DNA of 64,000 nucleotides from Paludibacteraceae bacterium (GTDB taxonomy: Bacteria; Bacteroidota; Bacteroidia; Bacteroidales; Paludibacteraceae): positions 57,315 to 121,314 of the forward strand of contig JAFYZR010000082.1 in assembly GCA_017557345.1 (NCBI GenBank). The letters run 5' to 3'. The notes under the pieces are model-generated. The model ran no database searches. It was not told the origin of the DNA and was given only the letters and a program-made list of their open reading frames with translations. How positions within the stretch are numbered: the stretch's first letter is position 1; every line of letters begins with the position of its first letter. The position numbers and the translations under genes were made by a program. Of this stretch, positions 1 through 64,000 are shown in pieces.

Positions 1-365
1 AATATGCCTAAAAAATCGGTATCCCAATGTCCGATATGAATGCCATATTTGCCTGGTTGTGTAATAGGGCATGAAATGGAATCCAATGAAAGTCCGTAAA
101 AATAATCTTCCTTATATTTCTCGCTAAAATCCGATCGTATAACGACATATGAAATCTGGTCTTTTTGTGTGAAAACGGTCAGCATATTGCCGGTAAGTGT
201 CACGCGGAACTGATTAGGGTCCGTTGGATCCGGAGTAGAACCGGTAGGATTATCCGTTGGCATGAATTTTACCGTGGACATCTCTAACGGGATTTCAATA
301 GTGTTTCCTGCAAAAAGGGAAACCGACCAAATCAGCAATATTATGATAAGTCCTGTCTTTCGCAT
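1..365 (-). CDS. Small secreted protein, DUF3244-like (C-terminus runs off the window start)
   Basis: Absent from the ORF track because it has no stop in the window. ATG at 365 reads MRKTGLIIILLIWSVSLFAGNTIEIPL...GKYGIHIGHWDTDFLGI and stays open to position 1. It has a signal peptide and starts 1 nt after the stop of the upstream TPR gene. Confidence 0.5.
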   Translation of the reverse strand, partial: MRKTGLIIILLIWSVSLFAGNTIEIPLEMSTVKFMPTDNPTGSTPDPTDPNQFRVTLTGNMLTVFTQKDQISYVVIRSDFSEKYKEDYFYGLSLDSISCPITQPGKYGIHIGHWDTDFLGI

Positions 366-366
366 T

Positions 367-1545
367 TTAATTCCGGCATGCAATATCAAAAACAGCGTTC
401 TGCAAGTCTTTGACGCTAACGCCTAATTTCTTGGCAATCAAGTATTTGTCTTTGCCAATTCCGTTTTCTGCGCGGTTTAAGATATCCGCCATTTGTGCAT
501 AACTAAAACCGAACATCACTAGCGTGGCGATGCGTATCTCTCGTTCGGACAAACCACGCTCCTGCAGTTTGGAAGGCAAATCATATAGATTCCAAGGAAT
601 TTCTCTTTTGGCATCTTTGCTTTGGAGCAAATGAGTTGCTATCTGCTTGATTTTCCGCTTTTTGCGTATTTGCAACCATTTATAACTTAGCCAAGTCACT
701 ATGCTGAGGCTCAAAAGTATGGTCAAAATCAGACACCATGGATAGAAAGGACGCTTATTTCGACTTTGTTGCAGCAATACAACCGCTTGCGCCATCTCGC
801 TTTTATATTGCTCCAACTCACGTTGAACGTCTGTTCGTTTCTCCGATAATTCTACCACCTCCGTTCGTCCGGCTGTAGAATCGCAATGTGCCAAGATATA
901 ATAAGCATCATCCAAATAACGCGGATTAGTTGTCTTTGCTGCTACGTGTGTTGCGTAAAATATTGCCGAATCGTATTGTTCGCTATACGCATAGGCTTGA
1001 GCCAAAAGCATTTCGCCATATAACGTATCTGCCACATTTCGTGCGTACCAAATAGCCGAATCATATTCGGCCGCATAAAGACAAGCAGCAGCATGCGATT
1101 CAATCACTTTACTTTGCACCATCTCCGATGGACACACTGAAACAGCGGAATCAATAAGCATCAATGCCGAATCTTTATGACCCAATACGGCTTGTTCCCA
1201 TGCCATGTTATTGAGCGCATAGGCAACAGCCAAAGTATCCTTCGCTAATGCAAAATGCTCTGTGGAAAGCGTGTAGATTTCATAGGCCATCTCATGCCGT
1301 TCCGCCTGACGACACATATTTGCCATATTGCTATAAACGCGCCCAAGCAATTTATAATCATGCGTCCGGCTTTGAGTGGCGTTTATAAAATATTGCATCG
1401 CTTGGACGGGTTCTCCCGCTTCCCGTTTCTCCCGTCCTAAGCGATAATACTCTTGCGCATATTCATCCCCCTTCCCGCAAGACACAGCAAATATTGCTGC
1501 CAAAAAGAGGCAACCAAATATGCTATGCTTGGGAAAATGGATCAT
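367..1545 (-). CDS. TPR-repeat membrane protein with C-terminal LuxR/GerE-like HTH
   Basis: 392-aa ORF. Lipoprotein-like N-terminus (AVSCGK), repeated TPR-like A/Y-rich helices, one TM helix (PWCLILTILLSLSIVTWLSY), and a C-terminal LSEREIRIATLVMFGFSYAQMADIL HTH-like segment. Confidence 0.55.
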   Translation of the reverse strand: MIHFPKHSIFGCLFLAAIFAVSCGKGDEYAQEYYRLGREKREAGEPVQAMQYFINATQSRTHDYKLLGRVYSNMANMCRQAERHEMAYEIYTLSTEHFALAKDTLAVAYALNNMAWEQAVLGHKDSALMLIDSAVSVCPSEMVQSKVIESHAAACLYAAEYDSAIWYARNVADTLYGEMLLAQAYAYSEQYDSAIFYATHVAAKTTNPRYLDDAYYILAHCDSTAGRTEVVELSEKRTDVQRELEQYKSEMAQAVVLLQQSRNKRPFYPWCLILTILLSLSIVTWLSYKWLQIRKKRKIKQIATHLLQSKDAKREIPWNLYDLPSKLQERGLSEREIRIATLVMFGFSYAQMADILNRAENGIGKDKYLIAKKLGVSVKDLQNAVFDIACRN

Positions 1546-1548
1546 TCT

Positions 1549-1914
1549 TTATTTGTCTATTACTTCAACCACTACAGAAGTTAGCGGCTCACCCAAAGCG
1601 CTGATGCCCACAACATAAACATAATCTACAAATAATGTGTCTTTACCAACATTAAGCGCGTGAATGGCTGTACTCTTTCCTTCGAAATCCGAAATCTCAA
1701 ATACCGGCTTTTCACTGTCACGCAAATCGCTATATGCATAATTCACATGAACAGTGGTCGCGCTATTTTTTTGGACATCCACGTTCAGTTGTGTGCTTTC
1801 GCCAACAGACATTACAATGTGGCGGGAACTTACTGTAAGTACAGGTGCGTTGTACTCACAGCCTGTAATAATCATTCCAAAAATAACAAGCGATAAATAA
1901 AAGATCTTTTTCAT
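1549..1914 (-). CDS. Small lipoprotein, hypothetical (beta-rich, Ig-like)
   Basis: Start moved to the internal ATG at 1914 (MKKIFYLSLVIFGMIITGCEY, lipobox) because the ORF-track start at 1947 overlaps the -7 promoter box. Confidence 0.5.
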   Translation of the reverse strand: MKKIFYLSLVIFGMIITGCEYNAPVLTVSSRHIVMSVGESTQLNVDVQKNSATTVHVNYAYSDLRDSEKPVFEISDFEGKSTAIHALNVGKDTLFVDYVYVVGISALGEPLTSVVVEVIDK

Positions 1915-1944
1915 AACTTTTGCATTTTTAATGGTTTGACGCTG

Positions 1945-1952
1945 CAAAAGTA
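1945..1952 (-). promoter_or_regulatory. Bacteroides-type -7 box (TACTTTTG on minus strand)
   Basis: Plus strand reads CAAAAGTA, matching TAnnTTTG about 31 nt upstream of the ATG at 1914. Confidence 0.45.
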
Positions 1953-2011
1953 CTGCTTTTTACACAAACCGCCAAATATAGTACTTGGGAAAAACTTGGG
2001 ATTTTATAACA

Positions 2012-2066
2012 TTACCTTATTTTTACCTTATCATTACCTTATCATTACCTGGTTATCACGTTATTT
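2012..2066. repeat. 11-bp phased tandem array A (TTACCTTATCA-type units)
   Basis: Units start at 2012, 2023, 2034, 2045 and 2056: ttaccttattt / ttaccttatca / ttaccttatca / ttacctggtta / tcacgttattt. The period is exactly 11 and two units are identical. Confidence 0.85.
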
Positions 2067-2070
2067 TGGT

Positions 2071-3879
2071 TTACTCTTCACTAAAGTGAACCAAAACGTT
2101 TCGGTAGGAATTGAAGATTTTGGATTTGGAAACGAATCCCAGATAACGGCGGTCTTGATCAACAACCGGCAGATTCCATGCTCCTGTATCTTCGAAGGTT
2201 TCCATTACTTTTTCCATCGGCTGGTCAAAACGCAGAATAGCCGCAGGAGAAGTCATTAAGCGGCCGACCGTAAAACGATTATACAAACGGGGCTGGAACA
2301 TGATATTTCGAACCTCATCCAGCAATAAAATGCCTTTTAGATGGCCTTCTTTGTCGATTACAGGGAAAATATTTCGTTTGCTCTCGGAAATAACTTTTAC
2401 CAATTGACCTAAGGTCATTTCCGGGGAAACGGTAATAAAATCCGTTTCAAGCACATGATCCATCTTAAGAAGCGTAAGTACGTTGCGATCCTTGTTATGC
2501 GTAAGCAATTCGCCTTTTTGTGCCAAACGCATCGCGTACAAAGAGTGCGGCTCGAAAAGCATGATGGTTAGATATGAAATCACGCTTACAATCATTAGCG
2601 GCATAAATAGATGATAGCCGCCTGTTAGTTCGGCGATAAGGAAAATACCGGTCAAGGGAGCGTGCATAACGCCTGACATCAAACCGGCCATACCGACCAA
2701 CGCAAAACTGGTCTCCGGAACAGCAAGACCGAAAAGATTCATGATTCGTGCTGTCACAAATCCAACGATAGCACCCATAAAGAGCGAAGGAGCAAAGATT
2801 CCTCCGACACCGCCTGCACCATTGGTTGCAACACTTGCGACAATCTTTACCAGAATGATGGCAATAAAATAGGCCAATATAATCAATTGGGTGTTAACGG
2901 TGGATAGTTGCGCATAAAAATCCGTAGTAGCAAGATATTTCTCCAGCGGACTATTTTTTAGTGCGGTTAGACTATCGCCGTTAATCAGCTGATGAATAAC
3001 GTCATATCCTTCGCCATAAAGCGGAGGAAAGAGGAAAATAAGTACACTCAGCGTTAAACCTCCGATAAGAATTTTCAGGCCAATAGACCGCACATTATGT
3101 TTCATCCATTGCTCCAGTCTATTCATCCCACGCGTGAAATAGAGACTGACAAAACCGCACATGGCACCTAAAACCAAGTACCATGGAATACGTTGTACCA
3201 AAAATGGTTCAGCCGCTTTAAGCGGGAACATCGGATCTGTGCCGGTAAGGATATAAGAAATAGCGGTAGCCGTTACGGATGAAATGAGTAGCGGAGCTAC
3301 GGAAGTCATCGTCAGATCCATCATCAGCACTTCCAGCGTAAAAACCAAACCGGCAATAGGCGCTTTAAATATACCACCAATCGCACCCGCTGCGCCACAA
3401 CCGATCATCAGCATCATCGTCTTTTGATCGAGACGAAAAGCCTTGGCTAAATTCGAACCGATAGCGGCGCCGGTCAAAACGATAGGTGCCTCGGCTCCGA
3501 CAGAACCACCAAAACCAATTGTTAGAGCAGAACCAACCACCGATGACCACATGTTATGGGCTTTGATGATCGATTTACGTTGAGATATGGCGTAAAGAAT
3601 TTTGGTAATACCGTGCGATATATCGTCTCGTACGATATATTTGACGAATAAGGCCGCTAAAGTGATACCAATAACCGGCGTGATGAGATACCACCATGTA
3701 TGGCCGCCGGCAATCAGTTGCGTTTCTACGAAACGCTGGATAAGATGAATGAATGATTTTAGAAGAGCAGCGGCTGTGGCAGAGAAGGCGCCTACAAAGA
3801 ATGAAAGGAGAAGTACCAGATGCTTCTCGCTTAAATGGCGTTCACGCCATTCAATCATTCTGTCGTAGAACTGCGTCAT
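2071..3879 (-). CDS. ClC family voltage-gated chloride channel with C-terminal CBS pair
   Basis: Polytopic membrane protein with GGSVGAEAP and GGIFAPSLFMGA ClC selectivity-type motifs and a C-terminal CBS-like region. Start set to ATG 3879 (MTQFYDRMIEW) to avoid a 20-nt overlap with obg. Confidence 0.85.
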   Translation of the reverse strand: MTQFYDRMIEWRERHLSEKHLVLLLSFFVGAFSATAAALLKSFIHLIQRFVETQLIAGGHTWWYLITPVIGITLAALFVKYIVRDDISHGITKILYAISQRKSIIKAHNMWSSVVGSALTIGFGGSVGAEAPIVLTGAAIGSNLAKAFRLDQKTMMLMIGCGAAGAIGGIFKAPIAGLVFTLEVLMMDLTMTSVAPLLISSVTATAISYILTGTDPMFPLKAAEPFLVQRIPWYLVLGAMCGFVSLYFTRGMNRLEQWMKHNVRSIGLKILIGGLTLSVLIFLFPPLYGEGYDVIHQLINGDSLTALKNSPLEKYLATTDFYAQLSTVNTQLIILAYFIAIILVKIVASVATNGAGGVGGIFAPSLFMGAIVGFVTARIMNLFGLAVPETSFALVGMAGLMSGVMHAPLTGIFLIAELTGGYHLFMPLMIVSVISYLTIMLFEPHSLYAMRLAQKGELLTHNKDRNVLTLLKMDHVLETDFITVSPEMTLGQLVKVISESKRNIFPVIDKEGHLKGILLLDEVRNIMFQPRLYNRFTVGRLMTSPAAILRFDQPMEKVMETFEDTGAWNLPVVDQDRRYLGFVSKSKIFNSYRNVLVHFSEE

Positions 3880-3910
3880 TGTTTTACCCCTTCCGTCTAG
3901 GGTTTCCCCG

Positions 3911-5083
3911 TTAATCGGGGACACCGTCATCCCAACCGATGCCTTTGTATTTGTCGAGATCCCACTCCTCTTCTACTTCATTTAGATATATCGTTTCCTC
4001 TTCTTCTTTTGCCTCGGGTTCTTCTTCGCGTTCAATAACGGTCACATCAATCGGAGCGTGCGATATTTCTATGATTTGATTTTGCTCTTTGTTCAATTCT
4101 GTCCAAAGTGCATCTTTCAATTCATCAATACCAACGCCTGCAACGGAAGAAATGAAAACAATAGGAATATCTAAACTTGTCAGTTTTTTTGATTTCTTCA
4201 GTTTAGCCAACTCTTTTTCGTCCAGCGTATCACATTTGCTGATGGCTAAAATCCGCGCTTTGGTCAGTAGTTCCGGATTATATTGCTCCAATTCGTGAAG
4301 AAGAATCTTATATTCTTTGATAACATCCTCGCTGGTCGCCGGAACCATAAAGAGCAATACAGCATTTCGCTCTATATGTCGCAAAAAACGAAGTCCAAGT
4401 CCTTTTCCTTCACTGGCTCCTTCGATAATACCCGGTATATCCGCCATGCAGAAAGAGCGGCCGTCGCGATAGGAAACGATTCCTAACTGCGGAGTGAGGG
4501 TAGTAAATGGATAATCGGCTATCTCTGGTTTTGCGGCAGAGACAACGCTTAATAATGTCGATTTACCTGCATTCGGGAATCCGACCAGACCAACATCCGC
4601 CAGCACTTTTAACTGCATGATGATTGTGCGTTCTTGTGCCGGTTCTCCCGGTTGCGCATAGCGCGGGGCTTGATTTGTCGCTGTGCGGAAATGCCAGTTG
4701 CCCAAACCGCCACGGCCACCTTTAAGCAATACCACACGCTCATCATGCTCTTTTACTTCGCAAAGAAACTCCCCCGTTTCACCGTCATAAACCACTGTGC
4801 CGCAAGGAACTTCAATAATCTTATCCTCGCCGTCCTTGCCGAACGACCTGCTCTGACCGCCTCTTCCGCCATCTGTGGCCATGATATGCTTTTGGTATTT
4901 GAGGTGGAGCAAAGTCCAGAGGTTGCGGTTGCCACGCAATATTATCGACCCGCCTTTTCCTCCGTCGCCGCCGTCCGGTCCGCCTTTCGGCAGATATTTG
5001 GCACGATGAAGGTGCATACAGCCAGCGCCGCCCTTTCCGGAGCGGCAGTAGATTTTAACGTAGTCGATAAAATTGCCTGACAT
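3911..5083 (-). CDS. obg: GTPase Obg/CgtA
   Basis: N-terminal [41 protein letters not shown] Obg fold, G1 GFPNAGKST, and an acidic C-terminal tail. Confidence 0.95.
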
Positions 5084-5086
5084 AGT

Positions 5087-5668
5087 TTATTTATTCAATG
5101 CAAAGCGGTCTACGATGCGTTTGATTTGCGGGAATACATCGTCCGCCGAATAATTGCCATTGATAGCAAAGTAGTTTCCTTGATGCAAGTAATACTCCGC
5201 TACTGGCTCTGTTTGTGTATGATAAACAGCGATGCGATGACGAATGGTATTGAGCGTATCATCGGCACGGCCACTCACTTTTCCGCGATCTACCAAACGC
5301 TGGATAAGCAACTGCTCATCTACCATCAAATCAATCATCAGCGCACTCATCTGATATTTCTTCAAAAGATTTGTGAATGCCTCTGCTTGAGCTACCGTAC
5401 GAGGATAACCGTCAAAGATGGTCCCTTTGCATTCTTTCGGCAGGTTGGCAATATAATTCTCAATAACGCCAAGCATCATATCATCAGGCACCAGATTGCC
5501 TTTCGAGATAAGGGCGTCTATTTTTTTGCCAAGGGCACTACCTGTGGCTATTTCTGCGCGTAATACTTCTCCTGTTGAGAGGTGATGTAATCCGTACTCT
5601 TTTGAGATATAAGCGGACTGAGTTCCTTTTCCGCTACCCGGAGCACCAAATAAAATGATATTCAACAT
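5087..5668 (-). CDS. adk: Adenylate kinase
   Basis: MLNIILFGAPGSGKGTQS P-loop and overall Adk layout. Start taken at ATG 5668 rather than the GTG at 5683. Confidence 0.95.
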   Translation of the reverse strand: MLNIILFGAPGSGKGTQSAYISKEYGLHHLSTGEVLRAEIATGSALGKKIDALISKGNLVPDDMMLGVIENYIANLPKECKGTIFDGYPRTVAQAEAFTNLLKKYQMSALMIDLMVDEQLLIQRLVDRGKVSGRADDTLNTIRHRIAVYHTQTEPVAEYYLHQGNYFAINGNYSADDVFPQIKRIVDRFALNK

Positions 5669-5684
5669 AATAACAAAAGACACA

Positions 5685-5718
5685 AAACGAGTTGCCCAAA
5701 AACCGGGGCAACTCGTTT
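5685..5718 (-). terminator. Rho-independent terminator after the HU gene
   Basis: Perfect 13-bp stem aaacgagttgccc / gggcaactcgttt with an 8-nt loop. On the minus strand it is followed by TTTTGTGTCTTTTGTT. Confidence 0.7.
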
Positions 5719-5737
5719 ATGAAGCTACGTTGCTTAA

Positions 5738-6001
5738 TTAGAGAGCAAATTTTGCACCCGGTTTAATTCTAACGACCTTGCGTGCAGGAACGTTAACAAC
5801 GGCACCCGTGCGCGGGTTTTTAGCTTTGCGAGCTGCTCTTTGAGCTACGCTTACACTTGCGAAACCTACGAGCTGTACGCCCTCACCTTTCTTAACTGCC
5901 TCTACAGCTGCCTCAAGAGCTGCATCCAGAACTTTTGCTGCCAATGCTGCAGGAACCTCAGCCTTTGCTGCAGCAGCCTTAATAAGTTGCGATTTGTTCA
6001 T
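5738..6001 (-). CDS. hup: HU family DNA-binding protein
   Basis: 87 aa, MNKSQLIKAAA...RTGAVVNVPARKVVRIKPGAKF, a typical HU/IHF fold sequence. Confidence 0.9.
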   Translation of the reverse strand: MNKSQLIKAAAAKAEVPAALAAKVLDAALEAAVEAVKKGEGVQLVGFASVSVAQRAARKAKNPRTGAVVNVPARKVVRIKPGAKFAL

Positions 6002-6065
6002 AACTTTGTGTGTTTTTTAGTTATTAATAAAGTGAACTATTAGTTTTCCCATCCGGAATACGCCG

Positions 6066-6073
6066 CAAAGTTA
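6066..6073 (-). promoter_or_regulatory. -7 box TAACTTTG (minus) upstream of HU
   Basis: Plus strand CAAAGTTA matches TAnnTTTG. Confidence 0.4.
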
Positions 6074-6205
6074 CAACTTTTTCTTGATATACCAAATATT
6101 TTGGGCAAAAAAAATGCAATTTTTTTAAAAAAAACATCATTTTTGTCAATTTGGTGCACTTTTTGTGTGTTTATTCCATATATTTTTAGTAATTTTGCAC
6201 TCGTT

Positions 6206-6967
6206 ATGCGGAATATTCCTACTGTTACGCGCTATCTGTTGATAGCCAATGTTATCATTTATCTTTTGACGGCCGTCCTTCAACGGAGCGGCATAGATTT
6301 GAATACCCTAGGCGGATTACATTATGTTTTAGCGCCATCGTTCCATTGGTGGCAGCCGATAACTTATATGTTCCTCCATGCTAATCTCGGACATATCTTT
6401 TTTAATATGTTCGCGGTATGGATGTTTGGCCCTACCATCGAACGTGAATGGGGAGCAAGAAGATATTTGATTTATTATCTTGTCTGCGGCTTGGGAGCTG
6501 CTATCATTCAGGAACTCGTGTGGATGGCCATGTTAAGCAATATGAGTTCGTCTTATGGAGCTGCGGCACTATCGCAATATGCCTATTATATGAATACCAT
6601 CGGAGCTTCCGGAGCAGTCTTCGGTATCCTTTTTGCTTTCGGATGGCTTTTCCCCGATGTGCCGATGTATATCCTTTTCGTGCCTTTCCCCATACGTGCG
6701 CGTACGTTCGTTATTATATACGCGTTAATAGAACTCTTTGCCGGATTAGGCTCTGTGGCTGGGTTTACGGCAGATAATGTTGCCCATTTCGCACATTTGG
6801 GAGGACTCCTTTTCGGATGGCTGTTGATTCTCTACTGGAAACTGACGAATTGGCGTGAACCAGGAGACTTATGGCATACTATTCGTGCCAAATTGACAGG
6901 ACATCATCGGTTGGATAGTTCCGACGACGATAAATTCGACGGATATCATTACCAAAAACGCCTGTAA
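6206..6967 (+). CDS. Rhomboid family intramembrane serine protease
   Basis: GASGAVFG catalytic Ser motif and HFAHLGG His motif in a six-TM layout. Start at ATG 6206 (MRNIPTVTRYLLIANVIIYLL); a TAATTTTG box lies at 6190-6197. Confidence 0.85.
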   Translation: MRNIPTVTRYLLIANVIIYLLTAVLQRSGIDLNTLGGLHYVLAPSFHWWQPITYMFLHANLGHIFFNMFAVWMFGPTIEREWGARRYLIYYLVCGLGAAIIQELVWMAMLSNMSSSYGAAALSQYAYYMNTIGASGAVFGILFAFGWLFPDVPMYILFVPFPIRARTFVIIYALIELFAGLGSVAGFTADNVAHFAHLGGLLFGWLLILYWKLTNWREPGDLWHTIRAKLTGHHRLDSSDDDKFDGYHYQKRL

Positions 6968-6988
6968 TCTCTTTTTTTTGTTGAGGGA

Positions 6989-7098
6989 AAAATTGAACAT
7001 TTTGGGGTGGAAATGTGGTGATTTTATGCGAATTTCATAGCATAAAACCCCGACATAATACCGATGAGACCCCGATGAACCGTAAAATTGAACATTTT
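6989..7098. repeat. 15-bp direct repeat AAAATTGAACATTTT (6989-7003 and 7084-7098)
   Basis: Exact 15-mers 95 bp apart in the rhomboid/island intergenic region. Confidence 0.8.
7050..7082. repeat. 11-bp phased array E (CCGA-initiated units)
   Basis: ccgacataata / ccgatgagacc / ccgatgaaccg, starting at 7050, 7061 and 7072. Confidence 0.6.
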
Positions 7099-7114
7099 AA
7101 TGTTTTTTGTCTTA

Positions 7115-7176
7115 TAGCTTGTATAAAAAATTCCGCAAAACCACATCAAAAAAACTTATAAAATTTATACAAGCTA
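7115..7176. repeat. 13-bp perfect inverted repeat TAGCTTGTATAAA / TTTATACAAGCTA
   Basis: Arms at 7115-7127 and 7164-7176 with a 36-nt spacer. Confidence 0.75.
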
Positions 7177-7223
7177 ATCTCGATATAATACTGACATAAT
7201 AGGTACATAATAGTTACCACACT
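7172..7223. repeat. 11-bp phased array D (ACATAATA-type units)
   Basis: The core (A[TC]ATAATA) sits at 7183-7190, 7194-7201 and 7205-7212 with period 11, flanked by degenerate units at 7172 and 7216. Confidence 0.7.
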
Positions 7224-7238
7224 TTGATTTTTTACTAT

Positions 7239-7318
7239 GGCAAAGTGGCAAAGTTGACAATCTTGCTGAAAATGAGCGAATTATCTTGTTTTGAACTTTG
7301 CCACTTTGTCACTTTGTC
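7239..7318. repeat. Inverted pair of tandem 8-mers (GGCAAAGT x2 ... ACTTTGCC ACTTTGTC ACTTTGTC)
   Basis: Left arm 7239-7254 and right arm 7295-7310 pair at 15 of 16 positions around a 40-nt loop. The right arm overlaps the stop codon (7317-7319) of the DUF3987-like gene. Confidence 0.8.
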
Positions 7319-8543
7319 ATCCTACTTTTTTATATACACCGTATTGGGTTTTAGTTATGAGACCATCATTAAGCCATTTTTCATTCCATCTAAATGCCGT
7401 TCTTTGTGATATCCCTTGTGACCTTGCTTCTTCTACAAGCACCCTATGAGGATATTCTGTCGGCAACTGTTTAAATAGAATCTGGCGTTGGTCCAGTGGC
7501 TTGATTTCCGGGATAAGATCTTGCTTGTCGCCTTCAATCATCCGATAAGCCGTAGCCATGTGAAGGAGCAGTTTGTTGCCTATTCGTTCGGCTGTTTCAT
7601 AATCTACGTCCGCGCAAGTAGAGAAATTACCGCGAAGCGCAGATAGAATCATAGCTATGCGTTCAATGTGGATAGCCATTCTAACAACAGCAGAATGGAA
7701 ATTATCTCCCAGCAACCCGATGAGTGTAGTATAGGTTGTTTCCAAATGCAATCCAAGCCGTTCTTTCTGTTTCTCCGTCAGCGTCCATTCATGTTCGTCA
7801 TGTTGCAAGAGCAATTCATAGATACTTAAAAGTTGTCGTCCTACTTGTTGCGGAATGGTACTTTGTGTTGGTTTGGCAGAAACATAAAGTTTGTTGAACG
7901 GATGTGTTTCGCGTATACAAAGTGTCAGTAAACGGGAGAAATAACCGTTTTCAACGGATGGAACTAAAGCACGATACTGATTGAATGTGCCGGTAAGGAG
8001 CATCGATAGTCGCGGACTTTGTATTTCCGAAGAGCTTTTACAACGATTACGGCTGATGGGCTCATGTTCTGCCGCTTTGCGCAAAGCTGTGTTATAGTTA
8101 GCCGCAGCTGTGCGCCAAATATCCGTTATGACCGATCCTTCGGATTCATGCATATAACCGCATCCGTTGCGTTCGGCAAGCGATTTGTACCATGCCGCAA
8201 GTGTACTATCTCCCGGAATGAGTAGCGGATATTGCTCATCAATCACCCGGAGCATCTCAAGCGCTTGATTGGCTATTCCTTTGCCGGATGCCGAAGCCGC
8301 TAAGATAAAACATTGCAGATTGGCATAATACTGCTTGCCGGTTGGTCCGTACCGGAAATAGAGATTAGGAACGCATGCGCTCGAGGCAGTTAGCATCGCC
8401 ATAATAAGGATGTCTTGCTCTTCAGGCGTGGATGCCAAAGAAAGCATTTGTTGAATAGGTGTTGGCAGGTTGTGCAAGTTGAGATGTTCAACGATGCGGA
8501 GGTTAGCCTGTTCCTCACAAACAAAAGAAGAGAATTTCTCCAT
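7317..8543 (-). CDS. DUF3987-like mobile-element protein (tentative) with C-terminal HTH-like tail
   Basis: 408 aa. The N-terminal LPTPIQQML...ILAASASGKG segment resembles DUF3987 proteins found in Bacteroides integrative elements. The call rests on memory of that family only. Confidence 0.4.
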   Translation of the reverse strand: MEKFSSFVCEEQANLRIVEHLNLHNLPTPIQQMLSLASTPEEQDILIMAMLTASSACVPNLYFRYGPTGKQYYANLQCFILAASASGKGIANQALEMLRVIDEQYPLLIPGDSTLAAWYKSLAERNGCGYMHESEGSVITDIWRTAAANYNTALRKAAEHEPISRNRCKSSSEIQSPRLSMLLTGTFNQYRALVPSVENGYFSRLLTLCIRETHPFNKLYVSAKPTQSTIPQQVGRQLLSIYELLLQHDEHEWTLTEKQKERLGLHLETTYTTLIGLLGDNFHSAVVRMAIHIERIAMILSALRGNFSTCADVDYETAERIGNKLLLHMATAYRMIEGDKQDLIPEIKPLDQRQILFKQLPTEYPHRVLVEEARSQGISQRTAFRWNEKWLNDGLITKTQYGVYKKVG

Positions 8544-8619
8544 AGTTAAAGGTTTTTTTAAGATTAATAATATTTATTTAGTCAGCCCGAGCGGACTGAA
8601 TGTTTTTCAAAATCGAGCA

Positions 8620-8627
8620 CAAAGATA
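8620..8627 (-). promoter_or_regulatory. -7 box TATCTTTG (minus) upstream of the DUF3987-like gene
   Basis: Plus strand CAAAGATA. The same 10-mer ACAAAGATAC recurs at 8693-8702. Confidence 0.4.
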
Positions 8628-8946
8628 CAAAAATATTTTGGAATATGCAAATTTTTGTCCCTCGGTTAGCACGTTCGGTAATGAAAAACGCTACAAAGAT
8701 ACGATGAACATTTGCCTTTTTCCAAATTTTTTTGCAAAAAAATGCACAATTCTTATTCCCTATATATTCACTCTATGTTAACAAGTTTATATCGTCTTCT
8801 GTAAGTTGTTATTGATACACAAATTAGGTTGCAACGCCAACAGGCGTTTACGGCAAGAATTTAGTTGTTCTTTGGTGAGTTTATACTCCTCAAACAAGGT
8901 TAAATTATTGTCTAAATTACGAAACATAGCATTCTTTAAGTTTTAT

Positions 8947-9960
8947 CTATCCGTTCAAACCAATAGTATAGAACTCCATATCGGACATAGTGTAATCAAA
9001 ATCAAAACCACGACGCTCAAATTCATCTCGAATTTCTTGCCACTTTCCTTGATTTACTAATGGATATATTTCTTTGTTAAATTCCACGAAACGCAGTAAA
9101 ATGTCTGTCTTGCCAAGCATACCTAACGACCATACCATAGAACTAATGATAGGGATGTCACAGAGGCTATTATCAGTTATGTGAGGTTGTTTTGACCAAC
9201 GAGGATTGACACGCCAAGGGTTTCTAATATAATAATAGCCGATAGCATTCAATACGTTTTTATAGAATAATTCTTCTGCTTCTTCATCTCGCACAGGTAT
9301 TGATTGACGGGCGCAGAGATAGAGGTAGGCACTATCAGAAAGTTGCTCGCGGTCAATTTCAAAGGACGACGGCAACCGCAGGCGGACTTGAAGATAATTA
9401 TAGTCCTTGGCTAAATCCTGACGGTTATCGAGAACAAAGGATTGTGGGAAATGGTGACAGATGACGCGAGCGGACTCCATCTCATGGTGCTCATGCCATG
9501 CTTTTTCGACAAAAGGTGTGTAATAGTCATCCCAATGGGTGTCCAGATAACGGAGCGCGAACAGACGGTCAACGGAGGCGTTCTCAAAGAATGTACGAAG
9601 AATTTTTTGCTGTTCTTCAAAAGAGACATATGGCACACGTTCTTTGAGAGCCTTACGGGCTTTTATTCGCATTCCTTTCGTATCAAATTCCTTCAACAGT
9701 TGTGCCGTTGTTTTATTACGCGGTGCGGGGTCGAACTGATGGATAGTGCGTTGGTCTGCTTTGGCTTTGTGCTCTACCTGTACGCGAATCCAACTCGGAA
9801 TGCGAAAATTATTAGGCTCCGCAAGAGATTCGTCTTGCAATGACGCAACGAGCGCATAGCGAATTTTATGAGAAGGGCTATACTTTTCATCGTTTTCAAA
9901 TGTATCCCAACCATCCCAGTTGTTTTGCTCGAAAACATTGTTTAATTCATGTGCTGTCAT
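8947..9960 (-). CDS. Hypothetical protein (337 aa)
   Basis: Long ORF 38 nt downstream of the DnaB-like gene on the same strand. No motif recognised. Confidence 0.5.
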   Translation of the reverse strand: MTAHELNNVFEQNNWDGWDTFENDEKYSPSHKIRYALVASLQDESLAEPNNFRIPSWIRVQVEHKAKADQRTIHQFDPAPRNKTTAQLLKEFDTKGMRIKARKALKERVPYVSFEEQQKILRTFFENASVDRLFALRYLDTHWDDYYTPFVEKAWHEHHEMESARVICHHFPQSFVLDNRQDLAKDYNYLQVRLRLPSSFEIDREQLSDSAYLYLCARQSIPVRDEEAEELFYKNVLNAIGYYYIRNPWRVNPRWSKQPHITDNSLCDIPIISSMVWSLGMLGKTDILLRFVEFNKEIYPLVNQGKWQEIRDEFERRGFDFDYTMSDMEFYTIGLNG

Positions 9961-9998
9961 AGAAGTGTTGTTTTAAAAGATGATATATTCGTAGTCAA

Positions 9999-10850
9999 CT
10001 AAAACGGAAGATCAGACGGGGTGGAACCATCCTCTGCAACCCAAAGTTCGTGCTCAGGGTCATATACGCGAGCTGTATGGTGGTCAAACCGAAGCTTCAT
10101 CCCCTCGCAATCGCCCAAGTTATATCCGTATATATACATACATCCACGAATATCTTCACCCGTTCGTTCGTCATTGTATATATGATAATATTCCGGACGA
10201 TATGAGAAGATTATTTTCTGAGCATAATAAGCAAGATCTCCTCCCCAGAAGTCTCCTAATTGAGGTTGTTTTCCTTCAATACCACAACGTTCTTCCGTAT
10301 TGAGATTCAAACCATCAGCCACAACAATGCGGGTATCTAACATATAGGCTAAATCTCTTAATTCACGACACATATATTCTTCAGGAGTCATTCCGGTGCT
10401 TATCAATCTATCGTCAATCACTATATCTTGAAGGCTATCAATAAAGATACAATATGGACTTATCTCGCTTACATCGTCCCATAGTTTCGTTTTGATAGCG
10501 TGAAAATCATCAGCATGGAATAAGTGTGCAAAGTAAAGTGGCACATCTTTTAAGAAGGGGCACGAACACCCCTCTGTCCGACCGACATACCGACTGATTT
10601 TATCCGCTATTTTATGATGAGGATGTGCGTAGTACACAACTCGCTTACCAGCTTTAGCCATTTCAAGCGCCATTGATACCATGAGAGAAGTGCCACCCAT
10701 ACAGGGGTGGGAACCCACAAGAGTTAAATCTTTCTCTAAACTTTCACAGAGGCGCTGAAAACCACCTCGTTTTAGAGATTAGTCAACCTTGTTGGATTCA
10801 ATTCGCTTTGCGTAAGCGTCAACGATAGAATATATTTGTTGCGTTTTCAT
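9999..10850 (-). pseudogene. DnaB-C/RecA-like ATPase gene interrupted by an in-frame TAA
   Basis: ATG at 10850 reads MKTQQIYSIVDAYAKRIESNKVD, then TAA at 10779-10781. The same frame continues SLKRGGFQRLCESLEKDLTLVGSHPCMGGTSLMVSMALEMAKAGKRVVY into the 239-aa ORF. The Walker A position reads GGT instead of GKT. Confidence 0.6.
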
Positions 10851-11638
10851 AATGAGAAAAATGTAGTGTCAGAAGAAATCGTATTGAGCTGGTCATCATA
10901 TTCGCTTGAGGCTTGATATAATAAATACAAATCACCATTCTCATCTACGTGATATCCATAGGTGCCCCAAGCATAACTGCCTTCATACAAGAAATTTGTA
11001 ATGGTTTTATGAGATGAGTCAAATTGTGTATTCGCGTCTACCGAAAAATATGTGGGATCATTAACAGGGATTTTTATGGATAACTCTGAGTCAGTGATGT
11101 CATATATTTCATAGCTTGGGCCGCTTTTAGAACCACCCATGAAAAATCCTAAAAGCAATTCTAATTCACCATCGAAGTCAGCATCGTAGAATTGATATTC
11201 GGCATATGGCAGCAGGGGATTGACCGCATATGCATACGGCTGTGCATTGTAATGGAAAACGTACGAGTCGCCGTTCTTAAAACCGGAGAAATCTCTGGCT
11301 CTTACGATTTCGTATACATTTTTGCTCATAAACAAATTCTTGAAACAATGGCACTTTTCATTCCAATCAGTCCATACATATTCCTTGCCAGATTTTTGGG
11401 AGCGGAAGAAAATGCGTGCGCCATTTTCATATTCACTCCAACCATTCTTCTGCGAGTGATATGGATAGAGAATCCCGCTCACCTCAAAATCATTGATGAT
11501 GGTATCAAAACGGAAGTACACGCTAATAAAACGAGTGTCGTTCTGCAGCGGATTTTTAATTGCCAATTCTTGCACCCAATCATTGCCATATACAGCAAGC
11601 GAGAATATAGCAAATGAGATAAATAAAAAGCGTTTCAT
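10847..11638 (-). CDS. Secreted hypothetical protein with FG-GAP/VCBS-like DADFDGELELL motif
   Basis: Start taken at ATG 11638 (MKRFLFISFAIFSLAVYG signal peptide). Its TGA overlaps the ATG of the next gene (ATGA at 10847-10850). Confidence 0.5.
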   Translation of the reverse strand: MKRFLFISFAIFSLAVYGNDWVQELAIKNPLQNDTRFISVYFRFDTIINDFEVSGILYPYHSQKNGWSEYENGARIFFRSQKSGKEYVWTDWNEKCHCFKNLFMSKNVYEIVRARDFSGFKNGDSYVFHYNAQPYAYAVNPLLPYAEYQFYDADFDGELELLLGFFMGGSKSGPSYEIYDITDSELSIKIPVNDPTYFSVDANTQFDSSHKTITNFLYEGSYAWGTYGYHVDENGDLYLLYQASSEYDDQLNTISSDTTFFSL

Positions 11639-11817
11639 GGAGTTTTTTGTGTATTTAAATACGATGGTGGCAATGCCAACAATAATAATGGCTGCCTTAT
11701 TCATAGTTGTAGTTAGTAAAAAAGTTCGTGAATGGAGTTAAGGTTTAGTCGATAATTTCTATCGATAACCTGGGCTTATTCAAAGATGGTATCCACTTCT
11801 TCATTTAATGTAAATTT

Positions 11818-12681
11818 TTACTTAAAAACAAATGATTCTAATTGTGTCATTACTTCCCAAAATTCTCGTGGAAGACGTAAGCGCATTTCCTCAATGATAT
11901 ATTCAGGAATGTCATCATAGAACGCATGTGCTATTCCGCCTGTGATGCAAGCAAGTGTATCACTATCTCCACCAAGCGAGACCGCTAATCGAATAGCAGA
12001 TTCAAAGTCATGGCTATCAAAGAAAGCTATGAGCGCCGGAGGAACAGTGCCTTGACACGACGCCTCCCAACCATAAGAAGGGCGTATCTCATCGCATGTG
12101 TGATGCAAATCGTAGCCAAACGTTTCCTCAATACTTTCTCGAATCGTTTCTTTTGAATCGCCTCTATGAGCCATCCAGATTGCAACAGCAACAGCCTGCG
12201 CGCCTTTAATACCTTCCGGATGGTTGTGGGTGATTTCAGCAGACCGTTTGCCTAATTCCATTGCATCCCGAAACGTATATGCAGCCCAACCACAAGCGGA
12301 AGCTCGCATGGCAGAACCATTGCCCCAAGAATTATATGGATGCCGTTCTAATGACCTACTATAAGTCATATCTTCACGACTATAATCGGCGAGCAACTGC
12401 GGAGCAAATAACCATCTTGAAAACCCGCCTCCATAGCCCCCCATAGGGCAAGGATACTTCTTTGCCCACGAGACAAGCTTATCTTCCAATGCAGATTGAG
12501 AGCGGTCTGTGCTACTTAACCAATCTGCAACGGCAATAGTCATAATACTATCATCCGTATAGTTAGCCTGCTTGTCAAACAATGGCTGAAAATCCGGAGA
12601 TTTGATATTGTCAAACTCATAAATCGAGCCGACGGTGTCACCAATTAGGGCGCCTAAACAAGGATAATATCGCCATTTCAT
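11818..12681 (-). CDS. ADP-ribosylglycohydrolase family protein (DraG/Tri1/ARH-like)
   Basis: GALIGDTVGS near the N-terminus, GNGSAMR, and a C-terminal GGDSDTLACITGG. These are the characteristic ARH metal-site motifs. The start could also be 12717. Confidence 0.8.
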   Translation of the reverse strand: MKWRYYPCLGALIGDTVGSIYEFDNIKSPDFQPLFDKQANYTDDSIMTIAVADWLSSTDRSQSALEDKLVSWAKKYPCPMGGYGGGFSRWLFAPQLLADYSREDMTYSRSLERHPYNSWGNGSAMRASACGWAAYTFRDAMELGKRSAEITHNHPEGIKGAQAVAVAIWMAHRGDSKETIRESIEETFGYDLHHTCDEIRPSYGWEASCQGTVPPALIAFFDSHDFESAIRLAVSLGGDSDTLACITGGIAHAFYDDIPEYIIEEMRLRLPREFWEVMTQLESFVFK

Positions 12682-12745
12682 ATACGTACTATTATATGAG
12701 CGTGATTTCGGGAACATGTATTTAATTTAAGAGCCAATCGTTGTA

Positions 12746-12753
12746 CAAATCTA
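12746..12753 (-). promoter_or_regulatory. -7 box TAGATTTG (minus) upstream of the ARH gene
   Basis: Plus strand CAAATCTA matches TAnnTTTG. Confidence 0.4.
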
Positions 12754-12782
12754 CCTCTCCATTAAATATTGGAAATATACAC

Positions 12783-15716
12783 CTATTCATCTTGCTGCAT
12801 TGCTGATAGCCTATAATTACGATGTAATTTTTCTAAAAGGAAAGTCGCTCCACAAACCTTATTTGTACATGCATAATCAAGATCCGACCTTCCGATAATC
12901 ATTTCTAATTTAGATCCACATTGGGGACAATATATCTCATCTCTTTCCAAATGACCTATATGATTTTCAACGGCCCTCTTCAAACTTAGCGGAATAGAAT
13001 CTGGTCTATGCTCTTGCAAAAATGACAACCTACGAGAAAAAACTTGATGTGAACAACATGTTGCACATCGACCGCAGATTACCCATCCATTAGGACACTT
13101 TTTGGTATCACGTTCATCTATCGGTTCCTGACAATCAGGATTAAGGCAATGACTCAAATAAATTTTCAACCCTTTCTTGATACAATTACTGTTTATGCAC
13201 TCATAATGCGAAGATACGGACACCCCAAGATTCGTCAATCCCATTGATGGCATCATTAACCGACCGCACTCTCTACAGAATAAATGCTTAGCAAATTGAT
13301 TAAATCGGTTAATCAACGTAACAAATTTAAGATATTTACCATTAACGCACCGATGTCCAGCATAGTCTACTTCACTCATATCGAACCCCATTATATGACA
13401 GAAGTCATACATAGTGTACTCTTTCCAATCTGAGTGAAAAACCAATCTGTTTTTAGCGCAATAAGTGTTACGACACCAATAGCGTGTATTCCCCATTTCG
13501 TCTTTTTTCTCTAGTTCTCTCCCCTCGCAAAATATTACCCCATGTGGTCTTCCATAATTTCTTTCTATTCTTCTTTTTCCTATATACTTCCCTCTATCAT
13601 CATATTCATCTTTATATTTTCTCCATTCGATTCCTCCGCACTCGTCAAAGAGTTGGTAAATAAGAGGATGTGACCGTTCTCTAAAATCCTCGTTTGTTAA
13701 ACTAGTTAACAACAACGATAAAATATCACGCTCAACAAAAAACTCTTTCCGAACTTGGAATTTAAGCATCGCTTCAATCACAAGATCTACATCAAAACAT
13801 ACATGAATTTGCTTGTTATTGTGCTGCAACTGTTGATTTTTAGAAGTCAAGACTAGTAATGGCTCAAGTGATTTTGAGATAAAATTACTCTCCATCAAGT
13901 AAAAGATGTAGCGCAGGATTTTAACTTGTTCATATTCGGAAAACAAATAGAAATACTTCGAAAGTTGGTCAAATTCAATTTTTTTATCTTCCGAATCAAC
14001 TTTTACATAATTTTCATACCACTCTATGACAGATAAATATTCACTATCATGTTTTGGAACATTAAATTTAATATCTAATTCTTTGAACTTTCGCAATAGC
14101 AAGTAATCAAAAGCAAAACGTTCCTCTGACATGTCTTTAGTGGATTCTAATTTGGAAATATACCAATCATGCATAATCTCCTCGGCAAGATTTTTATCTA
14201 TATAGCCAAATTTGAACCATTCATTAAGCCCCCTTATAGGATCCTGATTATCGTTCAACATCATGCGAAGCCACTCATCTTTTGAGGGAGCAGGAACAAT
14301 TTCACATCTCCATAACTTCACATATTTCCCATCAACAACTTTTTTTGTTTCCTGAATAATATCATCTACTAGTTGAGACATACTCGTTTCCCATCTGTTC
14401 ATATGCGCGCAAGCGGAACTTCCGTCCCAACCTGAATGTTCCCTCAAAATAACAGCGCACGCTTTTACAACAAGTTTTGCTTCCTCTATATGAGTGTTGT
14501 AAAATTGAACAATGGTATCATCATCACAATTTTCTAGCGTTTTAACAATAGCTTCATCACTAATTCTATCCCTAAGCGACAAGTCAAAATTAGAGATGTA
14601 AAGCCAAGCTTTTTCCTCGTCCTCTAAATCTGCATACTGAGAAGCATAACAATCGCGGAAACGCGAACATGTCATCTCAGCAACATTATGGCTTTCCATC
14701 GCCATTATGAATTCTGCATCATTTCTGTAATCACCAGTAAAGAAAGCTTCTACTGCTTTGGCTTTCACAACAAAATCTTCTATCTGTTCAATGATACCTA
14801 ACAATATCTCCTTATGCGTGAAGAAGGAATGAAAAATATGGACTAACTTGTTTGACTCTATATCGGGTAAAATATATTTTGAGAGGCATAACAAGAAATT
14901 CGCATTAATTTCGTCAGATTGTCCTAAAGATTTTACCTTAACCAAAGTTTTGCAACATTGTTCAAATGTATAATCAGCTTCACACTCAAGTAGATAAGGC
15001 TTAGTATCGAGCAGAATATCTGCATAATCCCCAGATTTAGCCCAGTGAACGGTAGAATACGATTGCAATGCCCGAACTAGCGCAGAAGAAGCAATTTTTC
15101 TATAGCCGATATCACCTTTCCAAAAATGTTCAAAAATAAATGTAAAACCATCTTCCTCTTTAGGATGTCGAACCATATAGGCTGTCATCCTTCCTTTTCT
15201 CTTGTCAATTGCAGCCTTGTAAAATACCAAGTCGCCATCAATTATAGTTTCACCCTCTTGGCAATTATTTACATGATAAAAGCATTCGTCCCCATTCTCG
15301 TTTTTTACTAGCCCATAAACTTGATAACCATAGTGTCCATCCCTGAATAGTTGAACGATACCATACGAAAAAGGCACGTCTTTAAGCCAGCTCTCATTAC
15401 TATCCCTAACATATCGAAAACAAGGATTATTTTTCTCATCTTTGTCACGATGCTTACTTTCCAATTGAGAATTGGATTGCACGACAACTTTTGGAATTAT
15501 TTTTCCATAAGCGTTAGTAACGGTTTCGAATCTCACACCATCAACGCCTTTGTCATCGATATTTTTAAACTGTTGCTCTAAGCGTGAGTACAAATCATCA
15601 GACAGCCTATAATTTGGATCACTTTCAACTTCAAAGCCATTGCTCTCACACCACTGCGTTAGAGTAGACATCCCAATGTTTAACTCCTTACATGCTTTTA
15701 TTAGTTTTACAGCCAT
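12783..15716 (-). CDS. Large uncharacterised protein: IF2-N-like HTH, cold-shock-like barrel, helical core, four C-terminal zinc ribbons
   Basis: Start at ATG 15716 (MAVKLIKACKELNIGMSTLTQWCESNGFEV). YGIVQLFRDGHYGYQV...DGDLVFYKAAIDKRKGRMTAYMV is CSD-like. C-terminal Cys pairs: CRNTYC, CRECG...ECINSNC, CLNPDC...CPNGWVICGRCATCC, CPQCG...CTNKVC. Confidence 0.6.
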   Translation of the reverse strand: MAVKLIKACKELNIGMSTLTQWCESNGFEVESDPNYRLSDDLYSRLEQQFKNIDDKGVDGVRFETVTNAYGKIIPKVVVQSNSQLESKHRDKDEKNNPCFRYVRDSNESWLKDVPFSYGIVQLFRDGHYGYQVYGLVKNENGDECFYHVNNCQEGETIIDGDLVFYKAAIDKRKGRMTAYMVRHPKEEDGFTFIFEHFWKGDIGYRKIASSALVRALQSYSTVHWAKSGDYADILLDTKPYLLECEADYTFEQCCKTLVKVKSLGQSDEINANFLLCLSKYILPDIESNKLVHIFHSFFTHKEILLGIIEQIEDFVVKAKAVEAFFTGDYRNDAEFIMAMESHNVAEMTCSRFRDCYASQYADLEDEEKAWLYISNFDLSLRDRISDEAIVKTLENCDDDTIVQFYNTHIEEAKLVVKACAVILREHSGWDGSSACAHMNRWETSMSQLVDDIIQETKKVVDGKYVKLWRCEIVPAPSKDEWLRMMLNDNQDPIRGLNEWFKFGYIDKNLAEEIMHDWYISKLESTKDMSEERFAFDYLLLRKFKELDIKFNVPKHDSEYLSVIEWYENYVKVDSEDKKIEFDQLSKYFYLFSEYEQVKILRYIFYLMESNFISKSLEPLLVLTSKNQQLQHNNKQIHVCFDVDLVIEAMLKFQVRKEFFVERDILSLLLTSLTNEDFRERSHPLIYQLFDECGGIEWRKYKDEYDDRGKYIGKRRIERNYGRPHGVIFCEGRELEKKDEMGNTRYWCRNTYCAKNRLVFHSDWKEYTMYDFCHIMGFDMSEVDYAGHRCVNGKYLKFVTLINRFNQFAKHLFCRECGRLMMPSMGLTNLGVSVSSHYECINSNCIKKGLKIYLSHCLNPDCQEPIDERDTKKCPNGWVICGRCATCCSHQVFSRRLSFLQEHRPDSIPLSLKRAVENHIGHLERDEIYCPQCGSKLEMIIGRSDLDYACTNKVCGATFLLEKLHRNYRLSAMQQDE

Positions 15717-15737
15717 AGTATAAGCGTATTTCAAGAA

Positions 15738-15833
15738 TTATATAGCACCTATATATACAAAATTTGCGTGATATGTTACTAATGTTTTACGTTCATCCCA
15801 AAACGCTACTTCATATTTATCAAAGTATGCCAT
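15738..15833 (-). pseudogene. 31-codon stub of a BspA-type LRR gene
   Basis: MAYFDKYEVAFWDERKTLVTYHANFVYIGAI then a stop. The first 57 nt match the 5' end of the 15856..17277 gene at 48 of 57 positions (my own count). Confidence 0.6.
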
Positions 15834-15855
15834 AACTATTTATCTAATGTTTACA

Positions 15856-17277
15856 TTACAAGATTTGATTTTTGTTCCTACTTTCTAATTCAAAGTAACA
15901 TTCCTTTGTCGCAAGGATATCTGAAAGAGCATCGTGAGCATCATCAAAATTGCGATTAAACAATTTAAGATATAGTTCTTGTAGTGTGGGCCATTTATAA
16001 CCGCCATAGTACGAATTAGGATTGGGGATCGCGCAAAAGTTCATGGAATTTTTCATTGTGCAGATAGATGATTTTTTAAATAGCGAATCATAGTCCAATC
16101 CCAAACGATATAATTCTGCGCATACAATATGAAGATCAAAATCAACATTATGCCCCACGATCTTCTCCGCACTTTCTAGATCTTTCATGAATTCCTCTAG
16201 AACCAAGCGCAATGGCCAACCTTCTCGCTTTGCTCGTTCGGTTGTTATCCCATGCACTTCTGAGGCTTCGTCTGGGATATTGAAGCCTTCCGGATATATG
16301 ATTGCCGATTTACGTTTAAGTTCAATTCCATCTTCATCCACCAGCAACCATGCTAATTGCACTAAACGCGGCCAATTATCCGAGTCTTTAATAGGAGCAT
16401 TGTAGTTGTGAGGAAGCCCAGCTGTCTCGGTGTCAAAGAAAAGGTATTTTGGTTGAGAGGTGGAGACTTTCTCATTACTCAATGCCTTCGCGTCATAACA
16501 ATAGATATCATCCTCTCCTTCACACGAAAAAACAATCAATTCAATAGATGCAGGATCTACTTTATCTCCTTCTTTAAGTTCGCTTCGAGTTGATAACGGC
16601 CAATAAATAGGCTCGCGTCTTTTTTTTATATGGGCTTCTAATGCAAGCCGGTCATCATAATTATTCTCATCATTGTGAATATCTTTCTTCACTCTAACTT
16701 CTACATATTCAATCATAGCGAGAATGTCTTCTGGAATATTTTCTCTTGCGACTTCCTCCCAGACTTTGCTCTCCGCATCTTCTTCAACTAAAATATCACG
16801 AAAATCCTTCAAACCATCCATCTCTGCAAAACGAGCATATTGGCCTTTGGGTATACGGATTTCTTTTAGCCCTTTACAACCCGTAAAGGCGCCTTCTCCA
16901 ATGTGTGTGACACTATTATGAAGAATTACACTTGTTATACCGGAGCAATAATCTCCTGTGTTAACGGCATGAGTGTGAGCCACAATAATAACCGGCTGGT
17001 AGCAATATGCGAACGCAACCTCTCCTATATTAGTTATGCTATCAGGTATCACTATACTTTTTAGCCCTTTGCACCCCATAAAAGCTCCATCTTCTATACA
17101 AATGACGCTGTCGGGAATAATCACATCTGTCATCCTAAAACAACCTTCGAAGGCGCATTCTCCAATCCTTGTAACGCTGCTTGGGATAGTATATTCACCT
17201 TGAAAGTCTTTAGGGCATCGAACTAATGTTTTTAGATCATCCGAAAACTCTACTCCATATTTATCGATGTATGCCAT
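15856..17277 (-). CDS. Fusion protein: N-terminal BspA-type leucine-rich repeats + C-terminal DEDDh (DnaQ/epsilon-like) 3'-5' exonuclease
   Basis: LRR units have the form IPxSVxxIGxxAFxGCxxL (x4). Exonuclease motifs: YLFFDTETAG (ExoI), GHNVDFDLHIV (ExoII), AHDALSDILAT (ExoIII, DEDDh type). No signal peptide. Confidence 0.75.
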   Translation of the reverse strand: MAYIDKYGVEFSDDLKTLVRCPKDFQGEYTIPSSVTRIGECAFEGCFRMTDVIIPDSVICIEDGAFMGCKGLKSIVIPDSITNIGEVAFAYCYQPVIIVAHTHAVNTGDYCSGITSVILHNSVTHIGEGAFTGCKGLKEIRIPKGQYARFAEMDGLKDFRDILVEEDAESKVWEEVARENIPEDILAMIEYVEVRVKKDIHNDENNYDDRLALEAHIKKRREPIYWPLSTRSELKEGDKVDPASIELIVFSCEGEDDIYCYDAKALSNEKVSTSQPKYLFFDTETAGLPHNYNAPIKDSDNWPRLVQLAWLLVDEDGIELKRKSAIIYPEGFNIPDEASEVHGITTERAKREGWPLRLVLEEFMKDLESAEKIVGHNVDFDLHIVCAELYRLGLDYDSLFKKSSICTMKNSMNFCAIPNPNSYYGGYKWPTLQELYLKLFNRNFDDAHDALSDILATKECYFELESRNKNQIL

Positions 17278-17278
17278 T

Positions 17279-18139
17279 TTACCAATATATAGGTTCTTTA
17301 ATATTTTTTTCTATTATACCTAAATTCATCAGTTTTTTCTTCAAACTTTCATTTTCGCCGTCAGCATGATAATATATAGTCCAGTCCGCAGCATTGATAT
17401 CATGATTGACTTCAATTATCTTCTCCATGTATGGCTTGTCAATCTCGTTCAAAGAAAATCCCATAATGATGAAGTGCTTGATATTAGTGTACTTCTGAAA
17501 AGTTTCATTGTGGAGTTCTATAATTCCTGTTACATTTTTAGCTCCTTTTTCTATTTCTTGATTTATACTATCAATATTTGGATAAAGAAGTTCGTGCGCA
17601 GCCCTACTATCCTCTGCATGTTTCATTAATTTAACGTAATTTGCGCCATGACCTACTATAATAGCGTGTTCATCCTTAGCGAAGTCTATGACAGAGTTAT
17701 GTATATGGCAAATGTTATCTGCGTTGATATTGTATGATTTTTCTAACAGTAATGTATAGTTGAAGGTAAAATACAAAGATGAATTGTTGATAATATCTAA
17801 TAAGGGATGAAAATTAACGTTGATGTTACTATTTACAGATTTAATCCAATTCCCAAAGAACAGAGGCAGGTTCCTAACTAAATTTTGGACTTTATATGGA
17901 GCCATAGCTTCACCATTGTGCGAACGAATAAGATTCAAATAATTTACCTTTCCGAGCATCTCCTCAAAGTTACACCACCACATTTCATCTTTTATATTCT
18001 CATAGCCATAGATATCAACTAAGTAAGATTTTAAAGTAGCATTCCCTTGTACATGAGCATCTCTAAAATCTGAATATTTCGTCGGAAGCTCATGCTTAAG
18101 GTCAAATCCATTCCCAATTATGTATAGAGTATCCTTCAT
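17279..18139 (-). CDS. AbiH-family abortive-infection protein
   Basis: Start at ATG 18139 gives MKDTLYIIGNGFDLKHELPTKYSDF, the characteristic AbiH N-terminal signature. Its TAA (17279-17281) lies 1 nt from the ATG (17277) of the LRR-exonuclease gene. Confidence 0.7.
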   Translation of the reverse strand: MKDTLYIIGNGFDLKHELPTKYSDFRDAHVQGNATLKSYLVDIYGYENIKDEMWWCNFEEMLGKVNYLNLIRSHNGEAMAPYKVQNLVRNLPLFFGNWIKSVNSNINVNFHPLLDIINNSSLYFTFNYTLLLEKSYNINADNICHIHNSVIDFAKDEHAIIVGHGANYVKLMKHAEDSRAAHELLYPNIDSINQEIEKGAKNVTGIIELHNETFQKYTNIKHFIIMGFSLNEIDKPYMEKIIEVNHDINAADWTIYYHADGENESLKKKLMNLGIIEKNIKEPIYW

Positions 18140-18222
18140 TATTTGTGATTTTTCTTGCAACGGCCTCGAATTTATCTCATAAGTCTCTCTCTCGTATAGA
18201 TGGCAGTCGATATATTTAAATA

Positions 18223-19242
18223 TTACTCTCTTGTAATGTGGCTGAAAAAATTGTGCCAATCTATTTCGTCATTGTTATTAGCTAAACGGTAGTATTTTCT
18301 AAGTAATTGGTTTAGTTGTAGTGCATATTCAGCATTGAGCTCGTTATTCTCTAATATTTTCTTGGGCTCGTTCATGAAAGCCCCATATAATTCTTGCTTT
18401 CTTTTATGTTCCTTTTCAATAGTGGAAATGAGGGACGATATTCGTTCATTTAATAGGAATCGTCGATGATTATCTCTATTATATTTTGTTTTTGCTGCAT
18501 TAATATACTTTTGTTCTTCATCAATATAGGTTCTTTCTTGCATTGATTTATCTGCACCTATAATTCTCATGCTAGATGCCGCGCAAAATCCATGATCTCT
18601 ATATATTTTCTCGTCTATTTTCGGGAATAGCGAGTTTATATAACCATCATTGAAAACCTTTGATTTTTTATGAACAAAATACCAATCATCTTTCCCAGGA
18701 CAATTTTTAAAATGCTCCTCATTAATAATTGTAAATGAGTTCAAAATTTGTTCTATGTCAAGTTTATTAATATAACTTTCAACGTCATCTATTACCTCTC
18801 CTAAGGTAGGCAAAGATTGTTTTATAAAATATGTTCGAATGAGTTCTCTTTCTTGCTCTGTGTATCTCCAATCAACATAAACATCACTTCCGTTATTACA
18901 ATATATAATAAATTGGTATCCGCTACCACTATCTACAATAAACTTTGAACTTTTTGCTATACATTCTTTTGGAACACAAATACCATTTTCTTCCTTATAT
19001 AGAATCTCGTCATAGTTACTATATCTATGCAAGGAATTATCGTAGTAGTCGAAATCTTTCAAACCAATTATATATCTAGCTCTATCAGATTTGGAATCTT
19101 CAAATAAGATAGTATCGAGCAGCTGAAACTTTTCTGGCAAATTAGCGTCAGCAACACGAAATGTTCCATCAAGACATATAATAATCCCATTTTTTGAGTT
19201 GCTCAACAACACGCCAACTCTTAAGTTCTTTCGTCCTTGCAT
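18223..19242 (-). CDS. Hypothetical protein (339 aa), very AT-rich
   Basis: Long ORF, co-directional, 37 nt after the Sel1 gene and 83 nt before AbiH. No domain recognised. Confidence 0.5.
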   Translation of the reverse strand: MQGRKNLRVGVLLSNSKNGIIICLDGTFRVADANLPEKFQLLDTILFEDSKSDRARYIIGLKDFDYYDNSLHRYSNYDEILYKEENGICVPKECIAKSSKFIVDSGSGYQFIIYCNNGSDVYVDWRYTEQERELIRTYFIKQSLPTLGEVIDDVESYINKLDIEQILNSFTIINEEHFKNCPGKDDWYFVHKKSKVFNDGYINSLFPKIDEKIYRDHGFCAASSMRIIGADKSMQERTYIDEEQKYINAAKTKYNRDNHRRFLLNERISSLISTIEKEHKRKQELYGAFMNEPKKILENNELNAEYALQLNQLLRKYYRLANNNDEIDWHNFFSHITRE

Positions 19243-19279
19243 TTATTTGGAGTTTTTGATTAATATGCACATACATTAA

Positions 19280-21295
19280 TTACTCAAACACATTCATTCC
19301 TTCCGGTTGCCAGAGAATGCGAGTGCGGGAGAGATGGATGATATAGGGTTGAGTCTTTTTGCCAACAGGGATATAATCTTCCGGAGAATCTTCGTAGTCT
19401 TGCAAAGCGGCTTCAAAGGCTTTGCGGATACGAGAAAGTTTCTCATTGGCAGAGTTATTCGTTGGATCTATCAGTGTTTCAATACTTTGTGTGGTATCTA
19501 TTCGATTAGACAAGGTATTATACCATTGTTGCAACTCTTCCTTATAATCGCTAAGATACTTGATAGCAATACCTTCTGTATGATGAAGTAGCGTAAAATA
19601 GAGCGCCTTGGATAATATAGGCATCTTGATTTCCGCTGTCAACTTATTTCCTGTACTATCAATAAGGAATAGTTTGTATTTCTCGTCCACTAACAACATA
19701 GTGTCGTGCGGAAGGGATTTCTTCATTCGCATCTTAACGAAAGGCAATGTTCCCACAAACTGGACCAAATAGGAGAATGCCTTCTCCCAATTGGTGCCTG
19801 GTGTGAACGGAAACAAAATATATTCATAGTTAAAGTTATCTTCTGGATTACTCCTGTTTGGCTTGAAGCGCAAGAAGCCAGCGCAATCAGCTGGCAGATG
19901 TTCTTCTGAGAACAATGCTGACCAATAATAGAACTCTGTTTTTTTGTCTCTATCTAACCAAACACGCATCATTTGTTGCGGCTCATAGTCCCCGGAATAC
20001 GAACTAATGATATCTTCTGCACTCTGTGCGCGAGTAGGCAAATAAACAAAAAGATAGTCCTTGCGACGGAAAGCAGCACGGAGTTGACCGAGATGTTGCT
20101 GAATGTATTGGTTCAACTCGGAGTGAACATTCTTCTCCAAGAAGATAAGTTCATGTTGATTACCCATGATGCGTGGGTCGCGTATTTGCACATCATAAAT
20201 AGGAAAAACAAAATCATCATGCGGATACTTTACTTCAGATTTAAGCGGAACTAAAGATTTTGTTTTAGTAGCCTTATGTTCTTCGATATCTTTTTGGGAA
20301 ATCTCGGGGCTATTATCCGGCAACCAGCGTGGTGGTTGTTCGGTGTTAGAAGGAATGGTTGTAGCAGGAGAAACGTGGTTGTCACAAAAAATAGAATCTA
20401 ATTCTGGAGCATGATATTGAGCGACAGCCCGTTTGATGCGATCTTCCAAAGAAAGGGTTAATAGCGCCTTACAGGAATCATAGTTGTCCAATGATTCTTT
20501 TGCTCCTATATTAGAGATTGCGTTTTTCCATTCCGGGTCATGGTTAACCTCACGTTTGGCCTGTTCAAAGAGGGAAAGAGCCGTATGGAAATAGTTCGCC
20601 ATTACATACATTACACCTAAATTATTATATGCGAAGTAATTCTTGTGCTCCTTAATTAAGCGACGATAGAAATAAGCAGCTTTGTTATAATCAATCGGGG
20701 TAAATGTGCCGTGCTCATAACTAATGGCCATATTCATCATGCCTATTTCTTCACCCAATTCGGCACCTTTCTCTATCCATTCACGACCTTTTTCTGTTTT
20801 GCCGCTTAACAATAATAGTACTCCGCAAGCCACCATTCCCTCTTTAATCCCGTGTTGTGCAGCCAATCGGAAATAATTGAATTGCTCTTGACTACTATCT
20901 TCCAACGAGCCTAATAGTGTGTACGCGCCATATTTCTTATATATTTTAGCCAGGCGCAAAAGATCTCTCTGGAGCATCTCTAATAATTCAGGGTCTCCAT
21001 CTTTGAGAGCCAAATTATCATAGTTAGTGAGCGCTTCCCAAAATGCCGAATCTTTTTTATAAGAAGCGGCATCAATAATACCGGTGAACTTGGTAAATTC
21101 TTTCAGTGGCTTCGTATCAACAGGATATTGCCATGTGATAAAATCCGGACCAATGCGATAAAATGTATATAGAGGGAGAAGGCGCGCACGAGAATCGACT
21201 TCCTCAACCGCTACTGGGTTTGAAGAAGTGGTGGTATTAGAATCTTCCGTATGTTTACCGAAGAATACCCTTTTTATGTTGTCGAAAAGTGACAT
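19280..21295 (-). CDS. Sel1-like repeat protein with a large uncharacterised C-terminal half
   Basis: Sel1/TPR-like units (AAQHGIKEGMVACGVLL..., MMNMAISYEHG..., AYNNLGVMYVM) in residues ~130-260. Residues ~330-671 carry no motif I recognise. Confidence 0.6.
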   Translation of the reverse strand: MSLFDNIKRVFFGKHTEDSNTTTSSNPVAVEEVDSRARLLPLYTFYRIGPDFITWQYPVDTKPLKEFTKFTGIIDAASYKKDSAFWEALTNYDNLALKDGDPELLEMLQRDLLRLAKIYKKYGAYTLLGSLEDSSQEQFNYFRLAAQHGIKEGMVACGVLLLLSGKTEKGREWIEKGAELGEEIGMMNMAISYEHGTFTPIDYNKAAYFYRRLIKEHKNYFAYNNLGVMYVMANYFHTALSLFEQAKREVNHDPEWKNAISNIGAKESLDNYDSCKALLTLSLEDRIKRAVAQYHAPELDSIFCDNHVSPATTIPSNTEQPPRWLPDNSPEISQKDIEEHKATKTKSLVPLKSEVKYPHDDFVFPIYDVQIRDPRIMGNQHELIFLEKNVHSELNQYIQQHLGQLRAAFRRKDYLFVYLPTRAQSAEDIISSYSGDYEPQQMMRVWLDRDKKTEFYYWSALFSEEHLPADCAGFLRFKPNRSNPEDNFNYEYILFPFTPGTNWEKAFSYLVQFVGTLPFVKMRMKKSLPHDTMLLVDEKYKLFLIDSTGNKLTAEIKMPILSKALYFTLLHHTEGIAIKYLSDYKEELQQWYNTLSNRIDTTQSIETLIDPTNNSANEKLSRIRKAFEAALQDYEDSPEDYIPVGKKTQPYIIHLSRTRILWQPEGMNVFE

Positions 21296-21325
21296 AACTT
21301 AACGTGCCAATTCATTTTTCGAGTG

Positions 21326-21333
21326 CAAAAGTA
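21326..21333 (-). promoter_or_regulatory. -7 box TACTTTTG (minus) upstream of the Sel1 gene
   Basis: Plus strand CAAAAGTA, about 31 nt upstream of the ATG at 21295. Confidence 0.45.
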
Positions 21334-21398
21334 GTACATTTTCCGGATATGTCCAAACATTTTTTATTTGCAAGGCTTGCAAAAGTGGATTTTTGTTC

Positions 21399-21464
21399 TC
21401 AGCCTGATGGAAAACAGCGGTCAAGCGCATAGTGTCTTATGAGTTTTTGCTTCGTAACCGGCAT
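21399..21464 (-). pseudogene. 21-codon stub resembling the N-terminus of a Bacteroides WYL-type/HTH regulator
   Basis: MPVTKQKLIRHYALDRCFPSG then a stop. The IR(Y/H)xALDRCF pattern matches N-termini of Bacteroidales WYL-domain regulators as I remember them. It has its own -7 box at 21493-21500. Confidence 0.35.
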
Positions 21465-21492
21465 GGTATTTCAAATTATTAGGAATCGGGTG

Positions 21493-21500
21493 CAAAGGTA
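21493..21500 (-). promoter_or_regulatory. -7 box TACCTTTG (minus) upstream of the regulator stub
   Basis: Plus strand CAAAGGTA. Confidence 0.4.
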
Positions 21501-21575
21501 GTAAAAAAAAGTGAGATATGCAAGAAAAAATGTAATTTTTGGGTTTAGGGATAAAAAAGCAGGGCAACTACCGGT

Positions 21576-22061
21576 TTATGGTTTGAGCGGGTTGGAGCAG
21601 GAGATATAAAAGAATGAACGCATTTGTTTGAGGATGGCTCTGCAAGAGACATCAATATCTTGGTAAGCTGCTTCGAAATCGCCTGTGTACCACGGATCTG
21701 CCACATCTCTGTTTTCGCCTGTCCATTGCATCATCAGCGATACTTTGCCGTCTGTATCTTCTCCGATAAGACGAGTCAGCCAGCGGATGTTTGACCGGTC
21801 GGCGCAAATGATATAATCAAAGTAATCATAATCGGCACGCGTTATTTGTCGTGCAGTATGGAAATCAAACGGAATGCCTTTTTCGCGCAGTTTGCGTTTT
21901 GCCGGAGGATAAATATCATTACCTATCTCTTCGGTTGAAACGGCAGCAGAAGCGATTTCCAGATTCCCTATTTTGGCTTGACGGCATAATTCTTTCATCA
22001 CCATTTCCGCCATCACCGAACGGCATATGTTGCCGTGACATATGAATAGGATTTTACTCAA
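21576..22061 (-). CDS. Low-molecular-weight protein-tyrosine phosphatase
   Basis: ILFICHGNICRS is the CX5R(S) P-loop at the N-terminus, and a DPWY-type Asp loop is present. Confidence 0.9.
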   Translation of the reverse strand: MSKILFICHGNICRSVMAEMVMKELCRQAKIGNLEIASAAVSTEEIGNDIYPPAKRKLREKGIPFDFHTARQITRADYDYFDYIICADRSNIRWLTRLIGEDTDGKVSLMMQWTGENRDVADPWYTGDFEAAYQDIDVSCRAILKQMRSFFYISCSNPLKP

Positions 22062-22077
22062 AATTTGATATGCTTTT

Positions 22078-22881
22078 TCACCACTCCAAGGTGGCTACTA
22101 CCGGTTTATGATCCGAACCGCCGGTCTGAGGAATGGTGCAATTAACAGGGCGTAGCGATTCCGAACTGAAGATATAATCGATTCTCACGCCAAAACCTCG
22201 ATGCTCACAGGTCGTTCCCCATTTCCAAGGATGCGTTGACCACCATGCGTCATGTAAGCCTTCGCTAAGATGCCAATAGGCGTAACTGAAAATAGTCGCA
22301 TTTAAATCACCGACTACGATGACGGGATAAGGACTTTTTTCTATTTCCGCTCGTACTACTTTCGCTTGGGCATTTCGTAAAGGAACGGCACGATCCCATT
22401 TTGCCTTTAAACGCTTAAAAGTAGCAAGCAGACCTTCATAATTATGTATACTATCCAAATCTGCAATATCCTCAGCCTTGAAATTATATGACTCCAGATG
22501 GTTATTAAAGAGACGGATGGTATCGTTTCCTATCACGATATCACATCTGTTGGACATATTGCCACGCGTTTCATAATGAATACTTTGCTTATTGATAAGC
22601 GGATATTTGGACCAAACCATCGTACCGTATTGATGGCGTTTGTCATAAACAACGAAATCCAAATAAGAATAGGGATATTTTTGCCCTAAAGTATTCTTAA
22701 CGTCCGGAAGAGTAAGGAATCGTTCGTTCTTATAAACATCCACTTCCTGCAGACATATCACATCCGCATCTTGTGCCACAAGATATTGCAGCACCTTGTT
22801 TTGCTCAGGCTTAACAAACTGTCCCATCCGCGCGGTATTCCACGTCAGAATAGAAATTGCTATAAGGATAAAATCTAACAC
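22078..22881 (-). CDS. Endonuclease/exonuclease/phosphatase (EEP) family protein
   Basis: ILTWN, CLQEV, GDLN and SDHKPV motifs in EEP order. GTG start. Confidence 0.8.
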   Translation of the reverse strand: MLDFILIAISILTWNTARMGQFVKPEQNKVLQYLVAQDADVICLQEVDVYKNERFLTLPDVKNTLGQKYPYSYLDFVVYDKRHQYGTMVWSKYPLINKQSIHYETRGNMSNRCDIVIGNDTIRLFNNHLESYNFKAEDIADLDSIHNYEGLLATFKRLKAKWDRAVPLRNAQAKVVRAEIEKSPYPVIVVGDLNATIFSYAYWHLSEGLHDAWWSTHPWKWGTTCEHRGFGVRIDYIFSSESLRPVNCTIPQTGGSDHKPVVATLEW

Positions 22882-22903
22882 TTTATCGTTTTAATTTATC
22901 ATT

Positions 22904-24439
22904 TTAACGTGCTTTTGGCACCAAGGTTACCAGCGGAATGATCATTTCTTCGAGCGAAATACCACCATGCTGGAACGTATTGCGGTAGTATTGCGCGTAG
23001 TAATTAAACTGATTAGGATAGGCAAAGAAATCAGAACCGGTACAAAAAGCATAACTGCTGCTTACATTCGGGCAAGGAAGACCGATTCGTTTCGGTTGTT
23101 CGATACTCATTACGTTCTTTGAACTGCAGTTAAGCGCTTTACCCACTTTATAGCGGATGTTGGTATTGGTATTCTTATCAGCAATAATCTGTACGGCATT
23201 CTTCACACGCGTTGTGCCATGATCGGTTGTCAGCACCAAGGTAAAACCTAATTCAGACGCACGACGCAGCAAATCATAAGTAGGCGAGTGCTTAAACCAA
23301 CTAAGCGTCAAACTCCGATATGCCGATTCATCATTAGCCAACTCACGCATCATTTTACTTTCCGTGCGTGAGTGAGAGAGCATATCAATAAAATTGAAAA
23401 CAACAATATTGAGTGGAGTCTGTACGCCTTTTAATTGAGCAATTACGCGCTCGCAAAAATCACTCTCGTTTACTTTCCAATAATTGAAACTCTCGCGTCT
23501 GCGATATCGATCCAATAGTGTTTGTACGAGTTCTTTTTCATATTGATTCTTGCTCTCTTCATCACCTTCTTCAACCCAATATTGCGGATACATCTCTTGA
23601 ATCTGTAATGGTAGCAGACCAGAGAAAATAGCATTTCTGGCATACTGCGTAGCCGTAGGCAATATACTTGTATATTGCTCCTCGTTGCTTATGGTGTAGA
23701 ATTCGCTAATGAGCGGTTGGATAGTTTTCCATTGGTCATAACGGAAATTATCAATCACACAAAGTAATACTTTCTCTCCTTTATCCAACAAAGGAAAGAC
23801 AGTATGCTTCATTACATCGTGAGACATAACAGGCCTGTTCTCCGCGCCAAACCAGCCTTCGTAATTCTTTGCAATCCATTTTGCAAAGGCTGCATTGGCT
23901 TGCGTGCGTTGGTCGTCTATTAAAGAACGCATCGAAGAATTTTCTAATTCGATATCCCAACGGCTCAATGTGCGCTCAATTGCTTGCCATTCCTCTATCG
24001 TGCTTGCCGTATCAATCATATAGGAGATATCACTCCATTCTTGACGATAGTTCTGTTGTACTTGCTCTGTGACAATCGCTTGTTGGTGAATATGTTTCTT
24101 AAGGCACAAGAGAATTTGACTTGGATTAACAGGTTTGATGAGATAATCGGCTATCTTTTCTCCTATAGCCTGCTCCATGATATGTTCTTCTTCGCTTTTG
24201 GTAATCATCACCACCGGCACTTCAGGATGCAAACGTTTGATTTCCTGTAACGTCTCAAGTCCTGTCAGACCGGGCATATTTTCATCTAAAAAAACGATAT
24301 CGGGCACGGCATCAGCCAATGCATCTATTGCATCTTCGCCATTGCTGGCGGTTACTACCTCGTAGTTTTTACCTTTTAGGTAAATGATATATGGTTGTAA
24401 CAAATCTATTTCGTCATCAACCCAGAGTATTAGGTTCAT
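22904..24439 (-). CDS. porX: PorX-type response regulator (REC + PglZ/alkaline-phosphatase-like domain)
   Basis: N-terminal receiver domain (ILWVDDE...DENMPG...KS) followed by a ~350-aa PglZ-like domain. Length 511 aa, comparable to Porphyromonas PorX. Confidence 0.75.
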   Translation of the reverse strand: MNLILWVDDEIDLLQPYIIYLKGKNYEVVTASNGEDAIDALADAVPDIVFLDENMPGLTGLETLQEIKRLHPEVPVVMITKSEEEHIMEQAIGEKIADYLIKPVNPSQILLCLKKHIHQQAIVTEQVQQNYRQEWSDISYMIDTASTIEEWQAIERTLSRWDIELENSSMRSLIDDQRTQANAAFAKWIAKNYEGWFGAENRPVMSHDVMKHTVFPLLDKGEKVLLCVIDNFRYDQWKTIQPLISEFYTISNEEQYTSILPTATQYARNAIFSGLLPLQIQEMYPQYWVEEGDEESKNQYEKELVQTLLDRYRRRESFNYWKVNESDFCERVIAQLKGVQTPLNIVVFNFIDMLSHSRTESKMMRELANDESAYRSLTLSWFKHSPTYDLLRRASELGFTLVLTTDHGTTRVKNAVQIIADKNTNTNIRYKVGKALNCSSKNVMSIEQPKRIGLPCPNVSSSYAFCTGSDFFAYPNQFNYYAQYYRNTFQHGGISLEEMIIPLVTLVPKAR

Positions 24440-25445
24440 AGTTTCTCCATTTGTTTATTAGGTTTGTCATATCTTCCGGCCATTCGCTATCAAAGAAAAG
24501 CCGTTTTCCCGTACGCGGATGCGTAAAACCAAGAGTCTTAGCATGAAGTACTTGCCTGGGACATAGGGCAAAGCAGTTTTCTATATATTGGCGGTACTTT
24601 TGTGTACGAAGACCTTTCAGTATTTCACAACCGCCATATTTCTCGTCGCAGAAAAGCGGATGACCAATATGCTTCATGTGCGCGCGTATTTGATGTGTAC
24701 GTCCTGTCTCTAGACGGCATTCTACCAGTGTCACATATGGAAACTGTTCCAAAACGCGCCAATGTGTAATGGCTTCTTTTGCTTGCGGGCATTCTTCTAA
24801 ATCCCATACGCGATAAATAGTTCTATCTCTATTATCTCGGGCTAACGCGCCTTCTATCGTTCCGCTTTGCTCCTTAAATGTGCCCCAAACCAAGGCATTG
24901 TATGTCCGTTCGGTTGTATGGTCGAAGAACTGCCGTCCCAAGATAGTCTTTGCTTCCGGCGTTTTGGCAATAAGCAATAACCCGCTTGTGTCCTTATCAA
25001 TTCGATGAACAAGACCAATGGATGGGTCATTCATATCAATTTTATCACCAAAATAGTACGCAAGCGCGTTAAGTAACGTATGTTCGTAATTGCCATGGCC
25101 TGGATGAACCACTAGTCCAGCCGGTTTATTAATGACTAATAAATCATCATCCTCATAAACTATATTCAACGGGATATTCTCGGGCGTGATGGTATAATCA
25201 TGGGGTTCATGATCCAGTAGAACCTGAATGATATCACCCGGCTTAACACGATAATTCGAGGCAACAGGTTTCCCGTTTGCCCAAACATTTCCTGCATCTG
25301 CGGCTGCTTGGATGCGGTTGCGACTGGTATTGGTCATATGTTCCGCCAGATATTTGTCAACGCGCTCTTTGCTTTGACCCTTATCCACTTCACATCGCCA
25401 TCGCTCCCACAACTCGTCAATATCACTTTCTACTTCATTTGCCAT
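24417..25445 (-). CDS. rluD: RluA-family 23S rRNA pseudouridine synthase (RluD-like)
   Basis: S4-like N-terminal domain, HRIDKDTSGLL catalytic motif, GRTHQIRAH. Confidence 0.9.
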   Translation of the reverse strand: MANEVESDIDELWERWRCEVDKGQSKERVDKYLAEHMTNTSRNRIQAAADAGNVWANGKPVASNYRVKPGDIIQVLLDHEPHDYTITPENIPLNIVYEDDDLLVINKPAGLVVHPGHGNYEHTLLNALAYYFGDKIDMNDPSIGLVHRIDKDTSGLLLIAKTPEAKTILGRQFFDHTTERTYNALVWGTFKEQSGTIEGALARDNRDRTIYRVWDLEECPQAKEAITHWRVLEQFPYVTLVECRLETGRTHQIRAHMKHIGHPLFCDEKYGGCEILKGLRTQKYRQYIENCFALCPRQVLHAKTLGFTHPRTGKRLFFDSEWPEDMTNLINKWRNYEPNTLG

Positions 25446-25465
25446 ACACCATACATCTTATACCA

Positions 25466-26290
25466 TTAAAACCACCCGTCTTCATCCGGATTGTTCGTGG
25501 TATTGATACTTGCTGCTTTTTCAATATCCTCTGATAAATATAATGTAACGGTCTCTCCTTCCAATAGTTTCTCGCCCATATTAGGTATTTGGCGATAGAT
25601 AAATTGTGTAGCACCTTCTTCACTCGCCTCGTCATAATAAACAGCACCTACGGTCAAACGGTGTCTAAGCAGCAGACTACGCGCATCTTGTAATGTCATG
25701 CCTATTACGGATGGCACTTCCACCTGTTCGGTACCTCTACCGAAACCGACCACTAATCGAACGCGTGTGCCCACAGGAACTTTTGTGCCGGGAGCAACGC
25801 TGACACCGCCTACTTTCACATCAAGCACTAAATCCCTGAAAGCAGATGGCCGGTATTCATATGTGCTATCGACGCGCAAACCTAATCCGCGTAAGGTTGT
25901 TTCTGCTTGCCGATAACTGATATCTTGCAGGTTTGGCATCGTAACTTGACGTTTAGTTGTAGCATTAATCGTCACATAAACTTCACGCCCATGCTTTGCG
26001 TGACTGTTCGGTTTAGGATCTTGTTCAACAATCGTGCCAAACGGTACTTTATCGGAATAAGTAGAGTCAATAACTACTAAAATTAATCCTTGTGCCTCTA
26101 AAAGTGGACGTGCTTCGGCTTCCACTAATCCGCGGACATCTGTCACTTCTACTTCTACACCATGTTCGGTATACGTCCGAAGCCAGGCGATAAGACTGAC
26201 TAATATGATAATACCCGCTACAAGTGCCAAAACAACATTCCAACCCACAAATTTAGCGTCAGATTTGTCAAAAATACCTCTTTTTTCCAT
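25466..26290 (-). CDS. PASTA domain-containing membrane protein
   Basis: Start at ATG 26290 (MEKRGIF...), one TM helix, then three PASTA-like repeats (VEVTDVRGL..., VTMPNLQDISYRQAE..., VEVPSVIGMTLQDAR...). The longer ORF-track version runs across the promoter region. Confidence 0.8.
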   Translation of the reverse strand: MEKRGIFDKSDAKFVGWNVVLALVAGIIILVSLIAWLRTYTEHGVEVEVTDVRGLVEAEARPLLEAQGLILVVIDSTYSDKVPFGTIVEQDPKPNSHAKHGREVYVTINATTKRQVTMPNLQDISYRQAETTLRGLGLRVDSTYEYRPSAFRDLVLDVKVGGVSVAPGTKVPVGTRVRLVVGFGRGTEQVEVPSVIGMTLQDARSLLLRHRLTVGAVYYDEASEEGATQFIYRQIPNMGEKLLEGETVTLYLSEDIEKAASINTTNNPDEDGWF

Positions 26291-26432
26291 AAAATGTAAA
26301 ATTAATTGCGCAAAATTACAATTTTTTTTGGATATGTGCAAAAAATGTTGTACTTTTGCACCGTTTTTCGTAAAAACACGAAGAATAATAGTAAAAAATA
26401 AAGCTTTATTAACTAAAAAAAGACGTTTAATT

Positions 26433-26573
26433 ATGAAGAAAATGCTTCTTATCGTAGCTGTTGCTTTCGTTGCAATGAGCTGCGGCAACAAGTGCTGCCA
26501 GAAAAAGTGCTGCCAGGACACCTGCGCACAAGACACCGTTGAGGTTGTTGAGGCTGTAGAGGTAGCTGAATAA
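26433..26573 (+). CDS. 46-aa Cys-rich lipoprotein
   Basis: MKKMLLIVAVAFVAMSCGNKCCQKKCCQDTCAQDTVEVVEAVEVAE. Lipobox AMSC, a TACTTTTG box at 26356-26363, and a terminator directly after. Confidence 0.5.
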   Translation: MKKMLLIVAVAFVAMSCGNKCCQKKCCQDTCAQDTVEVVEAVEVAE

Positions 26574-26613
26574 TCTGACCTTGTTGTTCGATTAGGTACA
26601 AAACCTTAAAAAG

Positions 26614-26643
26614 AAGCGACGCTTATGCGCCGCTTTCTTTTTT
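26614..26643. terminator. Bidirectional hairpin terminator between the small lipoprotein gene and gpmI
   Basis: Stem aagcgacgc / gcgccgctt (8 pairs, 1 mismatch) with loop ttat. T-runs lie on both strands. Confidence 0.6.
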
Positions 26644-28174
26644 AGTGTATCAAACACTTGCCGGTCATTTCAGCAGGTTGCTTAATTCCCATGATATGAC
26701 AAAGAGAAGGAGCTACGTCGGCAAGAATACCATTTTCTACATGTGCGTCCGTGTGATCCTTACTTATATAAATAAAAGGCACGGGATTGAGCGAATGGGC
26801 AGTGTTGGGCGTACCATCCGGATTAATAGCATTATCGGCGTTGCCATGATCGGCAATCACAATAATTTCATATCCGTTCTCTAATGCTGCTTCAATCACA
26901 CGATGCGAGCACTCATCAATAGTACGAACAGCTTTTTCTATAGCCTCATAAACGCCTGTATGACCTACCATGTCGCCATTAGCAAAGTTGAGCGTGATAT
27001 AATCAAATTTCTGTGTCTTGATGGCAGCAACAAGAGCTTCCGTTACTTCCGGAGCACTCATTTCCGGCTTCATGTCATATGTCGGTACTTTCGGACTCGG
27101 AATAAGGATGCGCTCCTCGCCCGGATATTCCGCTTCACGTCCGCCATTAAAGAAGAATGTGACGTGTGCGAATTTCTCTGTTTCGGCAATACGTAATTGT
27201 TTTAAGCCCAGACGACTAACAACTTCGCCTAAAGTATTCTCTACATTTTCTTTCGGGAAAAGGATATGCAACCCTTGGAATGAACTATCATACGGGGTCA
27301 TGCAGCAATAGTGCAGGCCAGGTATTGTTTTCATTCCTTGCTCCGGCATATCTTGTTGAGTTAGCACGATGGTGATTTCTTTAGCGCGATCGTTACGATA
27401 GTTGAAGAAAATCACGACATCACCTTCTGTGATACGTCCATCGCATGTGCTGTTTACTAACGGTTCCATGAACTCATCCGTATCCTTATGTTCTTCCGTG
27501 TGCCGATCATAGCATCCTTGTACGGCAGCTACCATGTCGGTTTCTTGACGACCGATACCGTTCACGAGTTGATCATAGGCCACTTTGATGCGTTCCCAGC
27601 GTTTGTCACGATCCATTGCATAGAAACGGCCGATGATAGAAGCTATATGTGCGCCATTGGTATCGCATACTTGCTGCAAGTCTGCAATGAAACCTTTACC
27701 GCTTCGCGGATCGGTGTCACGGCCATCCATGAAGCAATGCACGAAAGTCTTATCGGCTACGCCGTATTCTTTGGCAATTTCCACCAGTTTGAAGAGATGA
27801 TCAAGCGAACTATGCACACCGCCATTAGAGCACAGACCCATGATATGCAGTTTCTTACCCGTTGCTTGTGCTGCTTTGTATGCCGCCTGAATCTCGGGGT
27901 TCTGCATAATGGAATTGTCGCGTATAGAACGGTTGATCTTTACAAGGTCTTGGTATACAACACGACCTGCACCGATATTAAGGTGTCCTACTTCCGAGTT
28001 TCCCATTTGGCCGTCCGGCAGACCTACGTTTTCGCCGCTGGCTTGTAATTGTGAGTGCGGATATTTCGCCAACAAAGCGTCCCAATGCGGTGTCGGCGTT
28101 ACGCTAATCACATCGGCTTTGGACTTATTGCCAATGCCCCAGCCATCCAAAATCATTAATAATGCTTTACTCAT
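26642..28174 (-). CDS. gpmI: 2,3-bisphosphoglycerate-independent phosphoglycerate mutase
   Basis: 510 aa, [13 protein letters not shown]...[13 protein letters not shown]...ADHGN, canonical iPGM. Confidence 0.95.
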
Positions 28175-28631
28175 ATTTTTGTTTTTTTAGTTGATCTATT
28201 TGTCGTTTATCGTCTGCTTCGCGTAGCGATTGACGTTTGTCATAAGTGTGCTTGCCTTGGCAGATAGCTATCTCCAGCTTGGCAAGTCCTTTCTCATTAA
28301 TAAAGAGTTCAAGCGGAATAATGGTCTTGCCGGTTTCTTTGGTCAATCGCTCTATCTTCCGTATCTCTCGGCGTTGGAGTAGCAGTTTGCGGTCGCGTTT
28401 GGCTTCATGGTTGGCATAACTGCCAAAACGATATTCGGCTATATGCATTTGCTTGACATACATCTCTCCGTGAGCAATGGCGCACCAAGAGTCCACCAGC
28501 GAAGCTTTGCCTTCACGGATAGATTTAATCTCGGTTCCAAAGAGTTGGATACCGGCTGTAAAGCGGTCAAGTATGATATACTCAAACTTCGCTTTCTTGT
28601 TCAGAATCCGTATGTTGCTCTTTAACTTCAA
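28167..28631 (-). CDS. smpB: SsrA-binding protein SmpB
   Basis: [29 protein letters not shown]...[13 protein letters not shown]. The likely start is TTG at 28631 ([14 protein letters not shown]); the ORF-track ATG at 28727 would add 32 non-homologous residues. Confidence 0.85.
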
Positions 28632-29670
28632 CTTTCTTGTATTTTTTCTGTCTTTGCTCCCAGCGTTCGCGGGCGTATTGTTGCATGTCGATAACCGTAT
28701 CGTTCTCGTCAATAATCTCGAGTCCAAAGATGGTTTCGATGATATCTTCGAGTGTCAAAATACCCACAAACATGCCGTATTCATCGATAATTTGTGCGAT
28801 TTGGCTTTTCTGCTTGAGCATGCTATCAAAGATAGTGCCGAGGGTTAAATCCTGATCAAAAGCAGGTAAAGGACGTTTGATGCCGCCAAGTGTTTTGCGG
28901 AAATGATCTTCCGTCAATTCCTCCAATGCATCATTACGCAATACATATCCTGTGATATACTCCGGTGCCGTGGGGTTATACAACGGGATACGCGAGAAAT
29001 GGTCGTATTCATCGTTGTCATAATAGGCACGGAGAGTCATATTTTCCGGCGCTATCTTAGCCACCACACGCGGTGTCATAACATCATAGGCATGGATGCT
29101 ATCCAAACGCATCAAGTTGGTGAAAATCTTATTTTCGTCTTCATCCACCACGCCCTCTTCTTCGCCTACGTTCACCATAGATAGCACTTCTTCTCGTGAA
29201 ACGGATGGCTCGTCTTCATTATCCGGGAAGGCTCTGGTAATGAGTTCGACCAAGAGTACGAACGGATAGAGAATAACAATGAGTGCGCGTATAGTAAGTG
29301 CCGTGAAGCCCATCAGATTCCGCCAATACGTGGTGCCGATTACTTTTGGAATAATCTCTCCGAAGATAAGAATCAGCAAAGTGACGATGGCCGAAACAAG
29401 CCCGAACCATCTTGAACCGAAAACCTCTGTGGCTTGCATTCCAACACCTGCTGCGCCTATCGTGTTGGCAATTGTATTAAGTGATAAAATAGCGGCTAAA
29501 GGACGACCTGTGTCTTCCTTATAAGCACTCATCAACTTCGCTGGCGCATAGCCCTCTTCTTCTCGCAGATTGATATAACTAAGCGATGTGGACATCAGTA
29601 CCGATTCCAGCACGGAACACAGGAAACTGATCCCCATTGCACCCAATAAAAATACTAAAAGTAGTCCCAT
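28582..29670 (-). CDS. CNNM/DUF21 + CBS-pair transporter (hemolysin/CorC-related)
   Basis: N-terminal 4-TM DUF21-like region (GEIIPK motif) followed by a CBS pair. Confidence 0.8.
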   Translation of the reverse strand: MGLLLVFLLGAMGISFLCSVLESVLMSTSLSYINLREEEGYAPAKLMSAYKEDTGRPLAAILSLNTIANTIGAAGVGMQATEVFGSRWFGLVSAIVTLLILIFGEIIPKVIGTTYWRNLMGFTALTIRALIVILYPFVLLVELITRAFPDNEDEPSVSREEVLSMVNVGEEEGVVDEDENKIFTNLMRLDSIHAYDVMTPRVVAKIAPENMTLRAYYDNDEYDHFSRIPLYNPTAPEYITGYVLRNDALEELTEDHFRKTLGGIKRPLPAFDQDLTLGTIFDSMLKQKSQIAQIIDEYGMFVGILTLEDIIETIFGLEIIDENDTVIDMQQYARERWEQRQKKYKKVEVKEQHTDSEQESEV

Positions 29671-29726
29671 AACACAAAAAATCGTGCAAAATTACGAATT
29701 ATTTTGCATATTTGCAAATTTTTTAC

Positions 29727-29734
29727 TACCTTTG
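29727..29734 (+). promoter_or_regulatory. -7 box TACCTTTG upstream of the DUF5606-like gene
   Basis: Matches TAnnTTTG about 30 nt upstream of the ATG at 29764. Confidence 0.45.
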
Positions 29735-29763
29735 CAGCCGATTTTGAGAAAATAACATCAATT

Positions 29764-30183
29764 ATGTTGAAAAAAATCCTTTCTATTACCGGTAAACCGG
29801 GGTTGTATAAGTTGCTTAGTCGTGGCAATAATATGCTGATTGTGGAGAGTTTGGTTGACGGCAAACGAATGCCGACTTATGCTCGTGATAAGATTGTTGC
29901 GTTGAGCGATGTCTCGATGTTTACAGATGCCGATGATATCGCGCTGAGCGAAGTGCTGACGAATGCCGGAAAGAAAGAAGGACTGAAACCGGTGGCGTTT
30001 GATCCCAAGAAAGCAAGCAATGCAGAATTGCAGGCATGGTTTGACGGGGTATTGCCCAATTGGGATCGTGACCGAGTTTATCCATCTGATATTCGCAAAC
30101 TTATACAATGGTATAATATCCTCATCAATGCCGGTATAACAGATTTTACTGTTGAGGAAGAGGAAGAAACAGAAAACAAATAG
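29764..30183 (+). CDS. DUF5606-like protein
   Basis: MLKKILSITGKPGLYKLLSRGNNMLIVESL resembles the conserved Bacteroidales DUF5606 N-terminus. Acidic C-terminal tail. Confidence 0.5.
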   Translation: MLKKILSITGKPGLYKLLSRGNNMLIVESLVDGKRMPTYARDKIVALSDVSMFTDADDIALSEVLTNAGKKEGLKPVAFDPKKASNAELQAWFDGVLPNWDRDRVYPSDIRKLIQWYNILINAGITDFTVEEEEETENK

Positions 30184-30204
30184 CTGAAGACTAACAGCTA
30201 ATAC

Positions 30205-30999
30205 GTGCTCCTTAGGGAGATTATCAATAGCATAGAATCTGTAGCGCCACGGAGTGCCCAAGAGGAATGGGATAACTCGGGAATGCAGGTAGGTGACACA
30301 GGACGTGACATTCAGTCCGTTCTCTTGACCACAGATGTTACGACAGATGTGGTCGATGAAGCTATTATGTGCGGTTGCCAACTTATTATCTCTCACCATC
30401 CTTTACTTTTCCACGGACTGAAACAAGTTTGTGGCCAAACGCCGCAGGCCTGCGTGGTAGAGAAAGCGATAAAGAATAACATTTCCATATATAGCGCGCA
30501 TACCAATTTAGATAGCGTAATGGGCGGTGTGAATACTCGCTTGGCGGACAAATTGGGCATCATCGATTATCGGATACTAATGCCTGCTAATCCTGAGAAA
30601 CCAGAAGTGGGATTGGGAATTATAGGCAAACTGCCGAAACCTATAAATTATGCCGATTTCATCGAACAAATCCGTACAAAATTGGCAACTACATATATCC
30701 GTTATACGCGTGCGGCAAAAAATCAAATAGAAACAGTAGCACTTTGCGGAGGAAGCGGAGCGGAGTTTATAGAAGAAACTATCGCGCAAGGCGCGGATGT
30801 ATATCTTACTGCTGATTGTAAGTATCATGATTTCCAAAATGCCGATACCCGCATCGGACTTATCGATATTGACCATTGGATCTCCGAACGTCACTCGCGC
30901 GAGATATTCCGAGATATTATCGAACCTCTGGGAGTAAAATGCATAGTAAGTAAAACTGATAAAACACCAATACAATTATGGCAAGAGCAAAAGAATTGA
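30205..30999 (+). CDS. Nif3-like dinuclear metal centre protein
   Basis: WDNSGMQVG, ISHHPLLF and DHW motifs. GTG start. Confidence 0.85.
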   Translation: MLLREIINSIESVAPRSAQEEWDNSGMQVGDTGRDIQSVLLTTDVTTDVVDEAIMCGCQLIISHHPLLFHGLKQVCGQTPQACVVEKAIKNNISIYSAHTNLDSVMGGVNTRLADKLGIIDYRILMPANPEKPEVGLGIIGKLPKPINYADFIEQIRTKLATTYIRYTRAAKNQIETVALCGGSGAEFIEETIAQGADVYLTADCKYHDFQNADTRIGLIDIDHWISERHSREIFRDIIEPLGVKCIVSKTDKTPIQLWQEQKN

Positions 31000-31712
31000 C
31001 AGTAGAGGATAAACTGAAATACCTCTACGAGTTGCAGCAAGTAGACACCAAGATTGATAACTTGCGCACATTGGCAGGTGAACTGCCACAGGAAGTGAAA
31101 GATATGGCAGACGAAGTAGAAGGTCTCAAAACCCGTCTGGCTAATATCGAGAATGACATCAAAGAGTGCGAAACTCAGATTTCTGATCATCGTGTACGTA
31201 CCGAAAACGCGAATGCGTCAATCGCCCGCTACAAAGAGCAACAAAATAGCGTGCGTAACAATCGTGAGTTTGATAACCTGAATAAGGAGATTGAGTATCA
31301 GGAATTGGAGATTGAGGCTTCTGCACGTAAAATCAAACATTTCACGGCAGAATTGGAGTTGCGTCAAGCCGACAAAGCCAAGACGACCTCGGATATTGAA
31401 GAGCGTACGGTAGATCTTAATCAGAAGCGTGCAGAGTTGGATCAGATTTTGGCAGAGACCAAGTCTGAGACAGAGGCACTTGTGCTTAAAGCAGGTGAGT
31501 TGGAGAAGAAAATTGACGAGCGTTTGTTAACTGCGTTCAAGCGTATCCGTAAAAATGCGCGTAATGGTTTGGCTGTTGTGAAAGTAGAACGTGATTCGTG
31601 CGGTGGTTGCCACGCGAAAGTACCTGCTCAGCAGCAGTTGGATATCCGTACACGCAAGCGCGTTATTGTTTGCGAGTTCTGCGGACGTATCCTGGTAGAT
31701 CCTGAGATGTAA
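30978..31712 (+). CDS. Coiled-coil zinc-ribbon protein (COG1579-type Nif3 partner)
   Basis: Long coiled coil followed by CGGCHAKVP...CEFCGRILV. The pairing with Nif3 is conserved. Confidence 0.8.
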   Translation: MARAKELTVEDKLKYLYELQQVDTKIDNLRTLAGELPQEVKDMADEVEGLKTRLANIENDIKECETQISDHRVRTENANASIARYKEQQNSVRNNREFDNLNKEIEYQELEIEASARKIKHFTAELELRQADKAKTTSDIEERTVDLNQKRAELDQILAETKSETEALVLKAGELEKKIDERLLTAFKRIRKNARNGLAVVKVERDSCGGCHAKVPAQQQLDIRTRKRVIVCEFCGRILVDPEM

Positions 31713-32538
31713 GCAAGAGGGCGATTAATGCTCCTACGGCAATTAGGCTGATAACGCCTAACCACCATGTTGTGCCGGCACCAATTGTGTCGGCATAACT
31801 TTTGCCGTTTTCTTCGATTTCATCGAATAAATAATAGGCTAAAACGGCAATTCCATTATTGGTAAAATGCATCACAATGGGCACCCAAAGACTCCCCGTC
31901 CATATGAACATATATCCAAAGAGTGCGCCCATTAACATACGTGGTATAAAGCCATAGAACTGCATGTGAATGGCAGAGAATACGATCGCTGTGAGCCACA
32001 CGGCAATATGTATTTGCGATTTTTTCGGGCTTAGGATTTGCTGTAGGGTGCCGCGGAAAGATAGTTCTTCTGCGAGTGCAGGAAGAAGGGCGAGTAGACC
32101 GATATTGATGAGTAACTGCCCAATATTTTCTGCCCTCAAAAATCGCTCGGTTAGAGCGGCTGCTGCATCTTCTTGCTGTTTGAAGAATTGTTCGATAAAA
32201 TCGAGACTTTTCGGTAATTCAATACGGCTGTTCAGATCTGCGAGTAGGTTGATGGCCGGAATAGCGCAAATCATCATGATTACGGAAATGACAATAACGC
32301 GCCAATTGGTGTTTTTATCCATATTAAGCCATCTGAACGGCTTATGTTCGGAATCCCATATCGCAGCACAAAGGATAGGCGGAATGAGGAAAGTGGCGAG
32401 TGTCTGCAGGAACTGTAGCCATTTGAGCGATTCCGTTGTTTGACTACCATGCCAACCTATATACCAGATACCCAAGGCGATAAGCGTCAGCCCCGCCATG
32501 ATGCCCAACCAAATTAATATCCGTCCGAAAGTACGCAT
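31663..32538 (-). CDS. CPBP family (CAAX-type) intramembrane glutamic endopeptidase
   Basis: EELSFRG, FSAIHMQ and HFTNN motifs. Start at ATG 32538 (MRTFGRILIWLG). Its 3' end overlaps the convergent zinc-ribbon gene by 50 nt. Confidence 0.8.
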   Translation of the reverse strand: MRTFGRILIWLGIMAGLTLIALGIWYIGWHGSQTTESLKWLQFLQTLATFLIPPILCAAIWDSEHKPFRWLNMDKNTNWRVIVISVIMMICAIPAINLLADLNSRIELPKSLDFIEQFFKQQEDAAAALTERFLRAENIGQLLINIGLLALLPALAEELSFRGTLQQILSPKKSQIHIAVWLTAIVFSAIHMQFYGFIPRMLMGALFGYMFIWTGSLWVPIVMHFTNNGIAVLAYYLFDEIEENGKSYADTIGAGTTWWLGVISLIAVGALIALLLTSQDLPGYVRRTRKQ

Positions 32539-32555
32539 GTTTAATTTTTTCGCTG

Positions 32556-32563
32556 CAAAGGTA
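32556..32563 (-). promoter_or_regulatory. -7 box TACCTTTG (minus) for the CPBP gene
   Basis: Plus strand CAAAGGTA. Confidence 0.45.
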
Positions 32564-32690
32564 CTGCTTTTTTTGTATATTTGCAAAAAATATGCATATT
32601 TTTGCCTGTTTTGTTAAGTTAATATGGCAAAATTGGTAATTATTCGACATAAAAAGCGAATTATTGCACACGCATATGCGCGAAAAGTAG

Positions 32691-32698
32691 TACCTTTG
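32691..32698 (+). promoter_or_regulatory. -7 box TACCTTTG for the giant surface-protein gene
   Basis: Matches TAnnTTTG about 52 nt upstream of the ATG at 32750. Confidence 0.45.
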
Positions 32699-32749
32699 CA
32701 CACTGATTTGTAATTTTTAAATCTGTATATCGACGATAACACAAATACT

Positions 32750-35700
32750 ATGAGGCACTTGCTCACTCAACTCAAGAATCAGGGTTATTATCTAAACGGT
32801 ATTAAAACGTGGTTATCACCTACTAATAACCTACTAATAACCTACTTATCACCTACTAATCACCTACTCAAATCCCGTGCGCATCGCTGCGCCCAATTCG
32901 CCGTAACTCTCTTAGTTATGGTTGTGCTAAGCGTTGGAAATATGTGGGGAGAGACTGCTGTTGCAACAACTGCAGGAACATATAGTTTTGGTTCTACAAA
33001 TATTGGTGCTGCAAATAAATTTGCCGAAATCTCTACGAATTCTGTGTTTATATACAGATGGGCTGATAATTATTCTACGAGCAATAGTGGAATAAAGGCT
33101 GTATCAGGTAATCAATCAGGTTTTGTATTTTACACAACCTCTCCGATGACATTATCAGCTACCATTTATCAAAATAGTAAAACGGCTGAAACCGTAACTA
33201 TTTATGTTAAATCGATTACATCTGCATTCTTTCAAAATTTAGTAGATGGAACAGCAAACTCAACGACGGTTTCTGCGCCATCATTCTCCGATGTTGGCAC
33301 TTTTAGTGTTGTGGGTAGTACTACAAAACAAGAATATTCCGGCACATACGGCTCAACATTATCAGCAGGATATTATTACGTTTATGCTCGTTCAACAGCT
33401 GGAACATGTAATACTTATCATCGTTCTATTACGCTTGCTGCTCCTTCTTGTCCGACGTTGACGGTAAGTCGCGGAGGAACGGCTGATGGTACATATACGG
33501 TTGGAAACGATGGCGGAACTTTAACTTGTAGCGCAACCACAGGAACAATTACTTCTTATCAGTGGAAACAATATTCGTCTGGGCAAGGAATAGGCGATAC
33601 GATTGATGCCGTCGGATCAGGTGCGACAACGGCATCCTTTACCCCACACCCATTATCTGCCGGTACATACTACTATTTATGCCGTGCAAAAAATGCTTGC
33701 GGAGATGTTGCCGTTACTTCTACTTCCGGAACGTTTGTGTTTAATGCAGCAGGTTGCCCCAGTTATTCTTTCCATACAGGCGGCAATGATGTTAAGACAA
33801 ATAATACGCAGTCTTGTTTCGTACAAGTAGGATCCTCGCATGAATGGCAATTGACAGATTATACTATTCCTGCTGATACAAAATTCTTTGTTGGAGAACG
33901 TGGTTGGTGGTATAATGACAATTTAGGTTCAAATAATTCTCGCTCGTCGGCACAAACATGGGCTGACGAAATGTATTTAGCTATGTCGTTTGATTCGGGT
34001 GATGCCGCAGGAAGTCCTAAACTTGGTCAAGCCACCGGAGCAACTGGAACTATTCGAATTTATGATAATAGTGATTGGAATAATCTTAATGCAGCATTTA
34101 TTCCGGATGGTTATGTACTGAAGTTTGGCAGTTCATATGGATTGTTTACGGAAGGTCCTACAAACGAATTTTTATCGCCACTGGTTACTTATAATAGTAC
34201 AACGGCCGGCTATGCAGTTAGTGTGGGTGTGACGGATGAAAATGACGAGTATGTAAGTACTGCCAATACTCAGGAAATGCGTCATATTTTCCTCAAAGAC
34301 AATTGTGGATGGAGTGCAGATGGAGCTAAATTCGCTATCTATTACTGGAGTGGCGATAGTAATGGTTGGTGTGGTTTCTTACAAACTGTTCCTGGAGAAA
34401 CAAACTTATACGAAGGATGGATACCAGCAAGTTACACAAATTTGAAGTTTGTGCGCTTTAGCAGTTCAAAAACAGCTGTAGGTAGTTGGGATGACAAATG
34501 GAACGAAACGAGTGACTTATCTGTTACTAGTTCTCAGAACTATTTCACAATGTCATCGTTCTCTTCCGGTTCTTGGTCTGCTTATCAAAAGAAAGGGAAA
34601 TTCCGTATAAATGCAAATTACAAGGATAAGAACTGGTTCGTTCGTTTTATTCCTAATTATATTTTGACATATGATAAAAATGATGTGGGAGCGAGTGGAA
34701 CGATGGAAGAACAAGGAGTTGCAGTAGATGCGGTATCTAAAAACGTGACAGTTCTGGCTAATGGTTTTACTGCGCCAGCGGGTTACCACTTTGATACATG
34801 GAAAACAGCTCCGAGCAGTGGAACTTCTTATGCTGCTGGTTCTACTTACAATCTTACTGCTGATGCGACATTGTATGCTCAATGGGCACCGACGACCTAT
34901 ACGATTACTCTTGCTGCTGGCGATCATGGAGCAGCTAATCAATCGGCAACAGTGGTTTATGATGCCACAGCACTTTCTTCCATTACTCATGTCACTGCAG
35001 CTGCGTCCTCGCCACATCAATATTATGATCTAACGGGATATTATGATGGTGAAACGAAGGTGCTCAATATCGATGGAACTTTTGCGGCAACCAACGTGAC
35101 AGGATATATTACTGATGGTAAATGGAGCAAGGCTGATGATTGTACCTTAACTGCGAAATGGACAGGAAAGGTTTATAGTATCACGTATAAAGAAAATGAT
35201 AATTCTACCGTCATTGGCGGTCTCAGTCCAAGTAGTTACACTTATGGCGTTGGTGCCGTTCTTCCAACTCCCACTAAATCTGGCTATACCTTTGAGTCTT
35301 GGTATTTAGCATGGTGTGTTTTTGAAGAAGGCGGTTCTGGAAATGGTTTTGTAGACGGATGTAAAAAAACAGCATTGAGTGCATCTGATCATGGCAGTGC
35401 GACTTATCTTGCTCGCTGGTATCAAACAGTTACATTGGATAAGAACGGTGGTGATGCAGATGGTGCTGTGGTTGCGTGGTGTAATGAGTCAGGAACAACA
35501 TCCCTTTCTGCACCAACTCGTGCGGGTTATTCCGTAGAGGGCTACTATGCTGAGGCTGGTTGTACAAATAAAGTAATGACCGATGCGGGTGTGTTAGTGG
35601 ATTATTCCGGCTATGTAAGTAGTGGTAAATGGATTCATTCCGGCGCTACGACTCTATATGCGAAGTGGACGAAAGAATCTGGTTGTATCAAATGGTCAGG

Positions 35701-38700
35701 AACACCAAGTTCTTGGACAGCGGGGAAAATTACAATTAACTCGTTGGTTCTAGAGGCTAGTGCGACTGCTCCCGATATTAACACCTCATCTAATAATCAG
35801 GTTTGGAGCGGACATACAGAAACGGTAATGGCTTTGCAAAGCAATGGAGTTTATGTTCAAGGTCATTTCAGCAATGGTTCAGAAATAAATACACTTACTA
35901 TAAGTGCAGCGAATAACAATGGCACGGCAGGAACAGATAAGAAGTATTTAGTCCTATTCTGCGCCAATAGTTCGTTTAGTTCCGGAGTAACAGGACAATT
36001 GCATGCCGCCCCGAGTTATAAAGATGCTCAAAATGATACTAAATTAATTCATGAATTTACTGCACCAGCAGGAACTAAGTATTTCCGCATATACCGCAAG
36101 CTGAATGAAGATGTAGGTAATTATAAGAATGGCGGTGATACCATTGGAGATGGACAGACGACTCGTATATATGGAATAGAAGTGTGTCCTGTGCCGGTTT
36201 ATGAAGTGACCTATAAAGCGAATGGAGGTACAGGTGAAGATATGGTAGATGATGACGCGAAAACCATTGCAGAAAACACATTCACACGAAGCGGATATGC
36301 GTTCATGGGGTGGAATACAGCAAGTGACGGAAGTGGAACACCATATGCGGTAGGTACAACTGTCACAGAAGATCTGACATTGTTCGCTCAATGGGAGAAA
36401 GCATATACGATTACGTTGGACAACCAATCGGCTGATCTTATTGCCGGAACTGCAAGCATCAGTGTGATCTACAATCATAATGATAACTTGTTAGCACGAA
36501 TGGATCCTCCTATTAAGTCCGGTTATTATTTCGGTGGCTATTATACTGAAACAGGCGGAGCTGGAGTAAAAGTTATTAACGAATCCGGAGATGTGCTGGC
36601 GAGTGCAACCGGGTATACGGATGCAAGCAGAAATTGGGTTTATGATGGAAATAAGACGTTGTATGCTAAATGGACAGCGCTTACAGTTTCGCTGACTATC
36701 TCACCCGCATCTATTAACCCGCATTCTTCGACTCCAGTTACATTTACCATTACAACGAATGCTCCTTCATCTGCAGTAGATCCTCCTTATTATTTTGCTA
36801 TCTATAACTTGGGAAATCCGGCGCATATAACCGGTTATCTCAATGGTGATCATCCGGTAAGCGACGGTTCAACAACGGTAGCTATTGATAAGGATTTTGG
36901 GTTATGGTCTACACAAGCCGTGATATTATGGAAGAGTCAGATTTTAGCGACCAGCGCGGCCCAAACCTTAACGGTAGAATGTACCACTCCTGACGTTCCT
37001 GACGGTTTGACAGCAGGTTCTATTACAACAAACAGTGTGACATTCACTATTACCGATGATAATACTCCAGAGAGTTACGATATCTATTATTCTACGAATA
37101 GTACTGCTCCTACGCCAGGCACAGCCGCGACAACAACTACGCCAGGCAATACGAAAGAAAAATCCGTCACGGGTTTGGAATCATCGACTACCTATTATGC
37201 GTGGGTTCGTGCTGTTTGTGATGCAAGTCATAAGAGCAGTTGGGTAGCATTAACAGGCTCTTCATTTACAACAGAAGCTCCACCGACATATTCGGTAACA
37301 TATAATGACCACCGTTTATCACTTGATGGAGTCGATGAAGCGCCGGTAATAGATGAAGCAGGTGGTACAGTACCGACAGATGCTAATTCTTATCTGGAAG
37401 GAGCAACTGTTTCCGTACTTGGTAACACGGGAGATCTCACTTTCATTATCGATGGTGCAGAAGCTACTTTCCGCGGCTGGACAAATAACTCGTTAGGCTA
37501 TTCCAATCCATACTATACGGCAGGTTCTACGTTTGCTATGCCAGCTTCTAATGTTACCCTATATGCTGTTTGGTCTTTCCCGATAGAATATTATTTGAAC
37601 GGAGGTACTATTAATGATGTTTCCTATGATACCTACTATATCTATACTAATAATATTGATAACAGCGGAATAATGACCGCTACTTTGCCTACGAATGTAA
37701 CTAAAGTAGGTTATACGTTTGAAGGTTGGTATCATAAAAGTGATTTTTCTGATGTCCGTCGTTATGGAGTGGAAGGATATTGGTATGGAGAGTATGAGGC
37801 CTTTGCGAAGTGGACAGAGAATTTATATGACATTACTTACGATAGTAATGGTGGTTCGGGTTCGATGTCTAACACTCATGGTCACTATGTAACTATTGCG
37901 AATAATAACTTTACAAACAGCGGATATATCTTCAATGGTTGGAACACTGCAGCCGATGGTTCCGGAATCAGTTACGACGCGGGCGAGGAAATTGAATTGA
38001 CTGCTAACTTGACGCTCTATGCGCAGTGGAAATTGGATTATATTATCACATGGGGTAATGTGCAAATCGGTGGTGCAGGTGCTACAATAACACCGAACCT
38101 TGGAGGCGGTAACTATACCATCACTGTTAATACGGGAGTCTGGTCAGGTTCGCTTACGGCAGACATGTTAAGTGCTTCTGCAGGGGTAACAATAACGAAT
38201 GTAACCGTTGATAATAGTGGTTCGCCCAAGACAGCGACATTGACCTTTAGTGTCGGTGCGGATGTAGTAGGATCAACGATTACGTTAACCATCGACGTTC
38301 CAGCACATGGAGACTATTCCGCCAAGACAAGTGATCATGTGATAAGTATAGATCGATGTGAAGGAGTTGCTACTGTTTGGGATTTCACTACTAACACATT
38401 CTTGAAAGGAGGCTCATGGTCTACTTCAGCTGGAGCCGAAAATAAAGCCTACGCAACTGATGGTTCAACGATACTTAAGTATTATGCCGGTGGAGGAGGA
38501 GATGTATGGAGTTCTTCGAACGCTCAATTACAAACACAAGGAACAACGGCAACTAGTACGGGAACTTCAAAAAAACAGATAACTCAAAAGTATTTCCAGT
38601 TCCCTACATTATCTGGAAAGGGAAAGATAAGTGTGACATACGGAACAAATAAGTCTACTTTGAAAATATATGAAGCCACATCTACCAATATTTATGGATT

Positions 38701-41700
38701 AGAACCGGTAATTACTCTCACCTCAGATGCGCCTGCGAGCAATACCTATTCATTTAAGAGTGACAAAACTTACTATATGACCATGGAGTCAAGTAAGGTT
38801 TATTTCAAAAAAATCACCTTTGTAGATTTGTCGGGATCAGAAATTACACCGACTCTTTCGTGGGAAACAGACTTGTCCGGTGGTGTTGCTAAGGAAACAG
38901 GAGATGCGGATTTTACCCATACGGCAAGTACCACAAGTAATACGCTTGGTACAATAACGTATAGTTCTAGCAATACCGCTGTTGCGACAGTAAATGCCTC
39001 AACAGGAAAAGTTCACATAGTAGGTGCGGCAGGTTCCGCTGTAATAACCGCTACGTTATCTGCATCAGGTTGTTATTCGTCAGCTACTATATCGTACACT
39101 ATCAACGTAACCAGAGATTGTGACGATGTGGCTGGTACTATCGAAACTACTGATTTGGGTTGTGATATACAGATGACGGTAAGTGGACATACCACCAGTG
39201 GAGAAAGTGTAAGTTATCAATGGTACAAAGTAGGAAGCCCGGATGTTACAGTCGGCACAAATAGTTCGACATTCACCACTAATGTTCCGGGAGAGTACTA
39301 TGTGGTAGTAACCAATACCGGCAGCCGTCACTGTGCTATGGCTTCTACGAATACTATTGTAGTAGAAGAGCGCAGTGGATTTGAAATCTCCAAGATCATC
39401 GATTATTGGTACATTAAGAATGGTCGTCGTACGCCGGATATTGAGTTGGTGCAAACAAATAGTGCCGGAACTTTCACGGTTAAAGTAAACGGCTCTACTA
39501 TAGACAATATCGGCGGTTGCCATTTCTATCTCGGCGATGATGGCATTATCTATCTGAAAGGAACGCAAGATAATGGTGAGGCACCGAGTGGATTGACGGA
39601 TGGAGAGAATATAACCCTTCAGATTACTGTAAATCAGGAATGCGGAGATGGAACTTCATATGTTGAAATTGAAATTCGTTGTCAAGGCGCAACCACACGT
39701 CCGTCTATTGCATTCGTCGTAGATGGAGACAAAGGCGATGATTTTGCTGATGAGAATGAAGAGCACTCTGTGGAAACAGCACTATATAAATTCCTGGATT
39801 ATGGAGAAGATTTGAGCGGTGCTTTTGATTTGACGGGACAGAATATCTATAGCACAACCGACGAGAAACTTATTCGTGAGCATTACTCACAGTTTGATGC
39901 AGTGTTGGTAACAGATGATCCGAGTACTAAAGCAACTCCCAAAGGCATCAGTGGCGATGATGCATATAAGACTAAAGGCTATGTAAATGCTTTTGGCGCG
40001 TTGATAGACGTTCGTCCAATTTTGACGATGGAGGCATATGTGAGTGCGCTTGCTAACTGGGACTGCGTGAAAGGCGATCCTACTTCACCGAACCCACGTC
40101 AATACGAGATGCGTTTGCAATGTAAGAACCATGAGATATATGGCGGACTTCCTACACCTTCTTCGAGACCGGGAATATCTAATGTATGGGAGGAGATTAT
40201 TGATGGTGAAGAGTATCGTCATGTGATTATGGTGGATAGTACGTTGTCGCCGTACACAGGTATTGCTTATAATGTGCAAACTGGTGGCAATGAGAAACCA
40301 GCTCTGCAAGGATTTACGCTTGAGGCCATGGGTGAATTGTTAGGTCTGGGCGTAATCTCAGATGGTGCATTGCAAGCCGGAATCGAACGTCAACATGAGC
40401 CAGCAGCGCGTATGATGATTCTTGGAATCAATGCGAAGGCTCTTCCCCATGCGCTGACACCGGAAGGAAAGAAAGTGATTGAGAATGCCATCACTTATCT
40501 GCTGAAGACAAATATGGAAGATGTTGATGACTGCTCTAACTTCTTTGTAGGTGGCACGGACGGTCATGAGAAAGACTGGAGCACACTGACTAACTGGTCG
40601 AAGGGTTCGCTTCCTAGTAACGAAAGCAAAGTTCGTATTCTCGCTCCATGTGAAATAAGTAATGCTGTCGGGTATGTGGCACAGATAGAGATTGCTTCAT
40701 CCGGTTCAAGCAAGACCAGGTACATCTCCCGCGGGGATGCTACTTGTGATGGCAATCTGGTTATTGCAGCAGACGGAGCTCTTGTCGTAAATGGAAAAAT
40801 TTATAGTGCTGTAGCTCCGTATTTCAATAGTGCTAAATTAGCTCCGACTTCGCCAAGTGAATTAAAGATAGAGGCTAATAGTTTAAATACAGGTGCACTT
40901 ATCTTTGATAACTCGGATGGCAAGGCACAAGCAACAGTAGAGATGTACAGCGCTTCGTATTGGGAAGTTGTTGAGGGAAAGAAGAAGAAATGGTGGTCGT
41001 ATGTAGGCGTGCCCATTACGAACGTAGATATTCCGAATTATTTCTATCTCGGCTTTACTTATCTTTATGATGAGACGAGTGGTTGGATTAAGAAATGGGA
41101 TGGTTCGGTATTGCAACCGTTTGACGGTATCGGCCTTTCGATGCAGTCAGGACACAAAGAAACATTCTATGGAACATTAGCATCTACGGCGACTAAAGAA
41201 ATTTCTCTTACCAAGACGGCGGAAGCAGGTAATGGTGAGAACCTCATCGGTAACTCATGGATAGCGCCGATTCAGATAGCGAATTTCGAGACGGCAGATT
41301 TTGGCGGTGCAACGGCAACGGTATATGTTTATAATACCGGTAGAGATGATGTCTATCATAATCCCACATATGTTGCTGCGACGGAAGACAATGATGGTGC
41401 AGCAACAGCCGGTCAGTGGGTCGGTGTTCCTGTTAATGTCGCAGGTTTACCAGGTTATACTGGTCTAAAAGTTGTGCCAGCAATGAATGCTTTTCAGGTG
41501 AATACATCTTCCGAGGCAACCCTCACGCTGGATTATAATAAGCTGGTTCGTAAGAATGCCGTTACAAATGCGAATATCAATAATCCGCTCCGCGCTCCGC
41601 GCCGAACAGAAAGTGTTTCGGAAATAGAGGCATTAATGCGTGTTCGTGTAACCGGAGAATATACCCATACCGATGTATGGTTGTTGCAGGATGAGCAGTT

Positions 41701-42154
41701 TACCGATGAATTTGATAATGGTTGGGAAGCCAAATACCAAGATTGTGACAATCGATCGGCACAGATGTATGCAGAAAGTGAATTGGGTAGAATGGCATTC
41801 ATAGCGAAACCGAATATTGATGGAACAGTTCTCGGTTTTGCGCCTTCGCGCGATGGTCATGAGTACACATTCTCATTCTATTATTTAGGCGACGAAGCAT
41901 TATATCTAAATGATATGCAATTAGAGGTATCAACTTTGATTGACGCAGAGAATACATATACTTTTACATATAGTGAAGAGGATATGGCGGAACGTTTCAT
42001 TATCAGCCGACAAGCGTTTGGTGCACCGGCTGTCACCACCGGTAATGAGCGTATCAGCGATGATGCTAAACCCATCAAGTTCATCAAAGATGACCATATA
42101 TTCATTTTGGTGCGTGGCATCTTGTATGATATAACAGGTAAAGTAGTTAGATAA
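32750..42154 (+). CDS. Giant (3134 aa) multidomain cell-surface protein, probable T9SS cargo
   Basis: A single uninterrupted ORF. Signal-peptide-like KSRAHRCAQFAVTLLVMVVLSVGNMWG at residues 41-67, Ig-like modules, many Listeria-Bacteroides (InlB B / Flg_new) repeats, one FN3, one Big_2-like module, and a C-terminal beta-sandwich ending KFIKDDHIFILVRGILYDITGKVVR. Confidence 0.85.
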   Translation: MRHLLTQLKNQGYYLNGIKTWLSPTNNLLITYLSPTNHLLKSRAHRCAQFAVTLLVMVVLSVGNMWGETAVATTAGTYSFGSTNIGAANKFAEISTNSVFIYRWADNYSTSNSGIKAVSGNQSGFVFYTTSPMTLSATIYQNSKTAETVTIYVKSITSAFFQNLVDGTANSTTVSAPSFSDVGTFSVVGSTTKQEYSGTYGSTLSAGYYYVYARSTAGTCNTYHRSITLAAPSCPTLTVSRGGTADGTYTVGNDGGTLTCSATTGTITSYQWKQYSSGQGIGDTIDAVGSGATTASFTPHPLSAGTYYYLCRAKNACGDVAVTSTSGTFVFNAAGCPSYSFHTGGNDVKTNNTQSCFVQVGSSHEWQLTDYTIPADTKFFVGERGWWYNDNLGSNNSRSSAQTWADEMYLAMSFDSGDAAGSPKLGQATGATGTIRIYDNSDWNNLNAAFIPDGYVLKFGSSYGLFTEGPTNEFLSPLVTYNSTTAGYAVSVGVTDENDEYVSTANTQEMRHIFLKDNCGWSADGAKFAIYYWSGDSNGWCGFLQTVPGETNLYEGWIPASYTNLKFVRFSSSKTAVGSWDDKWNETSDLSVTSSQNYFTMSSFSSGSWSAYQKKGKFRINANYKDKNWFVRFIPNYILTYDKNDVGASGTMEEQGVAVDAVSKNVTVLANGFTAPAGYHFDTWKTAPSSGTSYAAGSTYNLTADATLYAQWAPTTYTITLAAGDHGAANQSATVVYDATALSSITHVTAAASSPHQYYDLTGYYDGETKVLNIDGTFAATNVTGYITDGKWSKADDCTLTAKWTGKVYSITYKENDNSTVIGGLSPSSYTYGVGAVLPTPTKSGYTFESWYLAWCVFEEGGSGNGFVDGCKKTALSASDHGSATYLARWYQTVTLDKNGGDADGAVVAWCNESGTTSLSAPTRAGYSVEGYYAEAGCTNKVMTDAGVLVDYSGYVSSGKWIHSGATTLYAKWTKESGCIKWSGTPSSWTAGKITINSLVLEASATAPDINTSSNNQVWSGHTETVMALQSNGVYVQGHFSNGSEINTLTISAANNNGTAGTDKKYLVLFCANSSFSSGVTGQLHAAPSYKDAQNDTKLIHEFTAPAGTKYFRIYRKLNEDVGNYKNGGDTIGDGQTTRIYGIEVCPVPVYEVTYKANGGTGEDMVDDDAKTIAENTFTRSGYAFMGWNTASDGSGTPYAVGTTVTEDLTLFAQWEKAYTITLDNQSADLIAGTASISVIYNHNDNLLARMDPPIKSGYYFGGYYTETGGAGVKVINESGDVLASATGYTDASRNWVYDGNKTLYAKWTALTVSLTISPASINPHSSTPVTFTITTNAPSSAVDPPYYFAIYNLGNPAHITGYLNGDHPVSDGSTTVAIDKDFGLWSTQAVILWKSQILATSAAQTLTVECTTPDVPDGLTAGSITTNSVTFTITDDNTPESYDIYYSTNSTAPTPGTAATTTTPGNTKEKSVTGLESSTTYYAWVRAVCDASHKSSWVALTGSSFTTEAPPTYSVTYNDHRLSLDGVDEAPVIDEAGGTVPTDANSYLEGATVSVLGNTGDLTFIIDGAEATFRGWTNNSLGYSNPYYTAGSTFAMPASNVTLYAVWSFPIEYYLNGGTINDVSYDTYYIYTNNIDNSGIMTATLPTNVTKVGYTFEGWYHKSDFSDVRRYGVEGYWYGEYEAFAKWTENLYDITYDSNGGSGSMSNTHGHYVTIANNNFTNSGYIFNGWNTAADGSGISYDAGEEIELTANLTLYAQWKLDYIITWGNVQIGGAGATITPNLGGGNYTITVNTGVWSGSLTADMLSASAGVTITNVTVDNSGSPKTATLTFSVGADVVGSTITLTIDVPAHGDYSAKTSDHVISIDRCEGVATVWDFTTNTFLKGGSWSTSAGAENKAYATDGSTILKYYAGGGGDVWSSSNAQLQTQGTTATSTGTSKKQITQKYFQFPTLSGKGKISVTYGTNKSTLKIYEATSTNIYGLEPVITLTSDAPASNTYSFKSDKTYYMTMESSKVYFKKITFVDLSGSEITPTLSWETDLSGGVAKETGDADFTHTASTTSNTLGTITYSSSNTAVATVNASTGKVHIVGAAGSAVITATLSASGCYSSATISYTINVTRDCDDVAGTIETTDLGCDIQMTVSGHTTSGESVSYQWYKVGSPDVTVGTNSSTFTTNVPGEYYVVVTNTGSRHCAMASTNTIVVEERSGFEISKIIDYWYIKNGRRTPDIELVQTNSAGTFTVKVNGSTIDNIGGCHFYLGDDGIIYLKGTQDNGEAPSGLTDGENITLQITVNQECGDGTSYVEIEIRCQGATTRPSIAFVVDGDKGDDFADENEEHSVETALYKFLDYGEDLSGAFDLTGQNIYSTTDEKLIREHYSQFDAVLVTDDPSTKATPKGISGDDAYKTKGYVNAFGALIDVRPILTMEAYVSALANWDCVKGDPTSPNPRQYEMRLQCKNHEIYGGLPTPSSRPGISNVWEEIIDGEEYRHVIMVDSTLSPYTGIAYNVQTGGNEKPALQGFTLEAMGELLGLGVISDGALQAGIERQHEPAARMMILGINAKALPHALTPEGKKVIENAITYLLKTNMEDVDDCSNFFVGGTDGHEKDWSTLTNWSKGSLPSNESKVRILAPCEISNAVGYVAQIEIASSGSSKTRYISRGDATCDGNLVIAADGALVVNGKIYSAVAPYFNSAKLAPTSPSELKIEANSLNTGALIFDNSDGKAQATVEMYSASYWEVVEGKKKKWWSYVGVPITNVDIPNYFYLGFTYLYDETSGWIKKWDGSVLQPFDGIGLSMQSGHKETFYGTLASTATKEISLTKTAEAGNGENLIGNSWIAPIQIANFETADFGGATATVYVYNTGRDDVYHNPTYVAATEDNDGAATAGQWVGVPVNVAGLPGYTGLKVVPAMNAFQVNTSSEATLTLDYNKLVRKNAVTNANINNPLRAPRRTESVSEIEALMRVRVTGEYTHTDVWLLQDEQFTDEFDNGWEAKYQDCDNRSAQMYAESELGRMAFIAKPNIDGTVLGFAPSRDGHEYTFSFYYLGDEALYLNDMQLEVSTLIDAENTYTFTYSEEDMAERFIISRQAFGAPAVTTGNERISDDAKPIKFIKDDHIFILVRGILYDITGKVVR
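32819..32873. repeat. 11-bp phased tandem array B (CCTACTAATAA-type units) inside the 5' end of the giant ORF
   Basis: The CCTACT core starts at 32819, 32830, 32841, 32852 and 32863, an exact 11-bp period. It encodes PTNNLLITYLSPTNHLLKS. Confidence 0.85.
34658..35674 (+). other. Block of Listeria-Bacteroides (Flg_new/InlB B) repeats, residues ~637-975
   Basis: Recurrent Y(T/S)ITxxxxGG...P(T)R/KxGYxFxGWY...TLYA(Q/K)W pattern. Confidence 0.7.
36197..36679 (+). other. Second block of Flg_new-type repeats, residues ~1150-1310
   Basis: YEVTYKANGGTGEDM...TRSGYAFMGWNT...LTLFAQW, then YTITLDNQ...KSGYYFGGYY...KTLYAKW. Confidence 0.7.
36983..37273 (+). other. Fibronectin type III-like domain, residues ~1412-1508
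   Basis: PDVPDGLTAGSITTNSVTFTITDD...YDIYYS...VTGLESSTTYYAWVRAVC. Confidence 0.65.
37283..38035 (+). other. Third block of Flg_new-type repeats, residues ~1512-1762
   Basis: YSVTYND...FRGWTN...VTLYAVW; YYLNGG...VGYTFEGWY...AFAKW; YDITYDSNGGSG...NSGYIFNGWNT...LTLYAQW. Confidence 0.7.
38846..39112 (+). other. Big_2-like bacterial Ig domain
   Basis: ITYSSSNTAVATVNASTGKVHIVGAAGSAVITATL. Confidence 0.6.
41912..42151 (+). other. Putative T9SS C-terminal sorting domain
   Basis: The last ~80 residues are beta-rich and end ...FIKDDHIFILVRGILYDITGKVVR, like Por_Secre_tail/DUF6383-type termini. Confidence 0.55.
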
Positions 42155-44022
42155 TGGCAAAAGGTCATAGGTTAGTTGTTGCAGGAATATTGATTGTGCT
42201 GCCGGTGCTTTTTGGCGCTTGGCAGGCACAAGCTGTGACCTATAAGAGCACTTATAGCGGCGCTACCTATCGTCCAACTTCATCTGTCAACTATCAAGTT
42301 GCATTTCCAATAGACCCGTTCCAATCTACCAGTATGTACTCAAGTCAATGGCAGGAACAGCCATCAATGCTCAATACCGATGGCTCCGTGAATGCCGAGG
42401 CATATATGAACGGAAGTAGGAGTGCGATCAGCCCGAGGCGTATTATCAATCCTGATGATGACGACGATGATAACCAGGAGAATGGTACGCCTATTGGTGA
42501 TACATTATTACCATTGCTATTATTTGGAATGGTGTATATCTTCATTCGTAATAGAAAACGGAAGCAAACCTATCGTGTTCATAACGGGATTATATGTGTA
42601 TTTATAGCACTTACAAGTATCTTAATGGTGTTCTGTCAGCCACAAGGAGAAAAAGTGCGTTATAGTCAAGAACTGATTAACGCCAGGATGACGGCATGGC
42701 ATAATAAAGATGCTGATGTGGGATTTCCAAATGCGAACAGCACGAACGGCATAACAAAACCTGAACATTTTGCTACCTGGGATTATGTCCCTGGTGTTGT
42801 AGCCAAGGGCATTCTCGATGTATGGGCGTATTATCAAGATTCCGCATGGGCAGATGCATGGTATAAAGGGTTAGAGCAATGGGCGCTACAGTTTAAAGGG
42901 GAAAGTTTAGAGTTTAGAGGAGGGATTCTGGATGATTTGAACTGCTTAAAGGTATTCCTCGGATTATACGAAGGAGCTAAGCCCGGTGGCCGATTCGAGA
43001 ATGCAGAGCATGCCGAATTTTATATGGAGCAAATGCGCAAGGGCGCACAAGCACTAGCGGAACATAAAGAAAGATACTCGATTAGGGAGTTGGGGAATGA
43101 GCGAATAGCGGTGGAAGGCGGTTGGATGCATAAAGCGACAGATGACCCATCAAAAAGTTATTGGGGACAGATGTGGTGCGATGGCGCGTATATGGGTCCT
43201 GCTTTATTGGCTCAATTATTGCGTGTGGGAGCATGTGAAGGAACCGGTTTAGGATGGAATGATGTCTATACTCAGTTTCATGCTTCGTGGCCATATCTAT
43301 GGGATGAAGAGAAGAAATTGCTATATCATGTGTTGTTTACGGATGTGGAAGTGAATGAAAACGCCCGTGCTATCTATGAGAAAGGCCATGCCTATTTATG
43401 TAAGGAGGGCGGTGTATATCATTCCGAGGAATATTGGGGTCGTGCAGCGGGATGGTATATATTGGCTTTAGTTGATGTGATGGAGGCATATGTGGCCAAT
43501 CTTCTTCCAGGCGAAGAACCGGGTGCTAATTTTGATATTCTACGGGATTATTTGACTCAATTATCAGATGGTTTAGTCGCACGCCAAGACCCTAAGACAG
43601 GTTGTTGGTACCAGTTATTGGCATACGACAGTACCAAATGTGCCACACAAGGAGTAGATGATACAGGTTCAGAAAGATACAGCAATGTGGAGGCAGGAGG
43701 AACACAGTGCAATTACTTAGAATCTTCCGCATCCTGTCTAATCACAGCAGCATTGTTGAAAGGTTCACGTTTGGGATTTATCGACCAGATGGATGCAGGA
43801 AAACGAGGATACGAAGGCATTCTAAAGCAATTCGTTCGCGGAGAGAAAGGTAACTACAATCTAATTCATAGTTGTCAGTCAGCAGGATTGAGCTATGACC
43901 GCAACGGCACCGCTGCGTATTATCTGATAGGCAAGGATGTGCGAATTCAGGATGATACGGAAGGCAAAGTGTTAGGCGCCTTTTTGATGGCGGCCGTAGA
44001 ATATGAAAGAGCCTGTCATTGA
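42154..44022 (+). CDS. Chimeric ORF: signal peptide + ~100-aa region + TM/basic anchor, fused in frame to a GH88/GH105-type unsaturated glycuronyl hydrolase
   Basis: The ATG overlaps the giant gene's stop (TAATG at 42152-42156). Residues 1-140 end NGTPIGDTLLPLLLFGMVYIFIRNRKRK. Next comes a lipoprotein-like IICVFIALTSILMVFCQ segment. The remainder has WDYVPGVV, WCDGAYMGP and GRAAGWY, typical of GH88/105. Confidence 0.65.
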   Translation: MAKGHRLVVAGILIVLPVLFGAWQAQAVTYKSTYSGATYRPTSSVNYQVAFPIDPFQSTSMYSSQWQEQPSMLNTDGSVNAEAYMNGSRSAISPRRIINPDDDDDDNQENGTPIGDTLLPLLLFGMVYIFIRNRKRKQTYRVHNGIICVFIALTSILMVFCQPQGEKVRYSQELINARMTAWHNKDADVGFPNANSTNGITKPEHFATWDYVPGVVAKGILDVWAYYQDSAWADAWYKGLEQWALQFKGESLEFRGGILDDLNCLKVFLGLYEGAKPGGRFENAEHAEFYMEQMRKGAQALAEHKERYSIRELGNERIAVEGGWMHKATDDPSKSYWGQMWCDGAYMGPALLAQLLRVGACEGTGLGWNDVYTQFHASWPYLWDEEKKLLYHVLFTDVEVNENARAIYEKGHAYLCKEGGVYHSEEYWGRAAGWYILALVDVMEAYVANLLPGEEPGANFDILRDYLTQLSDGLVARQDPKTGCWYQLLAYDSTKCATQGVDDTGSERYSNVEAGGTQCNYLESSASCLITAALLKGSRLGFIDQMDAGKRGYEGILKQFVRGEKGNYNLIHSCQSAGLSYDRNGTAAYYLIGKDVRIQDDTEGKVLGAFLMAAVEYERACH

Positions 44023-44038
44023 GACAGGCCTTTTCTTT
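44011..44038. terminator. Hairpin terminator between the convergent genes
   Basis: gcctgtc-attga-gacaggc followed by cttttcttt. The stop TGA sits in the loop. Confidence 0.6.
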
Positions 44039-45968
44039 AGAATCTGAAGGTTATTCCAGCGAGGAAATTGATGCCTTGCGAGCGATAACCATAATAAATC
44101 TCATTCTTGCGATGCAACCAGTTATTGAGTTGGAAGAAGAAGGAGAGATTTGGTTCCGGTTCCGGACGTAGCGTTAGTTCATTTGTGATTGGTGATTGGC
44201 GATTATTTTTCTTACCTACCAACATGCAATACTCGACGCCTGCATTGAGGTCAATAGTGGGTCGTAGCACATGCTCGCCATCAGTAGCCAATGCCAGCCG
44301 ATCGCCAACGAAATAATTATCCGAATAAACGGACCAATGCTTGTTAATACGTCCGTCAATGCGCAAGCCTACTTTCCAATTCGGCCGGTCATAGACCTTA
44401 TTGCTCTGTGCGAGATTCGTCACAGCCACATCTTCTCCGACAAAGGTATAACGGGTCTGCTCATGCTCAAAATTCTGCCAGAAGAAATAATCGCCATGCA
44501 GATTGATGCGTAACTTATCCTGCAGATGGTAATTAATCTGTCCACCCACCTTTCCGCAACCATAATTGCTATAGGTATAGGCAAAATCACCCGCCAAGAG
44601 TGCCACCGAGCCAGGCACTGCATTATAAGTGGTTGTATTCACTGTGTTGGCAATGAGCGTCAGTTTGTCGAACTCATATGAGTATCCTCCGTGAATCTCG
44701 AAGAGTAAGTCACGATAAGGGCGAATATGGAATCCGAGTTCAGCATCCACTGGTTTATACGAACACGGGTGATGTGAGATAATACCGGCATGTATGATAC
44801 GATAACGGTTATTCTCCATGAAGTTCTGCAGACTTCCAAAGCCGTGCGAGCCGAGCACATCAGCATAGATAGTGAGCCATTGTTTGGCAATTTGCGCCTC
44901 CATGTTGATATGCGGTGAAGGAGCAAAAGTGATGTTCTCTGTAGCAGAACACATATTTTGCCCACGACCGATATTCATGTCGAGATTCACGCCTACGTGC
45001 ACGCGCACACGCTTTCCTCTATATTCATAGTATGGCTCCAATCGGAAATTATGGCGACTATTATAGAGCGAATCAGGAATGACGTCCGCCAAACTATTGA
45101 GTTGCATAAAGTTATTCTGCAAGTAGAAGTTCGCTCCCACATGATGTTCGCTGGAAGTCCAATCGACCATCGCTCGTGTACGTATTTGGTGCTCTGCTAC
45201 CGCTCCCACTTTAGCAAATAACATATATCCCGTTTGAACGAGATATTGTACGTCCTCTTTAGGATTGGATTTTACACCAACAAATGCCTCTGCAGTCCAG
45301 AGCGAGGTGCGATGTTCATCGGTGAAGTCCTGTCGATTGGCATAAGCCACTCTATTTTTCTCCCACATGCCGAAATCACGATGCGGATCAGTCGTCGAGA
45401 AATGAGCATAATCGTAGAAATGGCCGTATTTATGATAGTAAATATTCCCACCATTCACGCCGAAGAAAACCGTACACGTGGAGAAAGGATGTTGGAAATT
45501 CATGCCGAGAGTAGAACGGCTGAGCGTTGCCAATCCCCATTGCGCCTTATGATGCGCATAGATATCGAGTATGGATTTCTTTCCGTCATCAAGATGATAT
45601 CCGAAGTCGAATAGTGAGTTTGGATGTCCGACCGCCCCGCGGATATAACCATGGTACTCCTGTGCTGGTTCAAAGCGCGTAGGTTGTGAGAGAAGCGAAT
45701 GGAAGGTATTTCCGGGTGCTACATCCGCCGTATATTCGGAATACTCAATCGGTGCCGGGTCAATAGTTGTTTCCACTACGGCAGGCTTCGTTGCAATCTT
45801 ACCAGCATCCTCAATAACCGGCTGAAAATCCCGCTCTACCGTCACGCTGCGGTTCAAGTCATCCTCATCTTGTGCGAAGGCAGGAGTAAAGAATAAGGAA
45901 TAAAGAATAAAGACAGAAATGTATCTGTAGATACCGAAAAGGTCTAAACTATTAATCTTCTTCATCAT
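44037..45968 (-). CDS. Outer-membrane beta-barrel protein, hypothetical
   Basis: Signal peptide ending FTPAFAQ, alternating aromatic beta-strand pattern, C-terminal ...GITFRF. Overlaps the upstream TPR gene by 17 nt. Confidence 0.5.
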   Translation of the reverse strand: MMKKINSLDLFGIYRYISVFILYSLFFTPAFAQDEDDLNRSVTVERDFQPVIEDAGKIATKPAVVETTIDPAPIEYSEYTADVAPGNTFHSLLSQPTRFEPAQEYHGYIRGAVGHPNSLFDFGYHLDDGKKSILDIYAHHKAQWGLATLSRSTLGMNFQHPFSTCTVFFGVNGGNIYYHKYGHFYDYAHFSTTDPHRDFGMWEKNRVAYANRQDFTDEHRTSLWTAEAFVGVKSNPKEDVQYLVQTGYMLFAKVGAVAEHQIRTRAMVDWTSSEHHVGANFYLQNNFMQLNSLADVIPDSLYNSRHNFRLEPYYEYRGKRVRVHVGVNLDMNIGRGQNMCSATENITFAPSPHINMEAQIAKQWLTIYADVLGSHGFGSLQNFMENNRYRIIHAGIISHHPCSYKPVDAELGFHIRPYRDLLFEIHGGYSYEFDKLTLIANTVNTTTYNAVPGSVALLAGDFAYTYSNYGCGKVGGQINYHLQDKLRINLHGDYFFWQNFEHEQTRYTFVGEDVAVTNLAQSNKVYDRPNWKVGLRIDGRINKHWSVYSDNYFVGDRLALATDGEHVLRPTIDLNAGVEYCMLVGKKNNRQSPITNELTLRPEPEPNLSFFFQLNNWLHRKNEIYYGYRSQGINFLAGITFRF

Positions 45969-48912
45969 ACACCTCCTTTTCTACTGGTTGTTCCAATTGG
46001 TCCAATGCAGCCAATCGCGCATCAATGAGTGATTGTATATCATCACCTTGAATCATATAGTTCTGTTGTAGCACAAGTAAGTACTGTCTGGCCTGGAATA
46101 GTTCTCCACGCTCCCGATTAATATCGCTAAGCAGAATGAGAGCTCGTGCTAACCAATATTGCTGCTGTGTATTCATTTGCGTAAACTCCATCACTTGTGC
46201 TTCTGCATTATCATAGTCTTTAGCCTCGAAATAACTCTGTGCCAACAGATATTTGGCTTCTGCCCCTTGTGCAGTACGCACTTCCACGGCGAGCGTTTTT
46301 AAATCAGGTTGCGCCTTACTCCATTGGTTAAGCGCGATAAATGCTTTCGCACGTCCGTATAGCGCTTCCGCTTTGGTTTCCTCTTTGACAGGCGTATCAC
46401 TTAGGATTTGCTCTGCAATATCGATGGCATCGCGATGTTTCCCAAGTGCCTGTGCGCAACGTAATATACCGAGTCGTGCCACGTTGGCATTCTCTCGACT
46501 TGAAGCCAGCGTGAGCATGCGATAGAATGCATCCAAAGCGCAGTTATAATCTGCTTTATCATAGCAAATCTCTGCTACGCGAATGGAGGCTTCTTCCTGG
46601 TAAGGATTAGCATTAAGTTCTGCAAGCAATTTATATTGCTTGAGCGCCTCGTCATTCTTGCCCATGCGATAATAGGAATCCGCCAAATAGTATCTTGCGT
46701 TTGTGCAGTAGCGTCCACCGGCGCAGTATTTATTAATGTAGTTATTCAGTGCCTCCGCTGCTTTCGGATATGCCGCTTGCATATACTGCATTTCCGCAGC
46801 TGCATATAACAGACTGTCTTCTTGCGTTGTGACATTCATGTTCATTTTGGCTAACTGCTTGGTGTATGCGAGATATTCGTTTACATTACCACTCTCTACA
46901 TACAAAGCCTGAAGAGCATCCAGCGCCGTATAGGCTTCTTCGGTTGCCGGATATTTCTCGATGGTCTGGCGATAGGCAGCAATAGCCTGATCGTTTTGAC
47001 CCAAGTTACGATACAACATTGCACGCTCAAGAGCAGCTTTGCGTGCCAGTGGCGAGTGTGGATAATTATTGAGCAGCTGCTCGTATGTAATGATGGCTCC
47101 TTGCTCATCGTCTTGTTGTAGTTGCGCACGTGCCGTTTCATACACACCATCATCTGCATAATCGGACTTAGGATAGCGTTTCACCAATTCACGCATTACA
47201 TTGATTTTCTCGGCATACTTGTGCTGTAAGCCAAGTGCGTAACCGCGTTGGAAGAAAGCATAGTCCGCACCTGAAGCCTGGAGATTAGATACCTGCGTGT
47301 AGTAGGTTATCGCGGGTTGGAAATCACGGGCATTAAAATAACAGTCACCGATACGATTAAGAGCATCAGCATAAGTAGGTTCGGTAGCTTGTGCCCCATC
47401 GATATATTTCGAGAAAGCCTCACGAGCTTTATCATATTTTGCCTGTGAGAAATACGTATATCCTTGCAAATAACGTGCAATAGTATAGTTCTTTGACTGT
47501 TTTGCATCCGGCCGTCCGAAGAAAGTAGTCAAATCTTGCTCGCAGGCAGTGTAGTCACGGAGCCGATATTTGGCTTCCGCGCGTACGTAATATGCTTCTG
47601 TCGTGTATTTGGCAGACTCACCAGTATGATTAATCACCTCCGTCATCCAATCCACAGATGTCTGCATCTTGCCTTGTAGGAAATGATCCGCTCCTAACTG
47701 GTATCGCAGATACTGTTTGGTTTCCAGCATCTTGGGCGTGGGCTTTTCGATTGAATCCAAGGTAGCAATAGCCGCTGCATAATTCTTGCTTTGCATCAGC
47801 GCGTCACTAAGCAATTGGTAGATGCTGTTCTCATATTTGGAGTCAGGGAAATCGCGTAGGAAATCATTGAACGCCCGAACAGATTCGCCCAAAGCGCTAG
47901 AAGATTGATATGTACAGAGCGTATAGTTATATGCTGCTTCCTCCTTAATTGCCGGCGTGATGCCATATCCTGCTGCGGCTTGATAAGATAGTTTTGCCTG
48001 CTCGGGTTGTCCAAGTTGCACATATGCATTACCCATAGTCATACATGCCGCTTCAGACAAGGTGTCTTTCTCTTGCTTGATCAGTTTGAGATGGCTCACG
48101 GCTTCTGCGTACTCTGCCAACTGATATTCAGCGGAACCCAACATAAATAGGTCATTACGAACTAATTCCTCCTTCTGCTCTGTTGCCGATTTTACATAAA
48201 GGCGCAGATGTTGTTCAGCTTGCTGGAAATCGCTTTTCTGGAAATACATTTCGCCTAACATGCGATGCAATTCACCATTATATGGGCTATCGGGCTGCTC
48301 GCGAAGTAGTGTATTGGCGCGTGTTTCAACCTCTTCGTAGTTGCCTTGGGCGTATTCAATTTGCGTCAGATAATAAGGAACGCTTTTCGCATATGCAGGC
48401 TCATCCTCTAATTTTTTGAAAGCAGGTAATGCCTTGTCAAGATTGCCTAATTTATATTGACAATAACCGTAGTAATAGGTACTGCGTTGCGTATAATGAT
48501 TATCGCTTTTAGCCAGCAAAGCAAAATACACCGAGGCACGCTGGTACTCTTGCATCATCAGATAAGCATATCCGCGATAAAAAGAGTAATCCTGCTGATG
48601 GGGACGACTTAATGCATTAGCCTCAACTTGTTCCAGTTGTTTAAGGCCATTTTTATAACGCCCTTTTTCTACTAACAGAACCCCCTGCATGAATTTCACT
48701 TCATCGGCATACGTGGTGTAAGGATACTCCTGTAAGTAGGCTTTCAGGTCATTTTGCAGTAATTTATCCCGACCGTCAAAACGAGCCTCCAGCGCCTTGT
48801 AGCGCGTTTCCATTTTCGTGGTCTGCGCCAAGGTGCTGAGACTTAAAATCATTAGCATCGACATGACGACATAACGACATGACGATACATCGAAAAAATG
48901 TTTCCTTTTCAA
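45952..48912 (-). CDS. Large periplasmic/secreted TPR protein (YbgF-like repeats)
   Basis: 986 aa with a signal peptide (no lipobox). About 20 TPR units, several of the xYPxSxxAxxA YbgF/CpoB type. Confidence 0.7.
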   Translation of the reverse strand: MKRKHFFDVSSCRYVVMSMLMILSLSTLAQTTKMETRYKALEARFDGRDKLLQNDLKAYLQEYPYTTYADEVKFMQGVLLVEKGRYKNGLKQLEQVEANALSRPHQQDYSFYRGYAYLMMQEYQRASVYFALLAKSDNHYTQRSTYYYGYCQYKLGNLDKALPAFKKLEDEPAYAKSVPYYLTQIEYAQGNYEEVETRANTLLREQPDSPYNGELHRMLGEMYFQKSDFQQAEQHLRLYVKSATEQKEELVRNDLFMLGSAEYQLAEYAEAVSHLKLIKQEKDTLSEAACMTMGNAYVQLGQPEQAKLSYQAAAGYGITPAIKEEAAYNYTLCTYQSSSALGESVRAFNDFLRDFPDSKYENSIYQLLSDALMQSKNYAAAIATLDSIEKPTPKMLETKQYLRYQLGADHFLQGKMQTSVDWMTEVINHTGESAKYTTEAYYVRAEAKYRLRDYTACEQDLTTFFGRPDAKQSKNYTIARYLQGYTYFSQAKYDKAREAFSKYIDGAQATEPTYADALNRIGDCYFNARDFQPAITYYTQVSNLQASGADYAFFQRGYALGLQHKYAEKINVMRELVKRYPKSDYADDGVYETARAQLQQDDEQGAIITYEQLLNNYPHSPLARKAALERAMLYRNLGQNDQAIAAYRQTIEKYPATEEAYTALDALQALYVESGNVNEYLAYTKQLAKMNMNVTTQEDSLLYAAAEMQYMQAAYPKAAEALNNYINKYCAGGRYCTNARYYLADSYYRMGKNDEALKQYKLLAELNANPYQEEASIRVAEICYDKADYNCALDAFYRMLTLASSRENANVARLGILRCAQALGKHRDAIDIAEQILSDTPVKEETKAEALYGRAKAFIALNQWSKAQPDLKTLAVEVRTAQGAEAKYLLAQSYFEAKDYDNAEAQVMEFTQMNTQQQYWLARALILLSDINRERGELFQARQYLLVLQQNYMIQGDDIQSLIDARLAALDQLEQPVEKEVYDEED

Positions 48913-48935
48913 CTCTTAATAGTTATTTTAGTTTA

Positions 48936-50180
48936 TTAGCGTGCCAATTTAACTTCATTCCACATCTCAAGTAACATCTCTTGGCTATCACCGGCATCAT
49001 GCATAAGTGCACAGCGGTCGATGATGCTCTTGTCGGCATAGTATACCGGATTTAAGTGTAGGGCGTGTGGATTGAGCAATTGATCGCCAACAATCAGGTT
49101 CTCTTCTCCGAAGAAGTAGCTGGCATCAATAGGTTCCGGCCATGCTTCCGGATCATTTTGCTCGGCAAGAATGGTAGCTGCGGCTTTCTCTCCTCCGGCA
49201 CAGGATACATAACCAATTTCGTCCATATTTGCCAATGCGTTATCAGCTCTACACATATAATCGATGAAATAGGTAGCAGCTTTGGCATTCTTGGCAAACT
49301 TTGGAATAACCCAACCGTCGAACCATACGTTTGAACCCTCATCGGGAACGATATAATCCAACAGTACACCCATTTCTGCCGCCTCTTCGATAGCAAATTG
49401 TGCGTCACCAGACCAACTGAGGTCAATCCAAACTTTACCTTTGGTCATTTCTTCTTTTCCGAAGTCAACTTCCCAACCGCAAATCTGTTTCTTGGCTTTC
49501 AGCAAAATGTCTTTAACAGCGTTTACACGTGCTTTGGTAATATTACGAACCAACTCATCACGGTTAACGGTGTGATTTGCAATCTCATTGCGGAATGCAT
49601 AGAGTACGATTACCGAATAAACATCACGGAATGCATCTTTCATGAGAATACGATTTTCAAACCTTGGATTCAAAATAGCACCCCATGAAGTCAATTCCTC
49701 GCGGTTAACATACTGCGGATTAAAGATGAAGCCTGTTGTGCCCCACATATAACCGACCGTATAGTCGCTTACCTGTAAGTCATACCGCGGAGCCATTTGC
49801 TGGAATTTGTGCAACACAAAAGGAGAGATGTTGTCGAAATAATAAATGGAATCCGGTATAATCTCCTTTTGGATCGGTTGAAGCAAGTCTTTTTTCAGCA
49901 TACGCTCGATGATATACTCCGAAGGACAGAATACATCATAATCTTCATGGCCTACCTCAATTTTCGTTAGAGCGGTTTCGTTGATGTCGAAGGTTTCATA
50001 AACCAGTTCCACTTTTTCGCCGGTATGTTCAAAATACCATTGTTCAAAACCATCTTTCACATCTTCATCGATGTAGTCTGCCCAGTTGAGCACTTTCAGT
50101 TGATGAGCGCGATCAGTCCGACCACATGAGATGAACATGATAGCTGCAAGAGCCAAAACAGGAATAAAAAATTTCTTCAT
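48936..50180 (-). CDS. potD: Spermidine/putrescine ABC transporter substrate-binding lipoprotein
   Basis: Start at ATG 50180 (MKKFFIPVLALAAIMFISCG). PotD/PotF-like sequence, and last gene of the potABCD order. Confidence 0.8.
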   Translation of the reverse strand: MKKFFIPVLALAAIMFISCGRTDRAHQLKVLNWADYIDEDVKDGFEQWYFEHTGEKVELVYETFDINETALTKIEVGHEDYDVFCPSEYIIERMLKKDLLQPIQKEIIPDSIYYFDNISPFVLHKFQQMAPRYDLQVSDYTVGYMWGTTGFIFNPQYVNREELTSWGAILNPRFENRILMKDAFRDVYSVIVLYAFRNEIANHTVNRDELVRNITKARVNAVKDILLKAKKQICGWEVDFGKEEMTKGKVWIDLSWSGDAQFAIEEAAEMGVLLDYIVPDEGSNVWFDGWVIPKFAKNAKAATYFIDYMCRADNALANMDEIGYVSCAGGEKAAATILAEQNDPEAWPEPIDASYFFGEENLIVGDQLLNPHALHLNPVYYADKSIIDRCALMHDAGDSQEMLLEMWNEVKLAR

Positions 50181-50184
50181 GATT

Positions 50185-51531
50185 TTAGTTTTTTTGTTGT
50201 TTATTATTGCGAATATTAATATAAATGAGCACACCAAGCATCACTAAAAGGATGATAGTAAAGAGCGGGCGTAGTTCCGGTGTCAAACCGCCTTTTCGTG
50301 CGTCCGCATAGATAAACGTACTAAGGGTGTCCAGTCCTCCACTTCCTTTGGTAAAGAATGTCACACCAAAATCGTCAACCGATAGTGTCAGCGCCAAGAT
50401 AAAACCGCTTAACATGCCCGGCCATAATTCCGGTAACATTACCATGCGTAGCGCTTGTGCAGGCGTTGCACCCAAATCCAGAGCCGCCTCATAAGTGTTT
50501 GGATTCATTCTGCTCAATCTAGGTAATACACTCAATACTACATATGGCGTACAGAAGACGACATGCGCAATACAGACTGTTGCCAGACCTTGACTGAAAC
50601 CGAGGGCAACAAACAGCAGGAATAGCGAAATACCGGTAATGATATCAGGATTAATCATTGGTACTGAATTCAGGAACTTAACTACTTTTCGCTGTCTTGC
50701 CCGCATGTTATAAATTCCTATAGCGGCCAAGGTGCCGAGAATAGTAGAGCATATAGCCGCAACAAGGGCAATAACTACTGTATACCATATAGCGCTATTC
50801 AAACCTGCATCCGCTTTGCCTGTAAACAGATTGACATACAAATCCATCGAGAAGCCCGTCCAGTTACCAAGGATTTTGCTTTTTGTAAAAGAGAATACGG
50901 CAATCAAAGCAATTGGAGCATACAAGACGATGAGCAACAACCATAAGTATAATTGTGATCCGTAATGTCTTCGGAGTCCCATTCGTTTGCGGCGAAGAGT
51001 CTCTTGTTCTACAGAAGAAAGGCTCTTCTCTTTGCGACGTTGCGCGATAATAACCCAGAGATAAACTATTCCGCCTATCAAAAGCAGACCGGCAAATACC
51101 CACCAAATCCATCCCGTTCGACGTTTTGCTGGGGCGGTATTTGTGCGAACATATTGCTCAAAAGTCTTATATGCATTTGCGACAAGCACCCGTTGCCCGC
51201 GATTCTTGATCTCTTTCTTGTTACGCCATATTGTCCATTGGATTTCAGACTCATCGGTATAACTATAGATGCTATCTCCCCAATTGGCTATGTTGGACAA
51301 TGGGCGATTGGTCAAAGCGAAATCCAGATTGCTCAATTGATCGCTATTAGCCAATTGCTCAATTTCGACGGTTATATTAATCTTCTCTCCCGCATAGCTT
51401 TCCGGGAAGTCCGCCAATACTGCCACTTCTCCTGTTGTTCCTACTTTTATTTCATACGTCAAGTTCGATTGCGCAAAAACGGGAGAAAGGAACAACGAGC
51501 AAAGAGCAACAAGCAAAATCTTCAATCTCAT
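50185..51531 (-). CDS. potC: ABC transporter permease PotC with a ~183-aa N-terminal extension
   Basis: The C-terminal ~265 aa is a 6-TM PotC-type permease carrying the EAA-like loop (YEAALDLGATPAQAL). The N-terminal part has a signal peptide, a ~120-aa domain, one TM helix and a basic cluster. The start overlaps the potB stop (ATGA at 51528-51531). Confidence 0.75.
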   Translation of the reverse strand: MRLKILLVALCSLFLSPVFAQSNLTYEIKVGTTGEVAVLADFPESYAGEKINITVEIEQLANSDQLSNLDFALTNRPLSNIANWGDSIYSYTDESEIQWTIWRNKKEIKNRGQRVLVANAYKTFEQYVRTNTAPAKRRTGWIWWVFAGLLLIGGIVYLWVIIAQRRKEKSLSSVEQETLRRKRMGLRRHYGSQLYLWLLLIVLYAPIALIAVFSFTKSKILGNWTGFSMDLYVNLFTGKADAGLNSAIWYTVVIALVAAICSTILGTLAAIGIYNMRARQRKVVKFLNSVPMINPDIITGISLFLLFVALGFSQGLATVCIAHVVFCTPYVVLSVLPRLSRMNPNTYEAALDLGATPAQALRMVMLPELWPGMLSGFILALTLSVDDFGVTFFTKGSGGLDTLSTFIYADARKGGLTPELRPLFTIILLVMLGVLIYINIRNNKQQKN

Positions 51532-52325
51532 ACCAGTCCACCTCCTTTCTCTTCTCCTTCGCTATGATCACCGAAGAAGGATGTCAGACCGATAATAATC
51601 AGCAATACGAGACTTAATACGGCTCCATAATTGAGTAGGTCCGTCGTAGTGATGTAATCCTGTATCAACGAACCGAACAATTTGATATTATTATGCGTCA
51701 ATAGCTCTGCTATTGCGAATGTTGAAACAGTAGGCATAAAGACCATCACGATTCCGCTATAAACACCCGGCATGCTCAATGGCACAATAATCTTCCAGAA
51801 ACAAGTCCAGCGGTTGGCGCCCAAGTCTTGAGCCGCCTCAACGAGCGAATTGTCCATTTTCTGGAGTGTATTATAGATCGGGTAAATCATGAAGGGCAAA
51901 TAATCGTAGCAAAGACCGAAAAGCAAAGCTCCTTCGCCCAATGGCAAACCGCACATGTTGAATAATTCCACTGTAGCTACTGTACGCAAAAGGAAGTTAA
52001 TCCACATCGGCAGGATGAACAGCATTGCCATCACTTTGGGCGTTTTGAAATCCTCTTGTGCCATGATATACGCTGCGGGATAGCCGATTAACAAGCAAAT
52101 CGCAGTATTGAAAACCGCTATCATCAGCGAATATAAGAAAGTCTGAATAGCTTCGCTATGCGAGAAAAACTTCATAAAGTTACGCATGGTGAACTGTCCT
52201 TCTATATCTGTAAAGGCATAGAAACCAACCAGAATAAGCGGCAAGATCACAAACATAGCCATAAAAAGGATGTATGGCCACGCCCAAGTTCTCCGAGACG
52301 ATACTATTTGAATGAATTTATTCAA
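51528..52325 (-). CDS. potB: ABC transporter permease PotB
   Basis: 6-TM permease with the EAAQDLGAN loop. Confidence 0.85.
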
Positions 52326-53781
52326 TTTTGTCTAATTTAATCTTATTCTTTGGAATAACGATTCCCACGCGGTCTCCATCATCCCATACATCATCCGTGT
52401 TTACAAACAAGTCGTGTCCTTCATCCGTGCGGATGGTCAGATGGTAGTGGTTGCCTTTATACAAGATAAAATGCACTTCTCCTGAAAGCGTACCTTCTTC
52501 CTCGTAATCTTGAAGGTCAATATCGCGGAATTTTACGCGCACCTGCACTTTTTCTCCTACTGCGAATGGCTCTATTTGCTTCTCATCTACCTCCCATTCG
52601 GCATCCAAAAACCACACTTTACCATTCTTAAGCACTTCCCCTTCAAAATAATTGTAGATATAGTGCTCTTTTTTCATGATTTGGATATCTTCTGGCTTAA
52701 CGAGCATTCCTATTTCCGTGCCAGGCAGATATTCGTGGTAATCCTGAATCAAAAACTCATAATTATCAGGAGTCAGCACACGCATTTCATAGTGAACGCC
52801 TTTGAAAATACAGGTCTGCACTTCGCCATACCATTTTGTGAATCGTCCTTTCGGCACGCGATCTTCGTAGTCATCATCTTCATTTTCCACTACTTTTCCG
52901 CGTTTCTCATCCTCTTTGCGCCAGATATAGATATCCTCGGGACGAATAACGACATCCACCGGCTTGTCTTCACCAAAACCGGTATCGATACAGTCAAATT
53001 CCTTACCGCAAAACGCTACGCGTTTATCACGAATCATCGTACCGCTGAGGATATTACTCTCGCCGATAAAATCTGCCACAAAACAGTTTTGCGGTTCGTT
53101 GTAGATATCAGTAGGAGTTCCGATTTGCTGAATTTTACCTTCGCTCATTACCACTACGCGATCGCTAAGCGTCAACGCTTCTTCCTGATCATGTGTCACG
53201 TAGATAAAAGTGATGCCTAACTTCTCGTGCAGCTCTTTCAATTCAATCTGCATGTCATGCCGCATCTTCAAATCCAGCGCACTCAAAGGCTCGTCCAGCA
53301 AGAGTACTTCCGGTTTGTTAACAATCGCGCGCGCAATAGCAACACGTTGCTGCTGACCGCCACTCAACGTATCCACTTTACGCTCTTCGTATCCCGTCAA
53401 GTTCGCCATTTTTAGCGCTTGGCGCACTTTCTTCTTTATTGTTTCCGGGTCTTCTTTCTTCAGCTTCAGACCAAACGCAACATTATTGAAAACGTTCAAA
53501 TGGGGGAACAACGCGTATTTTTGGAATACGGTGTTAACGGGACGCTTGTAGGGAGGGGTTTTGGTTACATCTTCGCCTTTCAACAAGATAACTCCGGAAG
53601 AAGCGACTTGAAAACCTGCGATGCATCGCAACAAGGTTGTTTTTCCGCAACCTGATGGTCCTAAAATAGTAACGAACTCGCCTTTTTTGACTTGAAGGCT
53701 GACATCGTCCAAAGCAAACTTTCCGTCCTCAAATTGTTTAGAGACGTGGTTCACTTCGATGATAAATTCGGATTTGGCCAT
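52318..53781 (-). CDS. potA: Spermidine/putrescine ABC transporter ATPase
   Basis: GPSGCGKTT Walker [15 protein letters not shown] signature, LLLDEP Walker B, and a long C-terminal TOBE-like extension. Confidence 0.9.
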
Positions 53782-53850
53782 TTCTTAATTCCACATTATA
53801 ATTTTGCGCACGCACAATTCGCGCAAGCGCACACTCACGCAATTTGGGGA

Positions 53851-53858
53851 CAAAAGTA
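53851..53858 (-). promoter_or_regulatory. -7 box TACTTTTG (minus) for the pot operon
   Basis: Plus strand CAAAAGTA. Confidence 0.45.
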
Positions 53859-53910
53859 CTGCTTTTTTTTGAATTATGCAAATTTTCTTGCATATTTGCG
53901 AAATTTTTAT

Positions 53911-53918
53911 TAATTTTG
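53911..53918 (+). promoter_or_regulatory. -7 box TAATTTTG for the PrsW gene
   Basis: Matches TAnnTTTG about 46 nt upstream of the ATG at 53964. Confidence 0.45.
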
Positions 53919-53963
53919 CACCCGAAATAAGACCAATTACTAATTACAAAATACGAATTATCT

Positions 53964-54662
53964 ATGTATTTAATGCTAATCGCGGCTTTGTTGCCTGCTA
54001 TTCTTTTAGGACTTTATATTTGGCGAAAAGACCCGCAGCCGGAACCTCTGCGCTGGATTTTGAGAGCCTTTATTGCCGGCATCATAATATGCGTTCCTGT
54101 GGCCTTTGCAGAACGGTTTATTCTCGGTCTGCTTTTTCCTTCCGGCGGACCAACAACTCTCCTTGGAACAACGGCTGAAGCATTCCTTGTAGCTGGACTT
54201 CCGGAAGAAGCGGCTAAACTATTCATTCTCTGGCTGTTTGTGCTACGTAAAAACCCGTATTTTGATGAGCATTTTGATGGCATTGTTTATGCTGTTTTTG
54301 TGAGTCTGGGATTTGCCGCGATCGAGAATGTTTTCTATGTTCTCGGAAGTGGAGAAGGATGGGTATCTGTGGCCGCAACAAGAGCACTTCTTGCCGTTCC
54401 AGGACACTATGCTTTCGGTATTTTGATGGGGTATTATTATTCCAAATATCAGTTCTTCGATCATACTCCGCGAACGGCGGTTAAGATACTTCTTGTTCCG
54501 GTTTTGGCGCATGGCGTATATGATGCGATAGCGATGAGCGGACAGGTCGATCCGATTGCAGGTGCTATTAGTTTTGTGGTGCTTATTTGGTTCTGTATCA
54601 AACTGCAAAAATATGCCCGTCGCAAAATCAACGAACTGGCACAACAAGATGAAATCTTGTAG
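53964..54662 (+). CDS. PrsW family intramembrane metalloprotease
   Basis: GLPEEAAKLF (EExxK) and HGVYD motifs in a polytopic layout. Confidence 0.8.
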   Translation: MYLMLIAALLPAILLGLYIWRKDPQPEPLRWILRAFIAGIIICVPVAFAERFILGLLFPSGGPTTLLGTTAEAFLVAGLPEEAAKLFILWLFVLRKNPYFDEHFDGIVYAVFVSLGFAAIENVFYVLGSGEGWVSVAATRALLAVPGHYAFGILMGYYYSKYQFFDHTPRTAVKILLVPVLAHGVYDAIAMSGQVDPIAGAISFVVLIWFCIKLQKYARRKINELAQQDEIL

Positions 54663-54690
54663 ATGAGAGTCTTTTGACACCGAGAATAAC

Positions 54691-54745
54691 GCACTTATCG
54701 CGCACTTATCTCGCACTAATAGCGCACTTATCACGCACTAATTTT
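54691..54745. repeat. 11-bp phased tandem array C (CGCACTTATCN units)
   Basis: The CGCACT core starts at 54691, 54702, 54713, 54724 and 54735, an exact 11-bp period. Confidence 0.85.
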
Positions 54746-54763
54746 AGCATGTGTTTTCGTTGG

Positions 54764-54788
54764 TATTATATACTACGTATATAATACT
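54764..54788. repeat. Perfect AT-rich palindrome GTATTATATAC-TAC-GTATATAATAC
   Basis: Two 11-bp arms with a 3-nt loop. Confidence 0.8.
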
Positions 54789-55017
54789 GGAGAGTTTGCA
54801 TGAAAAGGGAAAAGATATGCAAATTGTAGTAACGTCGACACACCATAAATTAATCAAATTGTAGTACTTTCGAGGGCACCGACCTCGCTACGCTCGCCCA
54901 CCTCGAAATTACAGTTGCAATACTTTGCAACTAACAACTATTTGCCGAAATTAAACAATATATGCCAGCATAATTATTTTTTTTCGTCAAATATTTGTAT
55001 ATTTGATTATTTTGTAG

Positions 55018-55025
55018 TAATTTTG
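55018..55025 (+). promoter_or_regulatory. -7 box TAATTTTG for ileS
   Basis: Matches TAnnTTTG about 41 nt upstream of the ATG at 55066. Confidence 0.45.
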
Positions 55026-55065
55026 CAGCCGCAAATTGTGTGGCATAACGAATAAATACATTATA

Positions 55066-58000
55066 ATGAAGAAATTTAACGAATATAAACGTTTGGATTT
55101 GCCTGCGTTGAGCCGAGAGGTTCTGGCGCAGTGGGAAGAGGAAAAATTATTTGAGAAAAGTGTCTCTACGCGTGAGGGACACGCACAGTTTTTGTTCTTT
55201 GAAGGACCTCCTTCAGCTAATGGAATGCCAGGTATTCACCATGTGATGGCGCGAACGATAAAAGATACGTTCTGCCGTTTCAAGACGATGCAAGGTTTCC
55301 AGGTTCGCCGTAAGGCGGGTTGGGATACGCACGGTCTGCCGGTAGAACTGGGGGTGGAGAAAATGCTGGGTATTACCAAAGAGGATATCGGCAAGAAGAT
55401 TTCGGTTGATGAATACAATGCCGCTTGTCGTCGTGAGGTGATGAAATATACCAAAGAATGGACCAACCTTACCAAGCAAATGGGTTATTGGGTCGATCTG
55501 GACAATCCGTATATCACTTACGATAACAAATATATCGAAACGCTGTGGTATTTGCTGAAGGAACTTTATAAAAAAGGCTATCTTTACAAGGGATATACCA
55601 TTCAGCCATATTCTCCAGCTGCCGGAACGGGTTTGTCGAGCCATGAATTGAACCAGCCAGGTTGTTATCGTGACGTTAAAGATCTTACCTGTACAGCGCG
55701 ATTCCATCTAAAAGATGGAAGATATATCATCGCATGGACCACAACACCTTGGACGCTTCCTTCCAATACAGCTCTTTGCGTCGGTCCGAAGATTGATTAT
55801 ATCGAAGTGCAAACCCCAGCAGGCGATCATGTTATTCTTGCTGAGGCTCGTTTGGATGCCTATAAGAAAGATTTGTGCGGAGTGGACGAAGAAGGTAACG
55901 TCCGTGAACCGGAAATCGTTTGGCGTGGCAAGGGTACAGACCTTTTAGGTCTGGAATACGATCCGCTTTTCCCGTGGGTTAATCCGGGTGAAGGTGCTTT
56001 CCGTGTTATTTTGGGTGATTACGTGACGACGGAAGATGGTACAGGTATCGTACATATCGCTCCTACTTTTGGTGCGGATGATAAGAAGGTGGGTGATGCA
56101 GCAGGTGTGCCGGGATTGTATATGCAGACCAAGAATTATGGTCCGCGACCTATGGTCGATTTTACCGGGAAGTACTGGAAAATAGAAGATTTGGATCCGG
56201 AATGGGTTAAAACCAACGTCAATACGGATTTATACGGAAAGTATGCCGGTCGCTTTGTGAAGAATGCTTACGACCCGAATCTGACGGAAAAAGACGAGAC
56301 GCTTGATTTGCATTTGTGCCTTGAGATGAAAGCCGATGGACGACTCCTTAGGACGGAAAAACATGTGCACTCTTATCCGCATTGCTGGCGTACAGACAAG
56401 CCGGTTATCTATTATCCGCTTGACTCCTGGTTCATCAAATCCACCATGGCACGGGATGAGATGATTTCGCTCAATCAGACGATTAACTGGCAACCGGAAT
56501 CCACGGGAACAGGCCGTTTCGGTCAATGGTTGAATAATCTCAACGACTGGAATCTCTCCCGCTCGCGTTATTGGGGCACGCCATTACCTATCTGGCGAAC
56601 AGAAGATGGCTCCGAAGAAATATGTATCGGTTCGATTGCAGAACTCTTCGCGGAAATTGACAAATCCGTCAAGGCCGGTTTCATGAAAGCCAACCCGTGG
56701 CCAAATCACAAAGTAGGCGATTATAGCAAGGAAAACTATGATCCATCGGTTATTGATTTGCATCGTCCGTATGTGGATTCGATAGTTCTTGTTTCGCCAA
56801 GCGGCAAGCCGATGAAACGTGAACTCGATCTGATTGACGTTTGGTTCGATTCGGGCGCTATGCCTTATGCCCAAAATCACTATCCGTTTGAGAATGCAGA
56901 TCTGCCTCGTACTGCCGATTTCATCTCCGAAGGAGTTGACCAAACGCGCGGATGGTTCTTCACCTTGCATGCTATCCATACGATGATTGAAGGTACGGTG
57001 GCTTATAAGAATGTCATTTCTAACGGACTGGTACTCGACAAAAACGGCAATAAGATGTCCAAACGTTTGGGAAATGCCGTTGATCCGTTTGGGGCTTTGG
57101 ATACTTATGGCGCAGATCCCGTTCGCTGGTATATGCTAACCAACTCCAGCCCTTGGGAAAATCTGAAGTTTGATCCCGAAGGTGTGGATGAAGTGCGCCG
57201 TAAATTCTTTGGAACGCTTTATAACACCTACGGATTCTTCGCATTGTATGCGAATGTGGATAACTGGACCGGTTTGGAATCGGAGCAAACCAAGCATGCG
57301 GAATATCAAGAAATAGATAAGTGGATTCTATCCAAACTTAATTCCCTTGTCAAAGAAGTAACAGAATCGTACGAAGCCTATGAGCCGACGAAAGCCGGAC
57401 GTGCTATCTCTGATTTTGTACAAGATGACTTGTCTAACTGGTACGTGCGTTTGAACCGCAAACGTTTCTGGGGCGGAGAAATGAATGCCGATAAGCAAGC
57501 GGCTTACGAGACACTTTATAGTTGTTTGAAGACCGTTGCTCAACTGATGGCACCGAATGCGCCATTCTATGCAGACCGTTTATATCGCGACTTAGTTGGA
57601 GAGACCGTTCACTTGAGCAATTGGCCAAAGGCCAATGAAGAACTCATAGATGCAAATCTTGAGCGTCAGATGTATCTGGCACAACAAGCCACTTCGATGA
57701 TCTTGAGTCTACGCAAACGGGCCGAGAAGAATGTTCGCCAACCATTGCAGAAAGCGGTTATTCCTACTCCGGATAAAGAGACAACCGATGCTTTGTTGCA
57801 TGTAGCCGATCTTATCAAGAGTGAAGTGAATGTGAAGGAATTGGTAATTGTTCCTGCCGAGCAATCCGAGATTCGTCTTGTCAAGAAAATCAAACCGCAA
57901 TTCAAAGTGCTTGGAAAGAAAGTAGGCGGTCAAATGAAAGCTCTTGCTGCGGCTATCGCAGAGATGAGTCAGGATGACATCGCCAAAATGGAAGCAGACG

Positions 58001-58389
58001 GACAATTCACGTTACTTGACTATACGCTTGTTCCGGAAGATGTAGAAATAGTAACAGAAGATATGCCCGGATGGTTGGTAAGCAATAACGGCATTTTAAC
58101 AATTGCTTTGGATATTGAATTGACGGACGAATTGATAGAAGAAGGAATCGCTCGAGAGCTGATCAACCGCATCCAGAATCTCCGTAAATCCAGCGGTTTG
58201 GAGATCACGGATCGTATTATTGTTACGTTGGAAGATCGTTCTGAAATTCATAATGCTGTGCTGCATTGTGGCGATTATATCGCTTCGCAAGTCCTGGCAA
58301 CCAAATTAGAACTTTCTACAACGGTTGCTAATAGTCAGCCTATCGAAATGGACGGATATAATGTGAATATTAACATTCAAAAGGTATAA
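55066..58389 (+). CDS. ileS: Isoleucine--tRNA ligase
   Basis: Start at ATG 55066 (MKKFNEYK...). PSANGMPGIHH (HIGH-type) and KMSKRLGN (KMSKS) motifs, ~1100 aa. Confidence 0.95.
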   Translation: MKKFNEYKRLDLPALSREVLAQWEEEKLFEKSVSTREGHAQFLFFEGPPSANGMPGIHHVMARTIKDTFCRFKTMQGFQVRRKAGWDTHGLPVELGVEKMLGITKEDIGKKISVDEYNAACRREVMKYTKEWTNLTKQMGYWVDLDNPYITYDNKYIETLWYLLKELYKKGYLYKGYTIQPYSPAAGTGLSSHELNQPGCYRDVKDLTCTARFHLKDGRYIIAWTTTPWTLPSNTALCVGPKIDYIEVQTPAGDHVILAEARLDAYKKDLCGVDEEGNVREPEIVWRGKGTDLLGLEYDPLFPWVNPGEGAFRVILGDYVTTEDGTGIVHIAPTFGADDKKVGDAAGVPGLYMQTKNYGPRPMVDFTGKYWKIEDLDPEWVKTNVNTDLYGKYAGRFVKNAYDPNLTEKDETLDLHLCLEMKADGRLLRTEKHVHSYPHCWRTDKPVIYYPLDSWFIKSTMARDEMISLNQTINWQPESTGTGRFGQWLNNLNDWNLSRSRYWGTPLPIWRTEDGSEEICIGSIAELFAEIDKSVKAGFMKANPWPNHKVGDYSKENYDPSVIDLHRPYVDSIVLVSPSGKPMKRELDLIDVWFDSGAMPYAQNHYPFENADLPRTADFISEGVDQTRGWFFTLHAIHTMIEGTVAYKNVISNGLVLDKNGNKMSKRLGNAVDPFGALDTYGADPVRWYMLTNSSPWENLKFDPEGVDEVRRKFFGTLYNTYGFFALYANVDNWTGLESEQTKHAEYQEIDKWILSKLNSLVKEVTESYEAYEPTKAGRAISDFVQDDLSNWYVRLNRKRFWGGEMNADKQAAYETLYSCLKTVAQLMAPNAPFYADRLYRDLVGETVHLSNWPKANEELIDANLERQMYLAQQATSMILSLRKRAEKNVRQPLQKAVIPTPDKETTDALLHVADLIKSEVNVKELVIVPAEQSEIRLVKKIKPQFKVLGKKVGGQMKALAAAIAEMSQDDIAKMEADGQFTLLDYTLVPEDVEIVTEDMPGWLVSNNGILTIALDIELTDELIEEGIARELINRIQNLRKSSGLEITDRIIVTLEDRSEIHNAVLHCGDYIASQVLATKLELSTTVANSQPIEMDGYNVNINIQKV

Positions 58390-58392
58390 GAA

Positions 58393-58884
58393 ATGAGAAA
58401 AATTTATTTATTTGCGCTTTTAACGCTGGTCGTATTTGCGTTTAGCAGCTGTGATGGTTTCGGAGGTAAAACGCCTGAGTATCATTTAAGCGATCTGCAA
58501 GGTTTATGGCAGGAGCAAAAGACGAATGCTCCTACTGAACATTATGTTCGCTTTACGGATGAGCAGGCAGACGATGATGGGTATTTCTTTGGCCGTGAAT
58601 GGGATGAAGCGGAAGATGTCTTTGAAAAAAACCTGTATGTTTATGTTAAAGATACAGCCGGAAACGACAGCCTGATTCATGGTAATGGTTGGTTTGAATA
58701 TCAATTAGAAATCAAAGGTGACTTGCATGAGATCCATTTTATGGACAATGGCGGAGCAGAGATTCCTAAAGAATATATCGTAGCTGTTCTCACAGACACA
58801 AAACTGGAGTATTACGAAAAGGATAGAAAGGATAGAAGATTCTATTTCAATCGAGTAGTTGAAGTTCCTGAAACGGCTGAGTAA
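58393..58884 (+). CDS. Lipoprotein, hypothetical
   Basis: MRKIYLFALLTLVVFAFSSCDG lipobox. Tightly packed between ileS and the AsmA-like gene. Confidence 0.55.
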   Translation: MRKIYLFALLTLVVFAFSSCDGFGGKTPEYHLSDLQGLWQEQKTNAPTEHYVRFTDEQADDDGYFFGREWDEAEDVFEKNLYVYVKDTAGNDSLIHGNGWFEYQLEIKGDLHEIHFMDNGGAEIPKEYIVAVLTDTKLEYYEKDRKDRRFYFNRVVEVPETAE

Positions 58885-61800
58885 ATGAAAAAAGCACTTA
58901 AAATTATCGGTTGGACGCTGCTAGGGATTGTCCTGACGGTTATTGCGGCAGTATGTATCGTCGTTTACGTTGTTTTTACCCCTGAACGTCTAACACCCAT
59001 TGCCCGTCAAGCAGCGGCACAATTCATTACCTGTGAACATGAGATAGGAGAAGTGGACTTGACCTTCTTCTCTACTTTTCCGCGTTTCGGGTTACGTGCA
59101 GATGGTTTGTTGCTTATCAATCCGAAATCCGGAGCACAGAATGACACCGTTGTTGCCGCGCCGCGTTTTGTAGCCACAGTGGATGTGATGGAGTTTTTGA
59201 AGAACAACAATCTGCATATTCATGAGGCTATTCTGGAGAACGCAGCAGTTAATTTTTATATCGCGTCGGACGGAACAACCAATTTGACGGATGTCTTTGT
59301 CTCTTCGCCCGATACGGTTGAAGAGGATACAACGGCATTCTCTTTGCCTTTCGATGAATTGCGTGTGGATGGGTTGCGCGTACATGCAAGAACCATTACC
59401 TTTGTTGACGACAAAGATACAATAAATGCATCGTTAGGAAAGACTGAACTATCAGCAAAAGCCGAGAATTGGGAAGACATGCTCATTACATTGGATGCCA
59501 ATGACGTATGCGCAGAACTCAAAGGGGAGAAATATGCGGAAGATCTGCATGTGGAACTGATTGCTCCAATGGCGATGAATCTTGATTCGATGCATTTTGC
59601 TTTTGATGGTGCACGTTTGGCAATAAATGACTTTGCGGTGCGTCTGGAAGGTGATGTAACGTTGGGAGAGGTTATCGATCTTGATGTGACATTAAGTACA
59701 GGCAAATGGCAAATCAAACCGCTGTTAGCTTTGGTTCCCAAAACCTTCACAGAAGGCCTTAAAGACTTGGATGTAGATGGCGAATTATCGTTGGATGCAA
59801 CAGCTCGCGGAATATACAGCGAGAACTCCATGCCGCTTGTCACGGCTCATCTGACGTTGAAGGATGGCGAGGGAAGTTACAAACCGCTACCTTACACCTT
59901 AAAGGACTTGAAATTGGATGCAGAGGCGGTACTTAATCTTAACAAAGGAAAGGTATCAAACGTCACAATCAATAGCCTGGCTGCCAAAACGAAAGAAACG
60001 AAACTGAGTGCAAAAGGAAAAATCAATGATCTCTTAGGCGACATGCTCATTGATTTGCAACTGAACCTTGCTGCCAACTTGCCGGATTTTGCATATTTCT
60101 TGCCTGAAAAAATGATTCTCAATGGTCGGACGAAAGGAAAAGCTGAGGCAAAAATTCGTTTGAATGATTTAACGGAAATGCGTTTGCATAAGGGTAAGAT
60201 TAGCGCTGATTTGGACTTGACGGATATTCATTACGCGATGGATTCAATGGTAGCTGACCTTCCATATACCCATGCGCTTATTCAAATTCCGAACAGCCAA
60301 CCTTCTAAAGCCAAGGTTAACTGGGCGCGCATCGATTTGGAGACCGAGAAAGTGGATTTCGAAATGGCAACGCCATTAACGGCTAAGTTAAAGAAATCAT
60401 CCATTCAACTGGAGGCCGGAAATGTATTGTCAAAAGATCCGGTTATCTATGCGGCGGTGGGCTTACAAACGGAGCGTCCTTTGGAAGTGGCGATGGATTC
60501 GATGGGAGGAACAATAGCTGCACCGAAGCTGACTGCATATGCCGAGTATAACACCAAAGATACCATCGGTTTGTATATTGCTCAAGTAGGCCTTCAATGC
60601 AACGCGTTAAACGGATTCTTCCAGGATATCAAAGCCGACTTGAGTGCCACGCAACTGGAAGCCTCAATGAGTGCGGGACGGTCTGTCAAAGCCAAACTGA
60701 AGACCAAAGGACTCAATGCTCGAATGGGTGATGAACTGAAAGCTAAACTTGGTTCGTTGGCGCTTGAAGCGAGTGCCCGATATAACAAGAGAGGAGAGAA
60801 TGCTCTCTTGAAATGGAATCCGCAATTGAAGATCGACTTGAAGAATGGTGACGTGGATATGCCAGACCGTTTGCCGGAAACGGTTCATATTCCTTCAATA
60901 GAGTTCAGTTACAATAACCGTGAGATGATTATCGATAACTCCCGTATTGAATTGGGTAACTCGGATCTTAATCTCAAAGGAAATGTCCGTAATATCGGCA
61001 ACTGGTTCCGCCATAAAGAGATCCTTGAAGGCGAATTGGCCATTGTTTCCAACCATTGTGATGTTAACCAGTTAATGGATTGGTTTAGTGCAGATGAGGG
61101 AAGCGAAGAGGAGACTCAACCGAAAGAAGAGACACCCAAAGAAGAAGCTCCTAAGTCTGAAAGTGATCCATTCTTGGTACCGACAGATGTAAACTTGGCA
61201 TTAACAACTCACATGCAAGAAGTGGTAGTGTTCAATCAAGTGGCAAAAGACCTAAAGGGTGGATTGTATATCAAAGATGGAACGCTCATTCTAGATGAAA
61301 TGGGATTTGTGTGCCGTGCCGCCAAGCTGCAATTAACAGCCATGTACCGTACACCGCGCAAAAACCATCTCTATCTGGGACTTGACTATCATATGATTGA
61401 CGTGGATATAGACGAATTGCTCTCGATGATACCGAATCTCGAACAAATGGTGCCGATGCTCAGCTCGTTTAAAGGTGCAGCGCAGTTCCATTTGGCAGCT
61501 GAGACTTATCTGAATAGCAAGTATGAGCCGAAGATGAGCACCCTTCGTGGCGCTGCTTCATTGACTGCAAAAGATCTTGTGGTGTTAGACGGAGAAACAT
61601 TCGACAAGATTGCTAAACTGCTGAAGTTCAAGAAGAAGACAGAGAACAAAATCGACTCTATCAATGCTGAAATGACCGTCTATAAGAACGAGATCGATGT
61701 TTACCCGCTTTGCGTCCAGATGGATAATTACATGGTGGCACTTGGCGGACGGCATAACACCGATATGACTTTCGATTATGACATCAATGTGCTGAGTCCT

Positions 61801-61974
61801 ATTTATCTCGGTGTGAACGTCAGTGGTAATATCGATGACTTGAAAATCAAACTCGCCAAATGTAAGTTTGCCCAGGATTTCAAACCGCATTGGTATCAAA
61901 AAACCGACACGCAATCCAAAGAACTGCGTGAGAGGATAAAGAAATCCATGGAGAAAAATGTGCGAATTCAATAA
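58885..61974 (+). CDS. AsmA/TamB-like family protein
   Basis: N-terminal TM anchor followed by a ~1000-aa beta-rich repetitive region, typical of AsmA-like envelope proteins. Confidence 0.55.
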   Translation: MKKALKIIGWTLLGIVLTVIAAVCIVVYVVFTPERLTPIARQAAAQFITCEHEIGEVDLTFFSTFPRFGLRADGLLLINPKSGAQNDTVVAAPRFVATVDVMEFLKNNNLHIHEAILENAAVNFYIASDGTTNLTDVFVSSPDTVEEDTTAFSLPFDELRVDGLRVHARTITFVDDKDTINASLGKTELSAKAENWEDMLITLDANDVCAELKGEKYAEDLHVELIAPMAMNLDSMHFAFDGARLAINDFAVRLEGDVTLGEVIDLDVTLSTGKWQIKPLLALVPKTFTEGLKDLDVDGELSLDATARGIYSENSMPLVTAHLTLKDGEGSYKPLPYTLKDLKLDAEAVLNLNKGKVSNVTINSLAAKTKETKLSAKGKINDLLGDMLIDLQLNLAANLPDFAYFLPEKMILNGRTKGKAEAKIRLNDLTEMRLHKGKISADLDLTDIHYAMDSMVADLPYTHALIQIPNSQPSKAKVNWARIDLETEKVDFEMATPLTAKLKKSSIQLEAGNVLSKDPVIYAAVGLQTERPLEVAMDSMGGTIAAPKLTAYAEYNTKDTIGLYIAQVGLQCNALNGFFQDIKADLSATQLEASMSAGRSVKAKLKTKGLNARMGDELKAKLGSLALEASARYNKRGENALLKWNPQLKIDLKNGDVDMPDRLPETVHIPSIEFSYNNREMIIDNSRIELGNSDLNLKGNVRNIGNWFRHKEILEGELAIVSNHCDVNQLMDWFSADEGSEEETQPKEETPKEEAPKSESDPFLVPTDVNLALTTHMQEVVVFNQVAKDLKGGLYIKDGTLILDEMGFVCRAAKLQLTAMYRTPRKNHLYLGLDYHMIDVDIDELLSMIPNLEQMVPMLSSFKGAAQFHLAAETYLNSKYEPKMSTLRGAASLTAKDLVVLDGETFDKIAKLLKFKKKTENKIDSINAEMTVYKNEIDVYPLCVQMDNYMVALGGRHNTDMTFDYDINVLSPIYLGVNVSGNIDDLKIKLAKCKFAQDFKPHWYQKTDTQSKELRERIKKSMEKNVRIQ

Positions 61975-61983
61975 ATGAATAGT

Positions 61984-64000
61984 ATGAAAAAATCAATCTT
62001 TTTAGGAGCAATTGCAATGACTATGCTTGCTTGTACAAGTTCCAATCCCTTGTTGGACCAGCCTAAAACGCCTTATGGCGTACCGGCTTTTGACAAAGTT
62101 GAATTAAAGCACTATCTTCCTGCTTTTGACAAGGCAATCGCAGAGCAAAAAGCAGAAGTAGATGCCATAGTGAATAATCCTGACGAGCCGACATTCGAGA
62201 ATACCATCGTTGCGCTTGATCGTTCAGGGCTTTTGCTCGACCGCGTTGTTGGTGTTTTCTTCAATGTGTTGGAAGCAGATGGCAATGACGATATGAACCT
62301 TATCGCTGAAACGGTATCACCGGTTTTGAGTGAATTGAGCGACGGTATCATTCTTAACGAGGAACTCTTCAAACGCGTTAAAGCCGTCTATGACCAGCGT
62401 GAGCAATTGGGTCTTAACTCAGAACAGATGAGACTCTTGACGGAGACCTATAAGAACTTTGCAGACAATGGTGCCAACTTGCCGCCAGAGAAGAAAGAGC
62501 GATTGATGGAAATCAACCAAGAGTTGAGCCTTCTGTCTTTGCGTTTTGGTAATAACGTGGTGGCAGAGACCAATGCTTGCCAGTATTTCGTAACGGACGA
62601 GGCACAACTGAAAGGTCTGCCTGAAGGCGCAAAAGCCGCTGCGGCTGAAGAAGCTGAGGCTGCCGGACATCCGGGAGAGTGGTTGTTTACGCCAAAGCGT
62701 ACCAGTTTCACCCCGGTTCTTCAATACTGCGAGAACCGTGATCTCCGTAAGAAACTTTTGACGGATTATACTACGCGAGCCAACCATGACAACGAGAATG
62801 ATAACAAAGCCATCATTATTCGCGAAATGGAGCTAAGAATAGAGAAGGCTAATCTGTTTGGTTATGATAATCCTGCGGATTACATCCTTGCTGACTGCAT
62901 GGCAAAGAATCATCAGACAGTAGATGCTTTCCTGCAATCTGTTTGGGATCCTTCCTTGGCTGCGGCTAAGCGCGAAGCGGCTGAATTACAAAAACTGCTT
63001 GATAAAGATCTTCCCGGAGAAAAACTCCAACCTTGGGATTGGTGGTATTATGCCGAGAAACTGCGCAAAGCGAAATATAACCTTGACGAAGAGGAACTGA
63101 AACCGTATTTTGAGTTGGATAATGTCCGCAAAGGTGCGTTTGGCGTTGCTACCAAACTGTATGGTGTGCAATTTGAAAAACTGGAAAACATGCCGGTTTA
63201 TAATCCTGATGTGGAGGTATTTAAAGTAACCGAAGCCGATGGTAGTCTTGTCGGCATTCTCTATACGGATTATTTCCCGCGTGCAGGTAAACGTCCGGGT
63301 GCTTGGATGAATCAAATTCTGCCCCAATACATCGATGCTGAAGGTGTAGATCATCGTCCCGTTATCATCAATGTAGGTAACTTCAATAAACCGACTGCAG
63401 GCAATCCGTCCTTGCTCTCTATGGATGATGTAGAAACGCTCTTCCATGAGTTTGGTCATGCTTTGCATGGTCTGCTCAGCAAGGCGCATTATAAGAGCCT
63501 CAGCGGTACGAATACTCCGCGTGATTTCGTCGAGTTACCAAGTCAGTTCATGGAGAACTATTGCTATGAACCGGAGGTGCTCAAGACTTATGCATTCCAT
63601 TACCAGACAGGTGAATTGATTCCGGATGAATTGATTGAGAAGATTAATAATGCTGGTAAGTTCAACCAGGGTTTTGTAACCACAGAGTTGCTTTCTGCTT
63701 CTATCCTTGACATGGATTTTCATGAGTTGACCACGGCAGAAGGACTGGATGTGAACGAATTCGAGGAACAAAGCCTGAAGAAAATGAATATGATTGATGA
63801 GATTATCGTGCGTTATCGTCCGACCTTCTACAATCATATTTTCACAACGGGCTACGAAGCCGGTTATTATAGTTATACTTGGGCAGCTGTCCTTGATGCA
63901 GATGCTTTTGCTGCATTCAAAGAGACAGGCAATCTGTTTGATGCCGAGACGGCTAAACGTTTCCGCCATTTGCTGGAGCAAGGCGGTACGCGTGACGCAC
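61984..64000 (+). CDS. dcp: M3 family metallopeptidase (peptidyl-dipeptidase Dcp-like), 3' end off window
   Basis: Absent from the ORF track because it has no stop in the window. ATG 61984 gives MKKSIFLGAIAMTMLACTSS (lipobox). An in-frame HEFGHALH zinc motif starts at 63445. Confidence 0.85.
   Translation, partial: MKKSIFLGAIAMTMLACTSSNPLLDQPKTPYGVPAFDKVELKHYLPAFDKAIAEQKAEVDAIVNNPDEPTFENTIVALDRSGLLLDRVVGVFFNVLEADGNDDMNLIAETVSPVLSELSDGIILNEELFKRVKAVYDQREQLGLNSEQMRLLTETYKNFADNGANLPPEKKERLMEINQELSLLSLRFGNNVVAETNACQYFVTDEAQLKGLPEGAKAAAAEEAEAAGHPGEWLFTPKRTSFTPVLQYCENRDLRKKLLTDYTTRANHDNENDNKAIIIREMELRIEKANLFGYDNPADYILADCMAKNHQTVDAFLQSVWDPSLAAAKREAAELQKLLDKDLPGEKLQPWDWWYYAEKLRKAKYNLDEEELKPYFELDNVRKGAFGVATKLYGVQFEKLENMPVYNPDVEVFKVTEADGSLVGILYTDYFPRAGKRPGAWMNQILPQYIDAEGVDHRPVIINVGNFNKPTAGNPSLLSMDDVETLFHEFGHALHGLLSKAHYKSLSGTNTPRDFVELPSQFMENYCYEPEVLKTYAFHYQTGELIPDELIEKINNAGKFNQGFVTTELLSASILDMDFHELTTAEGLDVNEFEEQSLKKMNMIDEIIVRYRPTFYNHIFTTGYEAGYYSYTWAAVLDADAFAAFKETGNLFDAETAKRFRHLLEQGGTRDA

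Follow-up and report, generated by a model that had tools for sequence, protein, structure and literature searches.

Do five adjacent low-G+C genes of a Paludibacteraceae chromosome form a single uncharacterised conflict system, or are they separate modules that happen to share a site? The question arises from a block at positions 12783-19242 of a 64-kb stretch of DNA (the window), which the original prediction had put forward as a candidate system of five genes:

18223-19242, minus strand: 339-aa protein, with the lowest G+C of the block (31.9%)
17279-18139, minus strand: AbiH, 286 aa from ATG, as in the NCBI call
15856-17277, minus strand: LRR_5 (BspA-type) repeats with a C-terminal DnaQ-like DEDDh 3'-5' exonuclease, 473 aa (Pfam, PADLOC)
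15738-15833, minus strand: 'LRR stub' of 31 aa, a duplicated 5' end of the LRR_5 gene
12783-15716, minus strand: 977-aa protein from ATG (983 aa from a TTG at 15734)

In our reading, the block is probably exchangeable cargo of a defence-island-type chromosomal hot spot of rumen/gut Paludibacteraceae, composed of independent modules rather than being a five-gene machine. Most of the cargo genes are uncharacterised and are candidates for an anti-phage role.

A Compositionally Foreign Block

The five ORFs do run head to tail, and the gaps between them, given earlier as 1-83 nt, were recomputed as 83, 1, 22, and 21 nt. The G+C content of the block is 35.6% vs. 42.6% for the whole window, the minimum of all same-size windows in the 64 kb (mean 42.4, sd 2.4), and its tetranucleotide L1 distance to the rest of the window (0.31; mean 0.163, sd 0.05) makes it the top outlier. 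The windowed profile of both measures confirms that the low-G+C block is real and compositionally foreign, although the size of the shift had been overstated; neighboring genes, put at 45-50% G+C, measure 41-45%. Within the block G+C is heterogeneous, from 31.9% in the 339-aa gene through 32.6% in AbiH and 36.3% in the 977-aa gene to 39.7% in the LRR-exonuclease gene, which is near background.

As anticipated, PADLOC matched the block to no named multi-gene system. AbiH alone was recognized as a defence-system protein, the exonuclease matched only a Cas-associated DEDDh model and the candidate PDC-S48 model, and the other proteins of the block matched nothing. Nor is the block a prophage structural region: it has no PHROG structural match, IMG/VR yielded no relatives of AbiH or of the 339-aa and 977-aa families, and tblastn of the 977-aa protein's C-terminal domain against phage gave no match. 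A conflict or defence flavor of the neighborhood is supported.

The Same Slot Holds Different Genes in Related Strains

Comparison with other strains places the block within a larger variable region:

21326-21333, minus strand: Bacteroidota-type -7 box TACTTTTG, a motif match only, upstream of the Sel1 gene
19280-21295, minus strand: Sel1-like anchor gene, 671 aa; the variable array begins directly after its stop codon
10679-19285, no strand: strain-variable cargo segment, 8.6 kb, 36.8% G+C (blastn vs. the L013 contig)
11818-12717, minus strand: ARH (ADP-ribosylglycohydrolase; Pfam 2.7e-37), inside the variable segment, with its own -7 box at 12746-12753
10847-11704, minus strand: 285-aa protein, inside the variable segment
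7317-10718, minus strand: right flank, comprising DUF3987 (408 aa), an unknown 337-aa protein and a DnaB_C-like protein (239 aa) (Pfam, PHROGs)

A contig from a near-identical strain (L013) matches the window at 94-95% nucleotide identity over 24895-19286 and 10678-2697 (blastn); the match breaks off at the stop codon that ends the Sel1-repeat gene and resumes inside the DnaB_C-like gene. Between these points the 8.6 kb of the window are swapped for 7.7 kb of different genes, with matches in short patches only: LRR_5 (379 aa), PD-(D/E)XK (821 aa), a 103-aa fragment, a 39-aa ORF, an LRR-exonuclease (429 aa), a 315-aa gene, and a VWA-like 274-aa gene. The variable, compositionally odd segment thus exceeds the block first delimited, adding the ARH gene and the 285-aa ORF. 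On the right flank, the DUF3987 protein, which is primase/helicase-like with a primase-like PHROG, and the 337-aa protein are 93-98% identical to their L013 counterparts, and the DnaB_C-like protein is just 68% identical because the breakpoint falls inside its gene. No recombinase or integrase was found in the 7-21.5 kb portion of the window.

Two further loci keep the Sel1 gene and differ from the window in cargo. The L004 array comprises Sel1, the 339-aa gene, four unrelated genes, ARH, and DUF218; that of L098 comprises Sel1, a 364-aa gene (sub-threshold SIR2_2), genes of 242, 266, and 189 aa, an LRR-exonuclease (479 aa), a TPR gene, a 262-aa gene, and a VWA-like gene, and has individual genes in common with L004 and L013. 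In each of these three syntenic variants, a small sample, the Sel1 gene heads a different array. The Sel1 repeats of the anchor protein score below the Pfam cut-off. Its identity to the L013 protein is 92% and to that of L098 68.5%; against the split L004 gene, identity is 67% for the N-terminal half and 81% for the C-terminal half. Low G+C is typical of the cargo in the window and all three variants, with the whole L004 array at 29-43% within a 55% G+C genome.

The cargo genes also have independent distributions. The window ARH is 75% identical to the one closing the L004 array, has homologues near exonuclease fusions in L026 and L033, and is absent from L013. In L101, a 262-aa gene that follows an LRR-exonuclease shares 56% identity with the 285-aa protein, which also has a homologue beside an exonuclease fusion in L024 and shows a weak XAC2610-family match (21.7 bits, below the cut-off of 35).

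The predicted LRR stub is real: its DNA at 15778-15833 (56 nt) shares 86% identity with the beginning of the LRR-exonuclease gene (17222-17277) and with that of the L013 exonuclease gene. The 103-aa ORF of L013 is chimeric, starting like the N-terminus of the 977-aa protein and ending in the C-terminus of an L004 273-aa gene. We read the stub as a recombination scar. The slot is bounded upstream by the conserved Sel1-like gene and downstream by the conserved DnaB_C-like/337-aa/DUF3987 module, and related strains fill it with different co-oriented, low-G+C genes from a shared pool. Homologous recombination may drive the turnover, acting at the conserved flanks and at 5' ends conserved among cassette genes; the stub and the chimeric fragments would be its scars.

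AbiH and the Repeat-Domain Exonuclease

Domain searches confirmed both predicted proteins, AbiH and the LRR-DEDDh exonuclease fusion. AbiH matches Pfam PF14253 at 141.9 bits (cut-off 30.9; E 5e-41) and the PADLOC AbiH model at 5e-15, and an alternative TTG start at 18259 would extend it to 326 aa. It is divergent, with ~29% identity to a plasmid AbiH and 34% to the AbiH of a Prevotella locus (L066). A structure-prediction study predicted AbiH to be sirtuin-like (PMC13064643). The fusion protein matches LRR_5 (2e-24), RNase_T (5e-12) and the PADLOC DEDDh model (4e-26); its DEDDh residues D282, E284, D381, H448, and D453 are present and conserved. Stand-alone exonucleases of 189 aa and the exonuclease domain at the N-terminus of DnaE-type Pol III alpha share 50-67% identity with its exonuclease domain. 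Such a fusion is not unusual, the family having thousands of members (3448 matches). Arrays of LRR_5 paralogues (L015, L106, L109) could serve a non-defence role, an observation that counts against a defence reading.

The AbiH stop and the exonuclease start are separated by a single nucleotide (TAA-A-ATG). Among the fusion contexts examined, AbiH abuts an exonuclease fusion in the window and at one other locus, where the repeats are of the WG type: in Prevotella L066/L069, AbiH and the beginning of a WG_beta_rep + RNase_T fusion overlap. This recurrent link, in which AbiH immediately precedes an exonuclease fused to repeats, had not been singled out by the original prediction. AbiH is adjacent in two of 24 distinct exonuclease-fusion contexts (the window and the Prevotella locus), the contexts being taken from the 80 top-ranking genome hits, out of at least 592, and from a few metagenome contigs. 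The pairing was judged mostly from the exonuclease side; the AbiH side is weak and leaves out close relatives of the window's AbiH. Neighbors of the fusions include HsdR, YhcG/DUF1016 nucleases, CHAT + caspase, AbiEi/AbiEii, and Trypsin_2.

Because the adjacency recurs with the WG-repeat version, AbiH and the LRR-exonuclease may form a two-gene unit. That the core is a two-gene system of a SIR2-like AbiH and a repeat-domain (LRR_5 or WG) DnaQ-like exonuclease, with the other genes as unrelated neighbors, is a possibility we hold tentatively. The tight spacing, the independent Prevotella instance with a different repeat type and overlapping genes, the rarity of AbiH otherwise across ~1.2 Mb of fetched loci, and the L098 array, which holds both a sub-threshold SIR2_2-like gene and an LRR-exonuclease, all favor it. 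However, 22 of the 24 contexts are without AbiH, AbiH stands alone elsewhere (e.g., adjoining phoH on a Klebsiella plasmid), and the identical L066 and L069 sequences represent a single event; as defence genes cluster, two adjacencies can arise by chance. A two-gene core is compatible with the mosaic cargo explanation.

The 977-aa and 339-aa Proteins

The 977-aa protein comprises, from N- to C-terminus, 50 IF-2-like residues, a cold-shock-like OB domain (~115-185), a helical middle, and a Cys-rich multi-zinc region (690-977). Two of these are located as follows:

15567-15716, minus strand: IF-2-like tag, codons 1-50, with 70% identity to the N-terminal 50 residues of a Paludibacteraceae IF-2
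12786-13649, minus strand: Cys-rich C-terminal domain, with 13 invariant and six near-invariant cysteines in the alignment

The tag also heads LRR_5-PF14487-Sel1 proteins and helicase-S1 proteins, and a truncated copy is present in L013. The C-terminal domain is modeled confidently by AF2 (pLDDT 91.2, pTM 0.80) and has no Foldseek match in the PDB at E<=1e-3. Full-length homologues form two clusters in a search of 5.8 billion proteins, plus P0262 in a representative library, and the C-terminal domain has >1500 cluster representatives. We regard this as a widespread, unnamed family with, as modeled, a novel multi-zinc C-terminal domain, and as a worthwhile lead. The neighbors of the homologues differ from those in the window (L001, L003, L104, L105), and AbiH, the exonuclease, and the 339-aa gene were beside none of them in the loci examined. 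One adjoins hsdS/hsdR/N6_Mtase (L003), and distant relatives sharing the Cys-rich domain sit in type I restriction-modification loci, in the order hsdM-hsdS-YecA-CSD protein-hsdR-SprT on Klebsiella IncF plasmids and M-S-R-homologue on a Prevotella plasmid.

The 339-aa protein has no Pfam, NCBIfam, PHROG or PADLOC match and only seven homologue clusters among 5.8 billion proteins. Its AF2 model (pLDDT 76.5) has an N-terminal OB-fold-like barrel and a long C-terminal helix, with a Foldseek match of ~60 residues to IF1/eIF1A-like OB folds and no whole-protein match. The gene accompanies Sel1 in L004, is absent from L013 and L098, and has other homologues in unrelated loci with other neighbors (L006-L010); neither AbiH nor an exonuclease was beside its homologues in the loci examined.

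One System, an Immunity Array or an Element Remnant?

It is very improbable that the five ORFs are one multi-gene conflict system, expressed as a single operon whose products act together. Their arrangement on one strand with short gaps and their common low G+C fit such a system, as does the lack of any intergenic -7 box or terminator in the block. The original claim that the block contains no -7 box fails to the letter, as TAnnTTTG has six minus-strand matches there (12981, 13322, 14585, 14963, 15131, and 17965), but holds in spirit, as all six lie within genes; the motif is weakly enriched across the window (78 found vs. 59 +/- 8 expected). The boxes at 21326-21333 and 12746-12753 do exist, and the former is a possible promoter for the co-oriented array. 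Given co-orientation, short gaps, and no intergenic box, the genes may be co-transcribed, perhaps from this Sel1 promoter, and could cooperate in this strain. Nevertheless, the gene set was found nowhere else, with homologues of the 977-aa and 339-aa proteins never beside AbiH or the exonuclease, and this absence of co-occurrence largely refutes a single system. A strain 94-95% identical carries other genes in the same slot, one of the 'ORFs' is a duplicated gene fragment, and G+C is uneven within the block. Cargo that is mixed and matched, differs between close strains, and consists of unrelated genes is not one conserved five-gene system.

Two other readings concern the wider array. Bacteroidales are known to carry ARH-type immunity proteins as well as orphan immunity arrays, and an interbacterial immunity locus (of the polyimmunity or acquired interbacterial defence type) would neutralize competitors' toxins, with ARH reversing ADP-ribosylation and the repeat proteins binding toxins. 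The co-oriented, low-G+C, strain-variable layout with 5' gene fragments, the ARH gene, the XAC2610-family match, and the abundance of Sel1, TPR, and LRR repeat proteins are consistent with this. We nonetheless find it improbable, considering the predicted catalytically intact nucleases (conserved DEDDh residues; the PD-(D/E)XK protein of L013), the AbiH effector and the predicted nucleic-acid-binding 977-aa protein, all atypical of immunity proteins, as well as the lack of a toxin, secretion-system or recombinase gene nearby and the R-M, AbiE, and YhcG genes that neighbor family members. It is somewhat less improbable, though still unlikely, that the region from Sel1 to DUF3987 is the remnant of an integrated mobile element (satellite or integrative) whose accessory cargo, the block, serves the element and not the host. 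DUF3987 and DnaB_C-like genes flank the cargo, the L006 339-aa homologue lies near a 790-aa DUF3987 protein, and the Sel1-339-cargo-ARH array is clearly foreign in the L004 genome. Against this, no integrase, tRNA or terminal direct repeat was found, the flanks occupy the same chromosomal site in two strains, IMG/VR relatives and structural phage genes are missing, and the L004 array is without the DUF3987 module.

How the Modules May Act

Exchangeable cargo of independent modules remains our preferred reading. AbiH, tightly coupled to the LRR-exonuclease, would act as an abortive-infection effector, either depleting NAD+ or ADP-ribosylating a target. In the exonuclease fusion, the LRR_5 repeats may bind a protein ligand and a presumably active exonuclease may trim nucleic-acid 3' ends. 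The 339-aa protein, with its OB-fold-like N-terminus and its tendency to travel with Sel1, and ARH with the 285-aa protein would be separate modules. The 977-aa protein could sense RNA or ssDNA, serving defence in an accessory or back-up role. The position of its family inside or beside type I restriction-modification operons resembles that of the restriction-linked PrrC and RloC genes.

Gene content and composition of the block

The low-G+C block at 12783-19242 belongs to an array that varies between strains, is exchanged horizontally and has a 671-aa Sel1-like gene as its anchor; the block is its present cargo, and the arrangement is that of a defence hot spot. The original prediction had taken its five ORFs for a single uncharacterised conflict system; what was observed holds in substance, however, the single five-ORF system does not. 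ORF scanning gives five minus-strand ORFs, and Pfam and PADLOC confirm an AbiH gene and an LRR-DEDDh exonuclease among them.

Features of the block
18223-19242, minus: 339-aa ORF (ORF scan)
17279-18139 from ATG, with an alternative TTG start at 18259, minus: AbiH-family gene (Pfam 5e-41, PADLOC 5e-15)
15856-17277, minus: LRR_5 (BspA-type) repeats with an RNase_T/DEDDh exonuclease, 473 aa (LRR_5 2e-24, RNase_T 5e-12, PADLOC DEDDh 4e-26)
15738-15833, minus: 31-aa ORF, an LRR stub (duplicated LRR_5 gene 5' end)
12783-15716, minus: 977-aa ORF (ORF scan)

An exact protein look-up assigns the window to a Paludibacteraceae MAG, with NCBI proteins MBR5677901-MBR5677909. The 31-aa ORF is a copied 5' end of an LRR_5 gene: over 56 nt it matches the beginning of the 473-aa gene at 86% identity. 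Composition does set the block apart, although the shift is smaller than the 30-32% against 45-50% first claimed: its G+C of 35.6%, compared with 42.6% for the window, is the lowest among all same-size windows (mean 42.4, sd 2.4), and its tetranucleotide distance of 0.31 is the top outlier in the window (mean 0.163, sd 0.05). The LRR-exonuclease gene, at 39.7% G+C, is near background. The block had also been described as free of -7 boxes, which is literally wrong because six minus-strand TAnnTTTG matches lie inside it; all six are intragenic, however, with none in the intergenic gaps, and the boxes at 21326 and 12746 are present as sequence matches. Sigma-70 promoter and terminator scans, which are ill-suited to Bacteroidota, gave nothing beyond chance.

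Strain replacement at the slot

The content of the slot is exchanged between the window and a near-identical strain (locus L013). Nucleotide identity between the two is 94-95% over 24895-19286 and again over 10678-2697, and the sequence between is different, 8.6 kb in the window standing against 7.7 kb in L013. The left breakpoint (19286) falls shortly before the Sel1 gene's stop codon (19280-19282), and the right one (10678) within the DnaB_C-like gene. The Sel1 gene also heads the array in two more distant variants, L004 and L098, and some L098 genes are common to L004 and L013.

Gene order in the four arrays
Window: 339-aa, AbiH, LRR-exonuclease, stub, 977-aa, ARH, 285-aa
L013: LRR_5 (379 aa), PD-(D/E)XK (821 aa), 103-aa fragment, 39-aa ORF, a different LRR-exonuclease (429 aa), 315-aa gene, VWA-like (274 aa)
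L004: Sel1, 339-aa gene, four unrelated genes, ARH, DUF218
L098: Sel1, 364-aa gene (sub-threshold SIR2_2), three uncharacterised genes, LRR-exonuclease, TPR, 262-aa gene, VWA-like

The pattern that marks a hot spot, conserved flanks around content that differs between strains, is seen between the window and L013, and behind Sel1 in L004 and L098. We observe directly the anatomy, the domain content, the strain replacement and the independent distributions of the genes. The cargo is low in G+C at all four loci. In L004, the upstream host sequence has 54.9% G+C, against 40% in Sel1, 28.5% in the 339-aa gene, 33.9% in the cargo and 43% in ARH. At 29-43% G+C within a genome of 55%, the Sel1-to-ARH array as a whole has the look of a horizontal acquisition, and the Sel1 anchor gene appears to travel with it. 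A DUF4160/DUF2442 pair sits at the upstream edge of this array (L004 1-16081). The 364-aa gene after Sel1 in L098 was tested for remote homology to the 339-aa protein and to AbiH, and proved homologous to neither.

The 103-aa ORF of L013 (9555-9863) is chimeric, with an N-terminus like that of the 977-aa protein (60% identity over 58 aa) and a C-terminus made of the last 20 residues of a 273-aa gene of L004. It is followed by the 39-aa ORF (9881-10000), directly ahead of the LRR-exonuclease. Judging from sequence, these two ORFs and the LRR stub of the window would be recombination scars of cassette shuffling. Apart from the stub duplication, a search of 6900-21700 for integron-like or att repeats turned up nothing but short repeats at chance level, and no recombinase or integrase domain was found in 7317-21295. 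A recombinase-associated polyimmunity or AID-like array is unlikely, with no recombinase in that interval and only ARH and a sub-threshold XAC2610-family match as hints.

Longer ARH homologues (419-422 aa) lie beside other repeat-exonuclease fusions (L026 8920-10185, L033 3200-4456), as do homologues of the window's 285-aa protein (L024 8579-9886, L101 6114-6902), and this recurrence suggests a common cargo pool.

One system or separate modules

As predicted, the block matches no named multi-gene system: PADLOC-DB v2 finds single-gene AbiH, a Cas-associated DEDDh and a weak PDC-S48, and AbiH is the sole defence gene that PADLOC recognises in the window. The 339-aa and 977-aa proteins gave no PADLOC-DB v2 match and nothing meaningful from NCBIfam or PHROGs. 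The idea of five ORFs forming one conserved system gave way once distributions were compared, since the full set recurs in none of the contexts of the 977-aa homologues, the 339-aa homologues or the 24 exonuclease fusions (drawn from the best 80 of at least 592 genome matches plus a few metagenome contigs), and the L013 slot has other genes. The cargo is a collection of independent candidate modules: AbiH, perhaps together with the repeat-exonuclease, a member of a cold-shock-domain (CSD)/multi-zinc family, the 339-aa protein and ARH. HsdR, AbiEi/AbiEii, YhcG nucleases and CHAT plus caspase occur in related arrays and at loci with exonuclease fusions, and most of the cargo is unannotated. A phage origin was also weighed. 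PHROGs gave generic exonuclease, ARH and primase-like matches only, IMG/VR viral contigs contained nothing related to AbiH or to the 339-aa and 977-aa families, and phage tblastn with the 977-aa C-terminal domain found no match; with no BFVD fold match for the 339-aa protein either, the block is not a prophage structural region.

Of the narrower alternatives, a system made of AbiH and the repeat-exonuclease draws on the spacer of one nucleotide between the two genes in the window and on a second occurrence in Prevotella sp. (L066/L069, identical sequences counted as one event). There an AbiH gene, its product 34% identical to the window's, lies immediately upstream of a 943-aa gene and overlaps its start; the product of the latter has the same C-terminal exonuclease, joined to WG_beta_rep repeats. 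This is not merely the same insertion seen twice, because the two AbiH proteins have diverged and the repeats are of another type. AbiH beside an exonuclease fusion is nonetheless rare: in the 24 distinct fusion contexts, AbiH adjoins the exonuclease fusion in two, the window and L066/L069, and is absent at the 22 other loci. We therefore consider it doubtful that AbiH and a repeat-domain exonuclease constitute a true two-gene module, in which at least 50% identity to proofreading-type exonucleases would imply recruitment from the replication machinery. Unlikelier still is the joint reading of the mosaic as two new defence architectures, a restriction-modification (R-M)-linked 977-aa family and a system of a predicted SIR2-like AbiH with a repeat-sensor DnaQ-like exonuclease. 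Our preferred reading remains that of independent modules in a variable slot, whose anti-phage function and molecular mechanisms we infer.

AbiH and the exonuclease fusions

AbiH has been known since 1996 as a single-gene abortive infection system of Lactococcus lactis. The window protein scores 141.9 bits against Pfam PF14253 (cut-off 30.9) over profile positions 1-260 of 260, and it carries the N-terminal glycine-rich motif IIGNGFD. It is ~29-34% identical to the other AbiH proteins retrieved, and no close relatives emerged from a scan of genome contigs. Scanning JGI metagenomes for AbiH yielded one distant contig (L016) without an adjoining exonuclease, while plasmid matches were ~29% identical, the single context checked being a stand-alone AbiH beside phoH. 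A PDB sequence search with AbiH returned noise only. The lactococcal protein has been predicted to be sirtuin-like, and NAD+ depletion has been suggested (2026 review, PMC13064643).

The family of LRR_5 and RNase_T fusions has 3448 matches at E<1e-5. The DEDDh catalytic residues are all present in the window fusion (D282, E284, D381, H448 and D453); a 10-sequence alignment shows no variation at D282, H448 or D453 and keeps E284 and D381 in at least 90% of rows. Stand-alone 189-aa exonucleases from Bacteroidota and candidate phyla share 50-67% identity with the exonuclease domain, and the domain at the N-terminus of Flavobacteriales DnaE-type Pol III alpha (exonuclease-PHP-polymerase) is about as close; the domain of the window protein is therefore a replication-type proofreading domain joined to repeat modules. 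Among Flavobacteriales and their relatives, its nearest counterparts head ~1400-aa DnaE-type Pol III alpha proteins (L035, L047 and ~20 other loci among L017-L096), and stand-alone 189-aa relatives occur at 50% identity or more in Bacteroidota, Saccharibacteria, Parcubacteria and Elusimicrobia.

Other fusions have HsdR, YhcG/DUF1016, Trypsin_2, CHAT with caspase and DUF2971, AbiEi/AbiEii and LRR_5 paralogues as neighbours, a setting like that of defence islands. No description of an LRR and DEDDh defence system was found in the literature searched. At six loci (L015, L106-L110), arrays of LRR_5 paralogues with repeats as their only Pfam content are mixed with small uncharacterised genes downstream of a monofunctional transglycosylase gene. 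These arrays adjoin LRR-Sel1-exonuclease fusions, and L109 also has an AbiEi/AbiEii pair.

The 977-aa protein and its family

Full-length homologues of the 977-aa protein form only two clusters among 5.8 billion proteins, at 48-51% identity. One (L001) is flanked by an unrelated 481-aa gene and a trypsin-like gene, and the other (L003) lies directly after a type I R-M cassette. Residues 1-50 (window 15567-15716) match the very start of a Paludibacteraceae IF-2 (P0067) at 70% identity; Pfam does not call IF2_N on the 977-aa N-terminus, and the link is this direct identity. The same IF-2-like tag heads LRR_5-PF14487-Sel1 proteins (P0033, P0091, P0098) and ~1500-aa helicase-S1 proteins (P0020, P0021); by sequence comparison, conflict-type proteins appear to have acquired a domain of a host translation factor. 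The 977-aa family would have gained the segment in this lineage, from the IF-2 of its own host, and it could direct the protein to ribosomes or else act as an "integrated decoy" sensing phage factors that attack IF-2.

Residues ~115-185 bear a weak resemblance to a cold-shock domain, the sole PDB sequence match of the family. The C-terminal ~250 residues form a conserved domain, for which a profile search of 1.84 billion cluster representatives gave 1567 at E<=1e-3 and 215 at E<=1e-30; the best-scoring proteins are mostly ~1000-1250 aa. Of nine of these best-scoring proteins scanned with Pfam, five carry a CSD or S1 at the N-terminus as their only significant domain. An 81-sequence alignment of the C-terminal domain shows 13 invariant and 6 near-invariant cysteines, and the AlphaFold2 model built on it (pLDDT 91.2, pTM 0.80) found no Foldseek match in the PDB at E<=1e-3.

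More distant relatives, joined through this domain, occur on plasmids. Klebsiella IncF plasmids (128 records) carry the order hsdM-hsdS-YecA-"cold shock domain-containing protein"-hsdR-SprT, and in the K. pneumoniae plasmid NZ_CP076519.1 (L104, 185386-187248) the protein is a 620-aa CSD protein with the C-terminal Cys-rich domain. On a Prevotella plasmid (L105) the homologue follows M-S-R. Among the five contexts examined for the family, three independent ones are thereby R-M-linked (L003, L104 and L105); the window gene is not, there being no hsd among the ORFs scanned (367-30999), and L001 is likewise without R-M neighbours. No description of CSD proteins in type I R-M loci was found in the literature searched. 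The 977-aa protein may belong to a widespread, unnamed R-M-linked family of >1500 cluster representatives, combining a CSD/S1-type OB domain with a novel, putative multi-zinc domain. CoCoNuT, which has CSD and zinc-ribbon modules in McrBC-type systems, was rejected as a match, the proteins being different.

The 339-aa protein

The 339-aa protein has seven homologue clusters, with settings beside Sel1 (L004), in an unrelated locus (L006-L009) and next to recR (L010). Its model is of moderate quality (pLDDT 76.5). Foldseek gave an OB-fold match of ~60 residues to IF1/eIF1A-type domains and no whole-protein match in the PDB or BFVD, and a PDB sequence search with the family gave nothing. In L006-L009, a SLFN/AlbA_2-HATPase_c_4-Fic-like_C protein and a DUF2971 protein lie on one side of the 339-aa member; the other side has two uncharacterised genes together with genes for a HIRAN protein and a 790-aa DUF3987 protein.

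Flanks and remainder of the window

The conserved right flank (7317-10718) consists of DUF3987 (primase-like), 337-aa and DnaB_C-like genes, 93-98% conserved in L013 except for the DnaB_C-like gene that spans the breakpoint. No integrase or tRNA was found near these genes, which may be what is left of the replication module of a mobile element. At its outer edge, in the gap between the DUF3987 and rhomboid genes, lies a 23-nt inverted repeat (7238-7311; 87% complementary, 28-nt loop) rich in GGCAAAGT motifs. The PglZ gene at 22904-24439 was considered as a part of BREX and set aside: it encodes a fusion of a response-regulator receiver with PglZ, in a housekeeping context conserved in L013. 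A 3134-aa ORF at 32750-42154, with five Listeria-Bacteroides repeat (Flg_new) domains as its only Pfam content, probably encodes a giant surface protein.

Significance

A proposed five-gene defence system gives way to something more familiar: a defence-type hot spot that varies between strains, in a little-studied host group, the rumen Paludibacteraceae. Its value is as a candidate source: of a large family of repeat proteins fused to a replication-type proofreading exonuclease, and of a widespread CSD and multi-zinc family that recurs in type I R-M operons, including those of clinical Klebsiella IncF plasmids. Annotation of the latter goes no further than the cold-shock domain, and no structural relative was found. 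The cassette scars show the manner in which such arrays are reshuffled, and an AbiH-exonuclease partnership, if true, could help to explain how AbiH works.

Comparison with known systems

PrrC and RloC are restriction-linked accessory genes of type I R-M loci with RNA-binding modules. Relatives of the 977-aa protein likewise lie within or directly after hsd genes (full-length in L003, distant in L104 and L105), and the protein has a putative RNA-binding module in its CSD; however, it shares no sequence or fold similarity with PrrC/RloC and has no ABC ATPase, anticodon-nuclease or any identified catalytic domain. The exonuclease resembles DnaQ and other Pol III epsilon-type DEDDh proteins in its RNase_T fold, its five catalytic residues and its PADLOC DEDDh score (4e-26), but the window protein carries N-terminal BspA-type LRR_5 repeats, for which relatives have Sel1 or WG repeats instead. 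Unlike DnaQ or Cas-associated DEDDh proteins, the fusion is found in variable islands, away from replication and CRISPR loci, and has no cas genes nearby. The window AbiH shares full-length PF14253 and IIGNGFD with lactococcal AbiH but has a Bacteroidota host, and whereas the one plasmid AbiH checked stands alone, that of the window is translationally abutted to an exonuclease fusion.

Defence hot spots, described for enterobacterial and Acinetobacter genomes, have conserved flanking genes and variable defence cargo. The slot is like them in its conserved flanks, in content swapped between near-identical strains and in low-G+C cargo, and its cargo pool includes AbiH, PD-(D/E)XK and exonuclease fusions, with R-M, AbiE and CHAT plus caspase at related loci. 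It differs in that the window slot is without integrase or prophage and that PADLOC recognises only one cargo gene (AbiH) as a defence-system protein; turnover here also leaves 5' gene stubs and chimeric fragments, and the Sel1 anchor itself seems to be mobile with the array.

What the first reader, a model, noticed from the sequence alone, without database searches (positions are those of the whole stretch)
12783..15716. 977-aa protein combining an IF2-N-like HTH, a cold-shock-like barrel and four zinc ribbons
The N-terminus (AVKLIKACKELNIGMSTLTQWCESNGFEV) resembles the small IF2-N/HTH module. Residues ~120-190 follow a CSD-like pattern (YGIVQLF..GYQV..FYHV..DGDLVFY..KGRMTAYMV). The last ~250 residues hold at least four Cys4-type ribbons resembling topoisomerase-type zinc fingers (CPQCGSKL...CTNKVCGATF). 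The ~550-aa helical centre has no motif I recognise and no obvious catalytic signature. It looks like a large nucleic-acid-binding protein of unknown function embedded in the low-G+C module.
Basis: partly seen in the sequence, partly recalled or inferred. Interest (0 to 1): 0.7.

Follow-up and report, generated by a model that had tools for sequence, protein, structure and literature searches.

The report
IF2-tagged cold-shock/zinc defence-island protein
This is a real 977-residue gene, carried on an accessory island of a Paludibacteraceae genome, that joins a copy of the host IF-2 N-terminus, a divergent cold-shock domain, a helical scaffold and an undescribed five-zinc domain whose relatives sit in defence islands and inside type I restriction operons, so it is probably a new nucleic-acid-targeting immunity protein.

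Summary
The ORF is real, but it lies on the minus strand (12783-15716, 977 aa).

- Residues 1-50 are 70-78% identical to the N-terminus of Paludibacteraceae IF-2.
- Residues ~113-187 are a divergent cold-shock domain (hhalign 97.7%).
- The last ~260 residues carry 18 family-invariant Cys plus His922, which predicts five zinc sites.

New findings:
- That zinc region is one conserved domain. It has no Pfam, PADLOC, PDB or Foldseek match. It occurs in at least 600 protein clusters, mostly CSD-helical-(HARP)-Zn proteins of Bacteroidota.
- No neighbouring gene is conserved. Neighbours are R-M, BREX, Abi, retron and WYL genes.
- Some subfamilies sit between hsdS and hsdR. These include 128 Klebsiella plasmids and 265 of 5426 E. 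coli genomes. PrrC holds the same position.
- Sister proteins share the CSD-helical N-part but end in DarT, followed by a NADAR antitoxin. This marks the C-terminal slot as an effector slot.

Best reading: a stand-alone immunity protein that acts on single-stranded nucleic acid. The mechanism is inferred and no catalytic site was identified. The target clade itself is very rare (four sequences).

The parts
12783..15716 (-). Complete ORF, 977 aa plus stop (stop codon at 12783-12785). It is identical to MAG Paludibacteraceae hypothetical protein IKX20_07190.
   Evidence: P0001 is 100% identical
15567..15716 (-). Residues 1-50: a copy of the N-terminal domain of the lineage's translation initiation factor IF-2, at the position of the N1/IF2N domain.
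   Evidence: 70% identity, E 1e-24, to IF-2 P0052 residues 1-50. 577 partial hits, almost all IF-2. The Pfam IF2_N model gives no hit.
15381..15566 (-). Residues 51-112: a poorly conserved linker, predicted disordered.
   Evidence: pLDDT 22-31. Low conservation among the three full-length homologs. No significant match to the second IF-2 N-region motif.
15156..15380 (-). Residues ~113-187: a divergent cold-shock (OB) domain with an insertion in the RNP1 loop, followed by the conserved RHPKEEDGF motif.
   Evidence: hhalign 97.7%, E 1.6e-12. Five predicted strands. Foldseek local CSD hits. CSD present in 23 of 41 relatives.
14337..15155 (-). Residues ~188-460: the first half of the helical scaffold. 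Together with the CSD it forms the 'N-part' shared with DarT-terminated sister proteins.
   Evidence: tblastn of P0160/P0275 against the window, E 1e-33 to 1e-34.. AF2 pLDDT 75-95.
13602..14336 (-). Residues ~461-705: the second half of the helical scaffold, conserved together with the C-terminal domain across the wider family.
   Evidence: Local hmmsearch domain map: ~60-110 of 154 representatives match positions 450-700.
12822..13601 (-). Residues 706-965: the Cys-rich hallmark domain, with five predicted zinc sites: C730/C748/C753 (+H761 or D771); C814/C817/C840/C845; C857/C862/C874/C881; C884/C887/C888 (+H922); C930/C933/C950/C955. Invariant non-ligand residues are Y853, D867 and R869.
   Evidence: Conservation over 201 domains. 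600 representative clusters match. AF2 pLDDT 80.5, pTM 0.71. No PDB or BFVD fold match.
15738..15833 (-). Context: a 31-codon remnant ORF that duplicates the 5' end of the upstream LRR_5 gene (56-nt repeat, 86% identical to 17222-17277). It lies directly upstream of the target start and is a scar of cassette recombination.
11818..12717 (-). Context: an ARH3-like ADP-ribosylglycohydrolase gene 66 nt downstream on the same strand. It is not conserved next to homologs.
   Evidence: Pfam E 2.7e-37. PDB ARH3 E 2e-18. Absent from L001, L003 and L070.
15856..18259 (-). Context: the upstream same-strand genes, LRR_5 + DEDDh exonuclease (15856-17277) and AbiH (17279-18259).

Best explanation
The gene encodes a stand-alone conflict (anti-phage or anti-plasmid) protein carried as cargo of an accessory island.

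Shown: it is a four-module polypeptide.
(i) A copy of the host IF-2 N-terminal domain.
(ii) A divergent cold-shock OB fold.
(iii) A ~500-residue all-alpha scaffold.
(iv) A ~250-residue domain with five predicted zinc sites. This domain is the hallmark of a large undescribed family, built as CSD-helical-(HARP)-Zn.

Inferred:
- The CSD, and the HARP domain in relatives, bind single-stranded or branched nucleic acid made during infection or transfer.
- The helical scaffold couples this sensing to the conserved core, which is the second helical half plus the zinc domain.
- The core is the effector. It either clamps and blocks ssDNA or RNA through topoisomerase-like ribbons, or it is a new metal-dependent enzyme that uses the invariant Y853, D867-x-R869 and H922.
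- As with PrrC, family members embedded between hsdS and hsdR probably act as a second line that fires when restriction is inhibited. The target, which has no adjacent R-M system, would act on its own.

More speculative: the IF-2 N-terminal copy tethers the protein to whatever partner that domain binds in the host (NusA on RNA polymerase in E. coli). That would place the CSD beside nascent transcripts.
For: Architecture.

Family size and shared core: 600 clusters at E<=1e-3 and 215 at E<=1e-30. Domain map. CSD in 23 of 41 relatives and HARP in 8 of 41.

Effector slot: P0160, P0275 and P0276 share the CSD-helical N-part but end in DarT. P0275 is followed 6 nt later by a NADAR-DarT1-type gene and lies next to AbiEi/AbiEii.

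Defence context:
- The window island contains AbiH and an LRR-DEDDh exonuclease. It has low G+C and housekeeping flanks.
- P0003 lies next to type I R-M genes.
- Across 61 genome loci there is no conserved partner, but the neighbours include N6_Mtase, ResIII, Eco57I, PglZ, BrxL, AAA_21/AAA_15, RVT_1, WYL and HepT.
- Type I R-M genes lie within 8 kb in 12 of 48 loci.

Position between hsdS and hsdR: Flavobacteriia, Klebsiella IncF plasmids and E. coli islands that also hold DUF262 and Hhe. In Prevotella pE2-28 the gene follows hsdR in the same operon.

PrrC precedent: PMC1484252, PMC12707154, PMC3506569.

IF-2 N1 binds NusA in E. coli: PMC12297416.

IF-2 N-terminal tags on other conflict-type proteins: an SF1 helicase with S1 domains, an LRR+Sel1+DarT protein and a 2285-aa SACS-domain protein.

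Not phage-borne.
Against: - No experiment exists and no catalytic motif was identified. The zinc domain has no structural or sequence homolog, so calling it an effector rests on domain position and conservation only.
- The target itself is not next to a type I R-M system.
- Its clade has only four members, and no neighbour is shared among them.
- Defence-island enrichment was judged from neighbour lists, without a matched random control.
- Equivalence of the Bacteroidales IF-2 N-terminus to E. coli IF2N is positional only. The Pfam IF2_N model and a PDB profile search both fail to link them. The NusA paper itself notes that the IF2 N-terminus is not conserved.
- The full-length AF2 model is poor outside the helical core.
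Confidence: 0.45

Rival explanations
1. A non-toxic accessory or regulatory factor of restriction-modification or DNA transactions. It would bind ssDNA or fork structures through the CSD, HARP and zinc ribbons to direct, restrain or alleviate type I restriction, for example to protect replication forks or unmodified host DNA. It would not act as an effector itself.
For: Every recognisable module binds nucleic acid and none is catalytic. Several subfamilies are encoded inside type I R-M operons next to other small accessory genes such as YecA, EcsC and M48/SprT.
Against: Most family loci (36 of 48), and the target itself, have no type I R-M gene nearby. Sister proteins place a bona fide toxin (DarT) with a NADAR antitoxin in the equivalent C-terminal position. 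Y853, D867, R869 and H922 are invariant, which is more than zinc binding alone would need.
Confidence: 0.2
2. A function that serves the mobile element: anti-defence, or protection of ssDNA during transfer or replication of the island or plasmid. ArdC would be the analogy, an ssDNA-binding anti-restriction protein.
For: The window island also carries DUF3987 primase-like and DnaB_C-like genes. Relatives occur on conjugative Klebsiella plasmids and in integrase-bearing islands. ArdC precedent: PMC7213743 (listed).
Against: On the plasmids the gene lies inside the R-M operon in the cargo region after traX/finO, not in a leading region. No relatives were found in phage or viral collections. The neighbours are defence genes, not anti-defence genes.
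Confidence: 0.12
3. An ADP-ribosylation-linked toxin whose antidote is the ARH3-like hydrolase encoded 66 nt downstream. This would require a hidden ADP-ribosyltransferase fold in the centre or the C-terminus.
For: An ADP-ribosylglycohydrolase gene lies immediately downstream on the same strand. Sister proteins with the same N-part are DarT toxins paired with an ADP-ribose-removing NADAR.
Against: Pfam, NCBIfam, PADLOC, PDB and Foldseek give no ART or DarT signal in the target. There is no DarT anywhere in the window. The hydrolase is absent next to P0002, P0003 and P0121, and among the neighbours of 61 family loci.
Confidence: 0.05
4. A housekeeping translation or cold-shock RNA chaperone, related to IF-2 and Csp proteins.
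For: It has an IF-2 N-terminal domain and a CSD.
Against: Only four sequences of this clade exist among billions searched. It sits in a low-G+C island between housekeeping genes. Its distribution is patchy and its neighbourhoods vary. It has no GTPase or other IF-2 domain.
Confidence: 0.03

Closest known systems
PrrC / RloC (restriction-linked anticodon nucleases; 'R-M guardians')
   Same: Both are single large proteins. In several subfamilies the gene lies between hsdS and hsdR of a type I R-M operon, which is the position of prrC in the EcoprrI locus (PMC1484252, PMC12707154). RloC is also zinc-responsive (PMC2610378).
   Different: The target family has no ABC-ATPase domain and no anticodon-nuclease domain. 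Its modules are a CSD, a helical scaffold, HARP in some members, and a five-zinc domain. The target itself is not R-M-linked. No activity is known.
DarT1-NADAR / DarTG toxin-antitoxin defence systems
   Same: P0160, P0275 and P0276 carry the same CSD-helical N-part as the target (25-27% identity over ~350 aa, E 1e-33). They sit in defence islands. The target is also followed by an ADP-ribose hydrolase gene.
   Different: The target has the zinc domain where these proteins have DarT. The target's downstream hydrolase belongs to the ARH family, not NADAR or macrodomain, and is not conserved.
CSD-containing defence components (CoCoNuT CnuB/CnuC; retron type V CSD effector, PADLOC CSD_V)
   Same: A cold-shock OB fold serves as the nucleic-acid-binding module of a predicted immunity protein (PMC11090510). 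The PADLOC CSD_V model hits 17 of 41 family members.
   Different: The family has no McrBC GTPase or nuclease, no coiled coils and no reverse transcriptase. The similarity is limited to the CSD.
C4 zinc ribbons of bacterial topoisomerase I / NAD-ligase ZBD / RPB9-type tandem ribbons
   Same: The motifs are of the CxxC...Cx4C ribbon type. The last ribbon scores weakly against DNA_ligase_ZBD (E 2e-4) and RpoM (E 0.005). Foldseek aligns single ribbons.
   Different: All scores are below the family cut-offs. The five sites are embedded in one conserved domain with helices and invariant Y, D, R and H residues. No fold match covers the domain as a whole.
IF-2 N-terminal domain (N1/IF2N), which binds NusA in E. 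coli
   Same: Residues 1-50 are 70-78% identical to the first 50 residues of IF-2 from the same bacterial family.
   Different: The rest of IF-2 is absent. The Pfam IF2_N model and a PDB profile search do not connect this domain to E. coli IF2N. The partner in Bacteroidota is unknown.
HARP domain annealing-helicase proteins (SMARCAL1/HepA-related)
   Same: Eight of 41 relatives carry a Pfam HARP domain just before the zinc domain, which points to recognition of forks or junctions.
   Different: The target lacks HARP. No SNF2 ATPase is present in any member.

Membership tests
IF2_N (Pfam PF04760) / IF-2 N-terminal domain | Significant match to the Pfam IF2_N model | tested here: not met
   No PF04760 hit on the whole protein at E<=0.01, nor on residues 1-60 at E<=5.
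IF2_N (Pfam PF04760) / IF-2 N-terminal domain | Sequence homology to the N-terminus of bona fide IF-2 proteins | tested here: met
   70% identity over 50 aa, E 1e-24, to P0052 residues 1-50. Hundreds of IF-2 hits at E ~1e-12. 73 of 80 metagenome loci with this N-terminus are IF-2.
IF2_N (Pfam PF04760) / IF-2 N-terminal domain | Relatedness to the solved E. coli IF2N structure, and NusA binding | tested here: inconclusive
   A profile of seven N-termini finds no IF-2 chain in the PDB at E<=10. The AF2 model of this part has low confidence. Binding cannot be tested with these tools.
Cold-shock domain (PF00313) | Match to the Pfam CSD model above the gathering score | tested here: not met
   No hit on the target. 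Only a weak PDB hit, 2ytv, E 0.76. The model does hit 23 of 41 wider-family members.
Cold-shock domain (PF00313) | Profile-level homology to canonical CSDs | tested here: met
   hhalign of A7 against A8 (CspA plus family CSDs): probability 97.7%, E 1.6e-12, 71 columns.
Cold-shock domain (PF00313) | Five-stranded beta-barrel with RNP1/RNP2 aromatic residues | tested here: inconclusive
   Five strands are predicted at 116-182, but with pLDDT below 50. Foldseek gives local CSD hits with probability 1.0. The RNP2 F and H are kept. RNP1 has a 4-residue insertion and only one aromatic residue is kept (alignment).
Unnamed CSD-helical-(HARP)-five-zinc family | C-terminal ~250-aa domain with the invariant Cys/His set and Y853, D867, R869 | tested here: met
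   All positions that are invariant in 201 domains are present in the target. Profile hits to 600 clusters.
Unnamed CSD-helical-(HARP)-five-zinc family | Conserved helical segment preceding the zinc domain | tested here: met
   Target positions 450-700 align to ~60-110 of 154 representatives, domain E 1e-8 to 1e-19.
Unnamed CSD-helical-(HARP)-five-zinc family | HARP insertion before the zinc domain (present in a subset only) | tested here: not met
   No HARP in the target. 8 of 41 relatives have it.
PrrC/RloC restriction-linked anticodon nucleases | Gene embedded in a type I R-M operon | tested here: not met
   tblastn with twelve HsdR/HsdM/HsdS queries finds nothing in the window. The feature is met by relatives.
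PrrC/RloC restriction-linked anticodon nucleases | ABC-ATPase N-domain plus anticodon-nuclease C-domain | tested here: not met
   No ATPase or nuclease family hit in Pfam, NCBIfam or PADLOC.
DarT toxins (PF14487) | DarT ADP-ribosyltransferase domain | tested here: not met
   No DarT hit. tblastn with the DarT-bearing P0018, P0160 and P0275 finds only the N-part and the IF-2 tag in the window.
Topoisomerase-type C4 zinc ribbon | CxxC...CxxC/Cx4C ribbon motifs that score against ribbon models | tested here: inconclusive
   The motifs are present. The best model score is DNA_ligase_ZBD at 21.6 bits, against a cut-off of 25.8. There is no zf-C4_Topoisom hit.
Known or candidate defence systems in PADLOC-DB v2 | Match to any PADLOC model | tested here: not met
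   Zero hits for the target. The family matches only CSD_V through its CSD.

The most novel reading that the evidence does not exclude
The five-zinc C-terminal domain is a new class of immune effector: a novel metal-dependent nuclease or nucleic-acid modifier, or a stoichiometric ssDNA/RNA clamp. The CSD-helical-zinc family would then be an undescribed group of 'restriction guardians', present in ~5% of complete E. coli genomes and on Klebsiella IncF plasmids. In the Paludibacteraceae clade, a captured copy of the host IF-2 N-terminal domain would dock the protein onto the transcription-translation machinery (NusA/RNAP or the ribosome) to inspect nascent foreign RNA. That would be host-factor mimicry used as a targeting device. 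The same tag is recurrently fused to other conflict proteins, namely DarT, an SF1 helicase and a SACS-domain ATPase.
Probability: 0.2. Interest if true: 0.85.

Novelty: new variant of a known kind. Interest (0 to 1): 0.62.

Why it matters
If the inference holds, the finding exposes a sizeable unannotated protein family of at least 600 clusters at 50% identity. It has no Pfam, PADLOC or structural counterpart. It lives in defence islands and, in several lineages, inside type I restriction operons, including in clinically relevant E. coli and Klebsiella plasmids.

That would add a new candidate to the very short list of 'R-M guardian' systems (PrrC, RloC, PARIS). It would also supply a new zinc-rich effector or sensor fold.

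The target clade further shows an unusual evolutionary trick. Fragments of the essential host factor IF-2 are grafted onto otherwise unrelated conflict proteins, which suggests a general way of addressing immune proteins to the gene-expression machinery.

The E. coli and Klebsiella relatives make the idea directly testable in a model organism.

Tried and rejected
- Pfam, NCBIfam, PHROGs and PADLOC scans of the whole protein and of five fragments gave nothing above cut-off.
- PDB sequence searches with the protein and with profiles A1, A3, A4 and A10 found only CSDs and single ribbons.
- A weak match of the wider family's helical region to the A. baumannii SpoT linker (7qps, E 2.7e-4) fell to E 0.007-0.02 with a focused profile. 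It covers a helical linker only, so I rejected it as spurious.
- Foldseek of the full model (pLDDT 54) and of the good C-terminal model (pLDDT 80.5) against PDB and BFVD gave no hit at E<1e-3. The matches to Parkin RBR and RPB9 are low-probability.
- I searched for a conserved partner gene among the window, L001, L003 and L070, and among 61 genome loci. None was found.
- The ADP-ribosyltransferase idea was rejected.
- I looked for att-like direct repeats, a tRNA or an integrase bounding the island. None was found.
- The sigma-70 promoter and terminator scan was uninformative, as expected for Bacteroidota.
- The word-indexed protein search with alignments returned very few hits. The exhaustive search was needed to see the family.
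- The metagenome scan seeded from the full alignment retrieved only IF-2-type N-termini.
- The first genome scan with an 18-sequence alignment failed for lack of conserved stretches.
- The second IF-2 N-region motif is present in P0160 and P0139 but not in the target.


Full report
**Observation.** The plus strand of 12783-15716 is full of stops. The minus strand holds an uninterrupted ORF, listed as 12783-15734 from an upstream TTG. It translates from the ATG at 15716 to MAVKLIK...QQDE*, 977 aa. The ATG is the correct start, because the two full-length homologs and IF-2 itself begin MA[VI]KLIK. The protein is identical to a hypothetical protein of a Paludibacteraceae MAG. The gene lies in a stretch of 0.35-0.36 G+C, while the flanks are 0.42-0.47.

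**Island context.** The surrounding same-strand array runs from ~7.3 to 21.3 kb. It is bounded by housekeeping genes: obg, adk and rhomboid on one side, and LMW phosphatase, rluD-like and PASTA genes on the other. The array contains the following genes:
- DUF3987 primase-like
- DnaB_C-like
- an ARH3-like ADP-ribosylglycohydrolase
- the target
- LRR_5 + DEDDh exonuclease
- AbiH
- a Sel1-like protein

No tRNA, integrase or flanking repeat was found.

**N-terminal module.** Residues 1-50 are 70% identical (E 1e-24) to residues 1-50 of a Paludibacteraceae IF-2. Of the 580 hits of the word-indexed search, all but the identical entry and two full-length homologs cover only this ~5% of the query, and nearly all of them are IF-2. 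Pfam's IF2_N model does not score this stretch even at E<=5. A profile of seven such N-termini finds no IF-2 chain in the PDB. It is therefore the lineage's own IF-2 N-terminal domain, and its equivalence to E. coli IF2N/N1 is positional only.

The same tag heads other, unrelated large proteins:
- an SF1 helicase with S1 domains (P0005, L075)
- an LRR_5+Sel1+DarT protein (P0018)
- a 2285-aa SACS-domain protein (L141)
- some wider-family members (P0131, P0139, P0178)

A second IF-2 N-region motif is present in P0160 and P0139 but not in the target. In E. coli, IF2 domain I (N1, residues 1-50, plus two strands) binds NusA on RNA polymerase (PMC12297416). I use this only as a lead.

**Cold-shock module.** Pfam CSD does not reach threshold on the target. 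However, hhalign of the clade's region against CspA plus the family's canonical CSDs gives 97.7% probability, E 1.6e-12, over 71 columns, covering target residues ~113-187. AF2 predicts five strands there at low confidence, and Foldseek returns local CSD hits. RNP2 (F, H) is retained. RNP1 carries a short insertion.

**Helical centre.** AF2 is confident (pLDDT 75-95) for an all-alpha region at ~220-620. Foldseek returns only generic helical repeats. No family library or PDB profile matches it.

The centre has two evolutionary halves:
- Residues ~105-460 (CSD plus first half) are shared with ~620-aa proteins that end in DarT (P0160, P0275, P0276).
- Residues ~450-700 travel with the C-terminal domain in the wider family.

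**C-terminal module.** An exhaustive profile search found 600 representative clusters at E<=1e-3, and 215 at E<=1e-30. Nearly all match only target residues ~715-965, at the C-terminus of 950-1300-aa proteins.

Conservation across 201 such domains:
- C730, C748, C753, C814, C817, C840, C845, C857, C874, C881, C884, C887, C888, H922, Y853, D867 and R869 are 100% conserved.
- C862, C930 and C933 are at least 98% conserved.
- C950 and C955 are 82-86% conserved.

This pattern predicts five zinc sites. The target keeps every invariant residue. With an 18-sequence alignment, AF2 gives a usable model (pLDDT 80.5, pTM 0.71). Foldseek finds nothing at E<1e-3 in PDB or BFVD, only single ribbons. Profile-versus-PDB gives only weak ribbon hits to the last site. 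Pfam (2025 copy) and PADLOC have no model for the domain. The only source name found for a member is 'cold shock domain-containing protein'.

**Wider family and context.** Of 41 sampled members, 23 have an N-terminal Pfam CSD and 8 have a HARP domain just before the zinc domain. Single members have S1, Rho_RNA_bind or DarT.

A scan of one genome per species gave 61 loci, mostly Bacteroidota. It also found Sulfuricurvum, Chlorobi, Ignavibacteria, Cloacimonadota and others. No neighbouring gene is conserved. The immediate neighbours are rich in N6_Mtase, ResIII, Eco57I, SWI2/SNF2, PglZ, BrxL, AAA_21/AAA_15, YhcG nuclease, reverse transcriptase, WYL, HepT and integrases. Type I R-M genes lie within 8 kb in 12 of 48 loci.

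The family is repeatedly linked to type I R-M operons:
- In a flavobacterial subfamily the gene sits between hsdS and hsdR.
- tblastn against plasmids found the domain on 128 Klebsiella conjugative plasmids, again in the order hsdM-hsdS-YecA-[CSD protein]-hsdR-SprT.
- It was also found on a Prevotella plasmid, directly after hsdR.
- The Klebsiella-type gene is chromosomal in 265 of 5426 complete E. coli genomes. There it lies in an integrase-bearing island with DUF262 and Hhe defence genes.

The Klebsiella and E. coli proteins match the domain profile at E 2.5e-21 but lack H922 and the last ribbon. No relatives were found in viral contigs or phage genomes.

**The target clade.** Only P0001 (the target), P0002, P0003 and P0121 are full-length relatives, at 48-51% identity for P0002 and P0003. 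Their neighbourhoods differ. P0003 follows a type I R-M cluster, and P0002 and P0121 have unannotated neighbours. The downstream ARH gene of the window is not conserved with them.

**Effector-slot argument.** The DarT-terminated sisters are followed 6 nt downstream by a NADAR-DarT1-type gene and sit beside AbiEi/AbiEii. In those proteins, the position occupied in the target by the second helical half plus the zinc domain is held by a known toxin. Combined with the extreme conservation of that core, this is my basis for calling it the effector. It is an inference, not a demonstration.

**Mechanism proposed.** Sensing or targeting of single-stranded or branched nucleic acid would occur through the CSD, and through HARP in relatives. 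Coupling would run through the helical scaffold. The zinc-rich core would then act, either as a stoichiometric block on ssDNA or RNA through topoisomerase-like ribbons, or as a new metal-dependent activity using Y853, D867-x-R869 and H922. Operon-embedded relatives would work like PrrC, as a back-up that fires when restriction is inhibited (PMC1484252, PMC12707154, PMC3506569). The IF-2 tag may address the target to the partner of IF-2's N-terminus.

The rival explanations are an R-M accessory factor, a function serving the mobile element, an ART/ARH toxin-antidote pair, and a housekeeping chaperone. They are weighed in their own sections.

**Comparison and novelty.** The protein works most like restriction-linked or defence-island single-protein systems, but it fails every membership test for PrrC/RloC, DarT and PADLOC systems. 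It is a member of an unnamed CSD-helical-zinc family, for which I found no paper in the searchable library. I rate it a new variant of a known kind, namely a defence-island or R-M-linked effector protein. Its hallmark domain may prove categorically new.

Noticed in passing
window 15738-15833 (-) and 17222-17277: A 56-nt direct repeat (86% identity) duplicates the 5' end of the LRR_5-DEDDh gene immediately upstream of the target start. It leaves a 31-codon remnant ORF (MAYFDKYEVAFWDERKTL...). It looks like a scar of cassette exchange within the island.
   Followed up: partly
window 15856-17277 (-): An unusual fusion of BspA-type leucine-rich repeats (LRR_5) with a DEDDh 3'-5' exonuclease. The exonuclease hits the PADLOC DEDDh model at E 4e-26 and PDC-S48 weakly. 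The gene lies directly downstream of AbiH (17279-18259).
   Followed up: no
window 11818-12717 (-): An ARH3-like ADP-ribosylglycohydrolase with no ADP-ribosyltransferase detectable anywhere in the window. Its partner, if any, is unknown. The next gene (10847-11704, 285 aa) has no match in any library.
   Followed up: partly
window 7317-10718 (-): A DUF3987 (primase-like) gene, an unannotated 337-aa gene and a short DnaB_C-like gene (239 aa) form a replication-type module of a mobile element. No integrase, tRNA or att repeats bound the island.
   Followed up: partly
P0005/L075, P0018, L141:315-7169: The IF-2 N-terminal 50 residues (MAIKLIKACKELNIG...) head at least three other non-IF-2 architectures in related rumen or gut Bacteroidales: an SF1 helicase with two S1 domains (1504-1529 aa), an LRR_5+Sel1+DarT protein (840 aa) and a 2285-aa SACS-domain protein. 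The tag plus linker of P0018 is nearly identical to that of P0003.
   Followed up: partly
L065-L069 (P0275): A DarT protein with a long CSD-helical N-terminal extension is followed by a DUF6939/NADAR-DarT1 gene. It is flanked by AbiEi/AbiEii and by an 855-aa unknown protein plus an AAA_11/AAA_12 helicase. It was seen on 24+ contigs, so it is a common gut or rumen defence locus.
   Followed up: partly
L073 (K. pneumoniae p2B5617), L155 (E. coli 005008): A type I R-M operon with three embedded or appended accessory genes: a YecA-family protein, a 615-aa CSD + zinc-domain protein and an SprT/M48 metallopeptidase. It is found on 128 Klebsiella plasmids and in 265 complete E. coli chromosomes. I found no literature on these accessory genes.
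   Followed up: partly
window 32750-44022 (+): A giant ORF of 3134 aa is followed, with overlapping stop and start, by a 622-aa ORF. It was not examined.
   Followed up: no
window 44037-53781 (-): A run of six same-strand ORFs (643, 986, 433, 448, 265 and 487 aa). Their sizes resemble a restriction or defence operon, but tblastn with my HsdR/M/S queries found nothing.
   Followed up: partly

Follow-up and report, generated by a model that had tools for sequence, protein, structure and literature searches.

The window, a 64-kb stretch of a gut or rumen Paludibacteraceae (Bacteroidales) chromosome, was analyzed around a co-directional block of minus-strand genes. In this block, an abiH-family gene is followed by a gene encoding a leucine-rich-repeat (LRR) protein with an exonuclease domain. 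The features of the block are given below in the direction of reading, with the evidence for each.

19280-21295, minus strand: first gene of the co-directional block, encoding a 671-aa Sel1-repeat protein, here called the anchor (Sel1 repeats at residues ~117-231)
18223-19242, minus strand: 339-aa ORFan between the anchor gene and abiH (found only in contigs of the same strain)
17279-18139, minus strand: abiH-family gene, 286 aa (full-length Pfam AbiH match, invariant residues, AF2, Foldseek)
17277-17281, minus strand: gene junction, with the AbiH stop TAA at 17281-17279, one spacer base at 17278, and the ATG of the LRR-exonuclease gene from 17277 (direct reading)
15856-17277, minus strand: LRR-exonuclease gene, 473 aa (Pfam LRR_5 and RNase_T)
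16783-17277, minus strand: LRR region, residues 1-165 (LRR_5, family alignment, AF2 beta-solenoid)
16453-16782, minus strand: middle domain, residues ~166-275, mixed alpha/beta, without family assignment (AF2, relatives)
15856-16452, minus strand: DEDDh (DnaQ-like) 3'-5' exonuclease domain, residues 276-473 plus stop (RNase_T, PADLOC DEDDh, phrog_192, Foldseek)
15738-15833, minus strand: 31 codons (MAYFDKYEVAFWDERKTLV...) left from the 5' end of a further LRR_5 gene (translation, direct repeat)
12783-15734, minus strand: downstream 983-aa ORFan with a Cys-rich C-terminus (sub-threshold zinc-ribbon match only)

AbiH, the LRR-exonuclease, and their putative operon

The 286-aa AbiH protein, read from the ATG at 18139, matched Pfam AbiH (PF14253; cut-off, 30.9 bits) over the entire profile (positions 1-260 of 260; E = 3e-41, 142.7 bits) and, more weakly, the PADLOC AbiH model (3.4e-15). 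A TTG start at 18259, which adds 40 residues, overlaps the upstream gene, and the ATG was preferred. The ATG is the better start because all homologues begin 4-5 residues before the LYIIGNGFD motif and because the identical protein at NCBI (P0121, annotated as an AbiH family protein, from a Paludibacteraceae MAG) is 286 aa long. The conserved motifs are LYIIGNGFD (residues 5-13), FNYT (residues 126-129, with N127), and H147. In an alignment of 20 sequences with 29-83% identity, the window protein had all 34 invariant columns, including LYIIGNGFD, FNYT, the downstream His, and GH. With all invariant residues present, it is a full-length member of the family of the Lactococcus lactis abortive-infection gene ("AbiH" in DefenseFinder and PADLOC). 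The clade of the window protein is the shortest, at 278-288 aa; known AbiH proteins have ~300-350 aa.

The AF2 model of AbiH (pLDDT 93.9, pTM 0.90) was compared with known structures using Foldseek. The best matches were the defense SIR2 domains of DSR2, KomC, FAM118B, ThsA, and SPARSA, with DSR2 at the top, and almost all of the ~40 top PDB matches were SIR2 domains. The scores (probability, 0.85-1.0; E, 2.4e-3 to 1e-1; TM, 0.40-0.46) were consistent but weak. Judged from the model, AbiH is a compact SIR2-like (SIRim-type) protein. This agrees with the SIR2-like character reported for lactococcal AbiH (PMC13064643); the SIR2-like fold and the motifs have a further source (10.1101/2024.09.18.613514). 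By Pfam and AF2, the 286 residues correspond to the SIR2-like core only, with no separate sensor region. A fusion ("Rosetta stone") search with the profile against 1.84 billion representatives yielded 10,003 AbiH-family proteins. None of the best 150, which were inspected, was fused to LRRs; four were extended, with GT4 or zf_Tbcl as the extra domain.

The 473-aa product of the next gene matched LRR_5 (PF13306; 2.3e-24, 86.1 bits, cut-off 27.7) and RNase_T (PF00929; 5.4e-12). Its LRR region consists of a conserved N-terminal cap (MAYxDKYGVEFSDD.KTL), four clean 23-residue BspA-type units, and one degenerate unit (residues 100-118, pLDDT ~29 in AF2). It was modeled as a beta-solenoid with pLDDT of ~90 save at residues 100-112. 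By eye, no hydrophobic, signal-like segment is seen at the N-terminus (MAYIDKYGVEFSDD...), which is acidic and polar and is conserved across the family as MAYFDKYGVEFSDD. A C-terminal sorting domain was likewise not seen, by eye, in the family. Repeats of the same family occur in the BspA-type LRR_5 proteins found on the surface of Bacteroidota. In their classical form, BspA-like proteins are adhesins, either secreted or displayed on the surface, whereas the LRR-exonuclease family lacks signal peptides and sorting domains and has a cytoplasmic-looking cap and enzymatic heads. The middle domain (pLDDT 45-80) was common only to P0035, P0005, and P0002 and to the 35 C-terminal residues of a kinase-LRR protein adjoining AbiH in locus L121; in most family members, a coiled-coil or Sel1 linker takes its place.

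The exonuclease domain has the motifs YLFFDTETAG (residues 279-288), GHNVDFD (375-381), and AHDALSD (447-453). In an alignment of 25 family members, the catalytic residues D282, H448, and D453 were invariant, and E284 and D381 were nearly so; three Cys residues (C406, C415, and C460) are also conserved. From these residues the DEDDh exonuclease is predicted to be catalytically intact. The domain matched phrog_192 (6e-37), and its best PADLOC model was the CRISPR-associated "DEDDh" (PDLC01247; 4.4e-26). The match to the PADLOC candidate PDC-S48 (E 1.9e-9) was limited to the exonuclease portion, positions 4-128 of the 411-position profile, and did not span the whole candidate protein. The domain was modeled with pLDDT of >90 and had 172 PDB matches at E <= 1e-3, the best 50 of which were all DnaQ/DEDDh-type exonuclease domains. 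The best fold match was 8h2f, the CRISPR DnaQ domain of S. thermophilus (E 3.5e-9, TM 0.79 on target), followed by ExoI, PolC, DinG, TREX1/2, and RNase T. The modeled fold thus appears to lean toward DNA-acting enzymes (DnaQ, ExoI). In CRISPR systems, the DEDDh domain is fused to Cas2 (Cas2-DnaQ), while in the window it is fused to LRRs instead. A CRISPR association was rejected, as neither cas genes among the proteins scanned nor a CRISPR-like array in the 64-kb window was found.

The junction is not an assembly artifact because the identical AbiH and LRR-exonuclease pair was also present on two further metagenome contigs (L081 and L082). Judged from the spacing only, the two genes may be co-transcribed and translationally coupled. 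A scan for sigma-70 promoters and terminators at 11.5-22.2 kb gave counts at or below the shuffled expectation. The sigma-70 consensus is not of the Bacteroidota type; Bacteroidota promoters do not follow it. The remnant of another LRR_5 gene begins 22 nt past the LRR-exonuclease stop and was also present in L081 and L082. Its first 56 nt and those of the LRR-exonuclease gene form a direct repeat (86%; 15778-15833 versus 17222-17277). The 983-aa ORFan, which also follows the LRR-exonuclease gene in L082, lies in a stretch of low GC content (0.33-0.38 versus ~0.42) and had no PDB relative. The 339-aa ORFan had no match in Pfam, NCBIfam, PADLOC, PHROGs, or PDB. For these two proteins and the anchor, PDB sequence searches and four HMM libraries returned nothing beyond the Sel1 repeats and the sub-threshold zinc-ribbon match. 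The original prediction had described a one-nucleotide junction and, in the downstream protein, about four BspA-type LRR units, a complete ExoI/II/III DEDDh exonuclease, and no signal peptide; all of these descriptions agree with the present results.

LRR proteins as neighbors of AbiH

Of 15 dereplicated loci in the AbiH clade of the window, 11 encoded an LRR_5 protein within two genes of AbiH, often overlapping it or only a few nucleotides away, and the other 4 had no detectable LRR partner. The partners were LRR-only, LRR-transmembrane (LRR-TM), Ser/Thr kinase-LRR, and LRR-exonuclease proteins. Other AbiH clades had an LRR partner in 0 of 17, 2 of 14, and 0 of 7 loci and similar, and as a negative control, none of 75 prophage or IMG-VR AbiH loci had an LRR neighbor. 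In 80 metagenomic AbiH loci, LRR genes were found at position -1 in 10 of 69 cases, at +1 in 3 of 70, at +2 in 3 of 54, and at -2 in 1 of 56. Taken together, 17 of 249 genes at ±1-2 encoded LRR proteins, compared with 1 of 374 at a distance of 3-8 genes (Fisher OR 27, p 1.4e-6). An independent Pfam count of 137 immediate AbiH neighbors gave LRR_5 (11), Pkinase (8), Sel1 (3), and WG_beta_rep (3), none of which was among the families with at least two members in 145 control neighbors (±4/5). LRR_5 genes are abundant in such islands and often stand in tandem, which could inflate the co-occurrence.

The arrangement differed among loci. An LRR-TM gene was located at +1 of AbiH with a 20-nt overlap in L089 and L091, with an LRR-exonuclease gene three genes further on in L089. 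An LRR-only gene was found at -1 with a 14-nt gap in L097-L104, and a Pkinase-Sel1-LRR_5 gene at +1 with a 7-nt overlap in L105-L112; gene order is variable, the LRR gene being upstream of AbiH in some loci and downstream in others. The partner kinase domains matched defense kinases (PADLOC STK_OB, 3.9e-43; PD-T4-6), and the neighborhoods carried DarT, AbiE, DUF1016, and mobile-element genes, surroundings with which a defense role is compatible. The window, L088, and L089 share the 669-671-aa anchor and, after it, AbiH, but differ in the downstream partner; in L088, an 82%-identical AbiH is followed by a 476-aa gene with weak LRR_5-like similarity (hhalign probability 57%). The original prediction had raised the concern that the pair might be unique to one genome. 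The exact adjacency was indeed confined to the window strain, but there are near-equivalents: in L095, AbiH is followed by an 82-aa TM protein and then an LRR-exonuclease, and in L148, the AbiH stop is overlapped by 29 nt by the gene for a 945-aa WG_beta_rep+RNase_T (DEDDh) protein, a second repeat+DEDDh fusion.

The recurrent link is between this AbiH clade and LRR proteins in general, not between AbiH and an LRR-DEDDh protein. The exonuclease, which the original prediction took as a plausible effector, is unlikely to be "the effector" because AbiH neighbors LRR_5 proteins whose non-LRR part varies; AbiH, itself SIR2-like in the model, is more likely to be the effector. Our preferred reading, to which we give not quite an even chance, is that AbiH and the LRR-exonuclease form one module of a defense-island operon, consisting of a SIR2-like effector, a swappable cytoplasmic LRR sensor or adaptor, and an optional exonuclease head.

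LRR-exonucleases away from AbiH and alternative readings

The LRR+DEDDh architecture is not rare; it was present in at least 120 protein clusters (all 120 best-listed clusters carried both domains). Its genes sit in variable, defense- or mobile-element-like islands. The original prediction had called the pairing of AbiH with an LRR-DEDDh architecture unfamiliar. The pairing was not found described in the literature on AbiH with LRRs or Bacteroides and on LRR_5 with exonucleases. The architecture itself is common, and the pair is not a conserved unit. As to whether AbiH is enriched beside LRR+DnaQ-like fusions, a check that the original prediction had proposed, AbiH was absent from 8 of 8 independently sampled contexts seeded from LRR-exonuclease proteins. 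LRR-exonuclease genes can therefore function without AbiH. In one of these contexts (L083), a different SIR2-family gene (PADLOC Aga_SIR2, 1.6e-17), which best matched pAgo-associated SIR2 models, occupies the AbiH slot of an operon that ends with an LRR-exonuclease gene. The exonuclease is not a housekeeping paralogue, a possibility that had been raised at the outset, although its domain often occurs as stand-alone homologues in phages and across many phyla. The 80 best viral matches covered only the ~190-aa exonuclease domain and had no LRR part, and no AbiH was found near stand-alone exonuclease genes in 80 genomic and 80 viral loci.

The absence of AbiH from all eight contexts argues for a serious rival reading, which we regard as quite possible: that AbiH and the LRR-exonuclease are two independent single-gene defense genes packed into a compact co-directional island operon, AbiH acting alone and the LRR-DEDDh protein acting alone with its own targeting domain, similarly to the ISG20-like TONDO proteins, which bear auxiliary domains. 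AbiH is documented as a one-gene system, the gene from Lactococcus and a homologue from Vibrio each protecting alone (PMC13064643; 10.1101/2024.06.14.598830), and this counts against a module. In addition, the closest LRR-exonuclease relatives of the window protein, P0005 and P0035, do not adjoin AbiH, and the 56-nt repeat indicates that the cassette arrived by recombination. A preprint describes TONDO and ISG20-like exonucleases as DEDDh proteins with a variable auxiliary domain or gene, in defense or mobile contexts, that can defend alone and act on the 3' ends of RNA phages (PMC13344964). The LRR-exonuclease resembles them in this composition; in the part of the preprint consulted, no LRR-bearing example is described. 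ISG20 was not among the 50 best fold matches of the exonuclease domain, and a phmmer search of PDB sequences (E <= 0.01) for ISG20 homology gave only weak matches to TREX1 chains. Against independent genes, however, LRR genes are concentrated at ±1-2 of AbiH rather than island-wide, a pattern specific to one AbiH clade; many independent pairs overlap or lie very close together; and AbiH is retained while its LRR neighbor is swapped.

A second alternative, which we consider improbable, is that the functional unit is a larger operon with the anchor as its core, comprising the anchor, a SIR2-type gene, variable genes, and the LRR-exonuclease. The anchor is 68-92% identical across loci and is followed by variable cassettes; its homologues head L083, L088, L089, and L090. 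It precedes AbiH in the window, L088, L089, L090, and L092, and the different SIR2 gene in L083. Its C-terminal ~110 residues recur in proteins of the AbiH loci L129 and L142, and members of its family share longest-contig sizes with an LRR-exonuclease cluster (95,188 bp) and an AbiH cluster (50,076 bp). However, most AbiH-LRR pairs (L095, L097-L112, and L114-L127) have no anchor, the anchor family is small (~45 clusters, none named), and one constant gene with changing cassettes after it would be expected of an integration hotspot just as well.

It is very improbable, in our estimate, that the LRR-exonuclease is not antiviral but cargo of a mobile element or conflict island (in DNA processing, anti-defense, or interbacterial conflict), its contact with AbiH being incidental. 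The island does contain DUF3987, DnaB_C-like, XAC2610-related, and Tri1-like ADP-ribosylhydrolase genes, LRR-exonuclease genes elsewhere head long co-directional ORFan arrays near rve, DUF3987, and topoisomerase genes, and the closest relatives of the exonuclease domain are the stand-alone ~190-aa proteins common in phages. By contrast, the LRR-exonuclease lacks any domain for secretion or trafficking, there is no evident toxin/immunity pairing, AbiE, DarT, SIR2, and DUF1016 genes are frequent neighbors, and the positional link between LRR proteins and AbiH stands. A polymorphic-toxin/immunity-array reading of the LRR family, prompted by the conserved N-terminus, the variable C-terminus, the downstream ORFan arrays, and the XAC2610-like and Tri1-like genes nearby, was set aside as a minor rival because of the missing secretion or trafficking domain and because DEDDh is not a typical toxin module.

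The proposed AbiH-LRR module

In the preferred reading of AbiH and the LRR-exonuclease as one module, the two proteins would interact physically and protect the cell against phage. The LRR solenoid would be the recognition or adaptor subunit, binding a phage component and gating AbiH. AbiH, once activated, would most likely destroy NAD+ or ADP-ribosylate a target, by analogy with DSR, ThsA, and SPARSA. The other domain of the LRR protein would be interchangeable (none, a membrane tail, a Ser/Thr kinase, or a DEDDh exonuclease). In the window, the DnaQ-like 3'-5' exonuclease would contribute a further activity directed at nucleic acids, most likely at the 3' ends of phage DNA. LRR partners would be exchanged by recombination, and the 5'-end remnant downstream may be the scar of such an exchange.

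This arrangement has parallels in known SIR2 systems. In DSR1 and DSR2, binding of a phage protein (the tail tube for DSR2) to a repeat-rich sensor region turns on the NADase of an SIR2-type effector. In DSR2, a helical-repeat sensor and SIR2 are joined in one ~1000-aa polypeptide, whereas in the window the putative sensor is encoded separately, as an LRR protein that has a catalytic domain of its own. Thoeris ThsA/ThsB, SIR2-HerA, and SPARSA (short pAgo-SIR2) are two-gene systems in which the SIR2 effector depends on a separately encoded partner; in the window, that partner is an LRR protein, and no TIR, SLOG, HerA, APAZ, or pAgo component was found. We further propose, as a doubtful generalization, that in one AbiH clade target recognition has passed to cytoplasmic LRR proteins, which are encoded by separate, rapidly swapped genes and have their own catalytic heads or membrane tail. 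Such a system would combine LRR recognition with a NAD-consuming SIR2 effector and would diversify when LRR genes exchange cassettes at their conserved 5' end.

To our knowledge, AbiH has for 30 years been listed as a one-gene defense with no known trigger or mechanism. Known AbiH is a one-gene system, but the window's clade is habitually flanked by an LRR_5 protein, and these neighborhood data suggest that this clade may not be a single-gene system. The AbiH and LRR pairing suggests that a known defense gene has a two-gene version not described so far. If AbiH and the LRR-exonuclease are independent, the finding is an ordinary defense island. The analysis also draws attention to cytoplasmic LRR-DEDDh proteins as a large family, so far unstudied, in islands of gut and rumen Bacteroidales. 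An AbiH clade that reliably travels with LRR proteins would provide a candidate sensor and a route to the activator of a SIR2-type effector. In animals and plants, LRRs are the classic module by which the immune system recognizes pathogens; in bacteria, as far as we know, there is little documentation of LRRs as cytoplasmic sensors. If AbiH and the LRR protein do work as a pair, this would extend the parallel with LRR-based immunity in animals and plants.

The AbiH gene and its LRR-exonuclease neighbor

All genes called in this region of the window lie on the minus strand, including the pair under study:

17279-18139, minus strand, AbiH-family ORF (ATG at 18139, TAA at 17281-17279; 286 aa)
17278, minus strand, single-base spacer, read directly from the sequence
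15856-17277, minus strand, LRR-exonuclease ORF (ATG at 17277, end at 15856; 473 aa)

The 286-aa product covered the whole profile of Pfam PF14253 (E 3e-41). A mechanical alternative start, TTG, is located at 18259; the ATG at 18139 was preferred because all homologs start 4-5 residues ahead of LYIIGNGFD and because an identical NCBI protein (P0121, "Paludibacteraceae bacterium") is 286 aa long. The second product matched LRR_5 (2.3e-24) and RNase_T (5.4e-12) in Pfam as well as the PADLOC DEDDh model (4.4e-26). The catalytic residues D282, E284, D381, H448, and D453 were invariant or nearly so in an alignment of 25 family members, and no hydrophobic segment was found at the N-terminus. Both proteins are also present on two other metagenome contigs. 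Since junction, domain matches, motifs, N-terminus, and the two extra contigs agree, the original prediction of a one-nucleotide gap followed by an LRR/exonuclease fusion with three exonuclease motifs (all found) and no signal peptide is confirmed.

The predicted model of the LRR-exonuclease (pLDDT 80.7) comprised three parts:

aa 1-165, LRR solenoid, confident in the model, with one degenerate repeat at 100-118
aa about 170-275, middle domain, moderate model confidence
aa 278-470, exonuclease domain, confident in the model

The top fold match of the exonuclease was the Streptococcus thermophilus CRISPR-associated DnaQ domain (8h2f, TM 0.79 on target), followed by the ExoI, PolC, and DinG exonuclease domains, TREX1/2, and RNase T. 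By sequence, similarity to solved structures was weak (TREX1, E about 1e-3); the strongest family match was phrog_192 "DNA polymerase exonuclease subunit" (6e-37).

Distribution of the fusion and of AbiH partners

The LRR_5+RNase_T fusion family is large (at least 120 clusters), and both domains were present in 120/120 of the best-listed clusters. Its members share an N-terminal cap, MAYFDKYGVEFSDD.KTL, and a well-conserved exonuclease domain including three conserved cysteines; repeat number varies, and the linker is coiled-coil, Sel1, or, as in the window protein, small globular. The exonuclease also has stand-alone relatives of about 190 aa that share 40-55% identity with the window's domain. 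These occur in many bacterial phyla, among them Patescibacteria, Bacteroidota, and Elusimicrobia, and in a few archaeal MAGs (comparison loci L002-L056 and L193-L272). They are very common in viral contigs, including phage contigs and giant-virus MAGs. AbiH was found near none of 160 stand-alone exonuclease loci, and in none of eight independent contexts sampled from LRR-exonuclease proteins (L001, L039, L083, L086, L353, L357, L359, and L361). Because 0/8 contexts carry AbiH, the specific pair is not a conserved unit and is instead a strain-level arrangement. The window's DnaQ-like exonuclease has intact catalytic residues and also circulates independently of AbiH.

The eight islands were variable, with other LRR_5 paralogs, long co-directional ORFan arrays, and defense/mobile-type genes such as AbiEi/AbiEii, DUF1016, AAA_14/DUF4143, DUF3987, and rve. 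L353 and L361 come from two different genomes, yet in both the island follows LytTR, two unnamed genes, and a Transgly gene, marking one shared hotspot. The cargo differs: AAA_14/DUF4143 in L353 versus LRR_5, DUF1810, and AbiEi/AbiEii in L361.

We also examined AbiH itself. ORFs were called in 80 metagenomic loci recovered by the AbiH profile, and LRR genes were detected with phmmer.

LRR genes by position relative to AbiH (LRR genes/genes scored)
-2: 1/56
-1: 10/69
+1: 3/70
+2: 3/54
3-8 genes away: 1/374

LRR genes were concentrated within two genes of AbiH (Fisher OR 27, p 1.4e-6). A Pfam scan of 137 immediate neighbors gave LRR_5 (11), Pkinase (8), Sel1 (3), and WG_beta_rep (3), none of which was among the families matched by at least two of 145 control neighbors (±4/5). 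The clade of the window's AbiH (278-288 aa; grouped by single linkage at ≥40% identity) comprised 15 dereplicated loci whose neighbors were visible, and 11 of them had an LRR or exonuclease partner at most two genes away; other clades gave 0/17, 2/14, 0/7, and so on, and viral contigs 0/75 loci. The AbiH-LRR association is clade-specific. The arrangements were as follows:

L088 (AbiH 82% identical to the window's): anchor (homolog of the window's 671-aa Sel1-repeat protein), AbiH, 476-aa protein of weak LRR-like similarity
L089, L091 (56%): AbiH, followed with a 20-nt overlap by an LRR_5 protein that has a coiled coil and a TM helix at its C-terminus; in L089, an LRR-exonuclease three genes further on
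L095 (46%): AbiH, 82-aa TM protein, LRR-exonuclease
L097-L104 (46%): LRR-only protein (284 aa), 14 nt, AbiH
L105-L112 (44%): NusG-like gene, AbiH, Pkinase-Sel1-LRR_5 (7-nt overlap), DUF6939, DarT

The partner kinase of L105 matched defense kinase models (STK_OB, 3.9e-43; PD-T4-6). The L105-L112 operon is conserved (e.g., L105:5403-12424: NusG/UpxY-like, AbiH, 894-aa Pkinase-Sel1-LRR_5, DUF6939, DarT, and a 271-aa protein) and borders a glycosyltransferase and acyltransferase region in many gut-metagenome contigs. Partner architectures across AbiH loci include LRR-only, Pkinase+LRR_5, Pkinase+Sel1, and WG_beta_rep+RNase_T. The last, a 945-aa DEDDh protein overlapping the AbiH stop by 29 nt (L148:3544-6381), is a second, independent repeat-plus-exonuclease partner.

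The best-supported reading, which we favor tentatively and at close to even confidence, is that the AbiH proteins of this clade act together with a neighboring cytoplasmic LRR protein. AbiH would be the constant SIR2-like effector. What stays constant in the partner is its LRR part, which is therefore likely the recognition or adaptor element, whereas a second domain would be optional, a DnaQ-like exonuclease in the window. Against this reading count the validation of AbiH as a single-gene defense in other bacteria (PMC13064643; 10.1101/2024.06.14.598830), the variable AbiH/LRR gene order, and the lack of AbiH-LRR fusions among the best 150 of 10,003 AbiH-family representatives. The main alternative, that the two genes are independent neighbors, is somewhat less likely. 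Simple co-residence in an island fits poorly with the tight spacing and with an enrichment that depends on position and on AbiH clade.

The surrounding island

The pair sits in a low-GC stretch (0.33-0.38 versus about 0.42, roughly 12.5-19.5 kb). Its co-directional block runs from the anchor through a 339-aa ORFan, AbiH, the LRR-exonuclease, and an LRR remnant to a 983-aa ORFan, followed on the same strand by Tri1/DraG-like ADP-ribosylhydrolase, XAC2610-related, DnaB_C-like, and DUF3987 genes:

22904-24439, T9SS PorX, housekeeping flank
21576-22061, low-molecular-weight phosphatase, housekeeping flank
19280-21295, minus strand, anchor, 671-aa Sel1 protein
15738-15833, minus strand, 31-codon LRR_5 gene-start remnant, 22 nt after the LRR-exonuclease stop
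12783-15734, minus strand, 983-aa ORFan
10847-12717, minus strand, XAC2610-related and Tri1/DraG-like ADP-ribosylglycohydrolase genes, downstream of the pair
7317-10718, minus strand, DUF3987 and DnaB_C-like genes
6101-6967, rhomboid, housekeeping flank

The 983-aa ORFan has a helix-rich N-terminal part, a possible cold-shock-like stretch at about 140-187 (PDB E of only 0.77), and a C-terminus rich in cysteine (DNA_ligase_ZBD, E 0.003); among the fetched loci, homologs were found only in the same strain. The XAC2610-related assignment is a sub-threshold NCBIfam match, and the product is 52% identical to that of a gene near the L086 LRR-exonuclease. Some members of both the XAC2610-related and the Tri1/DraG-like families confer immunity to interbacterial toxins. 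The DUF3987 and DnaB_C-like genes suggest that the island belongs, or once belonged, to an integrated mobile element; the window showed neither an integrase nor a tRNA. Elsewhere in the window, a 3134-aa ORF (32750-42154, plus strand) presumably encodes a giant surface protein; it contains at least five Flg_new (Listeria-Bacteroides repeat) domains.

The first 56 nt of the remnant (15778-15833) repeat, in direct orientation and at 86% identity, the start of the LRR-exonuclease gene (17222-17277). Remnant and repeat look like a recombination scar, left by cassette exchange or by deletion between tandem LRR paralogs, and would fit an exchange of cassettes at the 5' end that LRR genes conserve.

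The anchor belongs to a family of about 45 clusters, all unnamed, and is 68-92% identical elsewhere; homologs head L083, L088, L089, and L090, while the genes behind it vary, with AbiH, another SIR2, and LRR variants among them. AbiH is kept in the window, L088, and L089 with differing LRR-type neighbors; in L083, a different SIR2-family protein takes the place of AbiH, and the last gene of the operon encodes an LRR-exonuclease. This 364-aa protein (L083:2336-3430) carries the motifs GAGFS...LNHD...LHGS and matched SIR2_2 (9.6e-5) and PADLOC Aga_SIR2 (1.6e-17); a precomputed Pfam table gave no match. The C-terminal approximately 110 residues of the anchor recur in smaller proteins of AbiH loci L129 and L142. 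A larger system centered on the anchor is unlikely. Least probable is a non-defense role for the LRR-exonuclease.

Relation to known defense systems

The searchable literature describes AbiH as a one-gene system (PMC13064643), and neither LRR_5-DEDDh proteins nor a pairing of AbiH with an LRR protein were found in it. DEDDh defense exonucleases with auxiliary domains were just recently reported (PMC13344964); they belong to an ISG20-like lineage, different from the window's DEDDh domain. The AbiH-LRR association is statistically clear and testable, and its function we infer entirely. What is new is best filed as a SIR2-type defense whose partner, a repeat protein, is swappable and encoded by a gene of its own.
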